Positions 1-64,000 of a stretch of DNA of 64,000 nucleotides are shown one piece after another. The notes under the pieces were generated by a model, which was given only the letters and a program-made list of their open reading frames with translations, had not been told where the DNA came from and made no database searches. How positions within the stretch are numbered: the stretch's first letter is position 1; each line of letters opens with the position of its first letter. The position numbers and the translations under genes are program-made. The DNA comes from Candidatus Gottesmanbacteria bacterium (GTDB lineage: Bacteria; Patescibacteriota; Microgenomatia; UBA10105; UBA927): assembly GCA_963714095.1 (NCBI GenBank), contig OY970230.1, positions 198,206 through 262,205 on the forward strand, given 5' to 3'.

Positions 1-605
1 TGATCTATCTCGTCCGTCACGGGGAAACGGAATGGAACGTGAAAAGAGTAATGCAGGGAAAGACAGACATCCGCTTAAACGCTTTAGGACGGAAACAAGC
101 TAGAACTGTAGCAATCACCCTTAAAAATATTCACTTTGATGCATTTTATTCTTCGCCTCTTACCCGCACGATGGAAACAGCAAAAATAATTAACAAATTT
201 CACCATCTATCAATAATTACTGACAGTGATCTGCAGGAAAGAAACTTTGGTAGCCTTGAGGGTAAGTCCTACGAAGAAGTAAATAGGTTTCATCCGGGTC
301 TCATATTTAGTGAAATATGGAATTATCCGAACTTTAGGCCACCGGATGGTGAAAGCGCGTCGGACGTACTCAAACGGGCGAAGCGATTTTCAGTTAAAAT
401 CTTACGGATTCATAAGGGCCAACATGTTCTTGTTGTTTCACACGGAGACGTGCTTCGCTCTATTATCGGATCTTTTATGAACATCCACCCTAAATATTTT
501 TTAGATGTGTATGTAGGAAACACCGGTTTAACCGTACTGGAAACATCAGGCAAAGGTGAACCAACATTACATGTCATGAATTATAAAACTCCAATAAATC
601 ATTAG
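1..605 (+). CDS. histidine phosphatase family protein (phosphoglycerate-mutase-like), 5' end outside window
   Basis: Translation in the track's frame extends to the window edge as LIYLVRHGETEWN, the RHG catalytic-His motif of histidine phosphatases. A later VVSHGDVLRS second-His motif is also present. The track ORF starts internally at 39. Confidence 0.7.
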   Translation, partial: IYLVRHGETEWNVKRVMQGKTDIRLNALGRKQARTVAITLKNIHFDAFYSSPLTRTMETAKIINKFHHLSIITDSDLQERNFGSLEGKSYEEVNRFHPGLIFSEIWNYPNFRPPDGESASDVLKRAKRFSVKILRIHKGQHVLVVSHGDVLRSIIGSFMNIHPKYFLDVYVGNTGLTVLETSGKGEPTLHVMNYKTPINH

Positions 606-1075
606 AGCGTGTAATCTTTGGAGAACTGGCTTTTGGCGCCGGAGGTGTCGGTAAATTCCAGATTCAGCGTTACTTTTGAAACTCCGGGGTCGGGTGTGCA
701 GACATTCCTTGAGCAGGTGCCCAGATAGATTTCCTGGCTGATGGCGTCCTTTCCGGTCACGTCCATCGGCTTACTTCCGCTCGTTACGCCTTTCACAAGC
801 CCGTTACTGTCATAGGTAAGCTCATAGGCAATGCTGGCCATTTTGCTGCCCATTCCCTTCACACTGATGTCGACGGTGTTGGCAGCAGTCGCACTTTTGG
901 TAAAATCAACGCTGATGGACGCGTCAACCGAAGGAACCGGGGTAGTGGTAATATCCGTCGTCGTTTGAGTCGTCGCGGGCGGCGTACCGGAAAAAACCGC
1001 TTTATACACAACAAATCCCGTAACCAAAAGTAAAACTACTAAAACGCTGATAATAATTCTGATCTTTTTGCTCAT
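602..1075 (-). CDS. small membrane-anchored Thr/Pro-rich surface protein (hypothetical)
   Basis: N-terminal hydrophobic helix (IIISVLVVLLLVTGFVVY) followed by the Thr-rich stretch PPATTQTTTDITTTPVPS. Two Cys residues lie in CSRNVC. No recognisable enzyme motif. Confidence 0.4.
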   Translation of the reverse strand: MSKKIRIIISVLVVLLLVTGFVVYKAVFSGTPPATTQTTTDITTTPVPSVDASISVDFTKSATAANTVDISVKGMGSKMASIAYELTYDSNGLVKGVTSGSKPMDVTGKDAISQEIYLGTCSRNVCTPDPGVSKVTLNLEFTDTSGAKSQFSKDYTL

Positions 1076-1084
1076 ATTTCCAGC

Positions 1085-2371
1085 TTACCCGTTTCCCAAT
1101 TTTTCGTCAATATAGGCCGCGAGTTTACTGATATTGACGCGGTCCTGGCGAGTCGTGTCGCGGTCACGCACCGTTACCGTATCATCCTCCAGGGTTGTGT
1201 AGTCGACTGTAATGCACCATGGTGTGCCGGCTTCATCCTGCGCCAGATACCGCTTGCCGATGTTCCCGCGGTCATCCCACGCAGTCAGAAAGCGCGTTTT
1301 GATGCTGTCATAGACAGTTTTAGCCGTACGAACGAGCTCAGGTTTGTTGGCAACCAGCGGGAATACGGCGGCCTTTTTTGGAGCCAACCGCGGATCAAGT
1401 TTCAGGACAATCCGCTTTTCCTCCTGAACATACGCCTCCAGTAGGAAAAACAACGCAGCACGGTCAACGCCTCCGGATGTTTCGATAACCCACGGCGTAT
1501 ATTCTACGCCTGCGATATCATCTCTGTATTTCAGCTTATGATTCCCCAAATCAAAATCGCCGCGGTGATGGATTCCCTCAAATTCGCTCCATCCGAACGG
1601 CGCATTATATTCAATATCCGTTGCGCGCCGTGCATAGTGCGCCCGCTCATCGTCCCGGTGATCCCGAAACCGCAGATGTGAAACATCCATACCCAGTGAC
1701 GTATACCATTTGATACGCGCTTCTTTCCAGTACTCAAACCATTTATCCCCTTCCGTATCGTCGGGTTTGACAAAAAACTCCAACTCCATCTGTTCAAACT
1801 CCCGTGAGCGGAAGGTAAAATTCCCCGGGGTTATTTCATTCCTAAATGCTTTTCCGATTTGGGCAATACCAAAGGGAATTTTTATACGGGTTGAATCAAC
1901 GACATTTCTGAAATTTACGAAAACCCCCTGTGTGATTTCTCCGCGAAGATACACTTTCTCTTTTGGCTCAGTAACACCCAAGTAAACTTCCGTCAGAAGA
2001 TTAAACTGTTTTGGCTGCGTCCATTCTATTTTCTCTTTATGCTCCTTCTGGTGATCTGTAAGGAGCTCCTGTTTATCAGCACGGAACCGCTTATGGCAAA
2101 TTTTACATTCAACTAAGGGATCGGCAAACGCTTTCGTGTGGCCTGAAGCTTCCCAGACGACAGGGTTCATGATGATGGCGGCATCCATGCCCACGACGTC
2201 ATCGCGCAGCTGCACCATCGTGCGCCACCACTCGTTTTTGATATTCTTTTTCAGTTCCACACCTAAGGGGCCGTAATCCCAGAACCCGGTAATGCCTCCG
2301 TAAATCTCACTGCCCGGATAAATAAATCCGCGGCGTTTGGCAAGAGCTACAATGCTGTCCAGACTGGTCAT
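1085..2371 (-). CDS. glyQS: glycine--tRNA ligase (class II, alpha2 type)
   Basis: Full-length 428 aa with conserved GlyQS motifs: N-terminal RRGFIYPGSEIYGG, FWDYGPLG and a class II aaRS core. Confidence 0.9.
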   Translation of the reverse strand: MTSLDSIVALAKRRGFIYPGSEIYGGITGFWDYGPLGVELKKNIKNEWWRTMVQLRDDVVGMDAAIIMNPVVWEASGHTKAFADPLVECKICHKRFRADKQELLTDHQKEHKEKIEWTQPKQFNLLTEVYLGVTEPKEKVYLRGEITQGVFVNFRNVVDSTRIKIPFGIAQIGKAFRNEITPGNFTFRSREFEQMELEFFVKPDDTEGDKWFEYWKEARIKWYTSLGMDVSHLRFRDHRDDERAHYARRATDIEYNAPFGWSEFEGIHHRGDFDLGNHKLKYRDDIAGVEYTPWVIETSGGVDRAALFFLLEAYVQEEKRIVLKLDPRLAPKKAAVFPLVANKPELVRTAKTVYDSIKTRFLTAWDDRGNIGKRYLAQDEAGTPWCITVDYTTLEDDTVTVRDRDTTRQDRVNISKLAAYIDEKLGNG

Positions 2372-2383
2372 AGTGAAATTGTA

Positions 2384-2944
2384 TCAAATGTTGAAGTGGG
2401 ACACCAGCCGCACGGTTTTAAGCCGCCGTTCCAACAACTGTTCAACATAGGAATCCAATGATCCTGTCGGGGGCCTGCGTCCCCGTTCCAAATATCCAAG
2501 CTCGCGAAGGAGGGCCGCGGCAAAACGCTCCCGAAGTACATCAATACGTTCACCTTTCACGGAGGAAAGAGCGGCAAGAGCATCGCAAAGAAGCAAAAAG
2601 ACATCTTCGTGCGCCTGCCCGGCTGGAAGTAATCCGTCAATAAGTTCGCACAGATAATAGGCGGCGCCGATGCGATGAAGATCCGACCGTACTCCTTGGT
2701 ATGAAGCAATCGGCGATACTTCCGTCAGGGTTTCCATCCCGCTTCCTATGTGGATCGTCGCAATAACGCGGTTAAATATCTCAATATGAGGTCCGCGTTT
2801 ACTGGATATTTTGCGTACCCCTTTTGCAAGCCACCGCATTTTGCCGGATTGTCTGGTAAATACCGTCAGAATTCTGTCTGCCTCGCCAACATTGTGTCGT
2901 TTGAGAATAACGCCTTCGACCGTATACACACGCGGAGGCGGCAT
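2384..2944 (-). CDS. recO: DNA repair protein RecO-like
   Basis: N-terminal OB-fold pattern EGVILKRHNVGEADRILTVFTRQSGKM, typical of RecO. It sits immediately upstream of glyQS, as in many bacteria. It is short (186 aa), so it may be a compact RecO. Confidence 0.6.
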   Translation of the reverse strand: MPPPRVYTVEGVILKRHNVGEADRILTVFTRQSGKMRWLAKGVRKISSKRGPHIEIFNRVIATIHIGSGMETLTEVSPIASYQGVRSDLHRIGAAYYLCELIDGLLPAGQAHEDVFLLLCDALAALSSVKGERIDVLRERFAAALLRELGYLERGRRPPTGSLDSYVEQLLERRLKTVRLVSHFNI

Positions 2945-2945
2945 G

Positions 2946-4940
2946 TTAGAAGGTAAATTCTGTATCAGACAGGAGGGTTGTATTCACTTTTTCGTTCCCG
3001 TTTAGCTTCAGTATAAAATTCTGATCAGATGAACCGGACTGGCGCTGGACTAGGAGGTGATATTTTCCGTCAGTTTCTTTGACCGGCGACGAATACGTGA
3101 GTGTCAGTTGCGCAACACCCAACGGGTTCACGGTAAGGAAACCCTGGAACATCGTCTTTCCCAAACTCGACGCGGTGGTCATGGGTGTCGCCTTCCCGTC
3201 TTGCGGTGACTGGGTCCCCTGACTTTGCTTGAGCTGGCTCCCCGCCGGCACATAGATGCGGATCCAATCCCGAAGCGGAGCATTCAGACACAATCCGCCG
3301 CTGGCCAAACCGCAATCGCTGCCCGGATACGGATTTTTGTAGTCAATCGTGAGATTGGTCGTCATCGTGCCATCACCGTTCACCGTTGTATCTTTTGTGA
3401 TCTTTTCCGAAACGAACATATTGGATTTGGCGCCGCCCATGTTCGCTTCGTTAATCGTAAGATAATCCCACCCCTGCCCTTCCTTATACTTCAATATTGC
3501 GGCACTTTCCGATGCTGTCATAATACGTCCGGCCATATTAAAATTCTCTGCGGCTTTTTGGATTGTGGGGTCAGTAAAATACGTCTGTATATGTTTATCC
3601 GTAATCTCTGTCAAGAGCATCTGGAAGAGGTTTCCCCAATATTTTGACGGGGAAACGCCGAGGGCCATTTGTAACATCTGGCGCATCAGCTCACCGATTT
3701 CGCCTTTCCGGTCAGTACGGACATAATTAACCGGCCTCGAAGAATAATCCTCAAGCTCGTAAATCGCCTCAGCACAATTGCAGCGGGGATCAATAGCCGC
3801 ACTAAATACTCTCCCGCTTGCGTTGATGGGGCCCAATATTTTGAGCGCATCTACGAGTACATGCGTATCCATGGTGATAATACCGTCTATGTTGTGTTCT
3901 GTCCCGGACGTATTATCGTACATTGACTGAAATTGCTGCATGGAAATTTTAAAATCCGGTGATAAATTCGAATCCCGGATATTTAAATTGTAAACACCCG
4001 GCAAATACGCAAGAATTTCCGGTGGTGCAGGATATTTTTTGGTAAGCGCTGCATCGAGAGAATAAATATCATCGGATTTCTCCAGAATTGCTTTTCCGCC
4101 GACGAACCGAAACTGCGCATATGATGTCATGAATCCACCTGTCGGCCGCAGCTCCTTGTCATTTTGGAAAATCACCAGGTACCGCTTTTCCGCAGGATAC
4201 CCCAGAATTTTCGGCAGATTAGTAAGGAGGGGCTGGGCGTTCACAAACAAGTTCGCGGCATTTTCTATAACCTCCTTGGCTCCGACCAGCTGAGGCCGTA
4301 TAGAAGTTTTGCCGATGTGATCCGGATAGCGGTTGGGGTCGATATAATCAATTTCTTTCCGTAACGTATCGATACTCGACGCCATGGTGTTGATTTTCGG
4401 AACCAAGGCGTTCATGGTTTTGACTGCAGTCTGGATCCGGTCGTCTGCCGTTCCCGAAACGAAATTACTTTTACCCTTGAGTCCTAAAAGATCAGCGTTC
4501 GGTTCCAAAGCAGCGACAGCCGCGTCCCCCGCATCAAGCCCCGCAAATCCGGCTTTTATGGCATGATCGCCGTCTGAGATATACGCGCCTAAAAACGGAA
4601 CATGTTCCAAAGGAAGTACTTTGTTATATTCGTCTCGAAGTGCAGTCAGGCTCGTCCTCGTTGCCGCGAGCCCTTCTTTGGTTTTGACAATGTCCTGTTT
4701 TTTAATCGCCGCGCCAGTCTCACGAGCGGCGGCAATGACGGCCGGTGCTTTGGAAATCACTCCGCGCAGCGGTAAAAGCATAATGCCGATAATGACAAAA
4801 ATAAGGACAAGGATTCCCAAAGGAATAGCGATAATTTTCCACGGAAATGATTTTTTTGTATGCATAGGTGGCGGTACTATCGGCATCACCCGCGGAGCAG
4901 GTGTCGTCGGTAAATTAATTTTTTTCAGTTCCTCGGGCAT
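2946..4940 (-). CDS. membrane-anchored extracytoplasmic protein, DUF4012-like
   Basis: Pro-rich N-terminus, a single TM (IIAIPLGILVLIFVIIGIMLL), then a large soluble domain. The motif VIFQNDKELRPTGGFMTSYAQ resembles DUF4012 proteins that frequently neighbour sugar-transferase genes. Assignment from memory, not searchable here. Confidence 0.45.
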   Translation of the reverse strand: MPEELKKINLPTTPAPRVMPIVPPPMHTKKSFPWKIIAIPLGILVLIFVIIGIMLLPLRGVISKAPAVIAAARETGAAIKKQDIVKTKEGLAATRTSLTALRDEYNKVLPLEHVPFLGAYISDGDHAIKAGFAGLDAGDAAVAALEPNADLLGLKGKSNFVSGTADDRIQTAVKTMNALVPKINTMASSIDTLRKEIDYIDPNRYPDHIGKTSIRPQLVGAKEVIENAANLFVNAQPLLTNLPKILGYPAEKRYLVIFQNDKELRPTGGFMTSYAQFRFVGGKAILEKSDDIYSLDAALTKKYPAPPEILAYLPGVYNLNIRDSNLSPDFKISMQQFQSMYDNTSGTEHNIDGIITMDTHVLVDALKILGPINASGRVFSAAIDPRCNCAEAIYELEDYSSRPVNYVRTDRKGEIGELMRQMLQMALGVSPSKYWGNLFQMLLTEITDKHIQTYFTDPTIQKAAENFNMAGRIMTASESAAILKYKEGQGWDYLTINEANMGGAKSNMFVSEKITKDTTVNGDGTMTTNLTIDYKNPYPGSDCGLASGGLCLNAPLRDWIRIYVPAGSQLKQSQGTQSPQDGKATPMTTASSLGKTMFQGFLTVNPLGVAQLTLTYSSPVKETDGKYHLLVQRQSGSSDQNFILKLNGNEKVNTTLLSDTEFTF

Positions 4941-4995
4941 GTTCTTTATTGTCTCGTATTTGCCAGGTACTTGTCAATGGACCGCGGACGGAAGA

Positions 4996-5634
4996 CTAGA
5001 CTGCGCCTTTACCGGAGATCATTGCCCACGGACTCCTGAAAAGTATGGCGATATCCATGAGCAGTGACCGTTTTTTTACGTAATCCGCATCCATTTTAAT
5101 CCGTTTATCAAAATTCACCTCGCTTCTCCCCGACACCTGCCAATGCCCGGTAATGCCAGGTTTGGCAGACAGCACAATTTTCACTAAATTTTTGGTATGC
5201 GGGTATTTCCGCTGCTGTTCCACGAGTTCGTCCGGATAATACGGACGGGGTCCCACGAGACTCATGTCTCCGCGGATCACATTCACAAGCTGGGGAATTT
5301 CATCAAGAGAATGTTTCCTTATAAACCGTCCCACCCGAGTGACCCGGGGATCATCCAACAGTTTGTAACTATTCCGTTTATATTCGCTGTACAGTTTTGC
5401 CAACTTAGGATCACTCCGGAGCTGTTCATGGGCATTCACGACCATGGAGCGGAATTTAAAGAGTTTAAAGAGTTTCCCGTTTTTTCCGACCCGCTGGGGA
5501 GTATCGGCAAATACCGGACCTTCACTATCCAAAACAATTGCGACGGCTGTAATAAGGCTGATCGGCAGAAACAAAAGGAATATGAATATGCTTCCCACAA
5601 GATCAATGCATCGTTTAATAAACGTGTATATCAT
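4996..5634 (-). CDS. polyprenyl-phosphate sugar-1-phosphate transferase (small PglC/WbaP-C-terminal type initiating phosphoglycosyl transferase)
   Basis: Single N-terminal membrane helix. Conserved bacterial sugar transferase motifs: [25 protein letters not shown] and [21 protein letters not shown]. Confidence 0.85.
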
Positions 5635-5646
5635 ACGTTGAACCCC

Positions 5647-6729
5647 TCAGGTAAGATGCTCGTTTTGGGTACCCTTTAAACTTTCAACGAGTTTTTTAAT
5701 TTTCGGAACGGAGGATTTGTTGCAGACCAGAATCACATCGTTTGTTGCAACGATAAGGGCATCCTTCACGTCTATCGTCGTCACCAGCTGATCCGTGTAA
5801 TTATAGACCAATGAATCTTCCGTGTCCGTCAGGAGCACTTTTCCCTCCGTTACGTTTTTATCCGCAGCCTCCTCAAGCGCTTCTTTTAATGCTTCCCACG
5901 CCCCGATATCACTCCATCCGATATCCTCAGAAATAACATAGGCAGTAGACGGATTCAGATTTTCCAGAATCAGATTATCAAAACTGTTTTTTTCCAATGT
6001 AGGATAGACGCTGGCAAGCGTTTCCTCGAACCGATCTGTATGCCAGCTCTCGGAAATACGGGAAAGTCCCGCATATATATTCGGTGCAAACTGTTTATAT
6101 TGCGACCATAAAAATTGCGGCGTGGTGACAAAGTATCCTAGATTCCAAGCATGATGATCACTTTCAAAGTACCGTTTCGCTGTTTTTGCGTCAGGCCGGT
6201 ATTGACAGTCAACAAACGAATAAATTGGAATTTCGTTGGCGGTCATCATTCTTTTACCGTACTCAATCCACCCCAAATTTTCACTGGCAAACCGTGGTTT
6301 TTGCGCAACAAACACTATCCTGTTGGAATCTTTTTTTACAATTTCTCCTGCAGCAACAAGAATTTTCCGGAACAGTGCTTCCTTTTTTACCAAATGATCG
6401 CTCCACACAATGACCATAGGCTCCAGAGGAAAATCCCGGACAAGGAGTGACGTAATCAAACCAACCGCAGGCCCGACATCCCGCATCTCCGGCTCGCCTA
6501 TCACGTGATCAGGCGGCAATTCCCCTAATTGTTTTTGGACGATCGCAACATACGGCGCGCCCGTGGAAACATAGATGTCCTTCCATGAAAAGTCCGGCAG
6601 CAATCTGTTGGCTGCCAGCTGCAAGGTTGAGGAACTTCCTATAATTTTTTCAAACTGTTTCGGAGATTTTTTCCGGGAAAGCGGCCATAACCGCGTTCCC
6701 ACTCCTCCTGCAAAAATGACTGCTTTCAT
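5647..6729 (-). CDS. sugar-phosphate nucleotidyltransferase, mannose-1-phosphate guanylyltransferase-like
   Basis: N-terminal IFAGGVGTRLWPLSRKKSPKQF nucleotidyltransferase signature (GGxGTRLxPL). ~360 aa, without a cupin/isomerase domain. Confidence 0.7.
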   Translation of the reverse strand: MKAVIFAGGVGTRLWPLSRKKSPKQFEKIIGSSSTLQLAANRLLPDFSWKDIYVSTGAPYVAIVQKQLGELPPDHVIGEPEMRDVGPAVGLITSLLVRDFPLEPMVIVWSDHLVKKEALFRKILVAAGEIVKKDSNRIVFVAQKPRFASENLGWIEYGKRMMTANEIPIYSFVDCQYRPDAKTAKRYFESDHHAWNLGYFVTTPQFLWSQYKQFAPNIYAGLSRISESWHTDRFEETLASVYPTLEKNSFDNLILENLNPSTAYVISEDIGWSDIGAWEALKEALEEAADKNVTEGKVLLTDTEDSLVYNYTDQLVTTIDVKDALIVATNDVILVCNKSSVPKIKKLVESLKGTQNEHLT

Positions 6730-7817
6730 TGTATTTTTGTGGCGAGTCTTTCAACCGTGACCCGCATTTCTTTTTTAAATCTTTCTATACCAAAACGTTC
6801 TGCGTTAGCTCTGCATGAACCGCTATCATACCACCCTTTGTTAAATATATGCAAAGCGCGGATCAACGATTCTTTTGTCTGTGCATCAAACAAAATTCCT
6901 GTTTTCCCTTCGATCACAGTTTCCGCCATGCCGCTCTGTCGATAACAGATAACCGGCTTACCGCACGATTGTGCTTCAAGAGCGATTAAACCAAAATCCT
7001 CATCGCCTGCGAACACAAAAGCACGGCACCTTTGATAATAGGCAACAAGATCTGCGTCTGTCAAATAACGCGTAATAAAAGTGATATTATTTTTTGCCCT
7101 CCTCTGCAACACCCGATTGCCCAATCCGCTCCCGATAATTATGAGCGGCCAGCCAAGCTCGTTAAACGCATCAATGACGAGATCTATGCGCTTGTATGGG
7201 ACAAAGCGGGATACCAAAAGAAAATAATTTTCCTTATTCTTTGCAATTCTAAATGTATTCGTATCTATCGGAGGATAAATCACCGTATCGACGTTGCGAT
7301 GATAATATTTCTTTATACGATCCGCGACGTGGCTCGAAATAGTAATGTAATAATCAGGCCGGGAAGAGGCAATTAAATCCCACCGCTTCAGGGTTGGTGT
7401 AAACATTTTCAACATACGTGCGGATACATAATCGGCCCGTTCCATATAGGTCGAATTTCCGCTCCATAAATACCGTGTCGGCGTAAGGCAATAGCAAATA
7501 TGGACGGTGCCCGGCTTGGTAATGATGTTTTTGGCTTCGGCAGACGTCACTGATAGAACCACATCGTACGCGTCAAAAGAAAATGACTCAAACGCCATAG
7601 GGGTAAGCCACGGAAACAGTTCGTGATGCCTTTTTGCAAACGGCACATGCTGCAGAAACGAAGTGTGAACGTCAAAAACGTCTGCCCATGACGCACGGCG
7701 CGGATCATAGACTGCGGTAAAAAGAGGCGCGTCCGGCCAAATCTCATGAAGAGCGAGTAAGACTCGTTCCGCCCCGCCCCATTTATTAACCCGGTCGTAC
7801 ACCAGTGCAATTTTCAT
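6726..7817 (-). CDS. glycosyltransferase family 4 (GT-B)
   Basis: N-term MKIALVYDRVNKWGGAERV and C-terminal GLIALEAQSCGKPVICY donor-binding motif. 4-nt overlap with the downstream gene. Confidence 0.8.
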   Translation of the reverse strand: MKIALVYDRVNKWGGAERVLLALHEIWPDAPLFTAVYDPRRASWADVFDVHTSFLQHVPFAKRHHELFPWLTPMAFESFSFDAYDVVLSVTSAEAKNIITKPGTVHICYCLTPTRYLWSGNSTYMERADYVSARMLKMFTPTLKRWDLIASSRPDYYITISSHVADRIKKYYHRNVDTVIYPPIDTNTFRIAKNKENYFLLVSRFVPYKRIDLVIDAFNELGWPLIIIGSGLGNRVLQRRAKNNITFITRYLTDADLVAYYQRCRAFVFAGDEDFGLIALEAQSCGKPVICYRQSGMAETVIEGKTGILFDAQTKESLIRALHIFNKGWYDSGSCRANAERFGIERFKKEMRVTVERLATKIQ

Positions 7818-8271
7818 ATATTTTTAACGTATCACTCGCCATTTTGTGCCAGGAATATTTTTTCACAATACTTGAATCAACTGGTGGTCTTTTTTTTGCT
7901 GCACGGGTCAAAATTTTTGCAAGATCCTCTGCGCTGTGCGGATCAAAATAGATTGCACAGTTCCCGAGTATCTCATGAAACACAGGAATGTCGCTTACTA
8001 TCACGGGACAATTATTTGCAAGAGCTTCAAGGGCCGGAAGACCGAACCCTTCCATAAGCGAAGGAAACACGAGCGCCTGGGCATTTTTATATAACTCTGA
8101 AAGTTCTACGTCGGTTACGGTTTTGGGTTGTACCCCTAATCGTTTATAGAAAAAATCATCGTTCCCGACAAAAACAACCCGTACACCGGCCTTCAATGCA
8201 GCGCGCATAAGTAACTCCACATTCTTATGCGGGTATGCATTCCCCACGTATAAAAAATAGTTATCCTTCAT
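7786..8271 (-). CDS. GT4 C-terminal (donor-binding) domain only; half of a split GT4
   Basis: Begins YFLYVGNAYPHKNVELLMRA, the start of the GT-B C-domain. Contains EGFGLPALEALANNCPVIVSD. 161 aa. Its start overlaps the stop of the N-domain ORF (8261..8782) by 11 nt. Confidence 0.6.
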   Translation of the reverse strand: MKDNYFLYVGNAYPHKNVELLMRAALKAGVRVVFVGNDDFFYKRLGVQPKTVTDVELSELYKNAQALVFPSLMEGFGLPALEALANNCPVIVSDIPVFHEILGNCAIYFDPHSAEDLAKILTRAAKKRPPVDSSIVKKYSWHKMASDTLKIYENCTGVRPG

Positions 8272-8782
8272 AAATAACTTCTATCTGCTCGGACAACACA
8301 TCAAAATGATCAAGAATTTCTTTTTTCGTACTTTCCGAAACGGCAATTATTTTTTCGCTCCAGAAAATTGCTTTTAACAGAGAAATATAATATCCCAGGC
8401 GGCGGATTTTGTAGAAAACATACGACAGCGTCGTTGCTTTTCCTGTGTCAAAATGCAAAATCGTCAGGTCGTGGATGGTCACGATACATTTTCCGAAATA
8501 GAAAAGCGGGACATTAAAATAGGGAACATGCAAAAGATCGAGATGCTCACTGTTAAAAATCGCCGGCATGAACAGCTGTTCAGTGACACTATGCCATGGA
8601 ATGTCCGCTAACCGTTTCGTCCATCTGGCATTAGGCAATGCAAACGAATCAAACGCAGATTTCCGTAAAAAAACCACGTAGGAATTTTTATCATCAATCT
8701 TCCCCAATTCTGCAATAAGATTGCGGACATATCGTCCGACGCCGGTCTCGTTTACAAGACGTGCATCTATGCCTATCTTCAT
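8261..8782 (-). CDS. GT4 N-terminal (acceptor) domain only; half of a split GT4
   Basis: MKIGIDARLVNETGVGRYVRNL N-domain signature. Ends ...EQIEVIYEG immediately after the N-domain terminal motif. 173 aa. Confidence 0.6.
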   Translation of the reverse strand: MKIGIDARLVNETGVGRYVRNLIAELGKIDDKNSYVVFLRKSAFDSFALPNARWTKRLADIPWHSVTEQLFMPAIFNSEHLDLLHVPYFNVPLFYFGKCIVTIHDLTILHFDTGKATTLSYVFYKIRRLGYYISLLKAIFWSEKIIAVSESTKKEILDHFDVLSEQIEVIYEG

Positions 8783-9648
8783 ATAGAAAATTGTTTTAAG
8801 AAAAATAACCGCATCGAATAAAATAGATTAATGACGAGAGATACAACCGGTCCGTATTTTTTCGCATAATGTTTTTTGTAAAACAGCCAGTTATACTCAT
8901 GAAAATAAATCTCGGTTATAACCGCCCGCGAACGAAGAGCACTGCTTCTTCCGCTCTGCTTCTTCTTATGAAGGACTATCGCCTCCGGATTAAACCACAC
9001 TTCCCAACCCTTCTGTTTAAACCGGTACGCCCAATCGATATCCTCAGCATACATAAAATAATCTTCATCAAGGAGACCCACCTCATGTATTGCCTCACTC
9101 CTAGCAAAGAAAAATGCACCGCTCACGCAGTCCACCTGATGGGGAATCGTGATATTTTTGTACCCCATGTGATACTGCCCGAAGATGCGCGACTCTGGGA
9201 ATAATTTTTCAAGACCAATCATATACGTGAAAGCTGCCCACGGCGTCGGGAATCCCCTGTGGCACGCCGGATCCATCTTTCCGTTTGCCAATTCCAGCCG
9301 GCAGGTGGCAGCCCCCGCCTTCAGGTGCCCGTCCATAAACCGCAGCATCGCGCCGATGGAGCCCTCCCGGATCTCCGTATCTGAATTTAACAGTAAAATA
9401 TATTTTCCTTTGGCAATTTTTATCCCTTTGTTATTCGCTTTGGCAAACCCTAAATTCTTCGTGTTCAAAATGAGCCGTATGTCGGGAATCTTTTTGAATA
9501 GTTCCGTGCTTCCGTCGGACGACCCGTTATCTACCACGATAATTTCCAACACTACTCCTTCCGACCACTTCCGTATCGAGTCCAGACATGCCTTCGTCAT
9601 GTCTTTTGTGTTGTAATTGACAATAATAATGGAAAGCTCAGTGTTCAT
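8779..9648 (-). CDS. glycosyltransferase family 2 (GT-A)
   Basis: LSIIIVNYNTKDMTKACLDSI ... VVDNGSSDGS GT2 N-terminal signature. Confidence 0.8.
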   Translation of the reverse strand: MNTELSIIIVNYNTKDMTKACLDSIRKWSEGVVLEIIVVDNGSSDGSTELFKKIPDIRLILNTKNLGFAKANNKGIKIAKGKYILLLNSDTEIREGSIGAMLRFMDGHLKAGAATCRLELANGKMDPACHRGFPTPWAAFTYMIGLEKLFPESRIFGQYHMGYKNITIPHQVDCVSGAFFFARSEAIHEVGLLDEDYFMYAEDIDWAYRFKQKGWEVWFNPEAIVLHKKKQSGRSSALRSRAVITEIYFHEYNWLFYKKHYAKKYGPVVSLVINLFYSMRLFFLKQFSI

Positions 9649-10786
9649 ACGCTTCTATCCAAACTCTGTCCTGTTGTTGGGCTATCCTGTCCCACGAATA
9701 TTCTTTTTCTATAAGCGCACGGGCGTTATGTACGATATCCGCACGCTTTTTTGCGTCACGAAGTTTTACTATCGATTCCAAAATTTCATCAGTAGTATCG
9801 GCAACCAAAAAATGTTTTTCTGCTTCTCCCTGCATCCCCGCGATTCCCAAAGAAGAAGCTACAACCGGCAGTCCTGCTGCCATCGCTTCCAATATTTTAT
9901 ATTTTGTCCCGCCCCCGATACGTATAGGAGCCAGCATAATGTCTGCACCGTTGAGTTCATCCTGAATACTGTCTACGCTGCCGGCATAATACGGACCGCG
10001 CGGAGCATATTTACCCACGATACGAAGCTGAGCGTCGGGGTACACTTTGCCAATCGCTGGCCAAATATCATGGATAATGTACTGGGCTGCGTCCCTGTTT
10101 TCCATCCACCGGAAATTCCCGACATATAAAAATTTTGGATTTTTGGACATTATTTTTTTCGGACGGAATGCAAACGCCTTCGTATCTACGCCGTTGGGCA
10201 CGACGGAAACATTGGGCTGCCCTATATACGACCGGTCACTTTCCGACACGGAAATTATCTTTGTTGCCTTTCTCCACACATGCCGTTCCCACAATTTCAT
10301 TTTTATGACATCGCGTAAAAGCAGCGGCCGCAGTACACCGATTTTAAATTTCCTCACATAGGATTCATACACGGTATGTTCAATGTTATGTTCGGCTACA
10401 ACTATAGGAATACGGTGCTCCGTCGGAATCGAGGGCCATACGTATCCCGGCTCGATATGGATACAATCATAGTTACCCATGGAAATCTCATCAGATAAAA
10501 GCGCAAGCATCTCACTGTTATGATAACTTTGCCATAATAACGGGTATGAACCGATCATGGATTTTAATAGATATTTCGGCTGCCACACGCGTCCGCGGTG
10601 TACCGTTGTGACACTTTTACAAAATGACAATTCCGGCAAGTATTTCTTTTCACTTTCTGACCGGATAAACGAATAAAGATGGATCTCGTGTATTCCCGCG
10701 AGGCGTTTCAGTAAATTATATATGCGGATCTGACCTCCGGAGTACAGCGGGTATGGCAATATTGCTGATACGAATAAAATCTTCAT
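9638..10786 (-). CDS. glycosyltransferase family 4
   Basis: MKILFVSAILPYPLYSGGQIRIYNL N-domain and KYKILEAMAAGLPVVASS C-domain motif. Confidence 0.8.
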   Translation of the reverse strand: MKILFVSAILPYPLYSGGQIRIYNLLKRLAGIHEIHLYSFIRSESEKKYLPELSFCKSVTTVHRGRVWQPKYLLKSMIGSYPLLWQSYHNSEMLALLSDEISMGNYDCIHIEPGYVWPSIPTEHRIPIVVAEHNIEHTVYESYVRKFKIGVLRPLLLRDVIKMKLWERHVWRKATKIISVSESDRSYIGQPNVSVVPNGVDTKAFAFRPKKIMSKNPKFLYVGNFRWMENRDAAQYIIHDIWPAIGKVYPDAQLRIVGKYAPRGPYYAGSVDSIQDELNGADIMLAPIRIGGGTKYKILEAMAAGLPVVASSLGIAGMQGEAEKHFLVADTTDEILESIVKLRDAKKRADIVHNARALIEKEYSWDRIAQQQDRVWIEAYEH

Positions 10787-10790
10787 GAAT

Positions 10791-12236
10791 TTACTTTGCC
10801 GCAGCAGGTGTCGCTTCTTTTGGCTTTGTTAAATCAATGATTGCAAATGTATCGTTCCGTACTAATACCGTGTACTTTGCGGCAAGGTCGCGGGTCTCAG
10901 TATCGGCATCGGTTGGTGACACGGTGACGTATGCAGTTGCTCCCATGGCGATTTTCTTATCGATATCAAACCCCTCGGGCCAACCCTGACGCTGGGTCTG
11001 ATACAAAAATGTCGTGTCTCCGTTATATGGCGCTATCACTTTGGCATCTTTCGGAAGTATAGCGTCGGCGGCTTTCCCCGCCGCAACAATTTCAGGATGA
11101 TTAATCCAATAATATGTCCGTATCGTAAACCATGAAAAACCGAGCGCCGCGGCTATACTTAGAATCGCGACGATAATCCCGGGAATTTTCATTCTGAACA
11201 GTGATACGAAGCCTTTCGCGGTATAAATCGCGACAACCGGAAGAATAAGAATTTGATAATAATCATGCTGGACGTTGCCTGTGGCAAAAATAATAAAATA
11301 CAGAAGAGTTCCGACGGCTAACCATCGGAAAATCCATCCTTCTTTTTTATCCGCAGATGACGCCAGGCCTAAACCGAACGGGATAAGCCCCCAGAATCCG
11401 AGGATAAGATCTCCCAAACGGGTCGCAAAAAGCCAGTGAAACCATGCGCCTTTGAAGCGGATACCGTTGCCGTTTAATAACCATGTACTTGCCGGAATGC
11501 CTTCCGGAAATTGAAGTATCCAGCGGCGCCATAATAAAAGTGGGATCACCGAAATAGTGCCGTACAGAAGGTATTTAAAAAATGTTTGTTTCGAAATACC
11601 AGATTGCCTAAAAATAATATACGGGATGGGAATAAGAAGAAATACCGCCATGGGTTTAGACAACAATGCCAATGCGCCTGCAATAGCGCTGACAATGACC
11701 CAGCGAAAATTTTTCCTCCGCCCGACCAGCCACAAACTCAACACGGACCAGAATACCATCTGCGGATCCGGCAGTATGGTTCTGCCGTAGTACATACTGT
11801 ACGGCAGTACAGCAAAAAGAAATGCAGCAAACAAACCGGTAACAGGGTCAATATATTGGGCTACCAATAGTCCTAAGACAACCGTTGTTCCGGCGGATGC
11901 CGCGATCGTCACGATTCGGAGCCACACTTCAATCGGAATCTTCGGAATACTCAATTTGCCCAATACCGCAATAACCTGATAGATCGGGAATTCCACCATC
12001 CGCCAGCCCTGCGGGTTATCTTTACCGGATTGAATGTTCGAGAGGTCATCATATCTCGGGTGTAGTGGGTCTATCCCGAACCGCAAAAAATTCCGGGCAA
12101 CAGCAGCGGTATCGGCCTGGCGCCAACTATGCCAGTCCGCGACCGGATACGTAATATGGTATAACCGCACACCACAAGCCGCCACGCCAATACAAAACAA
12201 AAGGGGAATAAAATATTTAGCGATAAATTTTCCCAT
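10791..12236 (-). CDS. GT-C fold membrane glycosyltransferase, GT39/ArnT-like
   Basis: Polytopic, about 11 predicted helices. First loop WHSWRQADTAAVARNF...RYDDLS has the acidic DD motif. YSMYYGRTILPDPQMVF resembles the ArnT/PMT family. Confidence 0.6.
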   Translation of the reverse strand: MGKFIAKYFIPLLFCIGVAACGVRLYHITYPVADWHSWRQADTAAVARNFLRFGIDPLHPRYDDLSNIQSGKDNPQGWRMVEFPIYQVIAVLGKLSIPKIPIEVWLRIVTIAASAGTTVVLGLLVAQYIDPVTGLFAAFLFAVLPYSMYYGRTILPDPQMVFWSVLSLWLVGRRKNFRWVIVSAIAGALALLSKPMAVFLLIPIPYIIFRQSGISKQTFFKYLLYGTISVIPLLLWRRWILQFPEGIPASTWLLNGNGIRFKGAWFHWLFATRLGDLILGFWGLIPFGLGLASSADKKEGWIFRWLAVGTLLYFIIFATGNVQHDYYQILILPVVAIYTAKGFVSLFRMKIPGIIVAILSIAAALGFSWFTIRTYYWINHPEIVAAGKAADAILPKDAKVIAPYNGDTTFLYQTQRQGWPEGFDIDKKIAMGATAYVTVSPTDADTETRDLAAKYTVLVRNDTFAIIDLTKPKEATPAAAK

Positions 12237-12239
12237 ACA

Positions 12240-15233
12240 TTATTTTTCGACTTTCATAAGCTGTTTCAACTGATAGTTTTCGAAAATAAATCTCTCCGCT
12301 GCAAACCCTACTTGTACTGGCGTGCTATATGCGGCTTCAGGCGTTGAAACGTTTGTCGTCGTATACCCATATGCATTCAACCGGAAAATATGCCACAAAG
12401 GATCCGCTAACCCTGTCGGGAAAATCCACGCGCGCCCGTACCTGATTGGCGTATTGATAAATATGAAACTGGTATATTGCCGAAGCGGGAAAAATTGCTT
12501 ACTTAAAGCAAGAAGTGTATTCTGGGAAACGGAACTTGCTTTTTTCCAATCAGTACTCAAACGCCCGATTTCCGACACATTCCATACGATAAGTCCTGCG
12601 ATTGCGGCAACGACAACGAATTTCACGGCGGCCTGCCGTGAGCGTTTCCACCATACAGATATCCCCGTACCCAGTGCCACAATAAAAAATCCGCTCGCGG
12701 CAAACACGTACCGTTCACTCATGTTTCCCAACCCGATAAATGCCAAAAGTGCAACGAAGCCGCATAATGCCCAGAAAAACACTGCGCGGTACGCGGCAAC
12801 GCGGCGCCAAACTTTCCATACGCATGCGGCAACGCCACCGATAAGCAATAACCCAGTCCCCACGGCAATCATGCGATGAATCCGCAGATACTCCCGCAGT
12901 ATTCCCCAGGATTCAATGACGCGGGTTCCGAAAAAGGTTGAGACGACATAGCCGACGGTGTTTCCGATAACGTTAAACGGCAACGTCGAGAGTTTGTAGC
13001 CATAATCTCCTGATGGAGGCACAGCACCCGAAGCAGTCCTGACAATCCAATACAGCGGTATTGCTATCAAAGGTAAGAACGTTGTCCAGTGGCGTTTACC
13101 CAGTATTACCCACGCAACGAGACAGTAAATAAGAGGCGCGACGATCATCCCATCATATGAGAGCATAGCGGACACGAGTAAAAGGAGTGACGCACAATAT
13201 ACTACCCATTTACCCCATGTAGGGCGCCGTCCGTACATCACCAAAAGAACGATACTGCCGAACAAACTGGCTGCAGAAAGTAAACTGCTCTGCCCTGAAA
13301 TCCAAAAAACATTTTCGTTGTGTATGGCAAGTGAAGTAAAGAGCAAGGCAAAAACCAGCGCTACCCAACGTTTGACGTCCGTCAGAACCAGCAGAAGATA
13401 CACAAAATACGCGCTTACGGCCAAAAGCAGGTACGACAAGAAGTGATACCCTTCGGGCTTCAGCCAAAACACCGCATACAGGACAAAATACCAAAACTTC
13501 GGTATCGGACGATAAAAAAATCCCTGGGCATTCGTAAAGTACGAAAGCAAACCCGAGAACGGCGTACTGGCTGCCCACCGCAGCCAGGTAAAATCATCCG
13601 CGACGAAATAGTTAGAAATGGAAGAACCGAAAAGCACAATGGCTGCCAGAAATAAATACATGGCATATGCGATATCATGCGTTAATGCGCGCCACATCAG
13701 TCTCATATAATCCGTAAACCGAAATTCAACCGTCGTAAGGAGTGCAAGCGCGACTCCAAGGAGTAACCATAACGTAAAGGCCACCTTCGACGCTTCAAAC
13801 ACGTCAATAAGAATCCCGTTAAATATTAAACCCGTGAGACCTCCGAATACGCCGACAACAAACGCCTTCTGATATCCGACGAGCGTTTCTTTCCGCCTGA
13901 AAAATATAACATAGGCGGCAAGAAGTATCCCTAAAAACGCAACAGTTCCCAATATGCCGGTTTCACCCAGCATCCTGACATAATCGCCGTCGGATGCCAC
14001 TGATAGCGTCGAATAGCCGCTCCCCAACAGGATATTCCGTTTGAAAGCGGTCATTGCTAGAGGCCACTCCCCCTGCAGACGCGTCGTGATGGAAATGTCA
14101 TAAACGAGCGCCTTCTGGATGAGGAAGCTTCCGGAAACCGTAGCGATTTCTCCCGTTCCGCTTTCGAGACTCACGCTGGTGTAAGAAATCGTCTTTACCT
14201 GGCTCGAAGCCGAAGCAGGCGCCTGCGACGCAGGCAAACCGATATATTCACTTCCTGTCGGCAAATTTTCCACAGCCGGAGATGCAGACTGCTGAACAAC
14301 CGCAGTTGTCCCTTCGAGGGACGCAAGTGTCCCGACCGGTTTACCGGTAGACAAATCCACAATGACGTCATTATATCTGAATGTTTTATAAAACCGATCC
14401 GATGCACCATTAAAAAAATTCAGCAGGAAAAAACTGAAGAGTATAACCGGAATGATAAACCATTTCTTTTTATACCAAAAAAGCATCACGCTTATCGCGA
14501 CAAGATACACGAGAAACGACGTCCGTGATTGTGTGAGAAACAGCATGACGAGCGATCCGACGGACACCATGAAAAATATAATTTTCTGCCACAGTTTATT
14601 GGCCGCAAATACAAACGCGGTAAGAATCGGAACGGTGAAAACGACAAATGCAGCAAGATCATAATGTCCTCCAAAGGTTGAAGGGATGCGCGCCGTAGGC
14701 GGAAGACGAAGCGGTATTCCCTTTGCGAACTGCTCGTTCATCGTCAAAAATGCCGGCCAGCCGAAAAATTTTTCACCAAGTCCGTATACGATAATGCCTA
14801 CTGTTGTTCCCACAAGCGTCCAGATGACCGCCGTAACCAACGACTTCTTCCTGGCAACGACGTCAAATGCTATAAAAAACAGCATCATGTATTCTATCCG
14901 CCGGAGCCAATGCAGCAAAACAAGATGGGGGAAATACCCGACAAGCTTTGGACCGATAAAAATCATGGAAAAGACAGCCGAAATAAGGCCGACGCCCCAA
15001 AAAACAAGAATCGGCCATGTAAGCGGCGTTTTCGGAATATGACGCTGCTGTAGGCGCAGCAGAACATACACACCAACTGCAGCCGCAACAAAAAAATCTT
15101 CCAGGCGTATATAAACAAACGTCCGGATAACATTAATAAGCGGCAACTTCGGATAGAGCGGAATAAACGCCAAAAAAAACAATATCGTCAGTCCGCCGAT
15201 GTTACTGGTTAACCAATGCAAGGCCTTCTTCAT
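12240..15233 (-). CDS. large membrane protein: O-antigen ligase/polymerase-like (Wzy_C) N-half fused to GT-C-like C-half
   Basis: N-half has about 12 TM with LFLTQSRTSFLVYLVAISVMLFW, the O-antigen ligase SR motif. C-half has an additional multi-TM domain starting near FVADDFTWLRWAA (DD loop motif as in GT-C enzymes). 997 aa. Confidence 0.5.
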   Translation of the reverse strand: MKKALHWLTSNIGGLTILFFLAFIPLYPKLPLINVIRTFVYIRLEDFFVAAAVGVYVLLRLQQRHIPKTPLTWPILVFWGVGLISAVFSMIFIGPKLVGYFPHLVLLHWLRRIEYMMLFFIAFDVVARKKSLVTAVIWTLVGTTVGIIVYGLGEKFFGWPAFLTMNEQFAKGIPLRLPPTARIPSTFGGHYDLAAFVVFTVPILTAFVFAANKLWQKIIFFMVSVGSLVMLFLTQSRTSFLVYLVAISVMLFWYKKKWFIIPVILFSFFLLNFFNGASDRFYKTFRYNDVIVDLSTGKPVGTLASLEGTTAVVQQSASPAVENLPTGSEYIGLPASQAPASASSQVKTISYTSVSLESGTGEIATVSGSFLIQKALVYDISITTRLQGEWPLAMTAFKRNILLGSGYSTLSVASDGDYVRMLGETGILGTVAFLGILLAAYVIFFRRKETLVGYQKAFVVGVFGGLTGLIFNGILIDVFEASKVAFTLWLLLGVALALLTTVEFRFTDYMRLMWRALTHDIAYAMYLFLAAIVLFGSSISNYFVADDFTWLRWAASTPFSGLLSYFTNAQGFFYRPIPKFWYFVLYAVFWLKPEGYHFLSYLLLAVSAYFVYLLLVLTDVKRWVALVFALLFTSLAIHNENVFWISGQSSLLSAASLFGSIVLLVMYGRRPTWGKWVVYCASLLLLVSAMLSYDGMIVAPLIYCLVAWVILGKRHWTTFLPLIAIPLYWIVRTASGAVPPSGDYGYKLSTLPFNVIGNTVGYVVSTFFGTRVIESWGILREYLRIHRMIAVGTGLLLIGGVAACVWKVWRRVAAYRAVFFWALCGFVALLAFIGLGNMSERYVFAASGFFIVALGTGISVWWKRSRQAAVKFVVVAAIAGLIVWNVSEIGRLSTDWKKASSVSQNTLLALSKQFFPLRQYTSFIFINTPIRYGRAWIFPTGLADPLWHIFRLNAYGYTTTNVSTPEAAYSTPVQVGFAAERFIFENYQLKQLMKVEK

Positions 15234-16071
15234 ATATTGTGACCAAATCCTGCTTTCCGAGGATTTTACCGATACTAATTGAAACGGTCGCCTTAACCGT
15301 CAACATAAATTTTAACACAGATACCTCCTGCGGTGTTTTGTGCTTCCGATAAAAATACAGAAGCCCGCGGAATATATTTGCCACTGGCGCCCGCTTATTG
15401 CCGCTGGAAGCGGCACCGGTATGAATAAAGCGCGCGTCAGGAGTAAAAAAGACGGAATATCCTTTTCGAGCCGCACGATAGAGAAATTCTATCTCATCCA
15501 TATACATAAATATCCCCTGATCGAATAACCCCACATCATAAAAAGAGTCCCTAGTGCCGAGTAAACATGCTCCTGACACCCAACCAACACGCCTCGTATG
15601 GTCCGGCGAATACCGGGTTATCGATATCTTATCTCCGCGGCAAAACAACATGAGAAATATATACCAAAGGGAAAACTCGGGCCCGCAGGACGGCTGAAGC
15701 GATCCATCCTCGTTGTAGAGTTTTCCTCCGACGAAAGATTTAGGATGTGCCAGAGCAAATTCATATAATTTTTCAAAAGCACCATTGAGCGCATCGATAT
15801 CGGAATTGAGCATAAGAACATAGGTCCCCTTCGCAATATGAAGACCCATGTTATTGGCGGTACCATAACCTACATTTTCCTTATTGAGTATTTTTATTAC
15901 CTGAGGAAATTGTGTATTCAACATCGCAACAGAACCGTCACGGGACGCATTATCGACAACAATGATTTCATATGTCAACTTGGAATGTTTAAGAGTCTCA
16001 ACGATTGACCGCAGACACCGCCCCGTCAAGTGTTTAGTGTTAAAACTGGGGATAATAATTGATAGATCCAT
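15202..16071 (-). CDS. glycosyltransferase family 2
   Basis: LSIIIPSFNTKHLTGRCLRSI ... IIVVDNASRDGS. Confidence 0.8.
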   Translation of the reverse strand: MDLSIIIPSFNTKHLTGRCLRSIVETLKHSKLTYEIIVVDNASRDGSVAMLNTQFPQVIKILNKENVGYGTANNMGLHIAKGTYVLMLNSDIDALNGAFEKLYEFALAHPKSFVGGKLYNEDGSLQPSCGPEFSLWYIFLMLFCRGDKISITRYSPDHTRRVGWVSGACLLGTRDSFYDVGLFDQGIFMYMDEIEFLYRAARKGYSVFFTPDARFIHTGAASSGNKRAPVANIFRGLLYFYRKHKTPQEVSVLKFMLTVKATVSISIGKILGKQDLVTIYEEGLALVNQ

Positions 16072-16074
16072 ACG

Positions 16075-16638
16075 TCACTGGAAGAGCCTCGAAAACTTCA
16101 GCGTATAGTGAAGATTTTTCGACCGGTCTCGGATATGGCTAGCCGGGACCCCCCCGACCACTTCGTAGTCTCCCACGTCTTTGGTGACGACTGCCCCGGA
16201 TGCTATGACTGCCCCGCGTCCTACATGGACACCGGGTAAAATCGTAACTCTCGTTCCTATGACTGCATAATCATCGATAACAACCGGCGCCGCGACTTCG
16301 ACAAAATCCGGGCTATCTATATCATGCTCCATGGTGTAAATGCGTACTTCACCGGCAATCGACACATTATTGCCTATTTTTAATGGGTGTCCATTCGATT
16401 TTAGATAGGTAACGAAATTTTTCATCCGGCCGTCTAAAAATGCATCATTACCTATCACGGTATTGTGCCCTATCGCGACACCCGCCGGCTGATTAAACTC
16501 CGCACGCCAGTGAATAGAAGAGTCCTTTCCGATTTTAATCCGGAAGAGTGTCCGGTAAAGAAATAAACGAATCGTATGACTCGGAATATAGCCGGTAAGC
16601 GTACAAAGATATACCCAAAAATCTATGAGTGCCCTCAT
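16075..16638 (-). CDS. hexapeptide-repeat (LbH) sugar O-acetyltransferase
   Basis: Hexapeptide repeats: IGNNVSIAGEVRIY ... VTILPGVHVGRGAVIASGAVVTKDV. Start trimmed to MRALIDF. That ATG overlaps the upstream GT4 stop (ATGA at 16635-16638). Confidence 0.75.
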   Translation of the reverse strand: MRALIDFWVYLCTLTGYIPSHTIRLFLYRTLFRIKIGKDSSIHWRAEFNQPAGVAIGHNTVIGNDAFLDGRMKNFVTYLKSNGHPLKIGNNVSIAGEVRIYTMEHDIDSPDFVEVAAPVVIDDYAVIGTRVTILPGVHVGRGAVIASGAVVTKDVGDYEVVGGVPASHIRDRSKNLHYTLKFSRLFQ

Positions 16639-17768
16639 ACTTTGCCTCCCACTTTTTCCAATACCTCCAGTGTCTGTTGTGCCGCTTTTTCCCATGTAAA
16701 TTTTTTCACCTGTGCAAGTCCCGCGTCCACACGCTGCCGCCCTTGTATCAGGTTTCTCTGCCGTACTGCCGTAAGAAGCCCGGCAGCGATACTTTCTGCA
16801 CTACCCGCGTCCACATAAATCCCTGCCCTGCCAGCTATCTCAGGAAGACTGGAAACGTTCGAAACGACTACTGGGCATTTATACGCCATCGCCTCCAGAA
16901 CCGGAAGCCCAAACCCTTCGTACAGGCTCGGGAGAGCAAAACAGAGCGCATGTTTGTAAAAAGACGGAAGTTCACCATCAGGCACAAAATCCAAAAATTT
17001 TACGCTCTGAATGACTCCGAATTTTTTCGGAGCGGCAAGGATATCCTCATACAGCCAACCCTTTTTCCCGATGATGACAAGCTGAAGATCGGAGAACTTC
17101 TGCTTATTGGTTCCGATAAACCGTGCAAACGCCTCGATGAGCTTCACATAATTTTTTCTTGGCTGAATCGTGCCTACAGATAGGATAAAATTCCTGCTCA
17201 TATCGTATTTTTTTGTCAACGTTTCAATTGGAACAGAGGAAGTCGTTTTTTTATCCATAGTGAAACCGGGATACATCACAAAAACCCTATCCCCGGATAC
17301 GTGATATTGCCTAATTATAGCATTTTTGCTGAACTCGCTTATCGTCAGTATCCTTGCCGCATGTGCGACTCCATACCCTGTCCATTGCTTCAGCTGATAC
17401 AGATCCTTCGGTTTAAACATTTCGGGATACAACAGGTACGACAAATCCATAATCGCCATCACCCTGGGAACGCGTACAAAACGGGGTATATAGTGCGTCG
17501 GAGAAAACATAACATCAAGTGCAGGCTCCTCTTTCCGAATCGCCAGAGGCAATCCCACCAACGTCCATAATTTCGACGGTCTGCATACGCGATACTGCCA
17601 GTACCTCGTTTCTTTCGGCATATCATTTTGCGCAGACCCGGGCAAAAACACAGTTACGTTGTGCCCAGCCATGAGCGGATAAAGATGCACAAGAATTTCG
17701 TACGCGTACCGGCCGATACCCACGCGGTTAACGACATTTGCTTCATACCCGTCGATTCCTATATTCAT
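16635..17768 (-). CDS. glycosyltransferase family 4
   Basis: MNIGIDGYEANVVNRVGIGRYAYEIL N-domain and EGFGLPVLEAMAYKCPVVVSNVSSLPE C-domain. Confidence 0.8.
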   Translation of the reverse strand: MNIGIDGYEANVVNRVGIGRYAYEILVHLYPLMAGHNVTVFLPGSAQNDMPKETRYWQYRVCRPSKLWTLVGLPLAIRKEEPALDVMFSPTHYIPRFVRVPRVMAIMDLSYLLYPEMFKPKDLYQLKQWTGYGVAHAARILTISEFSKNAIIRQYHVSGDRVFVMYPGFTMDKKTTSSVPIETLTKKYDMSRNFILSVGTIQPRKNYVKLIEAFARFIGTNKQKFSDLQLVIIGKKGWLYEDILAAPKKFGVIQSVKFLDFVPDGELPSFYKHALCFALPSLYEGFGLPVLEAMAYKCPVVVSNVSSLPEIAGRAGIYVDAGSAESIAAGLLTAVRQRNLIQGRQRVDAGLAQVKKFTWEKAAQQTLEVLEKVGGKV

Positions 17769-18325
17769 AATGAAAACCCCGGATATATAACGTGGAGTTT
17801 GCTTTCAGGAATGTGCAACAGCTCCATAATGTCTTTTTTTGTCGATTCACTGTCACAAAAAATGGCTGCGCATTCTTTTTTCACCCACCTGAGCCTCCGT
17901 GCATGCGTAGCCACAATACCCATATCCATTTCCTTTAGAAAACGTATCGTCGAAAGATCATGAACGGTTGTCACACCTTTTGCATGGAATAGCGGCGGCT
18001 GCGTCCAATCGCTGCTCCAAAAAACATCCAACGGCCCGGTAAATGTTTCAACAGGCAGAACATGAAAACTGTTCCACATGATGTCCAAGAGTTTCGGCGG
18101 AAGAGGAATCCTCTTTAATTCTACATTTGGATTTATCTTCCTCATTTCCTGAAAAAACTCTTCAAATATATGTTTTTTCCGGAGTGATGCGCCGAATAAA
18201 ACATATGTATTTCCCTTATCAATTTTTAAAAGCGTTTTAACCATGCGCCGGACATAGGCTGCCACTCCGGTGCCCTCGTAGACTATCTGGCTGATATCTA
18301 TTCCGATACGCATATACCCTATCAT
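17765..18325 (-). CDS. stand-alone GT4 N-terminal domain protein (truncated or orphan)
   Basis: RIGIDISQIVYEGTGVAAYVRRMV N-domain signature. Terminates at ...KLHVIYPGFSL, the N-domain end. Its stop overlaps the start of the next complete GT4 (ATGA). Confidence 0.5.
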   Translation of the reverse strand: MIGYMRIGIDISQIVYEGTGVAAYVRRMVKTLLKIDKGNTYVLFGASLRKKHIFEEFFQEMRKINPNVELKRIPLPPKLLDIMWNSFHVLPVETFTGPLDVFWSSDWTQPPLFHAKGVTTVHDLSTIRFLKEMDMGIVATHARRLRWVKKECAAIFCDSESTKKDIMELLHIPESKLHVIYPGFSL

Positions 18326-18326
18326 C

Positions 18327-19940
18327 TCATTTTTCAGGTAAATAATACAAAAACTCCTGTGCTTTTGCCCGTTGCTGTTGTGTTAACCCTGATACTAAAG
18401 ACTTTTTTATATAGAGACATGTAGGTTTTCCTTCCGAATACCACTGTGCATAGAAAGGTAAAAATTGGGACGGAAAACGCGGATGAACCGGTGCGTCCGG
18501 AGTGCAAAAATCATACAGGATATCCGGCGGATCATGGGTAAACATATCGATCATGGCGTTATAATATTTATCTTTAAATCGGATCGGGTAGTAAAACGAA
18601 TATGAATAAGAAGAACTCCTGCCTGATGCGACATACAAAAACTCATCCGCTCCGTTGGTAAAAAGCGTTTGCTGAGGCACAGTTACTGCTTTAATAACTT
18701 CACTTATCTGCAAATAATTCCCGTAATTGGTGATAAACTCCGTCTGCTCGTCAACGTGCTGGTAGATGAAAGATCGCGGAGAAAATAACACGTAGGCAAC
18801 TAAGCACCCTATGATAATAAAAAATATGTATCGTTTACGGACTACCCAAAGCATTTCATAAAAAAGATACAACGACGAAAACAGGAAAATACCATACCAG
18901 TTTATTTCGTGAAACGCTTCAAAATATTGCAAACCCGGAATTGCAGGCCGGAGATTTGCCAAACCCAAAACAATAAAAAGGAATCCCAATACCCACATGT
19001 TTTTCTTTGTTTTCAGCCACAGAAAAACAGAAAAACCAAAAACGACAGTCAAACATATCAATTGAATACGAAAATCATTCCACCTTCCGGCAATAAGAAT
19101 ATAGAGGGGGTAAAAAAATGACTTAACGACGCCGGTACCGAAAAAATGACCCGCTTGCAGCTCGCTGGGTAATCCTGTCTGTAAATTCAGGGTAATAACA
19201 TTATAAACAAAATCACGGACAGGAAACAATATGAATAATCCCGCGGTTAAAATAAAAAATATAGCGAGGGCGATTTTACCGACATTTTTGAAAAACACAG
19301 GGCGGATAATAATGCCAAAAAGAAATATCGCTACCAACACGTACGGTTCTCGCATAAACACAACAAACCATAGACACAGGGCTGTTAAAACGATCTCCCA
19401 ATGGAACACAGGTTTCTTGCGGAGCGTATGCAATCCCAAACCGGTTAGGTACACGAGGGGATATACGATAAAACCTTCAGCCAGAAACCTATCACCAAAA
19501 ACATAAAATTTTGAAAATTCATATAAGAGTGTATATGCAAATCCGGTTATTCCGAACCTCCAACAGATAAAAACGTCAAAAACAAATCCAAACACTAATA
19601 AAAACTGCCGGTGTTGCAATAACAATGCATATATATTAACCGGATGCCCATAGTGCTGAATAACCAAACTAAGATATGCCATAAGCGGCATGTGGTTAAA
19701 GTAAATTTGTGAATACAGTTGCTTGCCCTTCCCAATAAAATATCCGCCAACATAGTTAAAACAGTCATCGAAACAACCAAACGCATTAATTTTCGGAATA
19801 TAGATCTTATAAAGAAAATAATACACAGGGATAAGAAGAATAAACCAGATCGTCAGGCGTACTAACGGATGTGATAAAACGGCGTTCCATGCAAAAGCAT
19901 TATTCTTTTTTTGCATAAGGATCAGGGGAATAACCATCAC
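18327..19940 (-). CDS. polytopic membrane protein, GT-C-like (hypothetical)
   Basis: About 12 hydrophobic helices. Early loop CFDDCFNY acidic motif. The 5' end overlaps galE, so the true start may be an internal Met. Confidence 0.35.
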   Translation of the reverse strand: MMVIPLILMQKKNNAFAWNAVLSHPLVRLTIWFILLIPVYYFLYKIYIPKINAFGCFDDCFNYVGGYFIGKGKQLYSQIYFNHMPLMAYLSLVIQHYGHPVNIYALLLQHRQFLLVFGFVFDVFICWRFGITGFAYTLLYEFSKFYVFGDRFLAEGFIVYPLVYLTGLGLHTLRKKPVFHWEIVLTALCLWFVVFMREPYVLVAIFLFGIIIRPVFFKNVGKIALAIFFILTAGLFILFPVRDFVYNVITLNLQTGLPSELQAGHFFGTGVVKSFFYPLYILIAGRWNDFRIQLICLTVVFGFSVFLWLKTKKNMWVLGFLFIVLGLANLRPAIPGLQYFEAFHEINWYGIFLFSSLYLFYEMLWVVRKRYIFFIIIGCLVAYVLFSPRSFIYQHVDEQTEFITNYGNYLQISEVIKAVTVPQQTLFTNGADEFLYVASGRSSSYSYSFYYPIRFKDKYYNAMIDMFTHDPPDILYDFCTPDAPVHPRFPSQFLPFYAQWYSEGKPTCLYIKKSLVSGLTQQQRAKAQEFLYYLPEK

Positions 19941-20910
19941 GATGATTTTTATGCCATTTCCAGGCAGATGAAACGATAGTTTCTATATCTGAGTATTTTG
20001 GCCGCCAGCCGAATTCTTTCTTAAAATGTGTGGAGTCTGCAACGAGACTGTGCGGATCACCCGCCCGCCGCGGTGCCTCCCGCACGGCAAAATCTACCCC
20101 GGTCACCTTTTTAACCTCCGCGACAACTTCCTTATTTGTCATCCCATCCCCTGTTGCGAGGTTATATACGTCGGTTTTATGACCATGAGTTAATGCGTCC
20201 AGCGCCAATAAATGCGCCTCCGCAAGGTCCTCAATATGAATGTAGTCCCGCAGACACGACCCGTCGCGCGTCGGATAATCAGTTCCATACAGCAAAAATT
20301 CTTTCTGCTTTCCCATAGCCACACGGATCGCAACCGGAATAATATGTGTTTCAGGGAGATGATCTTCGCCGTTATCACCGCCCAGCGCTGCACCGCATGC
20401 ATTAAAATACCGGAGACTGATACTTCTTATATGATGCTGATAATCCGTCACGCGTAATAGCTCCTCGAAACACCATTTCGACAGCCCGTACGGGCTCGTG
20501 GGATTTTTTGCATGACTCTCCGGTATCGGAATAATTGTCGGATTTCCGTAGACGGCGGCAGTGGAAGAAAAAATAATTGTATCAACCCCATGCTCCTGCA
20601 TCACAGCGAGGAGTGTCATGGGCGCAATAATATTATTTTTCATGTATTTAATAGGATCCCGGACGGATTCTTCCACCATGAGGTATCCGGCAAAATGGAT
20701 GACTGCTTCAATCGAATATTTTGAAAAAATCGGCTCGAGCGTTGCTTTATCTTTAATATTACCCACGATAAGAGGCACCGTGGCCGGTAACGCCTGCCTG
20801 TGGCCGTATTCGAGGGAATCCACGACGATCGGGTGGTAGCCCCGCGCAACAAGCATCCGCACCATATTGCTTCCGATATAGCCGGCGCCTCCGGTAACAA
20901 GCACGTTCAT
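19900..20910 (-). CDS. galE: UDP-glucose 4-epimerase
   Basis: MNVLVTGGAGYIGSNMVRML Rossmann motif and YGLSKWCFE catalytic YxxxK. Length 336 aa, typical of GalE. Confidence 0.8.
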   Translation of the reverse strand: MNVLVTGGAGYIGSNMVRMLVARGYHPIVVDSLEYGHRQALPATVPLIVGNIKDKATLEPIFSKYSIEAVIHFAGYLMVEESVRDPIKYMKNNIIAPMTLLAVMQEHGVDTIIFSSTAAVYGNPTIIPIPESHAKNPTSPYGLSKWCFEELLRVTDYQHHIRSISLRYFNACGAALGGDNGEDHLPETHIIPVAIRVAMGKQKEFLLYGTDYPTRDGSCLRDYIHIEDLAEAHLLALDALTHGHKTDVYNLATGDGMTNKEVVAEVKKVTGVDFAVREAPRRAGDPHSLVADSTHFKKEFGWRPKYSDIETIVSSAWKWHKNHRDGYSPDPYAKKE

Positions 20911-20914
20911 TCCT

Positions 20915-21136
20915 CTATTTTACTTTATTGGGCCGCAGGAGGGAAATCAGAAGGAAAGAGAGCGTGAACGCAGCACCATACCAAGTCAGACGCTCGGCGG
21001 TAAAAAAAGTCCACGTAGCAAATAACGGAATCGCCAAAACCCAGCTTGCGAGGCCGGCAAACAGAAATAACCGGGGCTTTCTAATTAAAAGTAATACGAC
21101 AAATACCAGAAAAAATCCTATATCCTGCGGCTTCAT
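20915..21136 (-). CDS. small two-helix membrane protein (hypothetical)
   Basis: 73 aa, two hydrophobic segments. 4-nt coupling overlap with the downstream UXS gene. No recognisable motif. Confidence 0.3.
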   Translation of the reverse strand: MKPQDIGFFLVFVVLLLIRKPRLFLFAGLASWVLAIPLFATWTFFTAERLTWYGAAFTLSFLLISLLRPNKVK

Positions 21137-22077
21137 TGTTTGTAATATGCAATCGTTTTATGTAACCCATCTTCGACGGTCACCTTTGGCGTCCATTGTA
21201 AACGGGTTTTTATCTTTGTTATATCCGGCTTACGCTGGGTCGGATCATCCTCCGGCAATGCTTCAAAAGTAATGGGGGACGCCGATCCTGTCAGCACCTT
21301 AATTTTTTGAGCAAGATCTTTAACCGTGTACTCTTCCGGATTTCCCAGATTAAATACTTCACCTTTGAGGTTGTCGGCGAGCATAACCGCCAGAATTCCG
21401 GATACGAGATCCGAAACGTAACAAAATGACCGGGTCTGTGAACCGCTCCCAAATACCGTCAACGGTTTTTCTTCAAGGGCCTGGTTAATAAAATTTGAAA
21501 CCACACGACCATCATCTTTGCGCATCCTCGGGCCGTAGGTGTTGAATATGCGGATAATACGGGCATCAAGGCCGTATTTCCGAACATAAACCATTGTGAT
21601 TGCCTCTGCAAACCGCTTGGATTCATCGTAACATGCGCGGACTCCGTTAGGATTCACGTTCCCCCAATACAATTCTGTCTGCGGATGCTCCTTTGGATCC
21701 CCGTATACTTCCGATGTGGATGCCTCTAAATATCGTGATGTATGATCCCGCGCAAACTGCAACATATGAATGGTCCCAACTGAGTTGACCAACGCAATTT
21801 CCTCGGAGAGTTTTTTAAAATCCATCGGCGAAGCCGGAGACGCAAGGTTAAAGACGTAATCAATGTGTCCTAGAATATCGGGAGCTGACTCGATAATATC
21901 GTGGCGCAAAAACGAGAAATTTGAGTTTTGTTTCGCCGATTCAATATTTTTTTCAGATCCTGTCAGAAGATTATCTATGCACAATACTTTGTGCCCGAGT
22001 CCCAGTAACGCATCACAAAGGTGCGATCCGATAAATCCTGCCCCGCCGCTAACTACGCTGGTTTTTTGATCTGTCAT
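21133..22077 (-). CDS. UDP-glucuronate decarboxylase (UDP-xylose synthase)
   Basis: Strong UXS family pattern: SGGAGFIGSHLCDALLGLGHKVLCIDNLLTGSEKNI, ASTSEVYGDP, RACYDESKR, RIFNTYGPRM and DGRVVSNFINQAL. Start trimmed to MTDQKTS. Confidence 0.85.
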   Translation of the reverse strand: MTDQKTSVVSGGAGFIGSHLCDALLGLGHKVLCIDNLLTGSEKNIESAKQNSNFSFLRHDIIESAPDILGHIDYVFNLASPASPMDFKKLSEEIALVNSVGTIHMLQFARDHTSRYLEASTSEVYGDPKEHPQTELYWGNVNPNGVRACYDESKRFAEAITMVYVRKYGLDARIIRIFNTYGPRMRKDDGRVVSNFINQALEEKPLTVFGSGSQTRSFCYVSDLVSGILAVMLADNLKGEVFNLGNPEEYTVKDLAQKIKVLTGSASPITFEALPEDDPTQRKPDITKIKTRLQWTPKVTVEDGLHKTIAYYKQ

Positions 22078-22081
22078 GCAT

Positions 22082-22792
22082 CTATTGTAGCATACGGATA
22101 CGGATGGCTCCTGCAAGCGACCGCAGGAGTTCTTTCACGTTTGCATTGGAAGCTCCATGTGTTCTGTCCCGGAAACTTATGGGGACTTCCGTTATTCGAA
22201 AACTGTTCTGCTTCAGTTTATATGCTATTTCCGACAGTACGATAAACCCGGTTTCATGAAGGTGCACGCGCACCAAAAATTCCGCTGCTTTTCGGGAGTA
22301 TAATCGGAAACCGTTGGTATAATCCGTTAAGTGCAACCCAAGCCATATGCTTAACAAGGCGTTAATTACTCTGCTTTGAATAAGTCGACGCCACGGCCAT
22401 TTTACAATATGGCTCTGTTTAAGATACCGCGAACCGATAACCAAATCTGCCCCGCGGCGTACGGCTAAAAACCGTCCGAACTCTGCCGGTGAATGCGCTA
22501 GATCTGCATCCATCTCAAAACAATATTGTATTTCCTTATGTTTGAGGGCTTCAGCTAATCCCCGAATGACGGCACTCCCTCTGCCCATTTTGTGCTCGCG
22601 GGAAATAAGAACCACGTTGGGAAAATCCCTTTGAAGCATTCCTGACAGTTGTATTACTTCGTTGGCAGGAGAGTCATCAACAACCACGATCAGAGCATCC
22701 GGGAGGTATTTTTCTATATCTTTTAATAAAATACTTAAATTTTTTTGTTCGTTATACGCCGGAATAATGACTGAAATACCTTGATTATTCAT
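22082..22792 (-). CDS. GT2 polyprenol-phosphate glycosyltransferase (DPM1/Ppm1/ArnC-like)
   Basis: ISVIIPAYNEQKNLSILL ... VVVDDSPANEV ... EMDADLAHSP pattern of dolichyl/polyprenyl-phosphate sugar synthases. 236 aa. Confidence 0.7.
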   Translation of the reverse strand: MNNQGISVIIPAYNEQKNLSILLKDIEKYLPDALIVVVDDSPANEVIQLSGMLQRDFPNVVLISREHKMGRGSAVIRGLAEALKHKEIQYCFEMDADLAHSPAEFGRFLAVRRGADLVIGSRYLKQSHIVKWPWRRLIQSRVINALLSIWLGLHLTDYTNGFRLYSRKAAEFLVRVHLHETGFIVLSEIAYKLKQNSFRITEVPISFRDRTHGASNANVKELLRSLAGAIRIRMLQ

Positions 22793-22813
22793 ATAAGTAT
22801 TTAATATTCACGG

Positions 22814-25096
22814 CTAATTTTTTTCAAATATTGCTATTTGTGCGTTATCGAATATCTTTGTCAGGTGTAACGACGTAATTTCATAATCGGAAATATCAGA
22901 GCCCAGATATCTGGGGATAACAATAAGTTTACTGTCGTAATCTGATATCTTAAGAACGTTATCTTCCGGTCTCATAACCATTTCCCACTTTTTGCCGGTT
23001 ATCGTTTGTCCTATACGGTAGTCAGTATATACAATCGGTTTTACTGCTTTATATATCGGCAGTATCGAATTATCTACCTGCTCTACATACAACACGCTCT
23101 TTTTTTGATTTTTAATAATTTGCAGCGCATGTATTTCATACGTTGTAAGGGCATACTTGCTCCTTGAATAAACAACAGTTACTGCAAGAGACAACAGAAT
23201 GAGGGGAGGGATAATACTGCATAACACTAACATATTCCTCGTTTTGTACTTCCGGAATATAACGATAGCAATCGTAACCAGCACAATTGCAAGAACAGCG
23301 AGGGATGCAAATACAGCCCCGTATGTTGTTTTATCGAGAGGAAAATACGGAACATGCATATACAGAAATACCATCAGCGCATAATAGGCCCAATACAGAT
23401 ATTTCTTTACCTTTCCTGAAGGTCTAACGATGAATACATAATGAAGGACAAACAGGATAAAAAACGGCAGAACTTTACTGACGTACACGGTGGTTAAAAC
23501 GGGAAAAAGATGTAAAGAAAAAAGAATGATAAGTGGTATTGTCTCTTTTTTGTCAAAAAGAAAGGTTACATTTTGTACTAAAAACGGAAACGCAATAAGG
23601 AGCGGAAGGAGTAATAATAAAAACTCATTCACTGATGTCCGGATATTTTTTCTGATGCAACAGATGACGGCGAAATAGAGAATGTAGAGGACACAGAGAA
23701 TCTGAAATGGGCTCATTCCCGGTTTTTCCTGATCAAACGAGAAACTTTTTCCGCCGCGACTCTCAGGGTACACCTGTACTCCCGTCGGAGTAAAATATGC
23801 AACTTTATCGTTTCCTGCATACAGCTCTACATCGTTTCCTTTTTCCTTCGTCGTAAGCTGGTCGCTCGTTTTTCTGATGAAAATACCCTGATCGGGAAAG
23901 GTCATTGAATCAATAATTTCCTGCTCATTTATTCTTAAGGTTGGCTGACTGTTCGGAAGGATATCGAAATCCTCCGGAATCTTATCTGCGTAATTCCTTA
24001 GATCAACGAAAGAAACAACGCCGTTTATTTTCTGCACCGTCGCCCGGTAGTTTTCCGACATATACCAGAATGACTGATTGTTTGAGTCGTAATCCGTTGA
24101 GAGAAAATGGGTTCTGCCTGCAAATACTTTCTTCTGCGCCAAAAACCGCTGGGCGTACTCCTGTGCCGGCACTATATCTACTTTGCCGGATGCCTGTATT
24201 TCCCTGGCTTTGGTGAGCATCGTTTTATACGATTGCTGAAATGTTTCGAGTGTTTCTCCGTTCTCCAGTCCCATCACGAAATTGCCGAATGGTTTCTGCA
24301 AAAAAATCGAGGCAAGGTAGTCGACGTACTCCGGTGTATATCCTCTCGCCGAATAATCCTGCAGACTATACAAAGGATCTGCATACCCTTTAAGGGGATC
24401 CCGTATCGCCCACTGCAGAATTACCACCTTTGTGCTTTCGGCAAACGATGCTGCCGGTATTCCCTCATTCCCTTTTGAAGGAAGATACGGAATATCCCAC
24501 GGAGTCCCCCAAATGGAATACGTATCCAAATTAAATTGGTCTGCCGCCCTCAGAGCTGCGGTGATCCCGTATTTTTCCTGCATATAAGAAAGCGAGTCTC
24601 CGCCGATCCACCAGGCGCCGACTGTCTTGGGATAATATCCGAAAATTTCCTTAAATTTAAAAAAGGCCGCGTCTATCAACTTTCGTCTTTCGCTCTGATC
24701 ATAGGAGCTTAATAATAATCCGTCGGAAAAGTACCATTCCCCCTGTCCCCGAAACTGAACGTTGGATTTCTGGGCATAATTCCTGTCAATCTCAAACAGC
24801 AATCCGAATTCCTGGCCCTTCATTTCCTGTTTGGCAAATTCGGTCATGTCTTTATTCTCCAAAGCTCCATATTGAAACAGCCACGTCGCATAAACACCGA
24901 CCTCACTCGTAACCTGCCACTGAGCTTTCAGGCTGGCAAGCAAATCATCAGACGCGTGTCCGAGTCCGTTCCCCCGGACAAGATTGATGACGGTAATTGC
25001 GGGACGTGAGGCACTATCCTGAGCTTCGGAATGACACGGGAAGCAGAAAAAGAAAACAATGATTAAAAAAGTAAACAGAACAATTCTTTTTATCAC
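22814..25096 (-). CDS. membrane protein: signal peptide, large extracytoplasmic domain, C-terminal multi-TM domain (hypothetical)
   Basis: N-term LFTFLIIVFFFCFPCHSEAQD signal-like segment. About 450 aa soluble region. Then about 9 hydrophobic helices in the last 280 aa. Confidence 0.4.
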   Translation of the reverse strand: MIKRIVLFTFLIIVFFFCFPCHSEAQDSASRPAITVINLVRGNGLGHASDDLLASLKAQWQVTSEVGVYATWLFQYGALENKDMTEFAKQEMKGQEFGLLFEIDRNYAQKSNVQFRGQGEWYFSDGLLLSSYDQSERRKLIDAAFFKFKEIFGYYPKTVGAWWIGGDSLSYMQEKYGITAALRAADQFNLDTYSIWGTPWDIPYLPSKGNEGIPAASFAESTKVVILQWAIRDPLKGYADPLYSLQDYSARGYTPEYVDYLASIFLQKPFGNFVMGLENGETLETFQQSYKTMLTKAREIQASGKVDIVPAQEYAQRFLAQKKVFAGRTHFLSTDYDSNNQSFWYMSENYRATVQKINGVVSFVDLRNYADKIPEDFDILPNSQPTLRINEQEIIDSMTFPDQGIFIRKTSDQLTTKEKGNDVELYAGNDKVAYFTPTGVQVYPESRGGKSFSFDQEKPGMSPFQILCVLYILYFAVICCIRKNIRTSVNEFLLLLLPLLIAFPFLVQNVTFLFDKKETIPLIILFSLHLFPVLTTVYVSKVLPFFILFVLHYVFIVRPSGKVKKYLYWAYYALMVFLYMHVPYFPLDKTTYGAVFASLAVLAIVLVTIAIVIFRKYKTRNMLVLCSIIPPLILLSLAVTVVYSRSKYALTTYEIHALQIIKNQKKSVLYVEQVDNSILPIYKAVKPIVYTDYRIGQTITGKKWEMVMRPEDNVLKISDYDSKLIVIPRYLGSDISDYEITSLHLTKIFDNAQIAIFEKN

Positions 25097-25120
25097 AATG
25101 AATTATTTTAAAACATACCC

Positions 25121-26980
25121 TTATTTCGCATCTATACGAAGTATCAGGTATTTCGTGTCTTCATAGACTGTTTCGTATGTTGCGGTAAGCAATTTTTCGT
25201 CAACGGCATACGGAAAATCGTTTTTCTTCCATCTCGGAATAAGGATATATGAGATATTACTTGCTTTGGCAGCCGAGATATCACCCTGGTACACCCTAGA
25301 AACAACAGGCGACCGGTCTACCCAGCCGACATTCCCGTAAAAACCGAAATAATTGGTCCTCCCTGCTAAAACTACCGGGTCTATGATGTCCGAATATGAC
25401 ACAAAAATCGCGTCTCGTTGTGTGTTTTTTTTAATCCAGGAAATAACCGCGGCTGTATCCTTATCTACCAGCGGATACGCGAACTCATTCTTTACGACCA
25501 TAAGGTCGATAGCACCTGATACCGTAAGGGTAAATAAAAGAGCGAGTGCAAGCAGTCTAAATCCGACTCTTTTCCGCCGCAAAAGCCAAACAATTCCGCA
25601 TGCGGCACTGATATTGACACCGATGATGAGAACTGACAGAAATTTCTGGTCAAATCCATGCTTCCCGTACGCCGCATACAGGCATAGAGCAGCAAAAAAC
25701 AGAAAGAACGGAGCGATGACACCTCTTCGTTGTTTAGGAATTACGAAAAAACCCGCAACTGCAACGAACGGCAATATGCCGAGATTTTCCCACAAATACT
25801 GAAAAATGTTCCATTGCGGTAACCGGCCCGTTCCCTGTAATGATAACCCCAGTGACCATACGCTTTTCCATACGGAAACAAACGGCAAAACTGACATCAC
25901 AACCGTTCCTAGTGCGCACACGGAAAACGTAACCGACTCACGCCATCGTCTCCTCAAAAGCATAAGAAGAACAATGATTGCTCCGACAAGTGCACTGACA
26001 GGTATGTTCCAAAAAAACATACCGCCGGTTAATACACCCAATACGGCGCCGTTGAAATTCGTTAACCGTTTATCATCGGACAGCTTGAGGAGACACATAA
26101 TCAGGAAAAGCCCGAGCGCAATACTAAAAGCCAGATGCCGCTGATTCACATAATTATTGAGCGTCATAAAAACGGAAATAACGGATCCGTCATACGGTCC
26201 GGCAAACGGGTACGCGGGAAGTCTCCAGGTGGTATGAAAAAATGCAAAGTTAAAACCTTTTTGGGGTATGAAATACCAAAACGTCAGCGTACTGTGCGTA
26301 ATTGTCAACAATACCGCAACCCATCCGGCGAGTTTCGTTTGTTTCAGAAATACTTGCGGCAAAAAATAAACAATTATGAGAAGTGACGCAAATGAAACTA
26401 TGCTGGGAATATTCATAGCCCATACGATCGGAACACCGAAATATTCCCAGAGAGCGACGAAAAAATAGAAAAGGAAATGATAAAAAAATGGCAGTCCAGA
26501 CTGAAACGGAGACATAAACGGAATATTATTTCCCCATGAAAATGACCGCACGATCCCGAGTGAATGCCCGAAATCAAACACGTTATTACTTCCGACAAAT
26601 AATGTTCCGCCTGTTCCTGCACGAAACGTTTTCATCATCAGCCACGAACTGAAAAGAACTGAAAAAAGGACGATAAGTACGTCACCAAATGTCAGGACAG
26701 ACGTTGAATTCGATTTTTTTATTTTCACAAAACGGCTTAAGATGAATACTACTGCGATAAAGAGAACCGTGCTCCAAAGAATCGATTCTCCGGTTTGCCT
26801 CAGTAAACTTGCCAATATATAGGTTGTCGGTACTCCGATACCGATGCCGACTATCATGGAACCGACAAACGCAAGCAATACAGGCATTCCGGAAAACCAT
26901 TTTTTTACGACGATCGAACCCAAAAACGTTAATGAAATAATGTAGAGAGCAAGAATGAGCAAATGGATACCCTGTTGCAT
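25121..26980 (-). CDS. polytopic membrane protein with C-terminal soluble domain (GT-C-like candidate)
   Basis: About 14 hydrophobic helices followed by an ~130-aa hydrophilic C-terminus. Confidence 0.35.
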   Translation of the reverse strand: MQQGIHLLILALYIISLTFLGSIVVKKWFSGMPVLLAFVGSMIVGIGIGVPTTYILASLLRQTGESILWSTVLFIAVVFILSRFVKIKKSNSTSVLTFGDVLIVLFSVLFSSWLMMKTFRAGTGGTLFVGSNNVFDFGHSLGIVRSFSWGNNIPFMSPFQSGLPFFYHFLFYFFVALWEYFGVPIVWAMNIPSIVSFASLLIIVYFLPQVFLKQTKLAGWVAVLLTITHSTLTFWYFIPQKGFNFAFFHTTWRLPAYPFAGPYDGSVISVFMTLNNYVNQRHLAFSIALGLFLIMCLLKLSDDKRLTNFNGAVLGVLTGGMFFWNIPVSALVGAIIVLLMLLRRRWRESVTFSVCALGTVVMSVLPFVSVWKSVWSLGLSLQGTGRLPQWNIFQYLWENLGILPFVAVAGFFVIPKQRRGVIAPFFLFFAALCLYAAYGKHGFDQKFLSVLIIGVNISAACGIVWLLRRKRVGFRLLALALLFTLTVSGAIDLMVVKNEFAYPLVDKDTAAVISWIKKNTQRDAIFVSYSDIIDPVVLAGRTNYFGFYGNVGWVDRSPVVSRVYQGDISAAKASNISYILIPRWKKNDFPYAVDEKLLTATYETVYEDTKYLILRIDAK

Positions 26981-26983
26981 ATG

Positions 26984-28726
26984 TTATTTCCGGCGTTTCA
27001 GTATAAGTATTACTGCTGAACTGACGAGCGTAATACTACTGATTCCGACACCTATATTTGCCAGTATTTGTTGTCTGGCGACGATCGGAGGAATTGTACT
27101 AATCATAGTAAACTGAGTATTTTTAAAAACCGCTACACCGGTAAAATCAGTGTCCTCAATAAGTGTCGTATTTTTAAGAGCATCTATTAGGAGGCTGCGT
27201 TCGTCGGGATTAAAACGGTAATCCGTAAGGAAAAACTGCTTCGTGAGATCAGTCGGCACGATCACATATCCGACTCCTGAATCTGCCAGACTCTTCATAA
27301 ATTCAGGCGTTTTAATCATGGCGATAACGGCAGATATTGAAGCGCCATTAAACAGTTCATTGGATGTCAGCAATGGGTGAACCTCTGACGTATATGCAAA
27401 CGGGTCGTTTTGAGGTATCCATAACGTGCGCGATGGTTTTGCATCCCCGACCAGTACATCTTTCAGGCGGACGTAATCGGCGGAAATTCGCGGTGGCAGG
27501 AAATTGCCCCGCATTTGGCCTAAAAAAACCGGCCGGATGGTAAAACACCAATACAACAGAAAGATGGTCCATATAAGTATTTCATTTATATGAATTTTTT
27601 CCGTGAGCCGCTGAAGTGTATACGGGATTAAAACGGAATATCCAAGAGCAGTAAAAACATATACTTTCGTGGGATCGCGGAACATGACAAATCCGGGTAT
27701 ATGGATAAACATCCACTGAAAAATTTCTCCGAACGGATCATTGACGCCTTTTGCAAGAAACACACCCAGAAGCGCGAGCACACCGAAAAAAAATATTTTT
27801 CTTGACCGATCCGCGGCTTTTTTTTCAACGAACAAAAACGCGCAAAATGCCAGGAGAGGCAAAATGAGAAATTCCGGCTGCAGGAAATAGACTTTTCCGA
27901 ATAAATTTTCCGGCCAATTCGGATGAAGAAGTGAAAGCGCATGGGAAAAATCCGCAGAGCTTAAAAATTTGAGCATGCCGGGACTCGTAAATTGATCTCC
28001 GAGTGATTGTATCCCACCTCCGCCAAACACCGTCGGCAAAATCCAAAAAGCGTGCGAACAAAGTCCGATGATGCCGGGGACAATAAACGTCGAAATAATT
28101 ATCGTGCCGATATATTTACTTCCGTACAGATACCAATGGAGAAAAAAATATAAACCTATAGCGATAACTGCAAGATATGCCAATCGTATATCGAGTACTA
28201 TTAACAACGCAAAATATAAACCGTTTCCAATAGACGTTCGTATATTCTGTTGTACGGGGGTATCAATACCCTCCGTAAACTTCAGAAACACCAAGGGCAG
28301 AAATGCAAATGCCCAGGCAACACCCAACTGACCTCCGCTGAAAAGAAGGAGAAAATATGTATTTGTGGTATAAATTACGGAACCCAACACGGCAAACAAG
28401 GGTCTATTAACACATCTTCTGACCAGCCGATATGATGAATACACTGCCAGAACAAAAGCGATGATCCAAAATAGTTTGTCTATGAAAAACCATGAAAATC
28501 CGAGCAGTGATAGTATTTTCAACACGAAACGGTACGGATATTCAAGCCACAAACGGGGCAACAGACTTTGCCCGAAACCTTTTGTCGTATCCCAAACGGG
28601 CGGCAACCATGAAAACTGCCGGATTTGTTCTTCAAACAAAAACGGCGCATCACCGGAAGCAAAAAATATCATACGCGATGAATCCTTTGTTGATCTTTTC
28701 GCACTGTCAGAATAATAGCAACGCAA
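26984..28726 (-). CDS. polytopic membrane protein, paralog of 28669..31629
   Basis: Shares the motif HIPGFVMFRDPTKVYVFTAL with HVPGFAIFRSSFYKFAPLV in the next protein. Multi-TM. Confidence 0.4.
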   Translation of the reverse strand: MRCYYSDSAKRSTKDSSRMIFFASGDAPFLFEEQIRQFSWLPPVWDTTKGFGQSLLPRLWLEYPYRFVLKILSLLGFSWFFIDKLFWIIAFVLAVYSSYRLVRRCVNRPLFAVLGSVIYTTNTYFLLLFSGGQLGVAWAFAFLPLVFLKFTEGIDTPVQQNIRTSIGNGLYFALLIVLDIRLAYLAVIAIGLYFFLHWYLYGSKYIGTIIISTFIVPGIIGLCSHAFWILPTVFGGGGIQSLGDQFTSPGMLKFLSSADFSHALSLLHPNWPENLFGKVYFLQPEFLILPLLAFCAFLFVEKKAADRSRKIFFFGVLALLGVFLAKGVNDPFGEIFQWMFIHIPGFVMFRDPTKVYVFTALGYSVLIPYTLQRLTEKIHINEILIWTIFLLYWCFTIRPVFLGQMRGNFLPPRISADYVRLKDVLVGDAKPSRTLWIPQNDPFAYTSEVHPLLTSNELFNGASISAVIAMIKTPEFMKSLADSGVGYVIVPTDLTKQFFLTDYRFNPDERSLLIDALKNTTLIEDTDFTGVAVFKNTQFTMISTIPPIVARQQILANIGVGISSITLVSSAVILILKRRK

Positions 28727-31629
28727 ACGAAACCCGCAATGGTTATCACGGCCCCGATATAAAATATGCTCTGCGGTTGATAATAGATGGTTGCATCATA
28801 TGTTCCCTTTGTATCTATAATCCAACCGTTGGCAAAACCGTTTGTCAGGACATGCCGGCTTTCCTGTAAGGTCTCCCCGTTGATTTTTATCTTCCACCGC
28901 GCGTCGAAGCCGGCGTTGTAGAGTAACAAAAATGCTTTTTGGGCATTATTGATGTGCACTGTGACATTTGTAGGATTCTTTTGAATAAATGTAACAGCCG
29001 GCGAAGAGATGTTTATGGATTCATGATTCCGGTGGGCATAAACGGCGGGTTGCTGCCTGGGAACATTATCGGCCGCAGCAGTAAGTTCAACTGTGTGAAA
29101 GCCTGCGGTCAAATAGACATTTTTTGGATTGGTAACTAATGATCCGTCTAATTTGAGAGTCTGGGAGGAGACATCATAAACGAGCAGCTGGTAATTGGCA
29201 TCAGTATCCACGGTCAACCCATACCGGTATTCCTGTTGTCCGTCTCCCATCCAAACCAAAGGTTGTACGCGGACAATCATTGTCTGGAAATACGACTCAA
29301 ATTCCGGATCCTTCCCTAATTCTCTTTGCTGGGCCAGAAAATAAGCCAAAATACGGTTTGCATAGACCGTTTTATCGCGTCCGGAAAGATTGTCCATAAT
29401 CTTCACAGCATCGTTCATCGCCAATTCGTACCGCGCTTGTGCCGATTGTAACCGGGCAATATTATTTTCCGTGCGGAATTCCATATACTCTCCCAGTCTG
29501 GTCTGTGCGTGGGCAATAAGTACGTCGATCTTTGCAGAGCCGGTCTTCGCGTTATTATTTTCACGCTCTTCTTTCCATGTTATGTATGGATATGCCACGG
29601 AACCGGGGAGTATGCGCGGCCGGAGTATCGTGATTCCTGATACATATTTATTCCATTCTGCCGTTTTGCAAAAATAACATTCACCACCGTACACAATAGA
29701 TGTAGCCAGGGAAGTAGCCGGACCCGCTCCCGTTCCATCCCCGATTTCGACGACCGGCACCGCAGGTTCAACTCCTACGATATCCGAACCGCTCGCGGAT
29801 AAATCCCCCTGAAAATCTGTCACCGCACCTGCGGCTTGGACAATCGGAGGTGCGGATCCCGGCAAATCCCATAACTGCCACTCCCCTTTGTCAAACGTTT
29901 TCGTTAAACCGAAAGCGGTAGCAATAGGCACAAAATCAGGGGCAGGTTGAGGCTTGGAAAACTGAACATCGCGCCGGACCAAAATAGAACGGACTCGAAG
30001 TATGGATGCCAGATTGAAAAATGAACGCCTATCATGACTATCCAGTGCCTCATACATACGGTTCACCAGCTCGCCACCTGTACCGGTGGCGTCATTGGCA
30101 ATAATCGGAACGGTCGAGATTAATCTCGGAAGCACGTCGAGACTGTAAAACCCCCACCGATACGTATCAATCGGCTGATTAATAAACCCCGCGTCAAGCG
30201 GCGGATAGATGAGGATATTCCCTGAATACGGGTCTGCGCTATTCATAACTTTTGCCGTGTCTGTTACATAAGGCGGAACCGAGACGCGCGTGGTAAAATC
30301 TTTGGAGAATTGAAATATGTCCGATACAAAAAACGGATAGTGATACACGAATAAACCCGTAATGAAACCCGCGGCAATAAGAGCCTGCACCAGTCTTCCT
30401 TTTATGGATTGCAGAACGGAGTTCAGCATAAAACCGGAAAGAATAATCATCGGAATCCACACTAACGGCGCAAATTTATAAAAGCTTGAACGGAAAATTG
30501 CAAATCCCGGCACGTGACGCATCGCCCAAATAAATGCCACACCGAACGGGGGATGCGATCCAGCGGCCAGTACCAACCCTATGAGCAAAAGTATGTAGAG
30601 ACATACAAGGAACCAGATCTGACGGATATTTTTTCTTTTCCATAACAGGAATATTGAACCGACAAAAACGATAATTGCAGGAATAAAACTTGCAATAATC
30701 AAAAGATGGTTGGTAAGAAATTGATGCGCAAACGGATTATAGACATTGTCATACCAATCGGGGATTCCCTGTAAACGCAGAAGATTTATAATGCTCGCAT
30801 TTTTGCTGATCACACCTTCCCATGCAATGAGCCCCTCAATTCCCCCATAAGCTCCTACCGTCTGACTGTATGTTCCGAGATATAGACTGAGCTGCGGTAA
30901 AACCCAATAGGCATTGACAGTCAAAAACGAAACGGACATGCCGCACGCGATGAAACATAACCGCTTCAGCACCCCCCGTCCGTCTTTGCGGATTGCAATG
31001 ATAGAAAAAATAATAAATGAACATACCAGCCCGACAAGCGTTGCCCCATACAACGGCGGAGACCCTCCCCCGTTCAGAATAAAATAGAGAAGCCCGAAGG
31101 CAATTGCATGCCTGACAATATTCTTCTTACGGATAATTGTCCGGTACAGAAGAGCAACTGCTATAGGGAGCGCGGCAAACAGTGAAAATTCTGCCCGCTC
31201 CGCAATAAACCACCCCTGTAAAATATAAAAATTGTACATCGCAAATGCCGATGACCACAGACGTAAAAATCTGTATTGCTTCTGCGGAAATACGAGATAT
31301 ATACCTAGCCACATGCCGAAACCGATAAGAAAAAACCACAATACGAGAGCGATTCGTTGACCCCAAAGGATCGATCCTGTAAGTACTGAAAATAGCGTTT
31401 CCGGAAACTGCGTCACAAGAAATGCCTTGTATAACGCCCAATCTATCCCGAAGTTCACAATCGGATTCCACGAATAAAACAAATTTTTTAGATTTACCAC
31501 TGGCATCAGCCGGAATCCACTATCATGCCCGAGAAGCATCTGACTACCACTCAACCAATGAAGAGGTAAAAGAGATGTAATGAATATAAACAGGAGTTCA
31601 ATAAAATATGCACGTCGAATATATTTCAT
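28669..31629 (-). CDS. very large polytopic membrane protein with extracytoplasmic C-terminal domain (GT-C-like candidate)
   Basis: 986 aa. N-terminal ~450 aa multi-TM with early GHDSGF acidic loop. Large hydrophilic middle/C region. Final TM near the C-terminus. Confidence 0.4.
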   Translation of the reverse strand: MKYIRRAYFIELLFIFITSLLPLHWLSGSQMLLGHDSGFRLMPVVNLKNLFYSWNPIVNFGIDWALYKAFLVTQFPETLFSVLTGSILWGQRIALVLWFFLIGFGMWLGIYLVFPQKQYRFLRLWSSAFAMYNFYILQGWFIAERAEFSLFAALPIAVALLYRTIIRKKNIVRHAIAFGLLYFILNGGGSPPLYGATLVGLVCSFIIFSIIAIRKDGRGVLKRLCFIACGMSVSFLTVNAYWVLPQLSLYLGTYSQTVGAYGGIEGLIAWEGVISKNASIINLLRLQGIPDWYDNVYNPFAHQFLTNHLLIIASFIPAIIVFVGSIFLLWKRKNIRQIWFLVCLYILLLIGLVLAAGSHPPFGVAFIWAMRHVPGFAIFRSSFYKFAPLVWIPMIILSGFMLNSVLQSIKGRLVQALIAAGFITGLFVYHYPFFVSDIFQFSKDFTTRVSVPPYVTDTAKVMNSADPYSGNILIYPPLDAGFINQPIDTYRWGFYSLDVLPRLISTVPIIANDATGTGGELVNRMYEALDSHDRRSFFNLASILRVRSILVRRDVQFSKPQPAPDFVPIATAFGLTKTFDKGEWQLWDLPGSAPPIVQAAGAVTDFQGDLSASGSDIVGVEPAVPVVEIGDGTGAGPATSLATSIVYGGECYFCKTAEWNKYVSGITILRPRILPGSVAYPYITWKEERENNNAKTGSAKIDVLIAHAQTRLGEYMEFRTENNIARLQSAQARYELAMNDAVKIMDNLSGRDKTVYANRILAYFLAQQRELGKDPEFESYFQTMIVRVQPLVWMGDGQQEYRYGLTVDTDANYQLLVYDVSSQTLKLDGSLVTNPKNVYLTAGFHTVELTAAADNVPRQQPAVYAHRNHESINISSPAVTFIQKNPTNVTVHINNAQKAFLLLYNAGFDARWKIKINGETLQESRHVLTNGFANGWIIDTKGTYDATIYYQPQSIFYIGAVITIAGFVCVAIILTVRKDQQRIHRV

Positions 31630-33356
31630 ATCTTTTCTCGTTTCTTAAAAATTTCAATAGTTGATCCATCGATGGGAACGAAAACGTCACGAAAACGATC
31701 GTATCCCAACGATTCTATCACTGTGGCATTAACGCCCCCAGGTACTTTATCCAACACATAATCGGCCTGATGTAACTCCAACTTTTTGGGCAATACGGCA
31801 TCTTTCGGCACTTCTGTGTCCATAACCATTATATCTCGCTGCTCGTACGTCAGAATGGACAGGAACGCATTATCAAGCGGCTCAAAGGCAAACAGCTTAA
31901 CAACGTCTGGCTTTCCGGGCCCTTTCCAATCATTACGAATTGTTGACACCATCACATCCGCATTAACAAATTCTTTATTCGGCGGCCACACTATGGGCGT
32001 CAGATATATACGGCGCGGATGATGAATAAATTCCGGGAGAACAATATCCTTTAAACCCTGTTTCCCCATCGGACCAATTGCCCAAAACGCACCGAAATAA
32101 CTGCAAACGGCAACCACCACGAAACAAACCGTGAAAAATCTTCTGACCGCCGAATGTTGGATGCCCGCAAGGGGTAATACGGCCAAAAAAGCCATATAGG
32201 GATACAAAGGCACGATGAACCGGTCTTCCTTCCACACCGCCATACCAGTAAAAAACAGATACGGCACCGCGACACCCAGAAGGGGCACCCCATATCGTTT
32301 CCATTTCCATAGTGCAATAAGCACACCGACCGCAAACGGAATAAAAATCCAAACCGTATTCTGGGACATAATGTTGAAATAATACATGACGGATCTTGTT
32401 GATAACGTATTTGCCATATCGGGGCTGCGGTATTGTGCCACCCACTCTGCTCCGTACGTCTGGTTGTTCTTAACGTATACGTCAAAAAAAATGTGGGCGT
32501 TGGGAATGTAATATGCAAAAATCGGTACAACTACTCCGATAATCAAAAATAAGACAATGTTAACGATAATGTTCTTTCTGACTTTCTTTTCCCTCACAGC
32601 CTGCCCGACAGACATAATAAATACCGCCAGCGCCGGCCCCAACACAAATACCGGTCCAACCCAACGCGTCAGTGATGCCAGTGCCAGAAAAACTGCCGCA
32701 ACGAGAGTTTCTTTTGTTTTTACGAAACTATTTGTTTTGAGAAGAAATACGACCGACCATATACAGAACGTGCTCACCGCTGTTTCCGTATATGTAAAAT
32801 GTGAATAAAACAATACGTTTCCTAAACTTGCAAATACTATTGCGACAAGAAGTGATTTTTTTTGAGTAAAATACGTTCTGGCTATTACATACGTCCCGAT
32901 AATCGCCGCAAGGTAAAAAAGTCCGTTCAGAAGCAATGCCATCTTGTACGTATACGCTGTTCCGAAAATCAGTAATAATAGTGCTATAACAATACTGAAT
33001 ACCGGCTGCCGGTATCCGCTCGCCGCAAGAATACTCCCCCACGAAACTGACAATGGATGACGGAATTGATCATACAAATTCACTGCCAGAGAAAGATATT
33101 GATGTTCGTCCCATTGGGGATATTGATGAGATCTATAGATATAAAAAGCAAATGAAAGATAAACAAAAACAAGAAGACTTATACTTATCAGACTAAAAAG
33201 TTTATGGTGCGATTGAAGCTGACCCTTGTTGTTTTTTTGTAGCTCTCTTTCATAAAATAACCTCATATTGTTTCGTTGGTTCGTATGCAATACTATGTAC
33301 CTATTATATCCTGACTTTACCGAAAATCTTGATAATAAATAATAACACAGTTGCAA
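31626..33356 (-). CDS. GT-C fold membrane glycosyltransferase, GT39/ArnT-like
   Basis: Early loop WDEHQYLSLAVNLYD. FYSHFTYTETAVSTFCIW resembles the PMT/ArnT signature region. Multi-TM N-half and soluble C-half. Confidence 0.45.
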   Translation of the reverse strand: MQLCYYLLSRFSVKSGYNRYIVLHTNQRNNMRLFYERELQKNNKGQLQSHHKLFSLISISLLVFVYLSFAFYIYRSHQYPQWDEHQYLSLAVNLYDQFRHPLSVSWGSILAASGYRQPVFSIVIALLLLIFGTAYTYKMALLLNGLFYLAAIIGTYVIARTYFTQKKSLLVAIVFASLGNVLFYSHFTYTETAVSTFCIWSVVFLLKTNSFVKTKETLVAAVFLALASLTRWVGPVFVLGPALAVFIMSVGQAVREKKVRKNIIVNIVLFLIIGVVVPIFAYYIPNAHIFFDVYVKNNQTYGAEWVAQYRSPDMANTLSTRSVMYYFNIMSQNTVWIFIPFAVGVLIALWKWKRYGVPLLGVAVPYLFFTGMAVWKEDRFIVPLYPYMAFLAVLPLAGIQHSAVRRFFTVCFVVVAVCSYFGAFWAIGPMGKQGLKDIVLPEFIHHPRRIYLTPIVWPPNKEFVNADVMVSTIRNDWKGPGKPDVVKLFAFEPLDNAFLSILTYEQRDIMVMDTEVPKDAVLPKKLELHQADYVLDKVPGGVNATVIESLGYDRFRDVFVPIDGSTIEIFKKREKI

Positions 33357-33381
33357 AAATTTAACTAAACCGCAAAGCCTT

Positions 33382-34593
33382 ATGAACCGACAACCCTCTC
33401 CCCATTATGCATTTTTAGACGGCCTCAAAGGAATTGCTATTGTCATGATTGTCGCGTTTCACCTACAATTTATATATTCAGGATTTTCCGATTATTTAAG
33501 CAAGCTCCTAGCGTTTAGCGGTGTATGGGTAAATATGTTTTTCGTAATTTCCGCGTTTACCCTCACGGCGAGCGTCTATAATCAGCGTTTATTTAATTTT
33601 TTCCGGTATTTCTATAAACGTTTTCTTCGGATAACACCAGCATATTACGTAATGCTTGTTATTGCGTTTATCGTTATGCCAACTATGGTCAGAACATTTC
33701 TGTGGGGAAATAATATCCAGAATCTATTTCAACACATTCTCTTCATTAACACAGCCCCGTTTAATCATACCAATCAAGTTTCAATTCTGGGAGTGGAATG
33801 GTATATACCGGTACAATTTTGGCTCTATCTTGTCATACCATTTATCGTAATCACCCTTAGGGGAAATGGTATTATATTTTCGGCGCTTTTATTGGTATCG
33901 TTGTTTCTTCATTCAGATAAAAACGCACTCTTCCATTATCAGAATTTTTTTGATTTCGCCTCAAGTATACAGAACTTTCTCTGGGTCTATGTATTTGCTA
34001 TCGGTGCTCAAATGGTGCGTATGAATAAAAAAATTCATCTGTCGTTCTCATCCATTATCACAGGACTGGGAATTCTGGCAGGCTCTGTTTATTTTATTCT
34101 CACTATCCAAACTAAAAGTGAACGGTTCTATATAACTGCATTGATCGTCATGTTATATCAGATCCTCTTGAAAACACGCATTATCCGCCGCGTATCAACA
34201 ACCCATTCCTCGTTGGTACCGATACTCGAACATATTGACGTTCTTATATTATTTATTTTGTTTTATAAATATATCCTGAATTGGTACTTTGTAAAAAACC
34301 CTCATGAATTTATGGCATTCTGGTCAATTGCGCTGGTTATTGCGTCATATGCCCGCCCATGGTTCCTCCAGAAGTTATTGGAAAATCGTGCTGTTGTACT
34401 GCTGGGGAAATATAGTTATGAGATCTATCTCACGCATTTTTTCGTTATTACGGCGGTAGGTTATATTATTCCAAAACAAGGGCCATACATCCGCACGCTC
34501 TACATTCTTCCCATCATCGCCATTCTCTCGTATCTTTTACGCCAATTTGTTTCCAAACCTGCGCTGGATTTATATCCACTCAAAAATCAATAA
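33382..34593 (+). CDS. acyltransferase family 3 (OafA-like membrane O-acyltransferase)
   Basis: FLDGLKGIAIVMIVAFHL start motif and about 10 TM helices, typical of AT3 family. On the + strand, divergent from the upstream block. Confidence 0.75.
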   Translation: MNRQPSPHYAFLDGLKGIAIVMIVAFHLQFIYSGFSDYLSKLLAFSGVWVNMFFVISAFTLTASVYNQRLFNFFRYFYKRFLRITPAYYVMLVIAFIVMPTMVRTFLWGNNIQNLFQHILFINTAPFNHTNQVSILGVEWYIPVQFWLYLVIPFIVITLRGNGIIFSALLLVSLFLHSDKNALFHYQNFFDFASSIQNFLWVYVFAIGAQMVRMNKKIHLSFSSIITGLGILAGSVYFILTIQTKSERFYITALIVMLYQILLKTRIIRRVSTTHSSLVPILEHIDVLILFILFYKYILNWYFVKNPHEFMAFWSIALVIASYARPWFLQKLLENRAVVLLGKYSYEIYLTHFFVITAVGYIIPKQGPYIRTLYILPIIAILSYLLRQFVSKPALDLYPLKNQ

Positions 34594-35612
34594 CTTATGT
34601 ATCGTTTCATTACCCTATGATAACCATAACGTACTTCAGAGTATCCGTACGCCATGAGCGTCATGAAACATGCAATAGGATGCAGGAACCATGCGCCTTC
34701 ATGAACCGCAATGTAGCCTCGGATACTCAACGAAAGCGGTTCAATAAATGTCAGTGAATAGATAATAAACAGTAATAAATTTTTCCGGTCTGTGGCAGAA
34801 TGAGGATCGTAGACCAAATAATGACGCTTGGATTTTAACGGATCATAATATCGCCCCTTATACTCAACACGGCGTTTAAGAAATGAGACAATACTCGATC
34901 CTGTATAATGAATTATCGAATTATTAACAGCAGCAAATTCGGTATATCCCTTCTCAACAAGCATCGCAAATGCGTCGGTATGGAGGAAGGTATCAGGATT
35001 CAGATTGACCTTCATTATCAGATCTCTCCGGAACATATGTCCGTTATCACCAAGAGTGGGTAACGTATCCTTTGTATAAGATAAAATTGTATACCCATGT
35101 GTTCGCTTTCGTTCAATTCCTTTATGATATTCCGATTCAAACCGCGGAAGCTTATCGGATTTATCAAGATAGTAAAGAAGAGGGTCATTAATACCGAATA
35201 ACGCACAATATTTTGTAAAGGCGGGCATTGATGCCTCGTACGTATTATATTTACTGAACGCGCAAACGACGTTCCTGTTTTGAACAAACGGTTGAACCAT
35301 CTGTTGTAACCAATTTTTGCTGGGGAGAATATTATCCGGTTCAAGAATCAAAATAAGTTCTCCCCTGGCAAGTTGAATCCCCAGAGATATCCGTACCTGT
35401 GCCTTTTCTAATAAATCTTTTCGTACAACGACGCGTGTATTATATTGTTTAATAAAATCAAGCGTCTCTTTGGGTGAACCGGCGTCCATAACGATATGTT
35501 CGATTTTTGAACAGGGATAATCCTGATTACGAATTGCTGTAAGCATCTTTCTCCATAGAAAAATTGGTGTATTATATGATCCAGTAATAATAGTTATAGA
35601 CGGATGAACCAT
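34587..35612 (-). CDS. glycosyltransferase family 2-like
   Basis: ITIITGSYNTPIFLWRKMLTAIRNQDYP ... IVMDAGS GT-A N-terminal pattern. Confidence 0.55.
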   Translation of the reverse strand: MVHPSITIITGSYNTPIFLWRKMLTAIRNQDYPCSKIEHIVMDAGSPKETLDFIKQYNTRVVVRKDLLEKAQVRISLGIQLARGELILILEPDNILPSKNWLQQMVQPFVQNRNVVCAFSKYNTYEASMPAFTKYCALFGINDPLLYYLDKSDKLPRFESEYHKGIERKRTHGYTILSYTKDTLPTLGDNGHMFRRDLIMKVNLNPDTFLHTDAFAMLVEKGYTEFAAVNNSIIHYTGSSIVSFLKRRVEYKGRYYDPLKSKRHYLVYDPHSATDRKNLLLFIIYSLTFIEPLSLSIRGYIAVHEGAWFLHPIACFMTLMAYGYSEVRYGYHRVMKRYISY

Positions 35613-35768
35613 AATAAAATTATAAATTCTCTTTTTTATGATCCTCGTAGCGTTGAGAATAATATTTCGCTATTATCGAACATATTTTAAAAATGAATGT
35701 ACGATATCTAAATAATTTGGTTATTTACAATAATATTAACTTCATCTCTGATATTTGTAGGGAAAATA
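35613..35768. promoter_or_regulatory. AT-rich intergenic region upstream of the minus-strand gene 34587..35612
   Basis: 156-nt non-coding gap, strongly AT-rich. Position consistent with a promoter; no motif verified. Confidence 0.25.
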
Positions 35769-36455
35769 TTATTTAATTCGTCGAATAAATTTAGCAGGAA
35801 TACCGGAAACAATTGTATAGCTTTGTACATCTTTTGTAACCACCGATCCGGCACCAATAATAGCACCTTTACCTATGGTTACCCCACACAAAATAGCCAC
35901 TCCCGTTCCAATCCACACATCTTCACCAATATGTACTCCGCCGGTACTACCTGTTTGAAACCGTTTAGGAATTTTTGTATTTTTATAACCATGGTCCAAT
36001 GTATACACTCGTACGTGATCCGAAATCATCGTATTATCTCCGATTTCAATAAGCCCCCCTAACCCATCAATAAAACTACCGATGGAAAGCGAAAAGTTTT
36101 TCCCAATTCGCACTCCGTCCGGTCCCGACCATATAGCGGCCCTGTCATAAATCATACTATTATCACCTATTGATATTTTTCCTGAAGCGAAAAGTGTTAC
36201 ATAATCCTTAATCCAGATGTTACGGCCAAGATGAATTTTTGAACCTCGAATAAATTTACACCCACGTCCGATCAGAATTAACCCATTGGAAGAAATTTGA
36301 ATTTTGGAAAATAAACCTCGTAAAATACACAAAAATAATCCTGAACCGGAGGAGAATATATGAGAAATCAAGTCATCAACTAAGGCATGAACCAATTCAT
36401 CGTTGTTCGATACATGATAATACTGCCGTAACAAACTTATTCTTCTTGATTTCAT
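35769..36455 (-). CDS. hexapeptide-repeat (LbH) acetyltransferase
   Basis: Repeats [35 protein letters not shown]. Confidence 0.7.
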
Positions 36456-36577
36456 AGTTAAAATAGAATATTACGCAATCACCTTGATCACTTGAATATA
36501 AAATCACCTAATTTTAATTTCGTTTTATTCCAATATCTATCGTAATAGTTTTGCATATATGACAGCTATGATAAGAT
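36456..36577. promoter_or_regulatory. divergent promoter region between 35769..36455 (-) and 36578..37765 (+)
   Basis: 122-nt AT-rich gap between divergently oriented genes. Confidence 0.3.
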
Positions 36578-37765
36578 ATGTTGCATTATACAAATACCGA
36601 AGCAAGAATGAAACATCTCAAAAGTGTACTGTATATTAATTTCGCACCGTACGATAACGCGGGAAAAATTCTGGATTATCTGCTCACGCGATATGAATAT
36701 GTTTATCATTTTTCCTTCAATTTCCATTATCTGCATAATGCGGAAAATGATAGTTCTTTGGTTATTTACAAACACCGTGTCATTATATCGAGACAATCAA
36801 TATTTCAACTCTTACCCCACCCCGGACTTATCTTTCTTCTTTTGCCGATACGATCGATTATATTTCTTCTGGAAATAATCCGTTATAGCAAAACAATAAA
36901 TAAACGGTACGGTGAAATAGATGATTATTTTACTGTTAATGCTTATACGGCATGGTGCGGCCTAATCCTTAAAAGATTACATTTTGTAAAGAGAACGATA
37001 TTCTGGGTATGGGATTATTATCCGCCGCACGATAAAAGCAAAGTTGTTACCTTTATGCGGTGGCTCTATTGGCACTTCGATAAACGAGCAACCCATTCTG
37101 ATAGGCTTATTTTTCTTAATCACCGGCTTGAAAATCTCAGAAAAAAAAATGGGATTTTACCCGCCTCGAAGCGTTACCCTATTATCGGAATCGGAACCAA
37201 TCTCATACAGATGAAACGAAAAATATCCGATTCACTCTTATTTATAGGCGTATTGAAACATAGTCAGGGGTTGGAATTACTTATACGGAATAGCGATAAA
37301 CTTCACCGCGCATATCCAAAACTGGATGTGCATATTATTGGCACCGGCCCGGAAGAAAATTATCTTAAAAGTATTGCAACACAGAGCTCTGTACCGTTTT
37401 ATTTCCATGGAATTCAGGATGTGTTTTCAACGACAGCAAAAAATATTATCAAAAAAACTTCAATCGGAATAGCACCATATAAACCAGAGGCGGGAAACGT
37501 TTCTTATTACGGTGACCCGTCCAAAATAAAAAACTATATCGGATACGGATTGCCGGTCATCACAACAAATGTCTTTGAATTTGCCAAAGAGATTCGCAAT
37601 TCTCATGCGGGCATAGTCATACAATATGATATTAATGCTTTTATCCGAGCATTAAACACAATCTATAAAACGTACGGCGAATATGCCGAAAACGCACATA
37701 ATTTGGCTAAAAAATACGACTACAGAACTAACTATGCAGATATGTTTGAGGATAATGAAGGGTAA
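36578..37765 (+). CDS. glycosyltransferase family 4
   Basis: C-domain pattern FIGVLKHSQGLELLIRN...HIIGTGPEENYLK...GIAPYKPEAGNVSYYGDPSKIKNYIGYGLPVI. Confidence 0.7.
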   Translation: MLHYTNTEARMKHLKSVLYINFAPYDNAGKILDYLLTRYEYVYHFSFNFHYLHNAENDSSLVIYKHRVIISRQSIFQLLPHPGLIFLLLPIRSIIFLLEIIRYSKTINKRYGEIDDYFTVNAYTAWCGLILKRLHFVKRTIFWVWDYYPPHDKSKVVTFMRWLYWHFDKRATHSDRLIFLNHRLENLRKKNGILPASKRYPIIGIGTNLIQMKRKISDSLLFIGVLKHSQGLELLIRNSDKLHRAYPKLDVHIIGTGPEENYLKSIATQSSVPFYFHGIQDVFSTTAKNIIKKTSIGIAPYKPEAGNVSYYGDPSKIKNYIGYGLPVITTNVFEFAKEIRNSHAGIVIQYDINAFIRALNTIYKTYGEYAENAHNLAKKYDYRTNYADMFEDNEG

Positions 37766-37773
37766 TAGAAAAC

Positions 37774-38823
37774 TCAATGTTTTCCTGCATTAAAACACAT
37801 ATCTGACAGAATCTGATCAATAGTATATGTATAATTCCACTTGGGGTAATGTCGTTTAAATTTATTTACATCAGATATATACCAAATATGATCTCCTATC
37901 CGTGGTCTATCAACATATCGAACACGAATTTTTTTGTCAAGTAATTTTTCAACTTTCCGGATTGCTTCAAGAATAGAAATACTGGCATGTCTGGATCCGC
38001 CGATATTGTAAACCTCACCGCTCCTTGGTTTCTTATATACCTCATAAAATGCTCTTATCAGATCCATTGAATGGATATTGTCGCGAACCTGTTTCCCCTT
38101 ATAACCCAGAATAGTATATTCCGTGTCTTCTTTGATGCATTTTACAAGATATGCTAAAAACCCGTGAAGTTTAACTGCGGAATGCATTGGTCCTGTAAGG
38201 CATCCGCCCCTAAACACGGTTGTTTTCAAGCCAAAATATCTTCCGTACTCCTGAACCATAAGATCAGCAGAGGTCTTTGAAACTCCAAAAATACTGTGTG
38301 TTGTATGGTCCAGACTCATCGTTTCATCAATTCCGTTATATAAGTGATGGCTGCGAGGAAGTTCCCATCGTGTTTGTTTTTCAATAAACGGCAGCAGGTT
38401 CGGGCTGTCACCATAAACTTTATTGGTTGAGGTAAATATAAATACCGCTTTCGGACAATATTTTCTGTATTGCTCTAATAAGAGAAGTGTCCCATATGCA
38501 TTAACCGAAAAATCCGTTAATGGTTCTTTTGCTGCCCAATCGTGTGACGGCTGGGCCGCCGTATGTATAATTAAATCAAAGGTATGATGAGAAAATAGAT
38601 TCCGTATTTTTATTTCATCACGTATATCAATTGTATGATGGTGATAATTACTAAATAATTTTATTAATCGTTTTTTGCTCCACGTTGTGTCACCATCTTT
38701 ACCAAAAAAATACGATCGCAGGTTATTATCTATACCATGAACGTCAAAATCTTTTGCACAAAAAAAAGCTACCGCTTCGGATCCAATAAGGCCATTCGAT
38801 CCTGTTATGAGAACTTTTTTCAT
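37774..38823 (-). CDS. NAD-dependent sugar-nucleotide epimerase, CDP-paratose 2-epimerase (RfbE)-like
   Basis: [16 protein letters not shown] Rossmann motif. [37 protein letters not shown] and EVYNIGG align with my recollection of the RfbE/CDP-tyvelose epimerase family. Confidence 0.6.
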
Positions 38824-39983
38824 ACCTTCTGAAATGCTTGATCAAATAAATTATCCCAATTATAGGATTCCGCCATATGACGTGCAAGCAATCGGGCACG
38901 ACAGATTTTCTTTGAATCCTTCATAAGCGAAGTTAAGAGCGTAACCAACGCATTCTTTGTATATGGTATTACATACCCACAGCCTTTTTTAACAAGTTCT
39001 TTTGCAACGTATGGCACCTTTGTGGTGATAACGGGTATCCCTGCCAAAAGATATTGCTTTATTTTTGACTGATCAGCATAAAAGGAAAACGGATGATCAG
39101 AGGTATATAGTGCTAATCCAATGGCCGATTTTGAGAGTCGACTAATAATATATTTTTGGTCATCGGAAAATCCAAGGAAATGGACTCTCGACGTTACGCC
39201 ATACTCATGTGCAATTTTTTTTAGAGTACCTTCATAATACCCCGAACCGATAACAATCAGACAAACCTTTTTAAATCTGCCAGCAAGTTGAGGTAACGCT
39301 TCTATTGCCAGTTGTACACCCTGTTCTTTTGTTAAAAACCCAAGATATGCGATTTCAAATGGATTAAACACTGTTAAATGGCCCGCGGACCTTCGTGATA
39401 AGTGAACACCATGAGGAACCACTATTTGATGCGGAAACTTCACACCCCATCTTTGTTCCCTTGCTTTTATCATACGGGGTGTGAGATTCCATGTTGAAGT
39501 AGCATAACGAGCACATAACATCTCTAAATAATGATAAAAACGATTTACTATTTTATTCTTAAATCTAACAGGAACATAATCGATAACGTAATATATTGTT
39601 TTTTTTACAATACCTATTCGCATAAGAATAATTCCGCAAAATGCGTTAAGGTTACCGGCTCCTATAAAGTAATCGACACGCCCTTTTAAAACATAAACAG
39701 ACCAAAACAGTGTAACAAATGAATCTTTTAGATACGCAATAAATTCAGGAAGCCTCATTCGGATAAAATGACCGCGTTTTTGGAGAACACCGAATTCGTA
39801 TAACGAATACGAAGATTCTACTATTGGATTGTGTGCTGTTTGATATGGATGGCTAATGAAAAGCACTCTCAGGGCGTGCTTCTTTAATAAATAATCACGA
39901 ACTTCATGCGGTATACCATGAACAATATCATGGCAGACGACAACTGCGCTTTTTGAGGTAAAATCCATATTCATATCACTCAT
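38820..39983 (-). CDS. glycosyltransferase family 4
   Basis: GT-B C-domain pattern [10 protein letters not shown]...HFLGFSDDQ...[21 protein letters not shown]. Confidence 0.65.
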
Positions 39984-40020
39984 ACCTCGTATAATATATT
40001 TCTACCATGGTAGTCTGAAG

Positions 40021-41694
40021 TTAATATTCCTTGCTCAATTGCTCACGAACAACACCACGAATATCGTTTGATATATCCCTCACAATATGTATGTCTCCGA
40101 AATAAGATAATGCGATGATTTGGTCGGTTTTTAATAAAGAATTATGTTTAAATAGATCTATTAACGCGTGAGTGTCCGTAAAATATCCGAAACCCATACC
40201 GTTAACTTCTCGATATCCTTGTTGATTTACCCCCCACAAAAAAGCATCTTTTTGAGACAGCAATGCAGGGGACACTTTACCGCTTTTGTAGTACATGCAC
40301 ATCAGCGTATACCCTATCCCCTGTTGAAACGGTAAATGTTGATTCGGAATCAGATAAAAATTCTCCACGTTACCGGATATATAAAATATCGGGTTTTTGG
40401 GAGGCATAGGTATAATAGTTAAAACCTGTTTAATAACGGATTGGCGTTCCTCTGCAACAACAATCTGGCCTCCGACATCTCGTCTGATGAATTGTATATT
40501 CTTATACAAATATCCAAGGCAAATCAACAAAATTAAAGAAACAACGCTTCGACGTATAAACGCAGACGTTGACTTTAGCTTGCTTAAGAAAATATCCGTA
40601 TAGATACCAAGTAATATTCCCCCTCCCGCCATGCTGAAGTAAAAATATCGGGAATCCAAATAACTTGACCCTCTTATAAGGACGGCATATGGTAAAAAGC
40701 TACAAAGAATCAAAAATGTTCCAGCAAAAATTACATTCCTCTTGTCTTTCAATATAACTGCTGTAATTGCGATACCTATTAATAAAATAATCGAGACGGA
40801 AAGAAATAGCGTATCTGTATAATGAGAAATTAAACCCAACGACGGGCTTATTTTGACAACTAACGGGTAAGGAATAAATACCTGTGAAAAAGAAATAACC
40901 GGATAAAAAATTACATTCTTACTAATTTGTACAACACCACCGGAAGACTGACCGACAAAGGCACCAACTTGCGTCGATGGCTGCATGAATTGGATAATAT
41001 TGACAAAAACGATAATAGAAAAAAATAGTATTAATGGCAAAAACAGTTTGATAATTTTTCGTAATTTCAATTTCCCGCGATTGAGCAACAGAAGCAGTAC
41101 AGGCAAAAAAATAACCAGACTGATACTAAGCTCTTTCAAATAATAGGACATAATCAGGCATAATTGAGCCCAGACAACATATATATTTTTATTTTTCCGT
41201 ATATACATGACGGTCAATAAGATAGAAAACAAACTTAAAAAAGATGATGCAAGCGTAGGTGGACTCGTGGCAAACCAACTTAAGGCCTGAATTCCGTTAT
41301 ACGATGCAACAAAAAACATCCCTGCTACCCATGCGGCAATAAGATTTCCAGTGAGCAGACTGACAATCCCAAATACAAGAATTCCGTTTGCAGCGTGCAT
41401 AATGATAGAAAATAGGGCAAACGGCCATACCTGGAACGGGAAAATACGAAAAAATATGTAAAGGATTGGCACCGTCAGCGGGCGCCCAGTTCCCAATAAA
41501 AGCTGAAACCACGTTTCCCCTTTTAAGTTTCCGCTTAGACCGTTCGATAGGAACAACCCTAATCCAGCCCACTCGTCCTGTTGATAAAACGTTTTGAATA
41601 ATCCGCTGTATGCGGTGATAGTCAATACAAGGGAACACAGAGAAAAAATAATAAAAGATGTCTTTGAAAAACTAGACTGCTTCTTCATAATCAT
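40021..41694 (-). CDS. polytopic membrane protein (GT-C-like or polymerase candidate)
   Basis: About 13 hydrophobic helices. Early loop FYQQDEWAGLGLF acidic motif. Confidence 0.35.
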   Translation of the reverse strand: MIMKKQSSFSKTSFIIFSLCSLVLTITAYSGLFKTFYQQDEWAGLGLFLSNGLSGNLKGETWFQLLLGTGRPLTVPILYIFFRIFPFQVWPFALFSIIMHAANGILVFGIVSLLTGNLIAAWVAGMFFVASYNGIQALSWFATSPPTLASSFLSLFSILLTVMYIRKNKNIYVVWAQLCLIMSYYLKELSISLVIFLPVLLLLLNRGKLKLRKIIKLFLPLILFFSIIVFVNIIQFMQPSTQVGAFVGQSSGGVVQISKNVIFYPVISFSQVFIPYPLVVKISPSLGLISHYTDTLFLSVSIILLIGIAITAVILKDKRNVIFAGTFLILCSFLPYAVLIRGSSYLDSRYFYFSMAGGGILLGIYTDIFLSKLKSTSAFIRRSVVSLILLICLGYLYKNIQFIRRDVGGQIVVAEERQSVIKQVLTIIPMPPKNPIFYISGNVENFYLIPNQHLPFQQGIGYTLMCMYYKSGKVSPALLSQKDAFLWGVNQQGYREVNGMGFGYFTDTHALIDLFKHNSLLKTDQIIALSYFGDIHIVRDISNDIRGVVREQLSKEY

Positions 41695-42709
41695 ATTTTC
41701 CCGAAAGAAAAGATGCGTAATAACGGTAATTCGGATACTTCATGATCATGGGAAATAGTTGTGAGTCTGCTTTTTTCCGTATAACCCGCTGAATATAGGC
41801 ACGTTGATGCATCGTTTTCCCAATTGAACGAATATTCCACCATATTGCCCGATGAATTGCCAACCATAATGAAAATTTACCTCTGAGGAGCATATACCAT
41901 GCCATACAAAGGGACAAAAACAGGTGAAACGGAACTATTTCAAAAATCGCGGGCGTACCAAGATTCTTGGTATAGGAATTAATCCTGTTTTTAAACGAAT
42001 GAAACTGAATAAATGCGTTATTCATGGAACTGCTCGTTGCGCCCATTTTGTGGTAAATAATGGATTTATATGCATACACAATTTTATACCCCGCAAGCCA
42101 CACACGGTGACACATATCAGTTTCCTCAAAATATGCAAAATAATCAGGATCGAATATATTTCCATTAATAGATATCAGGCTCAAAACAGATTTTTTAAAC
42201 ATCATACATGCGCCTTTGGCTGTATAGAGATAAATCTGTTTATCGTATTTCGGCTGGTCTTTTTTTCCGAAACCGTAATGATACAAAAAACCCGTCGGCG
42301 TCAGAAATGCGCCCACACTATCGTATGTATCGGGCCTATCCATAAGAAGAATTTTACTTTGAGCACACGCGATTTTTTTATCGGTTTCCAATATCTCAAC
42401 TAATTCCGTGAGAAACGTTTTCGTCACCCGCGTGTCGTTATTAAGAAACAAAACATATTTCCCTTTCGATTCCCTATACCCGATGTTATTGGCATCTGAG
42501 AAACCAAGATTCTTTTTGTTTATAAGAATTTTAGTTTTGGGGTACTGTTTTTTAACCCAATCCACCGAACCGTCTTTAGAAGCGTTATCAACGAAAATTA
42601 TTTCATAATTTTTATAGTCCTGTTTCGCAAGCGAACCAAAACATTCCGGCAACCACTGTATTCCGTTCCAATTTACTATAATAATAGATACTAACTGATT
42701 GATTTTCAT
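41672..42709 (-). CDS. glycosyltransferase family 2
   Basis: VSIIIVNWNGIQWLPECFGSLAKQ ... IIFVDNASKDGS. Confidence 0.8.
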   Translation of the reverse strand: MKINQLVSIIIVNWNGIQWLPECFGSLAKQDYKNYEIIFVDNASKDGSVDWVKKQYPKTKILINKKNLGFSDANNIGYRESKGKYVLFLNNDTRVTKTFLTELVEILETDKKIACAQSKILLMDRPDTYDSVGAFLTPTGFLYHYGFGKKDQPKYDKQIYLYTAKGACMMFKKSVLSLISINGNIFDPDYFAYFEETDMCHRVWLAGYKIVYAYKSIIYHKMGATSSSMNNAFIQFHSFKNRINSYTKNLGTPAIFEIVPFHLFLSLCMAWYMLLRGKFSLWLAIHRAIWWNIRSIGKTMHQRAYIQRVIRKKADSQLFPMIMKYPNYRYYASFLSGKYDYEEAV

Positions 42710-42771
42710 ATAAACGGACCTGTGTTCATTTATTTCTTATTGCAAATGCTAGAATTATATACGTATCAATA

Positions 42772-43587
42772 CTATCTTTTTGTAAATACGAACAATCCGC
42801 ATCCGTAATCCGAATTTGCTAAAATACGCTGAGCTATGTGCTCTCGAAAATTTCCTTGATCATCAACACCAGATAGTTCAACAAGTTGTAAATCTTTAAA
42901 ATAATCAAGTATTTGTTGGGGAGAATGGACCCTGTGGGCATTAAAACATAAACGTGGTTTTCCTACCGGAAGAGAAAAATAGAGTTTACCATGTTTAGAA
43001 AGCACACGAACGAGTTCTTTGCATGCTTTCTTTGTCCCATAAGGATCTAAACGATCACCATATCTGCCCAACCCAATATGTTCAGCAACGTGAAGGCAAG
43101 ATAAGGAATCAATTGAGTTGTCCCTAAACGGCAAATCAAGTATATTACCCTTCTGTGAATCAAGATTATGTAATTTTGCCTGGAGTGGACGTATATCAAT
43201 AAACGTTACTTTAGTGAAAGAAGATAAATGACCAACCAAAAAAATACTTGATCCTATATCATAGTGGTGTTTTACACGGGATTCATAAATTTTTTTACTT
43301 GCCCATGTATCCTGATAAAAATAGTGCTTATCAAAATCTGTTTTTGGTGTCCGGTCATAAATCATAGGATATGTATCAAGTAATGCAAGAGGCTCCGCCC
43401 CTTTCATGGCGGCGTATCGAATCATATCGTAAACGTACCGACCATATCGGGGTATCGAAATAAATAACCTTATTGGATCGATGATAGGATTAATGCTTCG
43501 ATATATAAAGTATTCAACATCAAGACGAACGTTATGGAATTTCTTCATAGGGAGGATTGTATAGTTTTTCCATTTCGTTGTATACAA
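42772..43587 (-). CDS. putative class I SAM-dependent methyltransferase (DUF268-like)
   Basis: HYDIGSSIFLVGH (SAM-binding-like) and LPFRDNSIDSLSCLHVAEHIGLGRYGDRLDPYG resemble the DUF268 methyltransferase-fold family. Recalled similarity only. Confidence 0.45.
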   Translation of the reverse strand: MYTTKWKNYTILPMKKFHNVRLDVEYFIYRSINPIIDPIRLFISIPRYGRYVYDMIRYAAMKGAEPLALLDTYPMIYDRTPKTDFDKHYFYQDTWASKKIYESRVKHHYDIGSSIFLVGHLSSFTKVTFIDIRPLQAKLHNLDSQKGNILDLPFRDNSIDSLSCLHVAEHIGLGRYGDRLDPYGTKKACKELVRVLSKHGKLYFSLPVGKPRLCFNAHRVHSPQQILDYFKDLQLVELSGVDDQGNFREHIAQRILANSDYGCGLFVFTKR

Positions 43588-43593
43588 ATCCCT

Positions 43594-44421
43594 TCATAAA
43601 GTTATCCTTCCAACTAAATAGCCAATCCCCAATACTCCCATTTCGCATGACTTCATAAACAACATACCTATTCCAACGAAAGGATTTGTAAATAATAGGC
43701 GAGGTTGAGAGAAAAATAAACCAAAACGGGAATGAATACTTCCCTGCCGCCGTCCATATTGTGCATTAGATTTCTTTTTCAGATATTGCGGCACTCGTTT
43801 ACCGTAATAATATTTCTTACTCAGAGTTTTAATAAGCGATAACCGTCCTTCATTATGGAAGATATATGAGGCAATTCGTCCGATAGAGTCTTTCCCGTAT
43901 CTTTCTTTTAGTCGCTGCGGCAAATCATAGTCTTCCGGTCCTGTAAGTTCTTCATCATAACCGCCGAGTTTAATAAATATATCCTTCCGGTAAAAACGTG
44001 CCGCTTCGATCCATTCAACACCTTCGTAAAAGGATCTCTCCAATGCCTTACAGTCTGACCAAAATCCGGCACCGACCGATCGCTCGGGAATAATAACGGC
44101 AGTGTATTTATTCGTTAGCACTGTTTTAACACACTCCAGAACAATATTGGGTGATAATATCATGTCGGCGTCTACGAAAAGAAGATAGTCTCCTTTTGCC
44201 TTTTTTGCACCAAAATTACGCTGGGCAGACCGTTCCGGCCCCCTATCATAGACCAAAGCATCCAGTTCTTCCGCTATATTTTTTGTCCCGTCTGAAGATG
44301 CATTATCTACAACTATCAATTCAATGAACTGATATGATTGTTTTTGTATACTGGAAAGGCATGCGCGAATATTAGCTTCCTCATTACGCGTTGTAACAAT
44401 GACAGATACGAGTGTTTTCAT
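43594..44421 (-). CDS. glycosyltransferase family 2
   Basis: VSVIVTTRNEEANIRACLSSIQKQ ... LIVVDNASSDGT. Start trimmed to the ATG of MKTLVSVIV. The ORF-track 5' extension is not GT2-like. Confidence 0.75.
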   Translation of the reverse strand: MKTLVSVIVTTRNEEANIRACLSSIQKQSYQFIELIVVDNASSDGTKNIAEELDALVYDRGPERSAQRNFGAKKAKGDYLLFVDADMILSPNIVLECVKTVLTNKYTAVIIPERSVGAGFWSDCKALERSFYEGVEWIEAARFYRKDIFIKLGGYDEELTGPEDYDLPQRLKERYGKDSIGRIASYIFHNEGRLSLIKTLSKKYYYGKRVPQYLKKKSNAQYGRRQGSIHSRFGLFFSQPRLLFTNPFVGIGMLFMKSCEMGVLGIGYLVGRITL

Positions 44422-44500
44422 AAGTACAATTTCCTTGATTGTATCAAAAGCCGGACATTTCTTCTTGTAAGACATATAGAAGCGTCCTATACTTATCCGC

Positions 44501-45010
44501 ATGAATCGTTCAGGTATTACTTTTGTCTTATTATTCATTCTATTACTGTCCCTTTGCACAACCGTACATGCCACGTCATGCCAAACGATACCAATGGAGC
44601 AAAAAATGTATCTTAAAATTATGGATCTTCGTGATAGGGCAATGATCTTTTTTCTCATGGACCCGCTCAAGAAAATTTCATATAGGCAAAAACGGGCGGA
44701 TGAACTCTATCAACAGGCTTCCCAAACTACCAATCCCTCGCTCACATATGCGGAAGCACTTCGGGCGGAAGATTCAATAACGCAACTTGTGAGTGATATT
44801 CGGTCATTACCAAATACCGAAAAAGTTGATATCGTTAGTTTAGAACAGTCAATGCGGCAGCATCAGCAAATTATTTCTTCAATGAAAACTAATTGTGATT
44901 GGAGCCTGATTAACCAGTTTATTCAAAAAAACAGATTTATTGCAAGACAACTCTATTTTGAACGATTACCGACTGATAAAAACCAGCAGTTATTTAAGGA
45001 AATCCGATAA
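44501..45010 (+). CDS. small secreted protein (hypothetical)
   Basis: Signal peptide FVLLFILLLSLCTTVHATS, then a hydrophilic, probably helical 145-aa domain. Plus-strand island between minus-strand genes. Confidence 0.4.
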   Translation: MNRSGITFVLLFILLLSLCTTVHATSCQTIPMEQKMYLKIMDLRDRAMIFFLMDPLKKISYRQKRADELYQQASQTTNPSLTYAEALRAEDSITQLVSDIRSLPNTEKVDIVSLEQSMRQHQQIISSMKTNCDWSLINQFIQKNRFIARQLYFERLPTDKNQQLFKEIR

Positions 45011-46997
45011 CACGAATAGAAATATCTTTCCATTGACATGTGCCGAGATTCTGTTGAAATATCCGGATACCCTGAAGTTCCTCTCCTGCAAATTGTTCTA
45101 CTGCGCGTGAATCGGGATAGACATTTAGTTCACCGGCAAAATCCGCCGGTTGTTCAGAAAAACGATACCACGTAGTGCCGTCCGAGGAACCAAAAATATA
45201 CGCACTTGCGATAGGGTACGCACATTCGGGCTTAACAAAGTTAAACTCAATTCTTTTCACCCTGTTTTGCTTTTCCATACGCAATTCCAACAGATCAGAC
45301 GCCTTTTCCGTCACCTCAAACTTCTCATTTCTTTCATGGGTCATATCTACGCCGTGCGCAAGATGCAACGGGTCGTTTTTCCATATATACAGAAGCGGAA
45401 CACCATCAATCTGAACCGTATAAACCGGAGTGAGCATATTACGCAGAAAACGCATCCGGAAAAAATCATTGACGTTCAAACCCGGATATGTCAATTCCAT
45501 TACATATTCTCCTTGTTGCGCATAGAGGTCGGAATTCGTACCCACGAGGACTAAATCGTTCCGAAAATAGACCGTTGGAACCGCCGAAAAAATTGCGGTA
45601 CCGAGAGCTATCTTTGATCCGAGTTCGGCATGAGCATTAATCCAAAGAGCTCCCTGTTTATATGCATTTCCATACGTATTATTTGCGCCATCCAAACCAT
45701 ATTTCATGGCGCCGGGTAATCCTCCGATGAGTGCGTTATAATACACGTTTTCGTTCGGATGTAATTGAACCATTGTATAGATAATCGGTATATATCCCGA
45801 AATCGCAATCAGAATAATGATCTGCCGTATCGCCCGCCTTTTTTGCAATCGCATAACATGTTCAACTGCTACTCCACAAAGGAGTGATAAGGGGATCATA
45901 TACTCCATAATTTGACGCAGGCTGCCGCCATATAAATACTCGAGGGGAATTGTTGCCCGACCTACTGTAACAAAAATCCAAAGTAACCAAAGAAAAACCG
46001 CGCTGCTTTTACCGAAAGCATATTTCCAGCCAATAACACTCCCCGTCAAAAAAAACAGAAGCGTCGGAATTGGCATCGACGTGCATAACACTACTATGGT
46101 ATTCCAGTCTGAACAATGCACGAACCAGGGAATCGTACCAAAATAATATCCGCAGCTATTTGCGGCATTGGATACTCCCAAATAATACTGAATTACCTGG
46201 AATGTCTTCTGAATCGGCGATGACCACAATGCCGGATACGATATGAAAAACATCCCATATGCAATAATCGGAATAACGATACAGGAGGTAATAACTATCC
46301 GCCGGAGCGGTTTTTTCTCCCACCACCTCAGGGATATAAACCACGGAATGAGAATAAATACAGAAAATACTATATTGAACTTGGTCCCGAGGGATAATCC
46401 GAAAAAAATTGCCGAAACGAAAACCGGCCAATATTTTTTGTATTCAACGGCGAACCATAGAAAAAATAGCGCACCTGTATAATATGAAGCAACCAACGGA
46501 TCCTTAATATTAAAATGCTGTTCGGCAAACAACAGCGGCAACGTGATTAAGGAACACACCGAAAAAAAAGACGCTACAGGACCAAAAACCAGATATGACC
46601 AGCATCCGACTAGGACGACCATGAAGAGAGTCATAAGCAAAACATACACTTCATAGCTTTCAATATCTCCGACTAATCCAAATTTACCCCACAGAATTCT
46701 GTTTGTTGCCGCCATCAAAATGTCAGAAAGCGGCGGGTGACCAATAGTCATTTTCGTCGTCCATGCCCAATCTAACGGACTATTCTGGTAATAACTTAAC
46801 CTTTTGGATTTGAGATCAGGCTTGTCAGTTTTACCAGTTTCAAAAAATCGTAAATAGATATTTCCCCGGACCAAATGCTGATACGTGTCCCAATTTACAC
46901 CGTAATCGTAGATGGTTTTAAACGATAATACGGAAAAAACCGCGATAAGGAAGAGTGTCGGAAATATTCGCCATTTCATATTTTTTGCATACAGCAA
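44994..46997 (-). CDS. GT-C fold membrane glycosyltransferase-like with soluble C-terminal domain
   Basis: Early loop DYGVNWDTYQHLVRGNIYLRFF. About 13 TM in the first 400 aa. About 220-aa hydrophilic C-terminal domain. Confidence 0.45.
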   Translation of the reverse strand: MLYAKNMKWRIFPTLFLIAVFSVLSFKTIYDYGVNWDTYQHLVRGNIYLRFFETGKTDKPDLKSKRLSYYQNSPLDWAWTTKMTIGHPPLSDILMAATNRILWGKFGLVGDIESYEVYVLLMTLFMVVLVGCWSYLVFGPVASFFSVCSLITLPLLFAEQHFNIKDPLVASYYTGALFFLWFAVEYKKYWPVFVSAIFFGLSLGTKFNIVFSVFILIPWFISLRWWEKKPLRRIVITSCIVIPIIAYGMFFISYPALWSSPIQKTFQVIQYYLGVSNAANSCGYYFGTIPWFVHCSDWNTIVVLCTSMPIPTLLFFLTGSVIGWKYAFGKSSAVFLWLLWIFVTVGRATIPLEYLYGGSLRQIMEYMIPLSLLCGVAVEHVMRLQKRRAIRQIIILIAISGYIPIIYTMVQLHPNENVYYNALIGGLPGAMKYGLDGANNTYGNAYKQGALWINAHAELGSKIALGTAIFSAVPTVYFRNDLVLVGTNSDLYAQQGEYVMELTYPGLNVNDFFRMRFLRNMLTPVYTVQIDGVPLLYIWKNDPLHLAHGVDMTHERNEKFEVTEKASDLLELRMEKQNRVKRIEFNFVKPECAYPIASAYIFGSSDGTTWYRFSEQPADFAGELNVYPDSRAVEQFAGEELQGIRIFQQNLGTCQWKDISIRVIGFP

Positions 46998-47680
46998 TAA
47001 ATATTGGTAAACCCCCGTTCCTTTTGATATTCCTCGTCCAATTTTCGCTCAAAAAATCGGGCGAAAAATGGGGATCTGCGGAAAATCCATTTTGATATAT
47101 AAAGATTTAAAATCCAGGCTGTTTCCCACCATGCACCGGCACATTGGATTTTAACAATCTTCATGCCTGACCCCCGGACATACGCGATAATCGAACCTAC
47201 CGTATAATGCCTGTGGCCAGTTAACCAAAACGCCGGATCCAATAACGTGCTAATAATAAACCGGTGCGGCGTAGAAATATAACACGCACCACCCCGTTTC
47301 AGTACGCGGGAAATCTCCCGAAACATTATATATTCCGTTCCTTTTGGAATGTGCTCGAGAACTTCCCACGATACGACTGTATCAAACGAACGTTTTGGAA
47401 AAGGTATTACTGTGGCGCTGCCGACGATAAAATGAATTTTTTTGTCATAAATAGACCGCTTCGCCGTACGAAAATCTTCCTCAGTCAACTCAGTTCCCAC
47501 GATAGATCGGACGTTATTTTTTTTCGCAAATACCTCAAACCACCCATACCCGCAGCCGATATCGAGAACTTTTTTATATGTTATATCACCGATCCGTACA
47601 AAAGAAGCCGTAAAACGCAGACGTTCATGAAGCGGAGCATATGGCGATACCTTGGTGATATTTTTCATACAGGGCGACAA
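46976..47680 (-). CDS. class I SAM-dependent methyltransferase
   Basis: VLDIGCGYGWFEV motif I, VVSWEVLEHI and LKRGGACYISTP motifs. Confidence 0.75.
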   Translation of the reverse strand: MSPCMKNITKVSPYAPLHERLRFTASFVRIGDITYKKVLDIGCGYGWFEVFAKKNNVRSIVGTELTEEDFRTAKRSIYDKKIHFIVGSATVIPFPKRSFDTVVSWEVLEHIPKGTEYIMFREISRVLKRGGACYISTPHRFIISTLLDPAFWLTGHRHYTVGSIIAYVRGSGMKIVKIQCAGAWWETAWILNLYISKWIFRRSPFFARFFERKLDEEYQKERGFTNIYCCMQKI

Positions 47681-47720
47681 ATAACTCCTTGCTTATACCT
47701 ATGATTCGCACAAAATACCC

Positions 47721-49031
47721 TTATCGCAGGTTTTGTAATCGGAAAAATGATTCCAATGTTTTTTCTATATATCCGATCATTTGAACTGTAATACCGGGCC
47801 AGACTCCTATCCAAAATCCGTAATTCATAACCGTGTCTGAATTTTTCATAGATCCGGAAATACGTATATCTTTTCTACCGATATAGGCGGGGTGACGAAG
47901 AAGGTTTCCGGCAAACAGATTTCGGGTCCCGATGTTATGTTCCTCCAAATACTTGACCAATTCCAGCCGTGTAAATGGCGCAGTATCTTTGACAACCAGC
48001 ATAAATCCGAACCAGCAGGGGTCAGAGACCGGATCCCACTCGGGCAAAATAAAATATTTCTCATATTTTTTGAAAAAATCATATAGAAGGGTGAAATTTC
48101 TCTTACGCTTTTTTATAAATACGGGAAGTTTTTTTAACTGGGCAACGCCGATAGCCGCCTGAAAATCAGTCAGCTTGAGATTGTAACCGATTTGAGAATA
48201 AATATATTTATGATCGTATCCTTTCGGCAGTTCCCCAAGCTGCCAGCCAAAACGCCGTTTGCATGTATTGTCCTTCCCCGTATCGCACCAGCAATCCCTC
48301 CCCCAATCACGGAACTGACGCAGAGCCTTATGAATCAGAGGATTATTCGTCACAATCGCCCCGCCTTCGCCCATGGTAATCTGATGTGCCGGATAAAAAG
48401 AAAAGGTCCCGATATGGCCAAACGTGCTTAACTTTTTGCCCTGATATGTCGATCCGAGCCCGTCGCAGCAATCCTCAATAAACCATAGATTATACTTCAC
48501 TACGAGCCGCATAATGCCCTCTATGGGCAAAGGATTCCCGAGGGTATGTGCAAGCATGATAACCCTTGTTTTCTTCGTTATAGCCTGTTCTATAGCCTCA
48601 CACGTAGGATTTCTTGTCCCCAAATCAACATCTACGAATACCGGCACGCATTTATTCTGAATAATAGGATTAACGGTCGTCGGAAAGGCACACGCTGCGG
48701 CGATGATTTCATCTCCCGGCTTGAGTGCTTTTTTGCCGAATACGGAAGACGTGAGGGCGGTCAATGCCAGCAAGTTGGCGGAAGATCCGGAATTTACCAG
48801 TGTTACGTATCGTATGCCGAGATACGAAGCAAAATTCTTTTCAAACTTTTTGGCAAACTCCCCCTCCGTCCACCACCCGTCCAGCACTGCTTCCGCACCA
48901 CTGAGCAATTCCTGTTGGTCAAACACTTTCCCGGAAACCGGTACTGAAGACTTTCCGGGTTTAAATGGACGGGTGGAATATTTCTGACGTGCGTATGAAC
49001 GAATTAGCCCTGCAATATTTGCTGGCATCAT
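47721..49031 (-). CDS. PMP-dependent nucleotide-sugar 3-dehydrase, E1 (CDP-6-deoxy-D-xylo-4-hexulose-3-dehydrase, RfbH/DdhC)-like
   Basis: DegT-family fold with NSGSSANLLALTAL. The normally conserved Schiff-base Lys is replaced by His (SFYPAHQITMGEGG), the hallmark of E1/ColD dehydrases. Cys cluster DCWCDTGKDNTCKRRF is consistent with the E1 Fe-S site. 436 aa. Confidence 0.7.
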   Translation of the reverse strand: MMPANIAGLIRSYARQKYSTRPFKPGKSSVPVSGKVFDQQELLSGAEAVLDGWWTEGEFAKKFEKNFASYLGIRYVTLVNSGSSANLLALTALTSSVFGKKALKPGDEIIAAACAFPTTVNPIIQNKCVPVFVDVDLGTRNPTCEAIEQAITKKTRVIMLAHTLGNPLPIEGIMRLVVKYNLWFIEDCCDGLGSTYQGKKLSTFGHIGTFSFYPAHQITMGEGGAIVTNNPLIHKALRQFRDWGRDCWCDTGKDNTCKRRFGWQLGELPKGYDHKYIYSQIGYNLKLTDFQAAIGVAQLKKLPVFIKKRKRNFTLLYDFFKKYEKYFILPEWDPVSDPCWFGFMLVVKDTAPFTRLELVKYLEEHNIGTRNLFAGNLLRHPAYIGRKDIRISGSMKNSDTVMNYGFWIGVWPGITVQMIGYIEKTLESFFRLQNLR

Positions 49032-49954
49032 ATATTTTTCTTCAAAATCGACTGAATTGTTTCTATAATTTGGTTGACAGTCAAACCGTTGGCCTCTCTC
49101 ATATATTCCTGCAAACCCATACCTTTCGTAAACCTATCGGGTACACCGATTCGCCTGAAAGGAATTGCATTACCGTGTTCCGCGAGTATTTCCGATACTG
49201 CGCTTCCTAATCCTCCGATTACACTGTGTTCCTCCAAAGTAAATATCGCTTTCGTGTATTTTGCGGAATCCAAAATCAATTGCTGATCTATGGGTTTTAT
49301 TGTATGCATACTGATCAACCGTCCCTGCATTCCCTGAATGGCAAGTTTCTCAACCACATCTATACCGCGTGCGACAAGCGTTGATGTTGCAATAAGACAA
49401 TAGTCCTTTCCTTTCCTCAGGATAATACCCTTACCAATTTTAAAATGCGGCGGCTTATCATACAAACGAGGTTCTCCGGCTTTCCCGATCCGCAGATAGA
49501 CGGGACCTTTGTGCATCAAGGCGGCCCGCGTCGCTAGCTCCGCCTCTATCGGATCTGCCGGGCAGACTATTGTCATGTTCGGGAGGGTTCGCATTATACC
49601 GATATCTTCCAGACTATGATGTGTATGTCCGTAGGGACCGTATGCGAATCCCGCCCCAACACCGACAATTTTAACATTCAAATTTTGATAGCAAATATCA
49701 TTCCTCACCTGTTCAAAATTCCGCATGGTAACAAACGGAATAATAGAATAGATAATAGGAATTTTTCCCTCAAGCGCCATACCCGCCGCGACCCCTGTCA
49801 TGTTCTGCTCGGCAATCCCCATATTAATATATTGCCGGGGCACCTCATGAATATACTTTTCAAAAACGGAATATCCCAAATCTCCTGTAAGCAGGATGAT
49901 CCGTCTATCTTGTTTTGCCAACTGAAGTATCGTTTTCGTAAATGCTATTCTCAT
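49028..49954 (-). CDS. transketolase, C-terminal (pyrimidine-binding) subunit
   Basis: ITISSHVADRIKKYY... hmm not applicable; actual motifs: GIAEQNMTGVAAGMALEG, HTHHSLEDIGIMRTLPNMTIV. 308 aa. Confidence 0.8.
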   Translation of the reverse strand: MRIAFTKTILQLAKQDRRIILLTGDLGYSVFEKYIHEVPRQYINMGIAEQNMTGVAAGMALEGKIPIIYSIIPFVTMRNFEQVRNDICYQNLNVKIVGVGAGFAYGPYGHTHHSLEDIGIMRTLPNMTIVCPADPIEAELATRAALMHKGPVYLRIGKAGEPRLYDKPPHFKIGKGIILRKGKDYCLIATSTLVARGIDVVEKLAIQGMQGRLISMHTIKPIDQQLILDSAKYTKAIFTLEEHSVIGGLGSAVSEILAEHGNAIPFRRIGVPDRFTKGMGLQEYMREANGLTVNQIIETIQSILKKNI

Positions 49955-50784
49955 ACTGCTTCCAAATCCTTTAATGCTTTATCAAACTCCTTTTCCGTCG
50001 GAGCTTTATACTGGGACGAAACTGTGCCTATATACCTGGCTACACCCCCAAGACCTTTTATCGTATGAGCGATAATTACCGATGGCTTTCCGTTTCGGAA
50101 TGGAAGAGTTCTAAACGTTTGGATAACTTTCTTAATATTATGCCCGTCTACCTCCGCGACTTCCCAATCAAAACTTTGCCATTTTTCTTTCAACGGTTCC
50201 AGATCTAACACATCTTTGGTGAATCCGAAGCCCTGCAGCTTATTATAATCGACGATAGCAATAAGGTTATCCAGCTTATGATATCCGGCAAACAATATAG
50301 CTTCCCATGTAGAACCTTCATCACATTCACCGTCGGACAGTACAGCGAATACTCGATAAGCCTTTTTATCCTGTTTCCCTACCCACGCCATTCCTGCAGC
50401 CATGGGTAACCCGTGGCCCAGAGAACCGGACGAAATTTCAATACCCGCGATACCTCGTACCGAATGTCCCGGCAATAATCCGCCGTCATGCTCATAGCCT
50501 TTCAACAGTTTTTTATCAAAGAAGCCACGTTCTGCAAGTACGGCATACAGAGCTTTAGCGTCATGCGCTTTGCTGAATACCAGCCTGTCCCGACGTGGAT
50601 TCACCGGATCGCCGGGATATACCTTCATTATCCGAAAATACAACGCTACCAAAATTTCCACACACGATAGCGCGCCGCCCGTATGTGCACTCTGAGCCAG
50701 ATAGCTCATCGTCAGAATATCCCGACGGATATCTCTTGCAATAGTTTCTAACGTTTTTCTTTTACTACGGGTAATTGTTCTCAT
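49951..50784 (-). CDS. transketolase, N-terminal (ThDP-binding) subunit
   Basis: GSLGHGLPMAAGMAW and VLSDGECDEGSTWEA ThDP-binding motifs. The track start is a TTG; trimmed to the ATG of MRTITRS. Confidence 0.8.
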   Translation of the reverse strand: MRTITRSKRKTLETIARDIRRDILTMSYLAQSAHTGGALSCVEILVALYFRIMKVYPGDPVNPRRDRLVFSKAHDAKALYAVLAERGFFDKKLLKGYEHDGGLLPGHSVRGIAGIEISSGSLGHGLPMAAGMAWVGKQDKKAYRVFAVLSDGECDEGSTWEAILFAGYHKLDNLIAIVDYNKLQGFGFTKDVLDLEPLKEKWQSFDWEVAEVDGHNIKKVIQTFRTLPFRNGKPSVIIAHTIKGLGGVARYIGTVSSQYKAPTEKEFDKALKDLEAV

Positions 50785-50796
50785 CTTCAGTATCAA

Positions 50797-50921
50797 TATA
50801 ATAATTATTTATCGTTTTACGCATGATCAACCTCACTATACTTTTTTAAACCCTGCATTCGTTTCAGAAACATTTTCCTCTTCGTTCTATCAGGGGATGC
50901 ACGCTTCTCTGCTTTTCTTCG
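50797..50921. promoter_or_regulatory. intergenic region upstream of the split-transketolase pair
   Basis: 125-nt non-coding gap between the aminotransferase stop and the transketolase start. Candidate internal promoter; no motif verified. Confidence 0.2.
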
Positions 50922-52034
50922 TTACCGATATCGAATAAGTTTTGTGAGCTTCTCACAAATGAATGCAACGTCCGATTCTGTTATATCGGCGGCAGACGGC
51001 AGGTTGAATCCATATTTCTCTACTTTTGCGGCTTCAGGATTAGGGAATCGGCGCTCGTACATGGGAAATCCGCTCATCCGGGGAAACGCGACCCTTCCAT
51101 GAATATTCCATCGTTCCAATTTACTTACCAAATCCTTATTGGATATTTTTTTTGAAGTGAGTAAAGCGGAGGGATATGCGTAATTACTGCGGCATCCGGG
51201 CCTTTCTTTAATGAGTTTTAATTCATGTACATCTTTCAGCCGTGAGTAATACCAGCCGAATATTCTCCGTTTTTTTGCAACGAGTTCTTCTATGCGCTCG
51301 ACCTGAGCAAGCGCCAGGGCTGCTGTCACATTTGCCATTTGATATTCATATCCCAGTGAATCACACCAAAAATTGAATTTCCTATTCGTTCTGCCCATGT
51401 TACTGAAAAGAATAGCTTTATCAAGGTATGCCTTATTATTTGTAATAAACATCCCGCCTTCACCAGAAACGGCGATTTTTGCCCCATGAAATGAATAGGC
51501 GCCGACGTCACCGAACGTGCCCACTTTCTTTCCTTTATATAAGGAGCCGAGCGAAGGAGCCGCATCTTCAATAACTTTAAGTTTATACTTTCCGGCAATT
51601 CGCATTATTTCATCCATTTCCGCCGGATGCCCGAAGGTATGAACGAGCATAATACCTTTCGTCTTTTTTGTAATTGCGCGTTCTACGGCTTTGGGATCAA
51701 TACACCATGTATCAGGATCAATATCAACAAATACAGGAGTTGCACCCGTATATGCGATCACGTGAGCGGTTGCGGCCCAACTGGTATCCACACATATTAC
51801 CTCGTCACCTTTTTGAAAACCGCAGACCAAACATGCAAGATGGAGTGAATGTGTTGCACAAAAACCGGCTAAAGAATACTTCGCACCGGTATAGTCACAC
51901 ATACGTTTTTCTAGTTTCTTTATATGCTTGTCAAATGTTGAGTACCACCCTGTCTTAACAGCATCGACAACATAATCAACTTCTTTTTGAGTCATCGATG
52001 GACCTGCAAAACTAATCCTTTTATATTTTTTCAT
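50922..52034 (-). CDS. DegT/DnrJ/EryC1/StrS-family PLP-dependent nucleotide-sugar aminotransferase
   Basis: Lys retained in AYSFHGAKIAVSGEGG. VIEDAAPSLGS motif. 370 aa. Confidence 0.8.
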   Translation of the reverse strand: MKKYKRISFAGPSMTQKEVDYVVDAVKTGWYSTFDKHIKKLEKRMCDYTGAKYSLAGFCATHSLHLACLVCGFQKGDEVICVDTSWAATAHVIAYTGATPVFVDIDPDTWCIDPKAVERAITKKTKGIMLVHTFGHPAEMDEIMRIAGKYKLKVIEDAAPSLGSLYKGKKVGTFGDVGAYSFHGAKIAVSGEGGMFITNNKAYLDKAILFSNMGRTNRKFNFWCDSLGYEYQMANVTAALALAQVERIEELVAKKRRIFGWYYSRLKDVHELKLIKERPGCRSNYAYPSALLTSKKISNKDLVSKLERWNIHGRVAFPRMSGFPMYERRFPNPEAAKVEKYGFNLPSAADITESDVAFICEKLTKLIRYR

Positions 52035-52719
52035 ACGGTAATTTCATAACTACACTATATCGTTTTATTGTTCCTTTATAACCTTTGGGTGCATTTTGCC
52101 ATTCAATTCTATCAGATTTAACAATCCTGATCATGGGCGTCCGTTTCACTTCAGTAAAATCAAGCTTTCGGTAAAGGCGAATGGCTCTTATATTATCAGA
52201 CGTTGTAGACAGCATATACGTTTTAATTCCAAATTCAACCCTGCCCCAACATATCATATGACGTATCGCATCTTCTATAATTCCGGGGTATAAATTCACA
52301 CCACGCACAATATTATCTATTTCGCAGATACGTTTTTGAAAATTAAAACGATACAAGCCGATATGACCGATGTACCGGTTTTTTACTTTTATCATAAATA
52401 AAATCCTGTCGGGTTCATTCACAACTTTATCGCGCAACCATTTTTCGGTTCCTTCCAAGGTAACCGGGAATATTGCAGGAAACCATTGCTCATGCTTTTT
52501 TCTCCATAACGCGAGTAGTTTAATAATTTTTTTATCAGTTCTCTGGTTGTCCGTAACGAGAACTAAATAATAACGAATTTTTCTAAAAATTATTTTAATT
52601 TGTAATTTTTTTCCGTGTTTAAGCAATGAAATTTTGTCTTTCACCAAACTGCTGATATCTCGCTCCGTTAATTTCATAATCAACCTAATGCTCTGTCTTT
52701 TATTCTTTCGATATATCAA
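52021..52719 (-). CDS. putative GNAT-type N-acetyltransferase (amino-sugar N-acylation)
   Basis: About 200 aa. IGHIGLYRF...CEIDNIVRG...AIRLYRKLDF resembles the GNAT acetyl-CoA-binding region. Lies directly downstream of the aminotransferase, as WecD does to WecE. The true start is probably internal (MKLTERD). Confidence 0.45.
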   Translation of the reverse strand: MIYRKNKRQSIRLIMKLTERDISSLVKDKISLLKHGKKLQIKIIFRKIRYYLVLVTDNQRTDKKIIKLLALWRKKHEQWFPAIFPVTLEGTEKWLRDKVVNEPDRILFMIKVKNRYIGHIGLYRFNFQKRICEIDNIVRGVNLYPGIIEDAIRHMICWGRVEFGIKTYMLSTTSDNIRAIRLYRKLDFTEVKRTPMIRIVKSDRIEWQNAPKGYKGTIKRYSVVMKLPYEKI

Positions 52720-52723
52720 CTAA

Positions 52724-53686
52724 TTATTTCAAGATAGAATTATACCAGCGGCGGATTAAAGGAAGTGTGTTTTTAATCGAATATGTAGGTCTCCATCCCA
52801 GATTGATAATCTTCCCTGCATTCAAATGCTGGTACGGAATTTCGTTCTTCGCCGAGTTTTCTATAACATACGGTATTTTTCTTTTTAGTATCCTTTCTGT
52901 TTGCCTGATGAGAGCTATCACTGAACACGAGTCGCTGGAGGATAAATTAAATGCCTCCCCATTAGTTTTATCTCTATGTTCAAGAAGGAACAAATAGCCG
53001 GATACTACATCTTCAACGTAAATATAGTCCCGGACATATGAACCGTCACTTCGAATAACCAATTTTTCTTTCGTGACAACTGCTTTCATTATTCCCGGAA
53101 TAATCCGTGAAAAATTCAGATCACCTTCTCCGTAAATATTTCCTGCCCGTGTAACGACGATAGGCAAATGGTATGTTTTTGCGTATGCGTGTGCGAGAAG
53201 ATCCGTTGCCGATTTAGAAACCTCATATGGATGGTCGCCTCTCAAAGGATCCGTCTCGATATAGGGTTTCCTGCTTTTTCCGTAGCTTTTATCAGACGAT
53301 GCAACAATGACTCCTTTCACATGAGTAAAAAGTCGTGCCGCATCGAGAATATAGGTGGTACCCATGATATTAGTTTCAATTGTTTCCACGGGATTTTCGT
53401 AGGCAGTAGGCACTATTGCCTGAGCGGCTAAGTGGAAAATATAGTCAATTTCATATTTTGACACGATATCAAAAACCCGATCTTTATCTTTAAGGTCACA
53501 TGAAACAAGAACGGTATTTTTTGATAACCGTTCGGTCATGAAATATGAACGGGGGTCTAATGATCGAAACGGCACAAATACCGTTGCATGCCTCCCTAGT
53601 AAGGCTTTCACAAGATGACTTCCAACAAACCCCGTTCCGCCTGTGACCAGAATGTTCTTTCCTGTTAATCTTTCCATATTTTCCAT
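52724..53686 (-). CDS. extended-SDR nucleotide-sugar dehydratase/reductase (CDP-glucose 4,6-dehydratase or CDP-dideoxyhexose synthase candidate)
   Basis: ILVTGGTGFVGSHL Rossmann motif. FHLAAQAIV, SSDKSYG and catalytic YEVSK. 320 aa. Adjacent to the cytidylyltransferase. Confidence 0.55.
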   Translation of the reverse strand: MENMERLTGKNILVTGGTGFVGSHLVKALLGRHATVFVPFRSLDPRSYFMTERLSKNTVLVSCDLKDKDRVFDIVSKYEIDYIFHLAAQAIVPTAYENPVETIETNIMGTTYILDAARLFTHVKGVIVASSDKSYGKSRKPYIETDPLRGDHPYEVSKSATDLLAHAYAKTYHLPIVVTRAGNIYGEGDLNFSRIIPGIMKAVVTKEKLVIRSDGSYVRDYIYVEDVVSGYLFLLEHRDKTNGEAFNLSSSDSCSVIALIRQTERILKRKIPYVIENSAKNEIPYQHLNAGKIINLGWRPTYSIKNTLPLIRRWYNSILK

Positions 53687-54441
53687 TCAGGATTCCGTTT
53701 CCATAATGTATTAAGACGTTCCAAATCCGCATATGTATCCATCGATTGCCAAAAACCTTTATGGACAAAAAGAGATAGCTCCCGGTCTTTAACAAGCCTT
53801 TTTAGTGCCTCATGTTCATATTCAGCCGGCCGCAGATAATTAAAAAACTTTTTATCAAATACCATAAATCCGCCGTTTACCCAATCCTGTAAAACAGGTT
53901 TTTCGACAAACTCCGTTACCCTGTGTTTAACATTTTGCCGGACCATTCCGTATTTACTTTTCGGATACACGCCAGTTATGGTACCGATTGTTTTTTGTTT
54001 TCTGTGAAACTGAACTAATTGCCGGATATTGATATTAGACACACCGTCCCCGTACGTAACCATAAAATCTTTATCAGTTTTCGGGATATAATCTTTTACA
54101 CGTATTATTCTTTCACCCGGAAGTGTCCCCTCTCCCGTATCTACAAAGGTAATTTTGAAATTATCGGCGGCAGATGGGTTTTTATGAAAAATCGCTGAGC
54201 CGGATTTTGTGGATAACGTAAAATTTTGTGAAAAATATTTTTGATTTAAAAAATACTCCTTAATCATATCCCCCTTATACCCGAGGGCAATGATAAAATC
54301 ATTAAACCCGTAGTACGCATACATTTTCATGATATGCCACAGGATTGGTTTATTGCCGACCAACACCATGGGTTTTGGTTTAAACTCTGTTTCCTCCTTT
54401 AATCTGTATCCTATACCGCCACATAAAATAATCGTCTTCAT
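53665..54441 (-). CDS. rfbF: glucose-1-phosphate cytidylyltransferase
   Basis: MKTIILCGGIGYRLKEETEFKPKPMVLVGNKPILWHIMKMYAYYGFNDFIIALGYKGDMIKEYF matches RfbF/DdhA closely. 258 aa, the expected length. Confidence 0.8.
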   Translation of the reverse strand: MKTIILCGGIGYRLKEETEFKPKPMVLVGNKPILWHIMKMYAYYGFNDFIIALGYKGDMIKEYFLNQKYFSQNFTLSTKSGSAIFHKNPSAADNFKITFVDTGEGTLPGERIIRVKDYIPKTDKDFMVTYGDGVSNINIRQLVQFHRKQKTIGTITGVYPKSKYGMVRQNVKHRVTEFVEKPVLQDWVNGGFMVFDKKFFNYLRPAEYEHEALKRLVKDRELSLFVHKGFWQSMDTYADLERLNTLWKRNPEWKIWKD

Positions 54442-54498
54442 ATTTAGTGGCCTATTATAACATTTATTGTCTTTTCGAAAAGTTTTACCGGGGCAGTT

Positions 54499-55608
54499 TT
54501 AGATGTGTATTGCTTTATTTAATAAATGGAGACTTTGTTTAACGGCATCTGTCCAACGCAGGTTGGCTACCCACTTTCTGGCGTTTATTTGATATTCTTT
54601 ATAGTGTAATTTGTCTCTATATAATTTCACCGCCTCCCGTGCCATTTCTCGGGGCGAGCAGCTTTCGATAACCATCCCTGTTTTTCCATGAATGACAACG
54701 TCCCTCAATCCGGGAACGTTATAAACAATTGCAGGTGTGCCTACGGACGCAGCCTCAAGAACAACAAGTCCCCACCCCTCTTTCACAGATGCGTGAAGAA
54801 GAAGGTGTGCCCGTGCCATACGGTTATATTTTTCTTTTTCAGAAACGTTTCCAAAAAAGATTACCCGTTCTTTTATACCGTATTCCGTTATCATTCTTTT
54901 CAATTCATCGATATACTCAGGCTCACCGCCTCCGATAATCCATAACACTGCATCCGTCTGTTCACGCACAATAAACGAAAACGCTTTAATAACCTCCTCG
55001 ATACCCTTCATACGGACGACACGGGATACAAACAGGTATGTAGGATGTATTTCTTTATTTTTCGAGGTTATATGAAACCGGCCGTGTACGGTAATCGGAC
55101 AGGGAATATTTACGCATTGTGATCGGGGAATACCGCGGGATACCAGTTCATCAATCGTCGACGGCGCATCCGTCCAAAAATAACAGTGACGATACAATCG
55201 GAAACACCATCGTTCCAGAAATTTTCCGATGACGTTTTTGGGAAACGAAAACATATAATCCCATATTTCTCCTGCTATCTCATGAATAAAAACGACGACC
55301 GGTTTCCCAGTGAAGAGCGTAGAAAAAAAAGGAAATCCGTGCACCTCGTCGACAATGATATCAAAAGCATTCCTGTGAGTAAGCAAGTAAAATGGGACGT
55401 ACAGATATATTGTGAGTGAGCCCGCCCGCCGGATAAAACGGACACTCTGAACCGTTTCTTCTTTTTTAGCACCGGAATATGCGGCAGTGAGCCATGTCAC
55501 ATCATTCCCCGCTGCCACCCACCCCTTTGCATGCTCAAAGGTCACTACTTCGGCCCCTCCGGATTTCGGATGACGAACATCACGCCAATTAAGTATTAAT
55601 ATGCGCAT
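54499..55608 (-). CDS. glycosyltransferase family 4
   Basis: MRILILNWRDVRHPKSGGAEV N-domain and EGWGLVVLEAASVGTPAIV C-domain. Confidence 0.8.
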   Translation of the reverse strand: MRILILNWRDVRHPKSGGAEVVTFEHAKGWVAAGNDVTWLTAAYSGAKKEETVQSVRFIRRAGSLTIYLYVPFYLLTHRNAFDIIVDEVHGFPFFSTLFTGKPVVVFIHEIAGEIWDYMFSFPKNVIGKFLERWCFRLYRHCYFWTDAPSTIDELVSRGIPRSQCVNIPCPITVHGRFHITSKNKEIHPTYLFVSRVVRMKGIEEVIKAFSFIVREQTDAVLWIIGGGEPEYIDELKRMITEYGIKERVIFFGNVSEKEKYNRMARAHLLLHASVKEGWGLVVLEAASVGTPAIVYNVPGLRDVVIHGKTGMVIESCSPREMAREAVKLYRDKLHYKEYQINARKWVANLRWTDAVKQSLHLLNKAIHI

Positions 55609-55616
55609 AATTCTTC

Positions 55617-56807
55617 CTATTTATGTCCGGCAGTAAATACCTTTATGATTGTTTGGATTTCTCCAGTCGTCAGTTCCGGATTATTGCCAAAATATAATCC
55701 TTGTTCATGTATGAGCTTCACGTTGACGCATTCGCGGAAATTACCCTTCACGTATTTGGTAAAAAACGGTTGTTCTGTCATATCGCCGCCGACAACCGGC
55801 CTGATTTCAATCCTGTTACCGCAGGCCTTTACTAACGAATCCCGGATTGCGGTTGATTTGCATATAACGGGCACGGCAAAATTTGAAATTGTATCCATGT
55901 GATCATATCGTATAGGATAGTAATCCGGCGACTGATAAATTCTTCCGGCAATTTTTTTAAAATTATTCTGCCGTTTCTTAATTATTTCAGGGAGAAATTT
56001 AATTTGAATTTGTCCTAGATACCCGGTAATTTCCGTCGGACGGAAATTATACCCTAAATCATAGAACGTATACCGCCCATAAAACGACGGGTTTGCAAGA
56101 AATTTTCTCCGGGCCGTCTGTTCCGGAACTGACAGATTTCTATCCCAACCGTGAGCCCGCACCATGATGAGCATACTCGCGAGATCACTGTTATCTGTAC
56201 AAACCGCACCTCCTTCGACTGTTGACATGTGGTGTCCAACGTAAAACGAAAATGTACCTGCCTCTCCGAAATTACCGAGTTTTTTGGCATGATAAACAGA
56301 TCCCAGAGATTCACAGTTGTCTTCTACGAACAGCATGCCGCGTTTATTGCAGAGATCCATAACTTTATCAATATCGTCACATAATCCGAGAAGGTTTGTA
56401 AGGAGAAGTGCTTTTAGTTTATACCTAGCTAATGTGTTTAACAGGGTTCTACTGGATACATTCAGGGTGTCTAGTTCCACGTCAACTGGTACCGGCTTCA
56501 GACCCAACTGAATAAGCGGCATAACGTTGGTAGACCATGTGACGGCGGAAAATCCGACCATGTCTCCTTTGTGAATTTTACCTAGATTAAGAAGGGCCTG
56601 AATAAGCGCTAAATTTGCGGAACTGCCGCTGTTGAGCAATACACAGTATTTTTTCCCCTGCCAGAAAGCAAATTGTTTCTCAAATGCTTCGCACTCCTTA
56701 CCGAAACTTAACTGTTTGGCGACCAATAAAAATTGGATCAGCTTCCGTTTTGTTTCGTTTTCTTTATAAAATGTCGATTTTATAAGTGTAATCATGTTAA
56801 TGAACAA
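55617..56807 (-). CDS. DegT-family His-variant sugar dehydratase (ColD/E1-like 3-dehydratase paralog)
   Basis: NSGSSANLALIQAL. Lys replaced by His in FSFYVGHHMSTVEGG. 396 aa and no C-terminal Cys cluster, resembling ColD-type GDP-4-keto-6-deoxymannose 3-dehydratase. Confidence 0.6.
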   Translation of the reverse strand: MFINMITLIKSTFYKENETKRKLIQFLLVAKQLSFGKECEAFEKQFAFWQGKKYCVLLNSGSSANLALIQALLNLGKIHKGDMVGFSAVTWSTNVMPLIQLGLKPVPVDVELDTLNVSSRTLLNTLARYKLKALLLTNLLGLCDDIDKVMDLCNKRGMLFVEDNCESLGSVYHAKKLGNFGEAGTFSFYVGHHMSTVEGGAVCTDNSDLASMLIMVRAHGWDRNLSVPEQTARRKFLANPSFYGRYTFYDLGYNFRPTEITGYLGQIQIKFLPEIIKKRQNNFKKIAGRIYQSPDYYPIRYDHMDTISNFAVPVICKSTAIRDSLVKACGNRIEIRPVVGGDMTEQPFFTKYVKGNFRECVNVKLIHEQGLYFGNNPELTTGEIQTIIKVFTAGHK

Positions 56808-56823
56808 AATTGCGCGTCGTAAA

Positions 56824-57615
56824 TTACCCTATGTTTATGCGGAAATTCAATTCCGGATCAAACCGCCACTTTCGTTTGCTTGCATCATCATAATAATGAA
56901 GAATACGCAAACGATAAAATACTGCAAGAGTATCATTCAGCGTATTGTAAATGACCGGCAGAAATTTTCTCCAGGAAATGCTCGATTTTGCGGAAAATAA
57001 ATTAATTTCTATCGGCGCTTCATATATTTTTCTGTATCCTAAATAATATGCCACGGCAAGTATTTCAATATCGAAGGCAAATTGTTTTACGAGGAGTCTC
57101 GGAAGAACATCTTCTAGAAGCTTTCGCCTGTATATTTTCATCCCCACCTGCGTATCACGCACATTTAGTCCGAATAATATTCTCGTAATTTGTTGATATA
57201 CCCACGAAATAATTTTTCGTATATACGGATACTCTACTTTTGAATCCGGGTGGCGTTTACTTCCGATAATTGCATCCGCATGTTGAAACTCAAATTCTGC
57301 AAGCATGAGAGGAAGTGCTTCCGGCTTAAGATCTCCCCCCGCATCCATAAAACCGACAACATCTCCTTTTGCCTGAGAAAAACCGAATCGCACTGCATAT
57401 CCCTTTCCGTGATTGGTTTGATAACCTGTTATATGAACCCGAGAATCATGTATTGTTTTAATTTCTTCTGTGCTCTTATCCAATTTTCCGTCAATGACCG
57501 GAATAATCTCAAAATCTCTATGCATCTTTGATAATACGTTGATGATATCCGTGATATCACGTTTAATTGTTTTTTCCTGTTTATAGACCGGAATAATAAG
57601 ACTAAATTTTTTCAT
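56824..57615 (-). CDS. GT2 polyprenol-phosphate glycosyltransferase-like
   Basis: FSLIIPVYKQEKTIKRDI ... VIDGKLDKST ... GFMDAGGD pattern. Confidence 0.7.
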   Translation of the reverse strand: MKKFSLIIPVYKQEKTIKRDITDIINVLSKMHRDFEIIPVIDGKLDKSTEEIKTIHDSRVHITGYQTNHGKGYAVRFGFSQAKGDVVGFMDAGGDLKPEALPLMLAEFEFQHADAIIGSKRHPDSKVEYPYIRKIISWVYQQITRILFGLNVRDTQVGMKIYRRKLLEDVLPRLLVKQFAFDIEILAVAYYLGYRKIYEAPIEINLFSAKSSISWRKFLPVIYNTLNDTLAVFYRLRILHYYDDASKRKWRFDPELNFRINIG

Positions 57616-58858
57616 GGGATCCTAAAAGATAATATCCTCCGGCAATTATATCGTAAAGCATACATACGCTGATATTAATATAAATAACTCCGATTATACT
57701 CGAATGGAACATACTTATACCGATAATCTGCACGACCGCCGCTCCCATAGAAAATAACCAAATATGCAGTTTTCCAACGGCCAGACATGACATTGCGATG
57801 ATGTTGGCCACGGAAAACAGGCCCAGGAAAATCCCGAACAGCCCCAGCATTGCCCCTGCCCCGGCATATGCGTTTCCAAAAAGCATACCTACGATAAAGT
57901 TCGGGAACACAAAATAAAGAATGGTTATGGCAACCGATATTGCTCCAACTATTCCGACGGCAGAAAAAATAAGTTTTTTTGTTTTGGAGCCCGTGGCTAC
58001 CCGCTCAGAAGCAATCGGAAAAAGCACTATTGGAACAGCCGATGACGCGTAAAATATAATTTTTCCGAGAATCGCCAGCGCGGCATACAATCCTGCGTCA
58101 TGCGCACTGAAAAAATGTCTGACGAGTATGATATCCGTTGAGTAAAGTGATGTAATACCAAGCTGCATGAGAAGCGTTGGTACTGCAAAGGCAAACATAT
58201 CACGGCCTTTAAGTTTTGTTGGCCGCGCCTTTACCGACAACACGAATCGAAGCGGAATAAAATACAAAGCGTAAACAATAATACTCGCCAGTACCGCAGC
58301 CAACATCACTCCCGGGACTCCCCACGCGACCAAAGGAATACTCACCAAAAGTTTTACAAGGATGGCAAGAGCTCCCATAACGCCCACCCAAATAAATTTT
58401 TGATATCCGTTCAGCATGCCTGCTGTTGCAACTGTTACCAGTGAAACAACGAACAATGCATAGAGGAGCATAATCAATACTGAAGACGATAAATGAAGAA
58501 ATGATGTTATATACGGTCCTGTTATGAGAATAATCGGCACACCAACCACGGTGACTATCACAAATACTTTCGTTGCTTCAATGAAGAGCGATTTCGCCTG
58601 TCCGACTTCGCCATGTGCTTTAAAACCTGAAACAAATTTCACGATCACGGTTTGCGCAACCGTCAGCGGCACGGTAAATATATAGAGGAGCGATAAAAGA
58701 GAAGCTAATGCGCCATAGCCGGACGGACCAAGAAGTCTTCCCATTATCAGGTGATACAGGTACGAAAGCACATTGGCGCTCATGGTCCCGACAAAGACGA
58801 TAGCGCTGCTCCGTGCTAATTTATTTGAGGTAAACTTCTGTATAAATCCTTTATTCAT
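57602..58858 (-). CDS. Wzx-type oligosaccharide flippase (MOP superfamily)
   Basis: 418 aa, about 12 TM. N-term ARSSAIVFVGTMSANVLSYLYHLIMGRLLGPSGYG is typical of polysaccharide biosynthesis / Wzx proteins. Confidence 0.7.
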   Translation of the reverse strand: MNKGFIQKFTSNKLARSSAIVFVGTMSANVLSYLYHLIMGRLLGPSGYGALASLLSLLYIFTVPLTVAQTVIVKFVSGFKAHGEVGQAKSLFIEATKVFVIVTVVGVPIILITGPYITSFLHLSSSVLIMLLYALFVVSLVTVATAGMLNGYQKFIWVGVMGALAILVKLLVSIPLVAWGVPGVMLAAVLASIIVYALYFIPLRFVLSVKARPTKLKGRDMFAFAVPTLLMQLGITSLYSTDIILVRHFFSAHDAGLYAALAILGKIIFYASSAVPIVLFPIASERVATGSKTKKLIFSAVGIVGAISVAITILYFVFPNFIVGMLFGNAYAGAGAMLGLFGIFLGLFSVANIIAMSCLAVGKLHIWLFSMGAAVVQIIGISMFHSSIIGVIYINISVCMLYDIIAGGYYLLGSHEKI

Positions 58859-58872
58859 ACGTTATCGCGTAT

Positions 58873-60336
58873 CTAGCGCCATTCCTCTGTTTGCCTGTAT
58901 ATCTCACTGGAGTTGATACGTTGATACCCCGCCTTACTAAGCTCTGCACTTGAACTGCCGGACAAATCCAAAAAAGACGTGCCCCCTATACGAAATGATT
59001 GCCGATTTTCAACATTATTTGATGGTATCATATTCATTCCGATTTTAATTCCTGCCTCACCTGCCCGCCCTTCCGCCTCCAGGAACAGCTCTAGGGCTAA
59101 GGGTAAAGGATATTGAGCTTTATAATCATACAAAGCAATGTGTTTTCCTGGGTACCGTGAATATAACGATGTTTTCCAAATCTTAACTAATTGATCTACC
59201 ACATTAACTTTTCCTGTAATCTCTCTACAATCGGATGTAAAGCTCATTATAACAACGAATAGACAAACTAGAATTCCCAGGAATCGAGATTTCATAAATA
59301 TCTTATAAACTACCCAGGCGGAAAGGGTGAGGATAAATGGCTGAAGAAATACCGTATAGCTATCGAATAAAGGAACGTGTGAGTAGCGGAGCATACCTAA
59401 AATTCCGAAAAAAGAACAAATAATTACAATAAATTCAGCAACAATTTTTTTTCTGATGCATCCATATATAAATAACACCGAGACCAATATCATAAAGCCT
59501 GCTCCTATAAATTGATTGCCTCCGATTATTCTTCCCCATGTCGTTGGCCAATAAATTGTAAGGTATGTCAACCATCTTCTTCCTAAAGCTTCCAGTGGTA
59601 TGCGATACTGATCAAAACGGATGTAATAGATCATATTTCTCATATTAACGAACCCGTTCCGTATATCGAATAGTAATATCGGTAATGCACCAATAATACC
59701 GCCTGCGAGTAACAAAAGAACATTTGATACGTGAAATTTTTTCTCCGTGATTTGTGCGATTAAAACACAAATTCCGAGGATAAAAAGACCGCTACCCTGA
59801 AGATGAAAAGACGCACCCGTTGAAATCAAAAAACCTAATGCAAAGATATAACGGTTCTTACCTGATCGTAAAAAACGAACAACTGACCATAATGCGAATA
59901 TCGATATTATTGCCAAGGGAGATTCATTTGTCAGGCTGACTGATTGAGCGATTTGAGCGGTTGATACCGCGCTAAATAATCCCAATAAAATTCCAAACTT
60001 CGTATCAATTAACTCTGTACCAAACTGAATCATCAAGTAAACAAAAAAAACATATATCAAAGTCAAAACTATCCAGGGAGTTAAGACAGAAGCCGGATAT
60101 AACGCGGTTGCCGCCATAATAAACCAATACCACTGACCACCTGTTTGAAATGGTCCAGCTGACGAAAAAGGTCCGAGAAGCGGAATTTTATGTTCAGCGA
60201 GAGCCGCACGGGCAACAAGAGCGTCATGAGCTTGATCATACCCGAGCTCCCAACGATTACCATAATCGTAAAACCTCAAAATAAATGCCAAGAGAACAAT
60301 GCCTACTGTAACGATAATTATGCTATGTTTCTTCAT
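58873..60336 (-). CDS. GT-C fold membrane glycosyltransferase, GT39/ArnT-like
   Basis: First loop YDYGNRWELGYDQAHDALVARAAL. Polytopic. Adjacent to the DPM-like GT2 (ArnC/ArnT-like pairing). Confidence 0.6.
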   Translation of the reverse strand: MKKHSIIIVTVGIVLLAFILRFYDYGNRWELGYDQAHDALVARAALAEHKIPLLGPFSSAGPFQTGGQWYWFIMAATALYPASVLTPWIVLTLIYVFFVYLMIQFGTELIDTKFGILLGLFSAVSTAQIAQSVSLTNESPLAIISIFALWSVVRFLRSGKNRYIFALGFLISTGASFHLQGSGLFILGICVLIAQITEKKFHVSNVLLLLAGGIIGALPILLFDIRNGFVNMRNMIYYIRFDQYRIPLEALGRRWLTYLTIYWPTTWGRIIGGNQFIGAGFMILVSVLFIYGCIRKKIVAEFIVIICSFFGILGMLRYSHVPLFDSYTVFLQPFILTLSAWVVYKIFMKSRFLGILVCLFVVIMSFTSDCREITGKVNVVDQLVKIWKTSLYSRYPGKHIALYDYKAQYPLPLALELFLEAEGRAGEAGIKIGMNMIPSNNVENRQSFRIGGTSFLDLSGSSSAELSKAGYQRINSSEIYRQTEEWR

Positions 60337-60352
60337 GAAGACTACACAGTTA

Positions 60353-61039
60353 CTAATTTATAAACCGGTATTTAATGATCGTCCAGAAAGCAATAATGCC
60401 GTCACGCCATGTCAGTTTTTTCCCTTCATTAAACTTTCTTCCGTAATAGGAAATAGGGACTTCATATATTTGGTACCCGTTTTTAAGTACTTTGACTGTA
60501 AGTTCCGGTTCGACATCAAACCGCTTGGCACGAATCGTGATTCCGTTCAGCACCCCATGCCGGAATACTTTGTAACAGGTTTCCATATCCGTGATATCGG
60601 TATTGAATAATATGTTTGTTACAAATGTCACAAATTTATTCCCCTGCGCATAAATGAACATAGTTGAAAGATGTGGGCCCAAAAATCGCGAGCCGTACAC
60701 CACATCAACGTGCGGGTTGTCAAATGGAGATAAAAGCACGGGGTAATCGTTCGGACTATATTCCAAATCCGCATCCTGAACCAAGATCACGTCTCCCGTA
60801 GCTTTTTTAAATCCGATGCTTAAGGCGTTTCCCTTTCCTTCATTTTTTTCTTTGTAAATAACACGTACCTTCTTCTCCCAGGATTTCAAAACCGTTTTTG
60901 TGCGGTCTTTTGATCCGTCATCAACAACAATTATTTCCTTTGACCAGCCGGGTATGGCAACCTTTTCGATCCGCTGAAGGATTTCGTTAATCGTATGTTC
61001 TTCGTTATACACGGGTACGATAACGGAAAGTTTTTTCAC
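60353..61039 (-). CDS. GT2 polyprenol-phosphate glycosyltransferase (DPM1/ArnC-like)
   Basis: LSVIVPVYNEEHTINEIL ... VVDDGSKDRT ... QDADLEYSP. 228 aa, soluble. Confidence 0.8.
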   Translation of the reverse strand: MKKLSVIVPVYNEEHTINEILQRIEKVAIPGWSKEIIVVDDGSKDRTKTVLKSWEKKVRVIYKEKNEGKGNALSIGFKKATGDVILVQDADLEYSPNDYPVLLSPFDNPHVDVVYGSRFLGPHLSTMFIYAQGNKFVTFVTNILFNTDITDMETCYKVFRHGVLNGITIRAKRFDVEPELTVKVLKNGYQIYEVPISYYGRKFNEGKKLTWRDGIIAFWTIIKYRFIN

Positions 61040-62076
61040 ACCAATGCCCTTTCATACGCCGCGACAGTCTCCACTACGACTCTTTTCCAGGTAAACTGTT
61101 TTACCCATACCAATTGACGCATCGCCTGAGCTCGTCTGTCGACAGTAAGCATTTTCTTTATGCCCGCAAGGATCTCTTCCGGTTTTGGTGACACCTGTAA
61201 CGCCGGCCCTGCTATCTCTTTGAGGCTTGAGGTATTTGTGCAAACAACCGGGCAACCGCAGGCCATAGCTTCCAGTACCGGCAGACCGAATCCCTCATAG
61301 TAAGAGGGTTGTACATAGACCGAAGCCATGGAGTAAAAACCAGCAAGATCAGCCAGAGGCACGTTTCCCGGACAAATAACCACGTGTTCCAAATCATGCT
61401 CAAGAATAAACTGATTGATTTCCTGCGTTTCGGTGAGCGTCTCGCAAAATGCTCGGCCGACAAGAACTAATTTATATTCTAATAATTCACTGTGTTGACG
61501 AAGCGCTGCAAAAGCCTGCAATAGCCCGATCACATTTTTATTCCAATTGACGTCCCCGACAAAAAGAATATATTGTTTTGGTAAGGCATATTTCTTTCGT
61601 ATAGCAGCTACTAATTTTGAATCGGTAACCGGATGATACATCGCGTCACGAGCTAAATAAACAGTATCGACAATCTCTTTTTTAACGCCTACAATCCGTA
61701 CAATATCATTTTTTGAAGCGTTTGAGTCAGCAATAATTCGACTCGCGCCTCGAAGTGACAATTTCTGGACCTGCCATTTGATGTTGCCGCGGATGCCTGC
61801 CGGAAATTTGTACGGGAACACCAGAGGAATAAGGTCGTGAACCGTCACCAAAGTCGGCTCCGGTTTAACCAGAGGCAACGTCAGGAAAAACGGGTCAAAA
61901 TACGGATAATGCACGATATCTGCATCGTCCGGCACACGCTGATGACCTGTAAAATAAATATATGTGTGCTGTTTTCCGTATTTTTCCAACCCATCAATAA
62001 GATTCTTCGTATACACACCGATCCCCCGTGCGCGATGCGCGGATTCCAAAGGAGTTATGTCTATTGCTACCTTCAT
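61036..62076 (-). CDS. glycosyltransferase family 4
   Basis: MKVAIDITPLESAHRARGIGVYTKNL N-domain and EGFGLPVLEAMACGCPVVCTNTSSLKE C-domain. Start trimmed from the track ORF. ATGA overlap with the upstream gene. Confidence 0.75.
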   Translation of the reverse strand: MKVAIDITPLESAHRARGIGVYTKNLIDGLEKYGKQHTYIYFTGHQRVPDDADIVHYPYFDPFFLTLPLVKPEPTLVTVHDLIPLVFPYKFPAGIRGNIKWQVQKLSLRGASRIIADSNASKNDIVRIVGVKKEIVDTVYLARDAMYHPVTDSKLVAAIRKKYALPKQYILFVGDVNWNKNVIGLLQAFAALRQHSELLEYKLVLVGRAFCETLTETQEINQFILEHDLEHVVICPGNVPLADLAGFYSMASVYVQPSYYEGFGLPVLEAMACGCPVVCTNTSSLKEIAGPALQVSPKPEEILAGIKKMLTVDRRAQAMRQLVWVKQFTWKRVVVETVAAYERALV

Positions 62077-63641
62077 TGTAAAGAAGTATACCCTAAAATG
62101 ACCAGAACGGCCACGCTTATAACTGAAAGCGCATCCGCGACTTTTCGCACGGGCGTATCGGCAAACCACACGCGGATAGCGTGAGTTCCCTGCGGCACGG
62201 ATATATGTATGATGCCGTCACCTCTATAGTTGATGGGGACTTCTTTGCCGTCAACGGATGCTGTCCATCCGGGAAAATACAGCGTACTCACCGTTACAGT
62301 ACCGGCTTTGTCCATAAGGACGGTAAAATCCTTTTCCATGTACTCCCAACGAGTCTTCTGGGTCATCTGCCCGTTTTCAATTGCATACGGTGCTGCCGGC
62401 CGAGTAGTTTTCCATCCTGTCCAGATCGTCGAGAAACTGTTTCCCATAGACGAGGTTCCGTCGGTAAAATTCGGCCTTGCCAGGTAGTATGCCTCGTTTC
62501 GCGGTTCATAAAGAACCGGACGTGCGTAGGACGCGGCAAGCGCGACACTCAAAACAGCCAAGAATAACCCCCACCACGGACGTTTTAGTCTACTAGTCCA
62601 TACTGCCGCGCTGAAACCGGCAACCGGAATAACAAATGATAACAATCTCCAGGGGTATTGCACAAACGAGAGAGGCTTTATAAGCTCCCACAGAGGAGTA
62701 GAAATCGGCAACATAAAAACGATGCACAAACCGATGATACTCAAAAAATACGCAAATAATTTCGTGTAAGCGCTTTTTGGCTTACGCAACAAAACCCATA
62801 ATGCTCCTGCCATTGCCAACATCGGGGCTATTCCTATCTGTACGGACATGGCAGTACCAAAACTTCCGGTTCCTGAAAAACCTGTTCCCCAGGATGGAAT
62901 TAATAGTTCATACCAGTCAACAAAATATTGCCGGAAGTTCACGGTATTGAGACCCACAACATATTTGGATTCGATAAGTGCCGGCAGCCAGAAAAATGCG
63001 GAAAGTCCGATCCCACCAAGCATCCATAGGGCTCCTTTTTTATTCCGAATAAGAGCATACCCCAGTAAAAACGGCGTATAAAGCATCGCCATGATGTTGT
63101 GCGAAAGAATAAGGAGCCCATATACAATAGCGAACCAGAATAACTTTTTCTTTTCCAGCAGGTAAAAGCACAACAAAAGAAATGCAGTCGCCCAGACTTC
63201 ACCGATCGATCCGCGCACGTACATATCGACAAAAAGATACGGGACAAAGGCGGCAACGATTGATCCGACTGCGGACGGAAGGGCACCAAACAGGGTCAGT
63301 AGCCAGAGAAAAGCCGCCGCTGAGAGTGCTATATACCCCAAACCCATACTCATCTGAAATGCGTATACAGCATCATGAGTCAACATGCGCATAAATGAAC
63401 CGATATAGTCAGGCATGGGGTACTGATAATTAAAAATGGGTATCCCGTACCCGCTGTTCATATCCGGCGCCCATCGGGGAACTATGTATCCGGCTCCCAA
63501 CATCCGGGAAAATTCGACGATGCGGATAATATGATATTCACCGTCATGTGTCGGTATATACGCCTTACCAAACAGTGGACTGACCGCAAAAAAAATTGCC
63601 GCAATACATATGACGGCGGAGAGGACTACAGTTTTTTTCAT
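62073..63641 (-). CDS. polytopic membrane protein (GT-C-like candidate)
   Basis: 522 aa, about 13 TM. Early loop IPTHDGEYHIIRIVEF. Confidence 0.35.
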   Translation of the reverse strand: MKKTVVLSAVICIAAIFFAVSPLFGKAYIPTHDGEYHIIRIVEFSRMLGAGYIVPRWAPDMNSGYGIPIFNYQYPMPDYIGSFMRMLTHDAVYAFQMSMGLGYIALSAAAFLWLLTLFGALPSAVGSIVAAFVPYLFVDMYVRGSIGEVWATAFLLLCFYLLEKKKLFWFAIVYGLLILSHNIMAMLYTPFLLGYALIRNKKGALWMLGGIGLSAFFWLPALIESKYVVGLNTVNFRQYFVDWYELLIPSWGTGFSGTGSFGTAMSVQIGIAPMLAMAGALWVLLRKPKSAYTKLFAYFLSIIGLCIVFMLPISTPLWELIKPLSFVQYPWRLLSFVIPVAGFSAAVWTSRLKRPWWGLFLAVLSVALAASYARPVLYEPRNEAYYLARPNFTDGTSSMGNSFSTIWTGWKTTRPAAPYAIENGQMTQKTRWEYMEKDFTVLMDKAGTVTVSTLYFPGWTASVDGKEVPINYRGDGIIHISVPQGTHAIRVWFADTPVRKVADALSVISVAVLVILGYTSLQ

Positions 63642-64000
63642 ACCTTTCGTTTCGCAAGATACCGGAATCCGAGATATCCCGCATAGAAGACTAAAGGAAT
63701 GACGGTTAATCCGGAACGAAGAGCGGGCCCGGGTCCTTCATAATACCCCATCCACATATACGGAAGATTCCGTAGTTCCAAGGCAAATGAGAGTACTATC
63801 GTAAATCCCCACAAATACCGATGTGACGCAAACGGCAATAATGCTGCGGTTGCAACGAGCCATACTGCATACCATGGATACAATTCTTCGCGGATCGGGG
63901 CAACGATAAAAAAGACCGCTGCCAGAAAAATATATGCATATACGAGCATCCGTTCAAAAGAGACATTCCGGAAAAACAGAAGTGGCGCCAATACAACCGT
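63638..64000 (-). CDS. membrane protein, probably 5'-truncated by the window edge
   Basis: Three or four hydrophobic helices. The frame may be open to the window boundary. Confidence 0.3.
   Translation of the reverse strand, partial: TVVLAPLLFFRNVSFERMLVYAYIFLAAVFFIVAPIREELYPWYAVWLVATAALLPFASHRYLWGFTIVLSFALELRNLPYMWMGYYEGPGPALRSGLTVIPLVFYAGYLGFRYLAKRKV

Follow-up and report, generated by a model that had tools for sequence, protein, structure and literature searches.

A variant split transketolase linked to sugar 3-dehydratases in a CPR glycan locus: a candidate route to a carbon-branched CDP-dideoxy sugar

Closest described systems

Yersiniose A synthesis in Yersinia pseudotuberculosis (DdhA-D, YerE, YerF) shares its early steps and the predicted acceptor, CDP-3,6-dideoxy-4-keto-D-glucose, with the module described here. 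In the yersiniose pathway, a ThDP enzyme puts a two-carbon unit on C4 and the side-chain ketone is then processed; YerE and ErwE are ThDP enzymes known to branch exactly a CDP-3,6-dideoxy-4-ketohexose (PMC12247030). Split-gene transketolases of Streptomyces have been proposed to carry out the hydroxyacetyl branching of a ketone in miharamycin and amipurimycin synthesis. These two enzymes are uncharacterised in vitro, 13 further split-gene candidates in the same review come from Streptomycetes only, and there is no biochemistry of any transketolase on a keto sugar in the literature (PMC12247030). SpnQ of spinosyn forosamine synthesis is an E1-type PMP/[2Fe-2S] 3-dehydratase whose cluster, like the locus described here, has no dedicated E3 reductase. 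Its electrons come from general ferredoxin/flavodoxin reductase pairs, and it is a precedent for a 3-dehydratase without a dedicated E3 (PMC8987622).

The window, which is the whole 64 kb stretch of DNA analysed, is a single large glycan locus in the tiny genome (1.09 Mb) of a Microgenomates-like CPR/Patescibacteria bacterium, whereas yersiniose is made by an enterobacterium. YerE is an acetolactate-synthase-like decarboxylase, while the ThDP enzyme of the window is a split transketolase. The yersiniose set includes ddhD (E3), which the window lacks, and its side chain is processed by the YerF reductase rather than, as may be the case in the window, by an aminotransferase and a GNAT. The likeness to yersiniose (YerE, AHAS-like) and aldgarose (PDH-E1-like) pathways drawn in the preliminary description is no more than a functional analogy, and the nearest precedent is instead the transketolases proposed for miharamycin and amipurimycin. 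These are also encoded by two genes beside keto-sugar-forming enzymes, but they belong to nucleoside-antibiotic clusters and a different sugar. The substrate of SpnQ is a dTDP-2,6-dideoxy sugar of an antibiotic pathway in an actinomycete, whereas the E1 of the window is far nearer to the CDP-specific Yersinia E1.

Genes of the CDP-deoxysugar module

The sugar gene set occupies 46976-57615 on the minus strand and consists of long ORFs with strong family matches. The earlier gene list is matched gene for gene at the coordinates it gave, and each of its component calls held. The glucose-1-phosphate cytidylyltransferase (RfbF/DdhA-like; 53665..54441, 258 aa) scores 272.8 bits against TIGR02623, under the cutoff of 300.25, with an end-to-end alignment (1-256 on a 255-position profile). 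Its homologues (45-71% identity) belong to the same module at L002, L005, L009, L011 and L016. The gene overlaps by 22 bases that of an SDR (52724..53686, 320 aa; S-D-K/YxxxK), a probable CDP-glucose 4,6-dehydratase that is short, divergent and RfbG-like. This SDR scores 189.5 bits against TIGR02622 (cutoff 278) and its best solved match is a CDP-glucose 4,6-dehydratase, 1rkx. It has SDKSYG at the position of SDKCYD in 1rkx; the dTDP enzyme reads TDE there, and the epimerase matches neither. The YxxxK motif is YEVSK. A GT4 glycosyltransferase gene (54499..55608; Glycos_transf_1 and Glyco_transf_4) is directly upstream of the cytidylyltransferase gene. The order GT4, cytidylyltransferase, SDR recurs with 30% identity in two other loci, L005 and L009.

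The E1-type CDP-4-keto-6-deoxyglucose 3-dehydratase (RfbH/DdhC; PMP/[2Fe-2S]; 47721..49031, 436 aa) matches NF011936 (RfbH) at 650 bits, above the cutoff of 423, and Yersinia pseudotuberculosis E1 (PDB 3bcx) at 521 bits, with about 60% identity. In the motif FSFYPAHQITMGEGG, His216 aligns on His220 of the Yersinia enzyme. PDB 3bb8 is the H220K mutant of that E1. The cysteine pattern is C189-x57-C247-x1-C249-x7-C257. Both hallmarks named in the preliminary description, a His in place of the Lys and a cysteine cluster, are thus present. Alignment does not place a Lys one residue away in either His-variant protein of the window, the second of which is aligned with ColD below.

The earlier claim that an E3 is missing also stands. 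A domain scan of the 64 kb window, limited to its about 55 main genes as predicted and not extended to the remaining ORFs of at least 100 aa (mostly overlapping or antisense), finds no ferredoxin, FAD_binding_6 or NAD_binding_1 domain, and a plant-type Fd or FNR motif is absent from every reading frame. Neither an E3 nor an RfbS/RfbJ-type reductase is found within 46 kb downstream or 6 kb upstream of the module, and E3 is absent from all 10 related transketolase-dehydratase loci.

The DegT sugar aminotransferase (50922..52034, 370 aa; DegT_DnrJ_EryC1, 330 bits) carries YSFHGAKIAVSGEGG, in which the Lys of HGAK is present. Among solved structures it matches GDP-perosamine synthases and a sugar aminotransferase best (231-237 bits), and it is a Lys-type homologue of C4-aminotransferases. 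It is followed by a GNAT N-acetyltransferase (52021..52719; Pfam Acetyltransf_3 and Acetyltransf_1), for which gene callers place the start at about 52677. The reading of these two genes as a bona fide aminotransferase and a GNAT is therefore upheld. GNAT homologues are present in L002, L008 and L011, and in P0090 and P0111 the transketolase N subunit is fused to a GNAT of this family. Both the aminotransferase and the GNAT are accessory, since half of the transketolase-dehydratase loci lack them (L005, L010, L012, L013, L015 and L016). A SAM-dependent methyltransferase gene (46976..47680; Methyltransf_11 and Methyltransf_25) is directly downstream of E1 after a 40-base gap and probably provides a tailoring step. 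Weakly similar methyltransferases are found in L005, L009 and L013.

A CDP-tyvelose 2-epimerase-like SDR (37774..38823, minus strand) is 9 kb from the module, and its top solved matches are the CDP-tyvelose 2-epimerases 9rl0 and 1orr (135 and 123 bits). Homologues (71% and 68% identity) adjoin the module in L011 and L013. The match to RfbE made earlier therefore stands, but the module has no RfbS/RfbJ-type 4-ketoreductase, which makes a standard branch to tyvelose unlikely. The second His-variant DegT protein (PMP/PLP 3-dehydratase-like; ORF 55617-56807, probable ATG start at 56795, hence 55617..56795) is nearest to ColD, the GDP-4-keto-6-deoxymannose 3-dehydratase of colitose synthesis (PDB 2gms, 210 bits). 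It shares the His-for-Lys replacement, the first His of FSFYVGHHMSTVEGG aligning on ColD His188, and likewise has no Fe-S cysteine motif. The 64 kb window contains neither a GDP-mannose 4,6-dehydratase (GMD) nor ColC, unlike a colitose set. Close homologues (65-82% identity) across Patescibacteria are in loci that are rich in glycosyltransferases but contain no nucleotide-sugar or transketolase genes, and not in colitose-type operons. The gene represents a separate, widely conserved CPR family and, given these neighbours, it is probably outside the CDP module and serves another sugar. The earlier call of a ColD-like variant is thus retained, but not its membership of the module. Next to it is a GT2 glycosyltransferase (polyprenyl-phosphate sugar transferase-like; 56824..57615) with 86 bits to Glycos_transf_2 and weak ArnC/PgfS-type NCBIfam matches.

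The split transketolase and its genomic partners

The split transketolase pair reported earlier is confirmed by its domains: the N subunit (49951..50784, 277 aa; ThDP diphosphate-binding) has Transketolase_N, and the C subunit (49028..49954, 308 aa; pyrimidine-binding and C domain) has Transket_pyr and Transketolase_C. The C subunit gene shares 4 bases with the N subunit gene and 4 bases with the E1 gene. The nearest solved structure is the split transketolase of Carboxydothermus hydrogenoformans, to which the N subunit aligns at 200 bits (6yak) and the C subunit at 244 bits (6yaj). The two-subunit architecture and the ThDP residues match. The canonical R91, I189, H261, H461, D469 and R520 of the C. 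hydrogenoformans enzyme, however, are replaced by E, G, Q, G, Y and K in that of the window.

Residues were mapped on E. coli TktA and are given in its numbering. The N subunit retains H26, H66, H100, D155 and N185 and carries R91E, G154S, I189G and H261Q. The C subunit retains R358, S385 and H473 and carries F434I, H461G, L466Y, D469Y and R520K. By this mapping, the ThDP-binding and catalytic residues are retained, whereas those that real transketolases use for the sugar phosphate and the acceptor are lost (R91E, I189G, H261Q, H461G, L466Y, D469Y and R520K). R91E, G154S and H261Q are common to all 120 of the 120 closest N-subunit homologues. Mutating S385, D469 and R520 shifts the E. coli enzyme off phosphorylated, alpha-hydroxylated acceptors (PMC5073344). 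The predicted acceptor, CDP-4-keto-3,6-dideoxyglucose, has no hydroxyl on C3 and no sugar phosphate.

Split transketolase loci were scanned in one genome per species. Wherever a pair has G461 together with Y469 (one has Leu instead) and sufficient flanking sequence, a His-variant DegT 3-dehydratase is within a few kb of it, in 10 of 10 loci, and mostly directly adjacent. No such dehydratase is found beside the other split transketolase loci (0 of about 66). The Fisher p value is 1e-12 without correction for relatedness, and the 10 loci are phylogenetically related, such that the count overstates their independence. They span Patescibacteria, Saccharibacteria, Gottesmanbacteria, Verrucomicrobiae and Elusimicrobia, and no genes other than those of the dehydratase and the two transketolase subunits are common to all. 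In L011, the whole order is repeated (RfbE-like, cytidylyltransferase, SDR, aminotransferase, GNAT, transketolase N, transketolase C, E1). G461-type transketolases and aminotransferases also occur in NDP-4-keto-6-deoxysugar clusters of Lachnospiraceae and Bryobacterales. The 12 dehydratase-linked transketolases do not form an exclusive clade (0 of 100 NJ bootstraps), and the smallest clade that contains them includes a Clostridia group without deoxysugar neighbours. One subclade with 100/100 bootstrap support pairs with Fe-S-cysteine dehydratases (the window, L005 and L011) and with cysteine-less ones (L002, L008 and L009).

Proposed pathway and alternative explanations

The genes, which are tightly packed, are proposed to form a co-transcribed CDP-deoxysugar module within a surface-glycan locus of about 60 kb. 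From their sequences, the cytidylyltransferase would make CDP-glucose from glucose-1-P and CTP, the SDR would convert this to CDP-4-keto-6-deoxyglucose, and E1 would deoxygenate C3 to give CDP-4-keto-3,6-dideoxyglucose. Because no dedicated E3 is present here, the two electrons may come from a general ferredoxin/flavodoxin system encoded elsewhere, as for SpnQ. The transketolase (49028-50784) would then put a ThDP-bound two-carbon unit (hydroxyacetyl from a ketol donor, possibly acetyl) on the C4 carbonyl. The product would be a 4-C-branched 3,6-dideoxyhexose whose side chain carries a new ketone, formed as by YerE in yersiniose synthesis through a different ThDP family. The aminotransferase, GNAT and methyltransferase may tailor this sugar, the side-chain ketone being aminated and acetylated; alternatively, they may serve a parallel branch in which the 4-keto sugar becomes a 4-acetamido sugar. 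Epimerisation of C2 may be the role of the RfbE-like SDR. Branching at C4 by the split transketolase, followed by tailoring, is proposed with moderate confidence.

The nearest solved relatives of the aminotransferase, such as GDP-perosamine synthase, aminate ring C4, and this argues against branching, as it is the carbonyl that the transketolase would need. The two enzymes may thus be competitors, or each may serve its own product. Also weighing against the proposal are the scores of the cytidylyltransferase and the SDR, both under their curated NCBIfam cutoffs, and the lack of an exclusive clade of dehydratase-linked transketolases. Forks are common in O-antigen pathways, and the cytidylyltransferase and SDR could feed two ordinary products: CDP-4-acetamido-4,6-dideoxy (or 3,4,6-trideoxy) hexose through the aminotransferase and GNAT, and a 3,6-dideoxyhexose through E1. 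The transketolase-like pair would then have another supporting role and form no C-C bond on a nucleotide sugar. The accessory distribution of the aminotransferase and GNAT is in keeping with such a fork. It is nevertheless unlikely: it leaves the strict linkage to dehydratases and the rebuilt acceptor pocket unexplained, the module has no RfbS/RfbJ-type 4-ketoreductase to complete an unbranched 3,6-dideoxyhexose, and an aminotransferase beside the transketolase recurs in unrelated phyla. Split transketolases are also common in CPR genomes, and the pair could be a housekeeping pentose-phosphate enzyme, perhaps supplying sedoheptulose-7-P for heptose synthesis, whose position in a glycan locus is incidental. 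In L002 and L005, SIS, GHMP kinase and HAD/NTP-transferase heptose genes and TAL_FSA are indeed close to the module, but the window contains no heptose genes and the transketolase gene overlaps that of E1. The residues that bind the phosphate and C2 hydroxyl of the substrate (H461, R520, D469 and R91) are kept in 20 of 20 canonical pairs of the sample, none of which has a dehydratase neighbour (0/20), and are replaced in the window. These replacements and the linkage to 3-dehydratases make a housekeeping role very unlikely and answer the earlier concern that this is an ordinary central transketolase.

Given an artificial acceptor such as ferricyanide, transketolases can oxidise the intermediate on ThDP. 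A ThDP-bound carbanion, derived from a donor that is a ketol or a 2-oxoacid, could be oxidised and give two electrons to the [2Fe-2S] cluster of E1, with the transketolase in place of E3. The absence of E3 from the window and 10 of 10 related loci is consistent with this, as is the loss of acceptor-binding residues in an enzyme that would need no aldose acceptor. However, the dehydratases of L002, L008 and L009, partnered by the same well-supported subclade, cannot accept electrons via Fe-S because the cysteines are absent, and the transketolase subunits have no Fe-S or flavin motif; such a role is highly improbable. Just as doubtful is a standard abequose, paratose or tyvelose cluster with its E3 and 4-reductase outside the window. 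E1, the cytidylyltransferase, the dehydratase-like SDR and the RfbE-like SDR are all present, but the flanks searched contain neither reductase, both are equally missing from the 10 related loci, and a conserved transketolase has no place in these pathways. This explanation is largely refuted.

The preliminary description predicted that CDP-glucose is turned, with no dedicated E3, into an uncommon hexose that is 3,6-dideoxy, acetamido and/or two-carbon-branched, and this prediction is supported and has gained independent support. The new result is a transketolase with a rebuilt substrate pocket that is always partnered with a 3-deoxygenating enzyme. If the branching reading is true, this bacterium would make an unusual carbon-branched dideoxy sugar with a type of enzyme that has yet to be shown to branch sugars.

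Layout of the glycan locus

Every gene between 35.7 and 64 kb lies on the minus strand. In transcription order, the genes in the region of the CDP-deoxysugar module encode a GT2 protein (56824-57615), a ColD-like DegT protein (55617-56795), a GT4 protein (54499-55608), a glucose-1-phosphate cytidylyltransferase (53665-54441), an SDR (52724-53686), a GNAT (52021-52719), a Lys-type DegT aminotransferase (50922-52034), the N subunit (49951-50784) and C subunit (49028-49954) of a split transketolase, an E1-type DegT protein (47721-49031) and a SAM methyltransferase (46976-47680). Confidence in these gene identities is high. The genes are separated by short gaps or overlap. The widest gap, 137 bases, precedes the transketolase N gene, and 4-base overlaps join the two transketolase genes to one another and the transketolase C gene to the E1 gene. 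The methyltransferase gene is intact (234 aa), whereas its counterpart downstream of E1 in another assembly of the same organism (L001, 6666-7366) is broken into a 172 aa ORF and a fragment.

A single glycan locus takes up the entire 64 kb window. It contains approximately 19 Leloir glycosyltransferases, four GT-C-like membrane proteins, a flippase-like gene, a Bac_transf initiating transferase, a ManC-like gene, GalE and acetyltransferases. The only housekeeping genes (HisRS, RecO and a histidine phosphatase) are at the left end. Scans of the window for tRNAs and Rfam families returned no match, and promoter and terminator scans performed no better than on shuffled sequence (40 vs. 36 and 16 vs. 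13). The middle of the locus is occupied by ORFs that lack Pfam matches. Five large ORFs in a row at 22814-33356 (760, 619, 580, 986 and 576 aa) have none at E <= 1e-5, nor do 12240-15233 and 18327-19940; 40021-41694 has none at the default of 1e-3. The two domains of one GT4 seem to be encoded by separate ORFs, the N domain at 8261-8782 and the C domain at 7786-8271. Another GT4 ORF with an N domain alone (17765-18325) lies directly against a complete GT4 at 16635-17768. Almost all 2 kb bins have a negative GC skew, and nearly all genes are on the minus strand. The G+C content is 36-38% at 34-44 kb compared with 44-49% at the window ends. Homologues of the transketolase N subunit at 63-73% are named Levybacteria, Gottesmanbacteria, Woesebacteria and Patescibacteria, and the host belongs to the Microgenomates type of CPR bacteria.

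Sugar-modifying enzymes of the module

The protein encoded at 47721-49031 passes the NCBIfam RfbH model NF011936 (650.5 bits; cutoff 423) and matches the E1 3-dehydratase of Yersinia pseudotuberculosis (PDB 3bcx) with 521 bits over residues 5-432. In the alignment, His216 falls on His220 of E1, a column that holds Lys in the H220K mutant (3bb8). The Fe-S ligands C189-x57-C247-x1-C249-x7-C257 align with the cysteines of Yersinia E1 and have identical spacing. The E1 hallmark named in the preliminary description, a His in place of the PLP-binding Lys, and the cysteine cluster described with it are thus confirmed by alignment. A misread Lys next to the His is rejected for both His variants (DegT-family proteins with this substitution), as His216 falls on E1 His220 and the first His of the ColD-like protein falls on His188 of ColD.

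The reductase partner of E1, E3, had been described as missing from the window, and this observation stands. Fer2, FAD_binding_6 and NAD_binding_1 domains are absent from the main predicted window genes that were scanned. A six-frame regular expression scan of the window and ten related loci from other genomes found neither a plant-type C-x4-C-x2-C...C motif nor an RxYS and GxGxxP pair (FNR). The precomputed Pfam annotation of two of these loci (L002 and L005) agrees. Because no E3 motif occurs in the window or in the ten related loci, the absence of E3 is a conserved property of the module. A precedent for an E1-type dehydratase without its own E3 is SpnQ, which uses general ferredoxin or flavodoxin reductases (PMC8987622).

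The cytidylyltransferase (53665-54441) aligns over residues 1-256 with positions 1-255 of the 255 in TIGR02623 (E = 2.7e-81) and scores 272.8 bits, 27 bits under the cutoff of 300.25. The SDR at 52724-53686 (320 aa) fails the TIGR02622 cutoff, with 189.5 bits versus 278.45. Its best solved relative is the CDP-glucose 4,6-dehydratase 1rkx, and its SDKSYG motif sits on S-D-K of that structure, a position occupied by T-D-E in a dTDP-glucose dehydratase and by neither motif in an epimerase. Its YxxxK motif is YEVSK. These matches suggest that the two genes probably encode a glucose-1-phosphate cytidylyltransferase and a CDP-glucose 4,6-dehydratase. The aminotransferase (50922-52034) contains the Lys (HGAK), as had been read from its motif, and is most closely related to GDP-perosamine synthases, which are C4 aminotransferases.

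A separate RfbE-like SDR (37774-38823) is most closely related to CDP-tyvelose 2-epimerases. It probably belongs to the pathway of the module, because its counterparts adjoin the module in L011 and L013. A standard tyvelose branch is unlikely because the module contains no 4-ketoreductase of the RfbJ/RfbS type. In abequose, paratose and tyvelose clusters, E3 and a 4-ketoreductase (RfbJ/RfbS) are next to E1; neither is present in the module, and no paratose-synthase-type reductase lies beside the RfbE-like SDR. The remaining SDRs of the window are only GalE, a UXS/ArnA-like SDR and the RfbE-like SDR.

The second His variant (55617-56795) is most closely related to ColD (210 bits). Its Fe-S cysteine columns hold L, V and A, and its described resemblance to ColD is therefore upheld by the position of the His and by the lack of Fe-S cysteines. 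A colitose pathway for this gene is rejected because its partners, GDP-mannose 4,6-dehydratase and ColC, are not in the window. No window SDR reaches the gmd or fcl model, 19900-20910 is GalE, and the ManC-like gene is 49 kb away. Homologues of the ColD-like protein with 65-82% identity occur throughout the Patescibacteria. In three contexts (L089, L090 and L091), the homologue is found among glycosyltransferases, GT-C proteins and methyltransferases. No nucleotidyltransferase, 4,6-dehydratase or transketolase is beside it in these contexts, and two of the three lack any SDR. We treat the ColD-like gene as a conserved gene that is probably separate from the CDP module.

The variant transketolase and its genomic neighbours

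Among solved structures, the transketolase pair is closest to that of a true split transketolase, from Carboxydothermus hydrogenoformans. Against the curated transketolase model NF004559, the N half scores 234.9 bits and the C half 198.6, compared with a cutoff of 488 set for the full-length protein. The N subunit scores 111.7 bits with Transketolase_N versus 19.2 with E1_dh, the latter under its cutoff of 22, and TPP_enzyme_N/M/C domains (AHAS-like, YerE type) are absent from the main predicted window genes that were scanned. Judged by these domain matches, the ThDP enzyme is of the transketolase type and is neither YerE-like nor a PDH-E1 alpha/beta pair.

The pair was aligned with E. coli TktA, whose numbering is used here. 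The residues H26, H66, H100, D155, N185, R358, S385 and H473 are kept. The changes are R91E, G154S, I189G, H261Q, F434I, H461G, L466Y, D469Y and R520K. The ThDP/metal-binding motif and the catalytic histidines (D155, N185, H26, H66, H100 and H473) are thus retained, with GDG replaced by SDG, and the substrate-binding residues H461, R520 and D469 with R91, together with H261, are replaced by G, K, Y, E and Q. H461 and R520 are presumably phosphate ligands in transketolase structures, and D469 presumably a ligand of the C2 hydroxyl. In E. coli transketolase, D469 pairs with R91, and S385, D469 and R520 are positions that have been mutated to shift the enzyme from phosphorylated to non-phosphorylated and aromatic acceptors (PMC5073344). 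All 120 of the closest N-subunit homologues contain E91, S154 and Q261. The variant represents a large, conserved family rather than a gene in decay. H261Q is confined to the subclade of the window.

A search with the C subunit, limited to one genome per species, yielded 80 loci, in which ORFs were called and matched to the window proteins and the active-site columns were read. Ten loci with usable flanks (L002, L005, L008-L013, L015 and L016) carry G461 and Y469 (Leu in one). These span the Patescibacteria, Saccharibacteria, Gottesmanbacteria, Verrucomicrobiae and Elusimicrobia. All ten have a His-variant DegT gene no more than a few kb away, and in most it is the immediate neighbour. No such neighbour is found for the 20 canonical pairs (signature R-S-H-D-H-R) or for approximately 46 other variant pairs. 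The Fisher p value is 1e-12, which overstates independence because the loci are related. No genes other than those for the dehydratase and the two transketolase subunits are shared by the whole set of ten loci. The linked dehydratase has Fe-S cysteines in six cases (the window, L005, L011, L013, L015 and L016) and lacks them in five (L002, L008, L009, L010 and L012).

L011 repeats the full order of RfbE-like SDR, cytidylyltransferase, SDR, aminotransferase, GNAT, transketolase N, transketolase C and E1. In L005, a C-methyltransferase and an SDR take the place of the aminotransferase and GNAT. Two metagenome proteins of 485 aa (P0090 and P0111) naturally join a GNAT (35-40% identity to 52021-52719) to a transketolase N subunit from this variant clade (66-67% identity). 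Such a fusion is weak evidence, since the GNAT and transketolase N genes are neighbours in L011. Relatives (L005 1-2774 and 17784-20837; L002 2634-5499) have SIS_2, GHMP kinase and HAD/NTP-transferase heptose genes, a TAL_FSA aldolase and a PDH-E1-alpha-like gene no more than 10 kb from the module. None of these heptose-pathway, TAL_FSA or PDH-E1-alpha-like genes is present in the window.

G461 pairs also occur with aminotransferases in NDP-4-keto-6-deoxysugar clusters of one Lachnospiraceae and one Bryobacterales genome. The former (L034, 796-11536) contains a radical-SAM/SPASM gene, a cytidylyltransferase-like gene, an SDR, transketolase N and C, an FkbM methyltransferase, a GT8, a sugar N-formyltransferase and an aminotransferase. 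In the latter (L031, 3572-13590), an aminotransferase is followed by transketolase N and C and then by a Bac_transf/PglF-like dehydratase fusion. G461 transketolases are thus a recurring element of amino-deoxysugar clusters that have no 3-dehydratase.

The six closest pairs group together as a clade in all 100 NJ bootstraps. An exclusive clade of the twelve dehydratase-linked pairs is not recovered (3 of 200 UPGMA and 0 of 100 NJ bootstraps), and the minimal clade around them also takes in a Clostridia group with the signature R-G-G-L-H-Y (L018-L026 and L030), their nearest relative. Because this unlinked group falls inside, dehydratase linkage is a trait of several lineages within a wider G461 group and not of one clean family. 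The neighbours of the Clostridia genes encode an amidohydrolase, a ROK protein, a class IV aminotransferase and a GT87 (L025, 4500-16400), and no sugar genes are nearby. A further non-canonical class, approximately 29 of the 80 pairs (L029, L033, L036, L039 and about 25 more), carries R358A and D469A (A-S-H-A-H-R) and comes from the Clostridia, Spirochaetes, Bacteroidota and Deltaproteobacteria.

Predicted branching of a CDP-4-keto-3,6-dideoxyhexose

In the best-supported pathway, CDP-glucose would be made, 4,6-dehydrated and then 3-deoxygenated by E1, for which a general reductase would supply the electrons. A two-carbon unit bound to ThDP would next be attached by the rebuilt transketolase to the C4 ketone of CDP-4-keto-3,6-dideoxyglucose, with either a ketol (giving hydroxyacetyl) or pyruvate (giving acetyl) as the donor. 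Every chemical step beyond the identification of the enzymes is inference. The predicted acceptor has neither a C3 hydroxyl beside the carbonyl nor a sugar phosphate, which fits the loss of D469, R91, H461 and R520. YerE and ErwE branch exactly this compound. For split-gene transketolases, branching of keto sugars is so far only a proposal, made for miharamycin and amipurimycin biosynthesis (PMC12247030). As in the clusters of that type, the two-gene transketolase of the window lies beside enzymes that form a keto sugar. The same 2025 review lists 13 further candidates, all from Streptomycetes (PMC12247030). No literature linking a transketolase to rfbH/ddhC or to CPR glycan loci was found.

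Two other roles for the pair were considered and rejected. A central-metabolic transketolase would be expected to resemble the 20 canonical pairs, all of which keep H461, D469 and R520; here these residues and R91 are replaced. Electron donation to E1 is at odds with the linked dehydratases of L002, L008 and L009, which lack Fe-S cysteines. A branching function is, on the sequence evidence, about evenly balanced between true and false. The aminotransferase and GNAT may process the new side-chain ketone, or they may form a parallel 4-acetamido branch. The repeated adjacency of aminotransferases to transketolases in other phyla favours side-chain processing, and the homology of the aminotransferase and GNAT favours ring C4. 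If the side-chain ketone is processed, the window would use these two enzymes where YerF of the yersiniose pathway reduces it.

The furthest-reaching proposal is tentative and, taken as a whole, rather improbable. In the CPR and several other phyla, the transketolase, rebuilt at seven pocket residues, would be the enzyme that naturally catalyses C-C branching of nucleotide-activated 4-keto-3,6-dideoxyhexoses. In the window locus, the hydroxyacetyl or acetyl ketone would then be transaminated and N-acetylated, placing a 4-C-(1-acetamido-2-hydroxyethyl)-3,6-dideoxyhexose on the surface of an ultra-small episymbiont. To our knowledge, this type of sugar has never been described. ThDP-dependent branching of a CDP-3,6-dideoxy-4-ketohexose is itself already known; what differs here is a transketolase-family enzyme with a naturally re-engineered pocket, the lack of E3 and the CPR host. 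The preliminary description is borne out at the gene level, and its interpretation is supported with corrections, among them that the yersiniose (AHAS-like) and aldgarose (PDH-E1-like) pathways serve only as functional parallels.

The known ThDP enzymes that branch keto sugars are YerE-like or PDH-like. The transketolase type has only been proposed, in 13 Streptomyces clusters, with no enzyme characterised. The window locus and its relatives form a large family of wide phylogenetic range, marked by a clear sequence signature. Its predicted substrate, the E1 product, is defined and accessible, and the question of transketolase branching is therefore directly testable. The natural D469Y, R520K and H461G changes echo positions that engineers mutate for non-phosphorylated acceptors, and the variants may be ready-made biocatalysts for tertiary alcohols. 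Metabolic reconstructions of the CPR read 'transketolase' as evidence of the pentose phosphate pathway, for which the window paralogue would be a false positive. The locus suggests that CPR cells, which attach to hosts through their envelopes, display unusual surface sugars.

Follow-up and report, generated by a model that had tools for sequence, protein, structure and literature searches.

A tightly packed glycosyltransferase and flippase gene module in a CPR bacterium, with a probable role in surface glycosylation from polyprenyl-monophosphate sugars

The window analyzed here is a 64-kb stretch of DNA, 98% coding, from a CPR bacterium whose genome measures 1.09 Mb. Inside a ~59-kb glycan supercluster, it carries a tightly packed set of genes encoding glycosyltransferases and a flippase, which we refer to as the module. 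The window as a whole also encodes at least eight GT2s and about nine GT4s, along with a phosphoglycosyl transferase, ManC, a Wzy_C protein, and three more PMT_2 proteins, and the genes surrounding the module point to polysaccharide assembly and rare sugars. The features relevant to this report are as follows.

63638..64000, minus strand: partial polytopic membrane-protein gene, the last 120 codons of a ~350-aa product; truncated at the window edge; the conserved module begins with it
62073..63641, minus strand: candidate GT-C-fold glycosyltransferase, 522 aa (Pfam PTPS_related), with a C-terminal beta-sandwich domain and a terminal TM helix
61036..62076, minus strand: cytoplasmic GT4 (GT-B fold), 346 aa (Glycos_transf_1, E 2e-31)
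60353..61039, minus strand: GT2-228, a TM-less GT-A of the polyprenol-phosphate sugar synthase type (DPM1/AglJ-like) by homology
58873..60336, minus strand: GT-C487, a membrane glycosyltransferase of predicted GT-C fold from a Patescibacteria-centred family, between the GT2-228 and flippase genes
57602..58858, minus strand: Wzx-type (MOP/PST superfamily) flippase by Pfam, 418 aa
56824..57615, minus strand: GT2-263, a second TM-less GT-A of the polyprenol-phosphate sugar synthase type by homology
55617..56807, minus strand: DegT/RfbH-like PLP enzyme, sugar 3-dehydrase or aminotransferase (PF01041, E 2e-58)
54499..55608, minus strand: second cytoplasmic GT4 (Glycos_transf_1, E 1.6e-38), final gene of the conserved module
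22814-31629: large exported proteins of uncharacterized function
22082..22792, minus strand: GT2-236, a third small TM-less GT2 of the same class (PF00535, E 8e-21), 35 kb from the module
12240-15233: 997-aa Wzy_C protein, in the same co-directional array as the module
4996-5634: PglC/WbaP-type phosphoglycosyl transferase (Bac_transf), in the same co-directional array as the module

A preliminary description of this locus listed four of these open reading frames, each of which is present with exactly the boundaries given there (56824-57615, 263 aa; 57602-58858, 418 aa; 58873-60336, 487 aa; 60353-61039, 228 aa). It omitted the 522-aa GT-C-fold gene, the window-edge gene (63638-64000), and both GT4 genes (61036-62076 and 54499-55608). 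Because every gene lies on the minus strand, GT2-228 is encoded upstream of the 487-aa protein, not downstream as had been described, and 16 nt separate the two genes; the 4-nt overlap (61036-61039) thought to couple them instead joins GT2-228 to the GT4 gene that precedes it. The gene for GT2-236, also described there as DPM-like, follows the gene for a 760-aa membrane protein rather than preceding it. Translational coupling extends to other junctions, including a 4-nt overlap between the window-edge and 522-aa genes, an ATGA start/stop overlap between the 522-aa and first GT4 genes, and a 14-nt overlap between the Wzx and GT2-263 genes. The true start of the first GT4 is the ATG at 62076, and the GTG at 62169 in the mechanically called frame is wrong; relatives of this protein are 347 aa long and align from residue 32 of that frame (57-79% identity).

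Comparison with related genomes defines which of these genes belong together. In all three relatives inspected (L008, L009, and L010), the order membrane protein, 522-aa protein, GT4, GT2-228, Wzx, GT2-263, GT4 is the same, at 57-83% identity, and the 4-nt and 14-nt overlaps are kept. The linkage of GT2-228 with the 522-aa GT-C therefore holds at three of three loci; among the 120 best matches to each of these two families, 36 contig sizes are common to both lists, about 10 of them at ≤17 kb. The Wzx gene lies between the two small GT2 orthologues in each relative (60-69% identity), and the GT2-263 orthologues are 76-79% identical. The GT4 at 54499-55608 is 68-73% identical to the one that directly follows GT2-263 in the relatives, where no DegT/RfbH-like gene intervenes; relative to these three genomes, this enzyme gene is an insertion (RfbH NF011936, 216 bits against a cutoff of 423). 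The 487-aa GT-C gene is likewise an insertion, peculiar to the present genome. The conserved unit is thus GT-C(522), GT4, GT2-228, Wzx, GT2-263, GT4, and the division into an "ArnC/ArnT-like" and a "DPM/PMT-like" cassette proposed in the preliminary description does not survive. Outside CPR, the neighbors of GT2-228 homologues are mostly unrelated, with PMT_2 found in 7 of 71 neighboring or fused frames; in one Acidobacteriota frame, PMT_2 is fused with both a GT2-228 homologue and a methyltransferase.

Both module GT2s match PF00535 (E 3e-24 and 2e-36), and for each the top solved structures are, in order, PfDPMS, ArnC, and GtrB (5ekp), all of them polyprenyl-phosphate glycosyltransferases. 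GT2-228 aligns with PfDPMS (5mlz) over residues 3-207 (E 3e-22), with its DAD at 89-91 placed on the DAD of PfDPMS, and scores 111 bits with NCBIfam AglJ over residues 4-224, far below the cutoff of 325. Its relatives form more than 120 clusters at 72-86% identity, each of 228 aa. GT2-263 aligns with PfDPMS over residues 3-206 (E 4e-11) and with ArnC over residues 2-171 (E 1.5e-10), and its NCBIfam matches include ArnC and PgfS (55 bits each) and PpgS (4-198 of 226 positions); a non-canonical MDAGGD replaces the DxD. GT2-236 has a DxD at position 95 and matches AglJ (60 bits), PpgS (54 bits, 4-195 of 226 positions), and ArnC (53 bits). Both module GT2s are therefore homologous to DPM1/Ppm1-type enzymes across the catalytic domain, and the DAD motif is present in GT2-228 only.

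The best NCBIfam models for the GT2s (AglJ, Dol-P hexose transferase, ArnC, PgfS, and PpgS) cover them at near full length, and the likeness to PfDPMS, ArnC, GtrB, AglJ, and PpgS extends over the whole catalytic domain. Likeness to processive synthases is confined to the N-terminal nucleotide-binding half: the PgaC and NodC models match only the first ~115 residues, and a motif search found no QxxRW. All scores with named equivalogs lie far under their cutoffs, and we rejected an ArnC identity for the GT2s, which reach 55-65 bits against 529 for NF007986 and lack C-terminal TM helices; no hydrophobic or TM segment was found in GT2-228, GT2-263, or GT2-236. By homology, GT2-228 and GT2-263 would belong to the polyprenyl-monophosphate sugar synthase class, with polyprenyl phosphate as the probable acceptor lipid.

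The membrane proteins that could use such lipids are more divergent. The GT-C candidates are polytopic, and the first loop outside the membrane carries an acidic residue that is conserved; neither has a sequence-level link to any characterized enzyme. The 522-aa protein passes PTPS_related (PF10131, 30.3 bits against 26.4) and has an invariant acidic pair, D33/E35, in this loop. It falls short of YfhO membership (PF09586, 24.8 bits against 28.5, residues 434-492 only). For the 487-aa protein, neither sequence nor profile searches matched any solved structure, and only its predicted fold identifies it as a GT-C. Its loop-1 motif, YDQAHD, contains an invariant D34-Q35 and no DE pair. Its PMT_2 match (20.5 bits) is below the Pfam threshold of 26.1, and no MIR or other domain was matched by Pfam in the outside regions of either GT-C. 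We therefore set aside GT39/PMT membership for the 487-aa protein, and GT83/ArnT membership as well, there being no sequence match to ArnT; of the families first assigned to the four frames, the GT2 and flippase calls held and the GT39/ArnT label did not. At four of six loci, homologues of the 487-aa protein have an AglJ-like GT2 of ~237 aa encoded immediately upstream, 43-48% identical to GT2-228.

The window-edge gene may encode a further, small GT-C. Its frame is open to base 64000, and the 120 encoded residues share 73-78% identity with the C-terminal ends of 264-352-aa proteins whose genes immediately precede that of the 522-aa homologue in the three relatives. Precomputed Pfam annotation places PF26314 (MptA_B_family) on these orthologues, but our own hmmscan gave no match for these sequences with E values up to 0.01, and the family had no PDB sequence match. 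The homologues have ~8 hydrophobic segments and a YDLFNY motif in the first loop.

As a flippase the module offers a single candidate, the 418-aa protein, which has multiple hydrophobic segments along its length and belongs to the Wzx/PST family of the MOP superfamily by its Pfam scores (Polysacc_synt_3, 37.2 bits against a gathering score of 23; Polysacc_synt, 28.8 against 28.2). No GtrA-type gene is present in the window, whose coding density leaves no room for one. Wzx-type proteins usually flip polyprenyl-diphosphate oligosaccharides, and since the window also encodes a phosphoglycosyl transferase and a Wzy-like protein, this flippase may serve a diphosphate pathway instead.

We consider it probable, on balance, that the module makes lipid-linked monosaccharides inside the cell, flips them across the membrane, and joins them to a molecule on the outer surface. 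GT2-228 and GT2-263, as soluble or peripheral GT-A enzymes, would each place one nucleotide-sugar-derived sugar on polyprenyl phosphate at the cytoplasmic face, yielding two different polyprenyl-monophosphate sugars; the ManC encoded in the window could supply GDP-mannose. The Wzx-type transporter would take both lipids to the outer face and possibly also move a lipid-linked primer built by the two GT4s. Outside, the 522-aa PTPS_related protein, probably the ~350-aa upstream protein, and here also the 487-aa GT-C would hand these sugars on to an acceptor beyond the membrane, for which the likeliest candidate is a cell-wall glycopolymer or lipoglycan that the surrounding supercluster produces. 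In its central idea, that cytoplasmic GT2s make polyprenyl-monophosphate sugars for a flippase and outside GT-Cs, the preliminary description was supported by every test that could be run, through the class-level homology of the GT2s, the predicted fold of the 487-aa protein with its invariant Asp, and linkage conserved across genomes; what fell away were its cassettes and, at sequence level, membership in GT39, GT83, and ArnC. Protein O-mannosylation and lipid A modification, both named there, have no specific pointer here.

An unlikely alternative is that the locus is purely a classical Wzx/Wzy system, in which the small GT2s and GT4s are Leloir enzymes elongating a polyprenyl-diphosphate repeat unit begun by Bac_transf, Wzx flips this unit, and the GT-Cs act as oligosaccharyltransferases, ligases, or polymerases (PglB/AglB-like). 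The PglC/WbaP-type enzyme and the 997-aa Wzy_C protein in the same array would fit, as would a flippase of Wzx rather than GtrA type and the recurrent fusion in the 487-aa family (P0082) to a GT2 of MftF/EpsD-like Leloir type, not synthase type. However, the small GT2s match polyprenyl-phosphate glycosyltransferases best, and do so across their entire catalytic domain, and in the three relatives the GT2-flippase-GT2 arrangement has no phosphoglycosyl transferase within 7 kb. Moreover, the C-terminal outside domain of the 487-aa protein is only ~90 residues long, whereas the oligosaccharyltransferases matched by its fold comprise 700-790 residues; judged by these lengths, it would lack the large periplasmic domain that bears the WWDYG motif in oligosaccharyltransferases.

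We give equally little weight to protein O-glycosylation, which would use the same Pol-P-sugar machinery to modify Ser/Thr-rich regions of secreted or membrane proteins, as in actinobacterial Ppm1/Pmt and streptococcal PgfS/PgfM1/PgfM2. The weak NCBIfam match of the 522-aa protein to the PgfM1 C-terminus, the presence of PgfS among the top models for GT2-263, and the large exported proteins encoded in the window favor it. Against it stand the lack of recognizable outside domains noted above (MIR repeats belong to eukaryotic PMTs) and an identity to PMTs of only 8-13%, and tandem GT-C paralogues in relatives (up to five different ones in L003), together with polysaccharide and rare-sugar neighbors, fit glycan building better than modification of a single protein. 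It is very improbable that the GT-C-fold proteins are non-catalytic or otherwise active, as a PIG-U-like scaffold or in polymer export or anchoring, and adjoin the GT2s merely through a shared envelope-biogenesis operon: their lack of links to characterized enzymes would allow this, but invariant acidic and basic residues occupy the GT-C catalytic and phosphate-binding positions.

Glycosylation from polyprenyl-monophosphate sugars is already known, and the module is not a new kind of system. It differs from ArnC/ArnT of lipid A aminoarabinosylation in the low ArnC scores and TM-less form of its GT2s, in having no sequence match to ArnT, and in the absence of the ArnA/B/D/E/F set; to our knowledge, a lipid A pathway is not expected in this lineage. 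The Gtr (GtrA/GtrB/Gtr*) and CsbB/GtcA/YfhO systems share its proposed logic, in which a GT2 synthesizes a polyprenyl-phosphate sugar, a flippase moves it across the membrane, and a GT-C uses it. GtrB is among the top structure matches of both module GT2s, and the 522-aa protein has the weak C-terminal match to YfhO, of 60 residues and below threshold. GtrB and CsbB, however, carry C-terminal TM helices that the window GT2s lack, and the module flippase is Wzx-type, with no GtrA-sized gene fitting in the window. Actinobacterial Ppm1 with Pmt, and with MptA/MptB/PimE of lipomannan/LAM, similarly has a DPM1-type synthase feeding several GT-Cs that build an outside glycan, with cytoplasmic GT4s making the primer, and in relatives the first module gene has the precomputed MptA_B_family match, which our scan did not reproduce. 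The module differs in having a dedicated MOP flippase, and no phosphatidylinositol-related genes were seen.

In the GT136 system of the Citrobacter youngae O-antigen (PPPRS/MATE flippase/GT136), a MOP-superfamily flippase serves a lipid-linked monosaccharide, so that a MOP transporter rather than GtrA can supply a GT-C donor, and the GT-C acts after polymerization (PMC11127046). Its donor synthase, unlike those of the module, is of phosphoribosyltransferase type, not a GT2, and its flippase is of the MATE rather than the Wzx/PST family. GacI/GacJ/GacK/GacL of Streptococcus pyogenes add GlcNAc side chains to the group A carbohydrate, with GacI/GacK/GacL laid out as a TM-less GT-A, a Wzx-type flippase, and a GT-C (PMC8035078; 10.1101/180810). 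The module has two synthase-type GT2s around its flippase and two or three GT-Cs where Gac has one, its GT-Cs have no detectable sequence relation to characterized ones, and its host is a CPR bacterium with only 1.09 Mb of genome. No small membrane partner resembling GacJ or DPM3 can be seen in the module, and the window has no space for one. As judged from the genes alone, the Gac system and the module share an anchorless GT-A that would make the Und-P-sugar, followed by a Wzx-type flippase and a GT-C, all encoded within a cell-wall polysaccharide cluster.

All four open reading frames (ORFs) named in the preliminary description are present with exactly the boundaries it gave. They all lie on the minus strand, so the gene for the 228-aa GT2 (GT2-228) is upstream of the gene for the 487-aa membrane protein (GT-C487), not downstream as had been proposed. 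The 4-nt coupling previously ascribed to these two genes was also misplaced, as at 61036-61039 it is the preceding GT4 gene that overlaps GT2-228. In order of transcription, the region comprises:

63638-64000+, minus strand: membrane protein truncated at the window edge, first in transcription order
62073-63641, minus strand: 522-aa membrane protein
61036-62076, minus strand: GT4
60353-61039, minus strand: GT2, 228 aa
58873-60336, minus strand: 487-aa membrane protein
57602-58858, minus strand: Wzx-like protein
56824-57615, minus strand: GT2, 263 aa (GT2-263)
55617-56807, minus strand: DegT/RfbH-like enzyme
54499-55608, minus strand: GT4; CDP-sugar genes and others for sugar modification lie downstream

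This region is a single long co-directional array. ATGA overlaps can be read in the window sequence at 62073-62076 and 63638-63641, the Wzx and GT2-263 genes overlap by 14 nt, and gaps of 14-16 nt flank the 487-aa gene. Scanning 49-64 kb of the window for promoters and terminators returned chance-level results. The window is 98% coding and has no room for a small gene of the GtrA or GacJ type.

Comparison with three related loci (L008, L009 and L010) delimits a conserved module of seven genes. Their products are, in order, a small GT-C-like protein, the 522-aa GT-C, a GT4, a MOP flippase flanked by two putative Pol-P-sugar synthases, and another GT4. In these relatives the order is ~350-aa membrane protein, PTPS_related protein (511-532 aa), GT4 (328-347 aa), GT2 (228 aa), Wzx (419-420 aa), GT2 (263 aa) and GT4 (366-372 aa), with the same gene overlaps as in the window. 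Identities to the window proteins, in that order, are 73-78%, 58-72%, 57-79%, 74-83%, 60-69%, 76-79% and 68-73%. Relative to this order, two genes are inserted in the window: that of the 487-aa GT-C, which separates GT2-228 from Wzx, and an RfbH-like one, which separates GT2-263 from the second GT4. The junctions flanking the 487-aa gene recur in an independent 3.4-kb assembly. GT2-228 is represented by more than 120 clusters that are 72-86% identical and all 228 aa long, one of them named Gottesmanbacteria, and is far better conserved than GT-C487, whose homologues are 41-52% identical. Among the best 120 matches of each family, GT2-228 and the 522-aa protein have 36 contig sizes in common, about ten of them ≤17 kb; the GT-C487 and GT2-228 lists share none except that of the window's own contig (1,088,247 bp).

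Both GT2s of the module match PF00535 strongly. When all PDB chains were searched, their best matches were, in rank order, the Pyrococcus Dol-P-mannose synthase (PfDPMS, 5mlz; E 3e-22 for GT2-228 and 4e-11 for GT2-263), three ArnC structures and GtrB. The PfDPMS alignments span the entire catalytic domain (residues 3-207 and 3-206, respectively). The top NCBIfam models (AglJ, Dol-P hexose transferase, ArnC, PgfS and PpgS) are covered at near full length, with every score far under the equivalog cutoff, and the PgaC and NodC models align to the first ~115 residues only. The QxxRW motif is absent from all three small GT2s, including the one at 22082-22792, and none has a transmembrane helix; a hydrophobic-moment search for C-terminal interface helices gave no informative signal. 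Because the best matches are synthases aligned over the full domain and QxxRW is lacking, the GT2s do not group with processive synthases, as judged by the ranking of HMM and PDB matches rather than a formal tree. This agrees with the polyprenol-phosphate sugar synthase class first proposed for them. GT2-263 and its orthologues (76-79% identical) carry MDAGGD where PfDPMS, GT2-228 and related synthases have the metal-binding DAD/DxD.

Sequence and profile searches against all PDB chains yielded no solved-structure match for either the 487-aa or the 522-aa family, and fold comparison was the only informative route for both. The AlphaFold model of the 487-aa protein, built from a 55-sequence alignment, has a pLDDT of 91; in that alignment D34 and Q35 of the first outside loop are invariant. 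The 522-aa protein passes Pfam PTPS_related (30.3 bits vs 26.4), its YfhO-like C-terminus is sub-threshold, and T31, H32, D33, E35 and Y36 of its first loop are invariant. Based on predicted folds, both proteins are GT-Cs. They form separate families, since hhalign gives a probability of only 0.9% for a relationship between them, and at sequence level neither belongs to GT39, GT83 or YfhO. Thus, of the earlier "GT39/ArnT-like" label for the 487-aa protein, the GT-C part is upheld by the predicted fold; membership in GT39 or GT83 is not, given a sub-threshold PMT_2 score (20.5 bits vs a cutoff of 26.1) and the lack of a PDB match. The first module gene carries the precomputed Pfam label MptA_B_family (PF26314) in the relatives (L008:3605-4399, L009:3311-4369, L010:2060-3106). 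Our own hmmscan of these proteins against Pfam found no family and did not reproduce the label; the match may be marginal, or the model may be absent from the Pfam set scanned.

The 487-aa family is usually found in a different setting. Among 1.84 billion, 335 representatives match this family at E ≤1e-30 and 1148 at E ≤1e-10; its homologues are from Patescibacteria, and the names given are Levybacteria or Roizmanbacteria. Loci L002, L003, L004 and L007 share the order GT4, YfhO (~750 aa), GT2 (~305 aa), AglJ-like GT2 (~237 aa; 43-48% identical to GT2-228), GT-C487 homologue and further PMT_2 proteins; L006 has a homologue without a small GT2. In the Levybacteria-type loci L003:7515-13518 and L007:9503-17488, four to five different PMT_2/PMT-type GT-C genes stand in tandem downstream of the homologue, and the L007 cluster has a gene for a PBP_dimer penicillin-binding protein at its upstream end. 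These tandem GT-Cs and the PBP_dimer gene point to stepwise extracytoplasmic glycan assembly tied to the cell wall. One family member (P0082, L005:6001-8295) is fused N-terminally to a GT2 of the ~305-aa type, and two further representatives, P0430 and P0441, are of fusion length. The fusion is recurrent, with a GT2 part of ~275 aa that is of the MftF/EpsD-like Leloir type, and a P0082-type polypeptide would comprise one cytoplasmic and one extracytoplasmic glycosyltransferase domain. We considered P0082 as Rosetta-stone support for pairing of a synthase with a GT-C and rejected it, because BLAST and NCBIfam identify the fused GT2 as a Leloir enzyme that is not synthase-like.

A contig scan with GT2-228 listed matches exclusively from phyla other than Patescibacteria (CPR), including Chloroflexota, Acidobacteriota and Melainabacteria (47-57% identical). 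Among the matches listed, no other module gene lies nearby, and the neighbors are heterogeneous, with PMT_2 in 7 of 71 neighboring or fused ORFs and methyltransferase in 7. In Acidobacteriota/Thermoanaerobaculia, homologues occur as GT2-methyltransferase fusions (L028:8366-11440; L016, L052, L057, L065, L086). A 1054-aa acidobacterial ORF (L034:8183-11344) combines PMT_2, GT2 and methyltransferase, and is a direct fusion of the GT2-228 family with a GT-C. Within the window, a SAM methyltransferase gene (234 aa) directly precedes that of a 667-aa PMT_2 protein (44994-47680); L009:12183-14687 has the same pair, a 52% identical methyltransferase followed by a 665-aa protein. The recurrence of this pair, together with the acidobacterial GT2-methyltransferase fusions, hints at possible methylation of lipid-linked sugars.

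The module sits in a larger glycan-assembly supercluster that is co-directional and occupies nearly all of 4996-64000, ~59 kb of the 1.09-Mb genome (~5%); housekeeping genes (HisRS-like, RecO) are confined to 1085-2944. It encodes a Bac_transf phosphoglycosyl transferase, ManC, DUF4012, a 997-aa Wzy_C protein, at least eight GT2s, ~9 GT4s and at least six GT-C-like proteins, along with CDP-sugar genes, acyl-, acetyl- and methyltransferases, and epimerases/dehydratases. The window has three further PMT_2 proteins. Interspersed with the glycosyltransferases are six large proteins, polytopic or exported, of 537, 760, 619, 580, 986 and 557 aa (18327-19940, 22814-31629, 40021-41694). They match no Pfam family, save for a weak DUF5667 match in the 986-aa protein; they may be further GT-C or polymerase-like proteins. 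The 537-aa protein has a 52%-identical homologue at L006:4638-6176, near the closest GT-C487 relative. One GT4 is apparently split into N-domain (7786-8271, 173 aa) and C-domain (8261-8782, 161 aa) ORFs with an 11-nt overlap, and may represent a frameshift, a pseudogene or a true two-piece enzyme; a lone GT4 N-domain ORF (17765-18325, 186 aa) precedes a full GT4 at 16635-17768. Interleaved with the module at 49028-56807 is a rare-sugar pathway, with genes for an NTP_transferase, a 4,6-dehydratase, an RfbH-like PLP enzyme, two further DegT aminotransferases, a GNAT protein and a split transketolase (N subunit 49951-50796, C subunit 49028-49954), suggesting a CDP-linked dideoxy-, amino- or branched-sugar product.

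We propose that the two GT-A enzymes, which lack transmembrane helices, would each load a different sugar onto polyprenyl phosphate. The lipid-linked sugars, and perhaps also a GT4-made primer, would be carried across the membrane by the MOP flippase, whose gene lies between those of the two enzymes, and the GT-C proteins would pass the sugars to an acceptor outside. We infer that this acceptor is a glycopolymer or lipoglycan rather than a single modified protein, on account of the supercluster context and because relatives carry GT-C paralogues in tandem. PMT- or Pgf-like O-glycosylation of proteins appears quite unlikely. We assign a similarly low probability to a pure Wzx/Wzy pathway with GT-Cs acting on diphosphate-linked donors, and find it highly improbable that the GT-C-like proteins are non-catalytic.

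CPR bacteria, whose genomes are tiny, are generally regarded as living attached to other cells, and next to nothing is known of their envelope chemistry; our literature search turned up no account of GT-C or three-component systems in Patescibacteria. We speculate, with considerable doubt, that the module, conserved at 57-83% identity across Microgenomates, is the core pathway for an undescribed CPR lipoglycan or secondary wall polymer. GT4s would prime this polymer in the cytoplasm; after flipping, it would grow mostly on the outer side of the membrane, drawing on two polyprenyl-phosphate sugars, by analogy with mycobacterial lipomannan/LAM. Lineage-specific insertion of GT-C genes, the 487-aa gene among them, would vary the host-contacting surface. 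The compact, strongly conserved module gives expression studies and assays of lipid intermediates a well-defined target, and the analysis adds two uncharacterized, structurally supported families of predicted GT-C fold that sequence does not connect with any solved structure.

The module does not reveal a new mechanism, as its layout is that of Wzx-type multi-component transmembrane glycosylation already known in streptococci. A MOP-family flippase serving a lipid-linked monosaccharide has published precedent (PMC11127046), and in the streptococcal variant GacI is the cytoplasmic GT-A, GacK the Wzx-type flippase and GacL the GT-C (PMC8035078; 10.1101/180810). GacI/GacK/GacL is the closest published match to the layout of the module.
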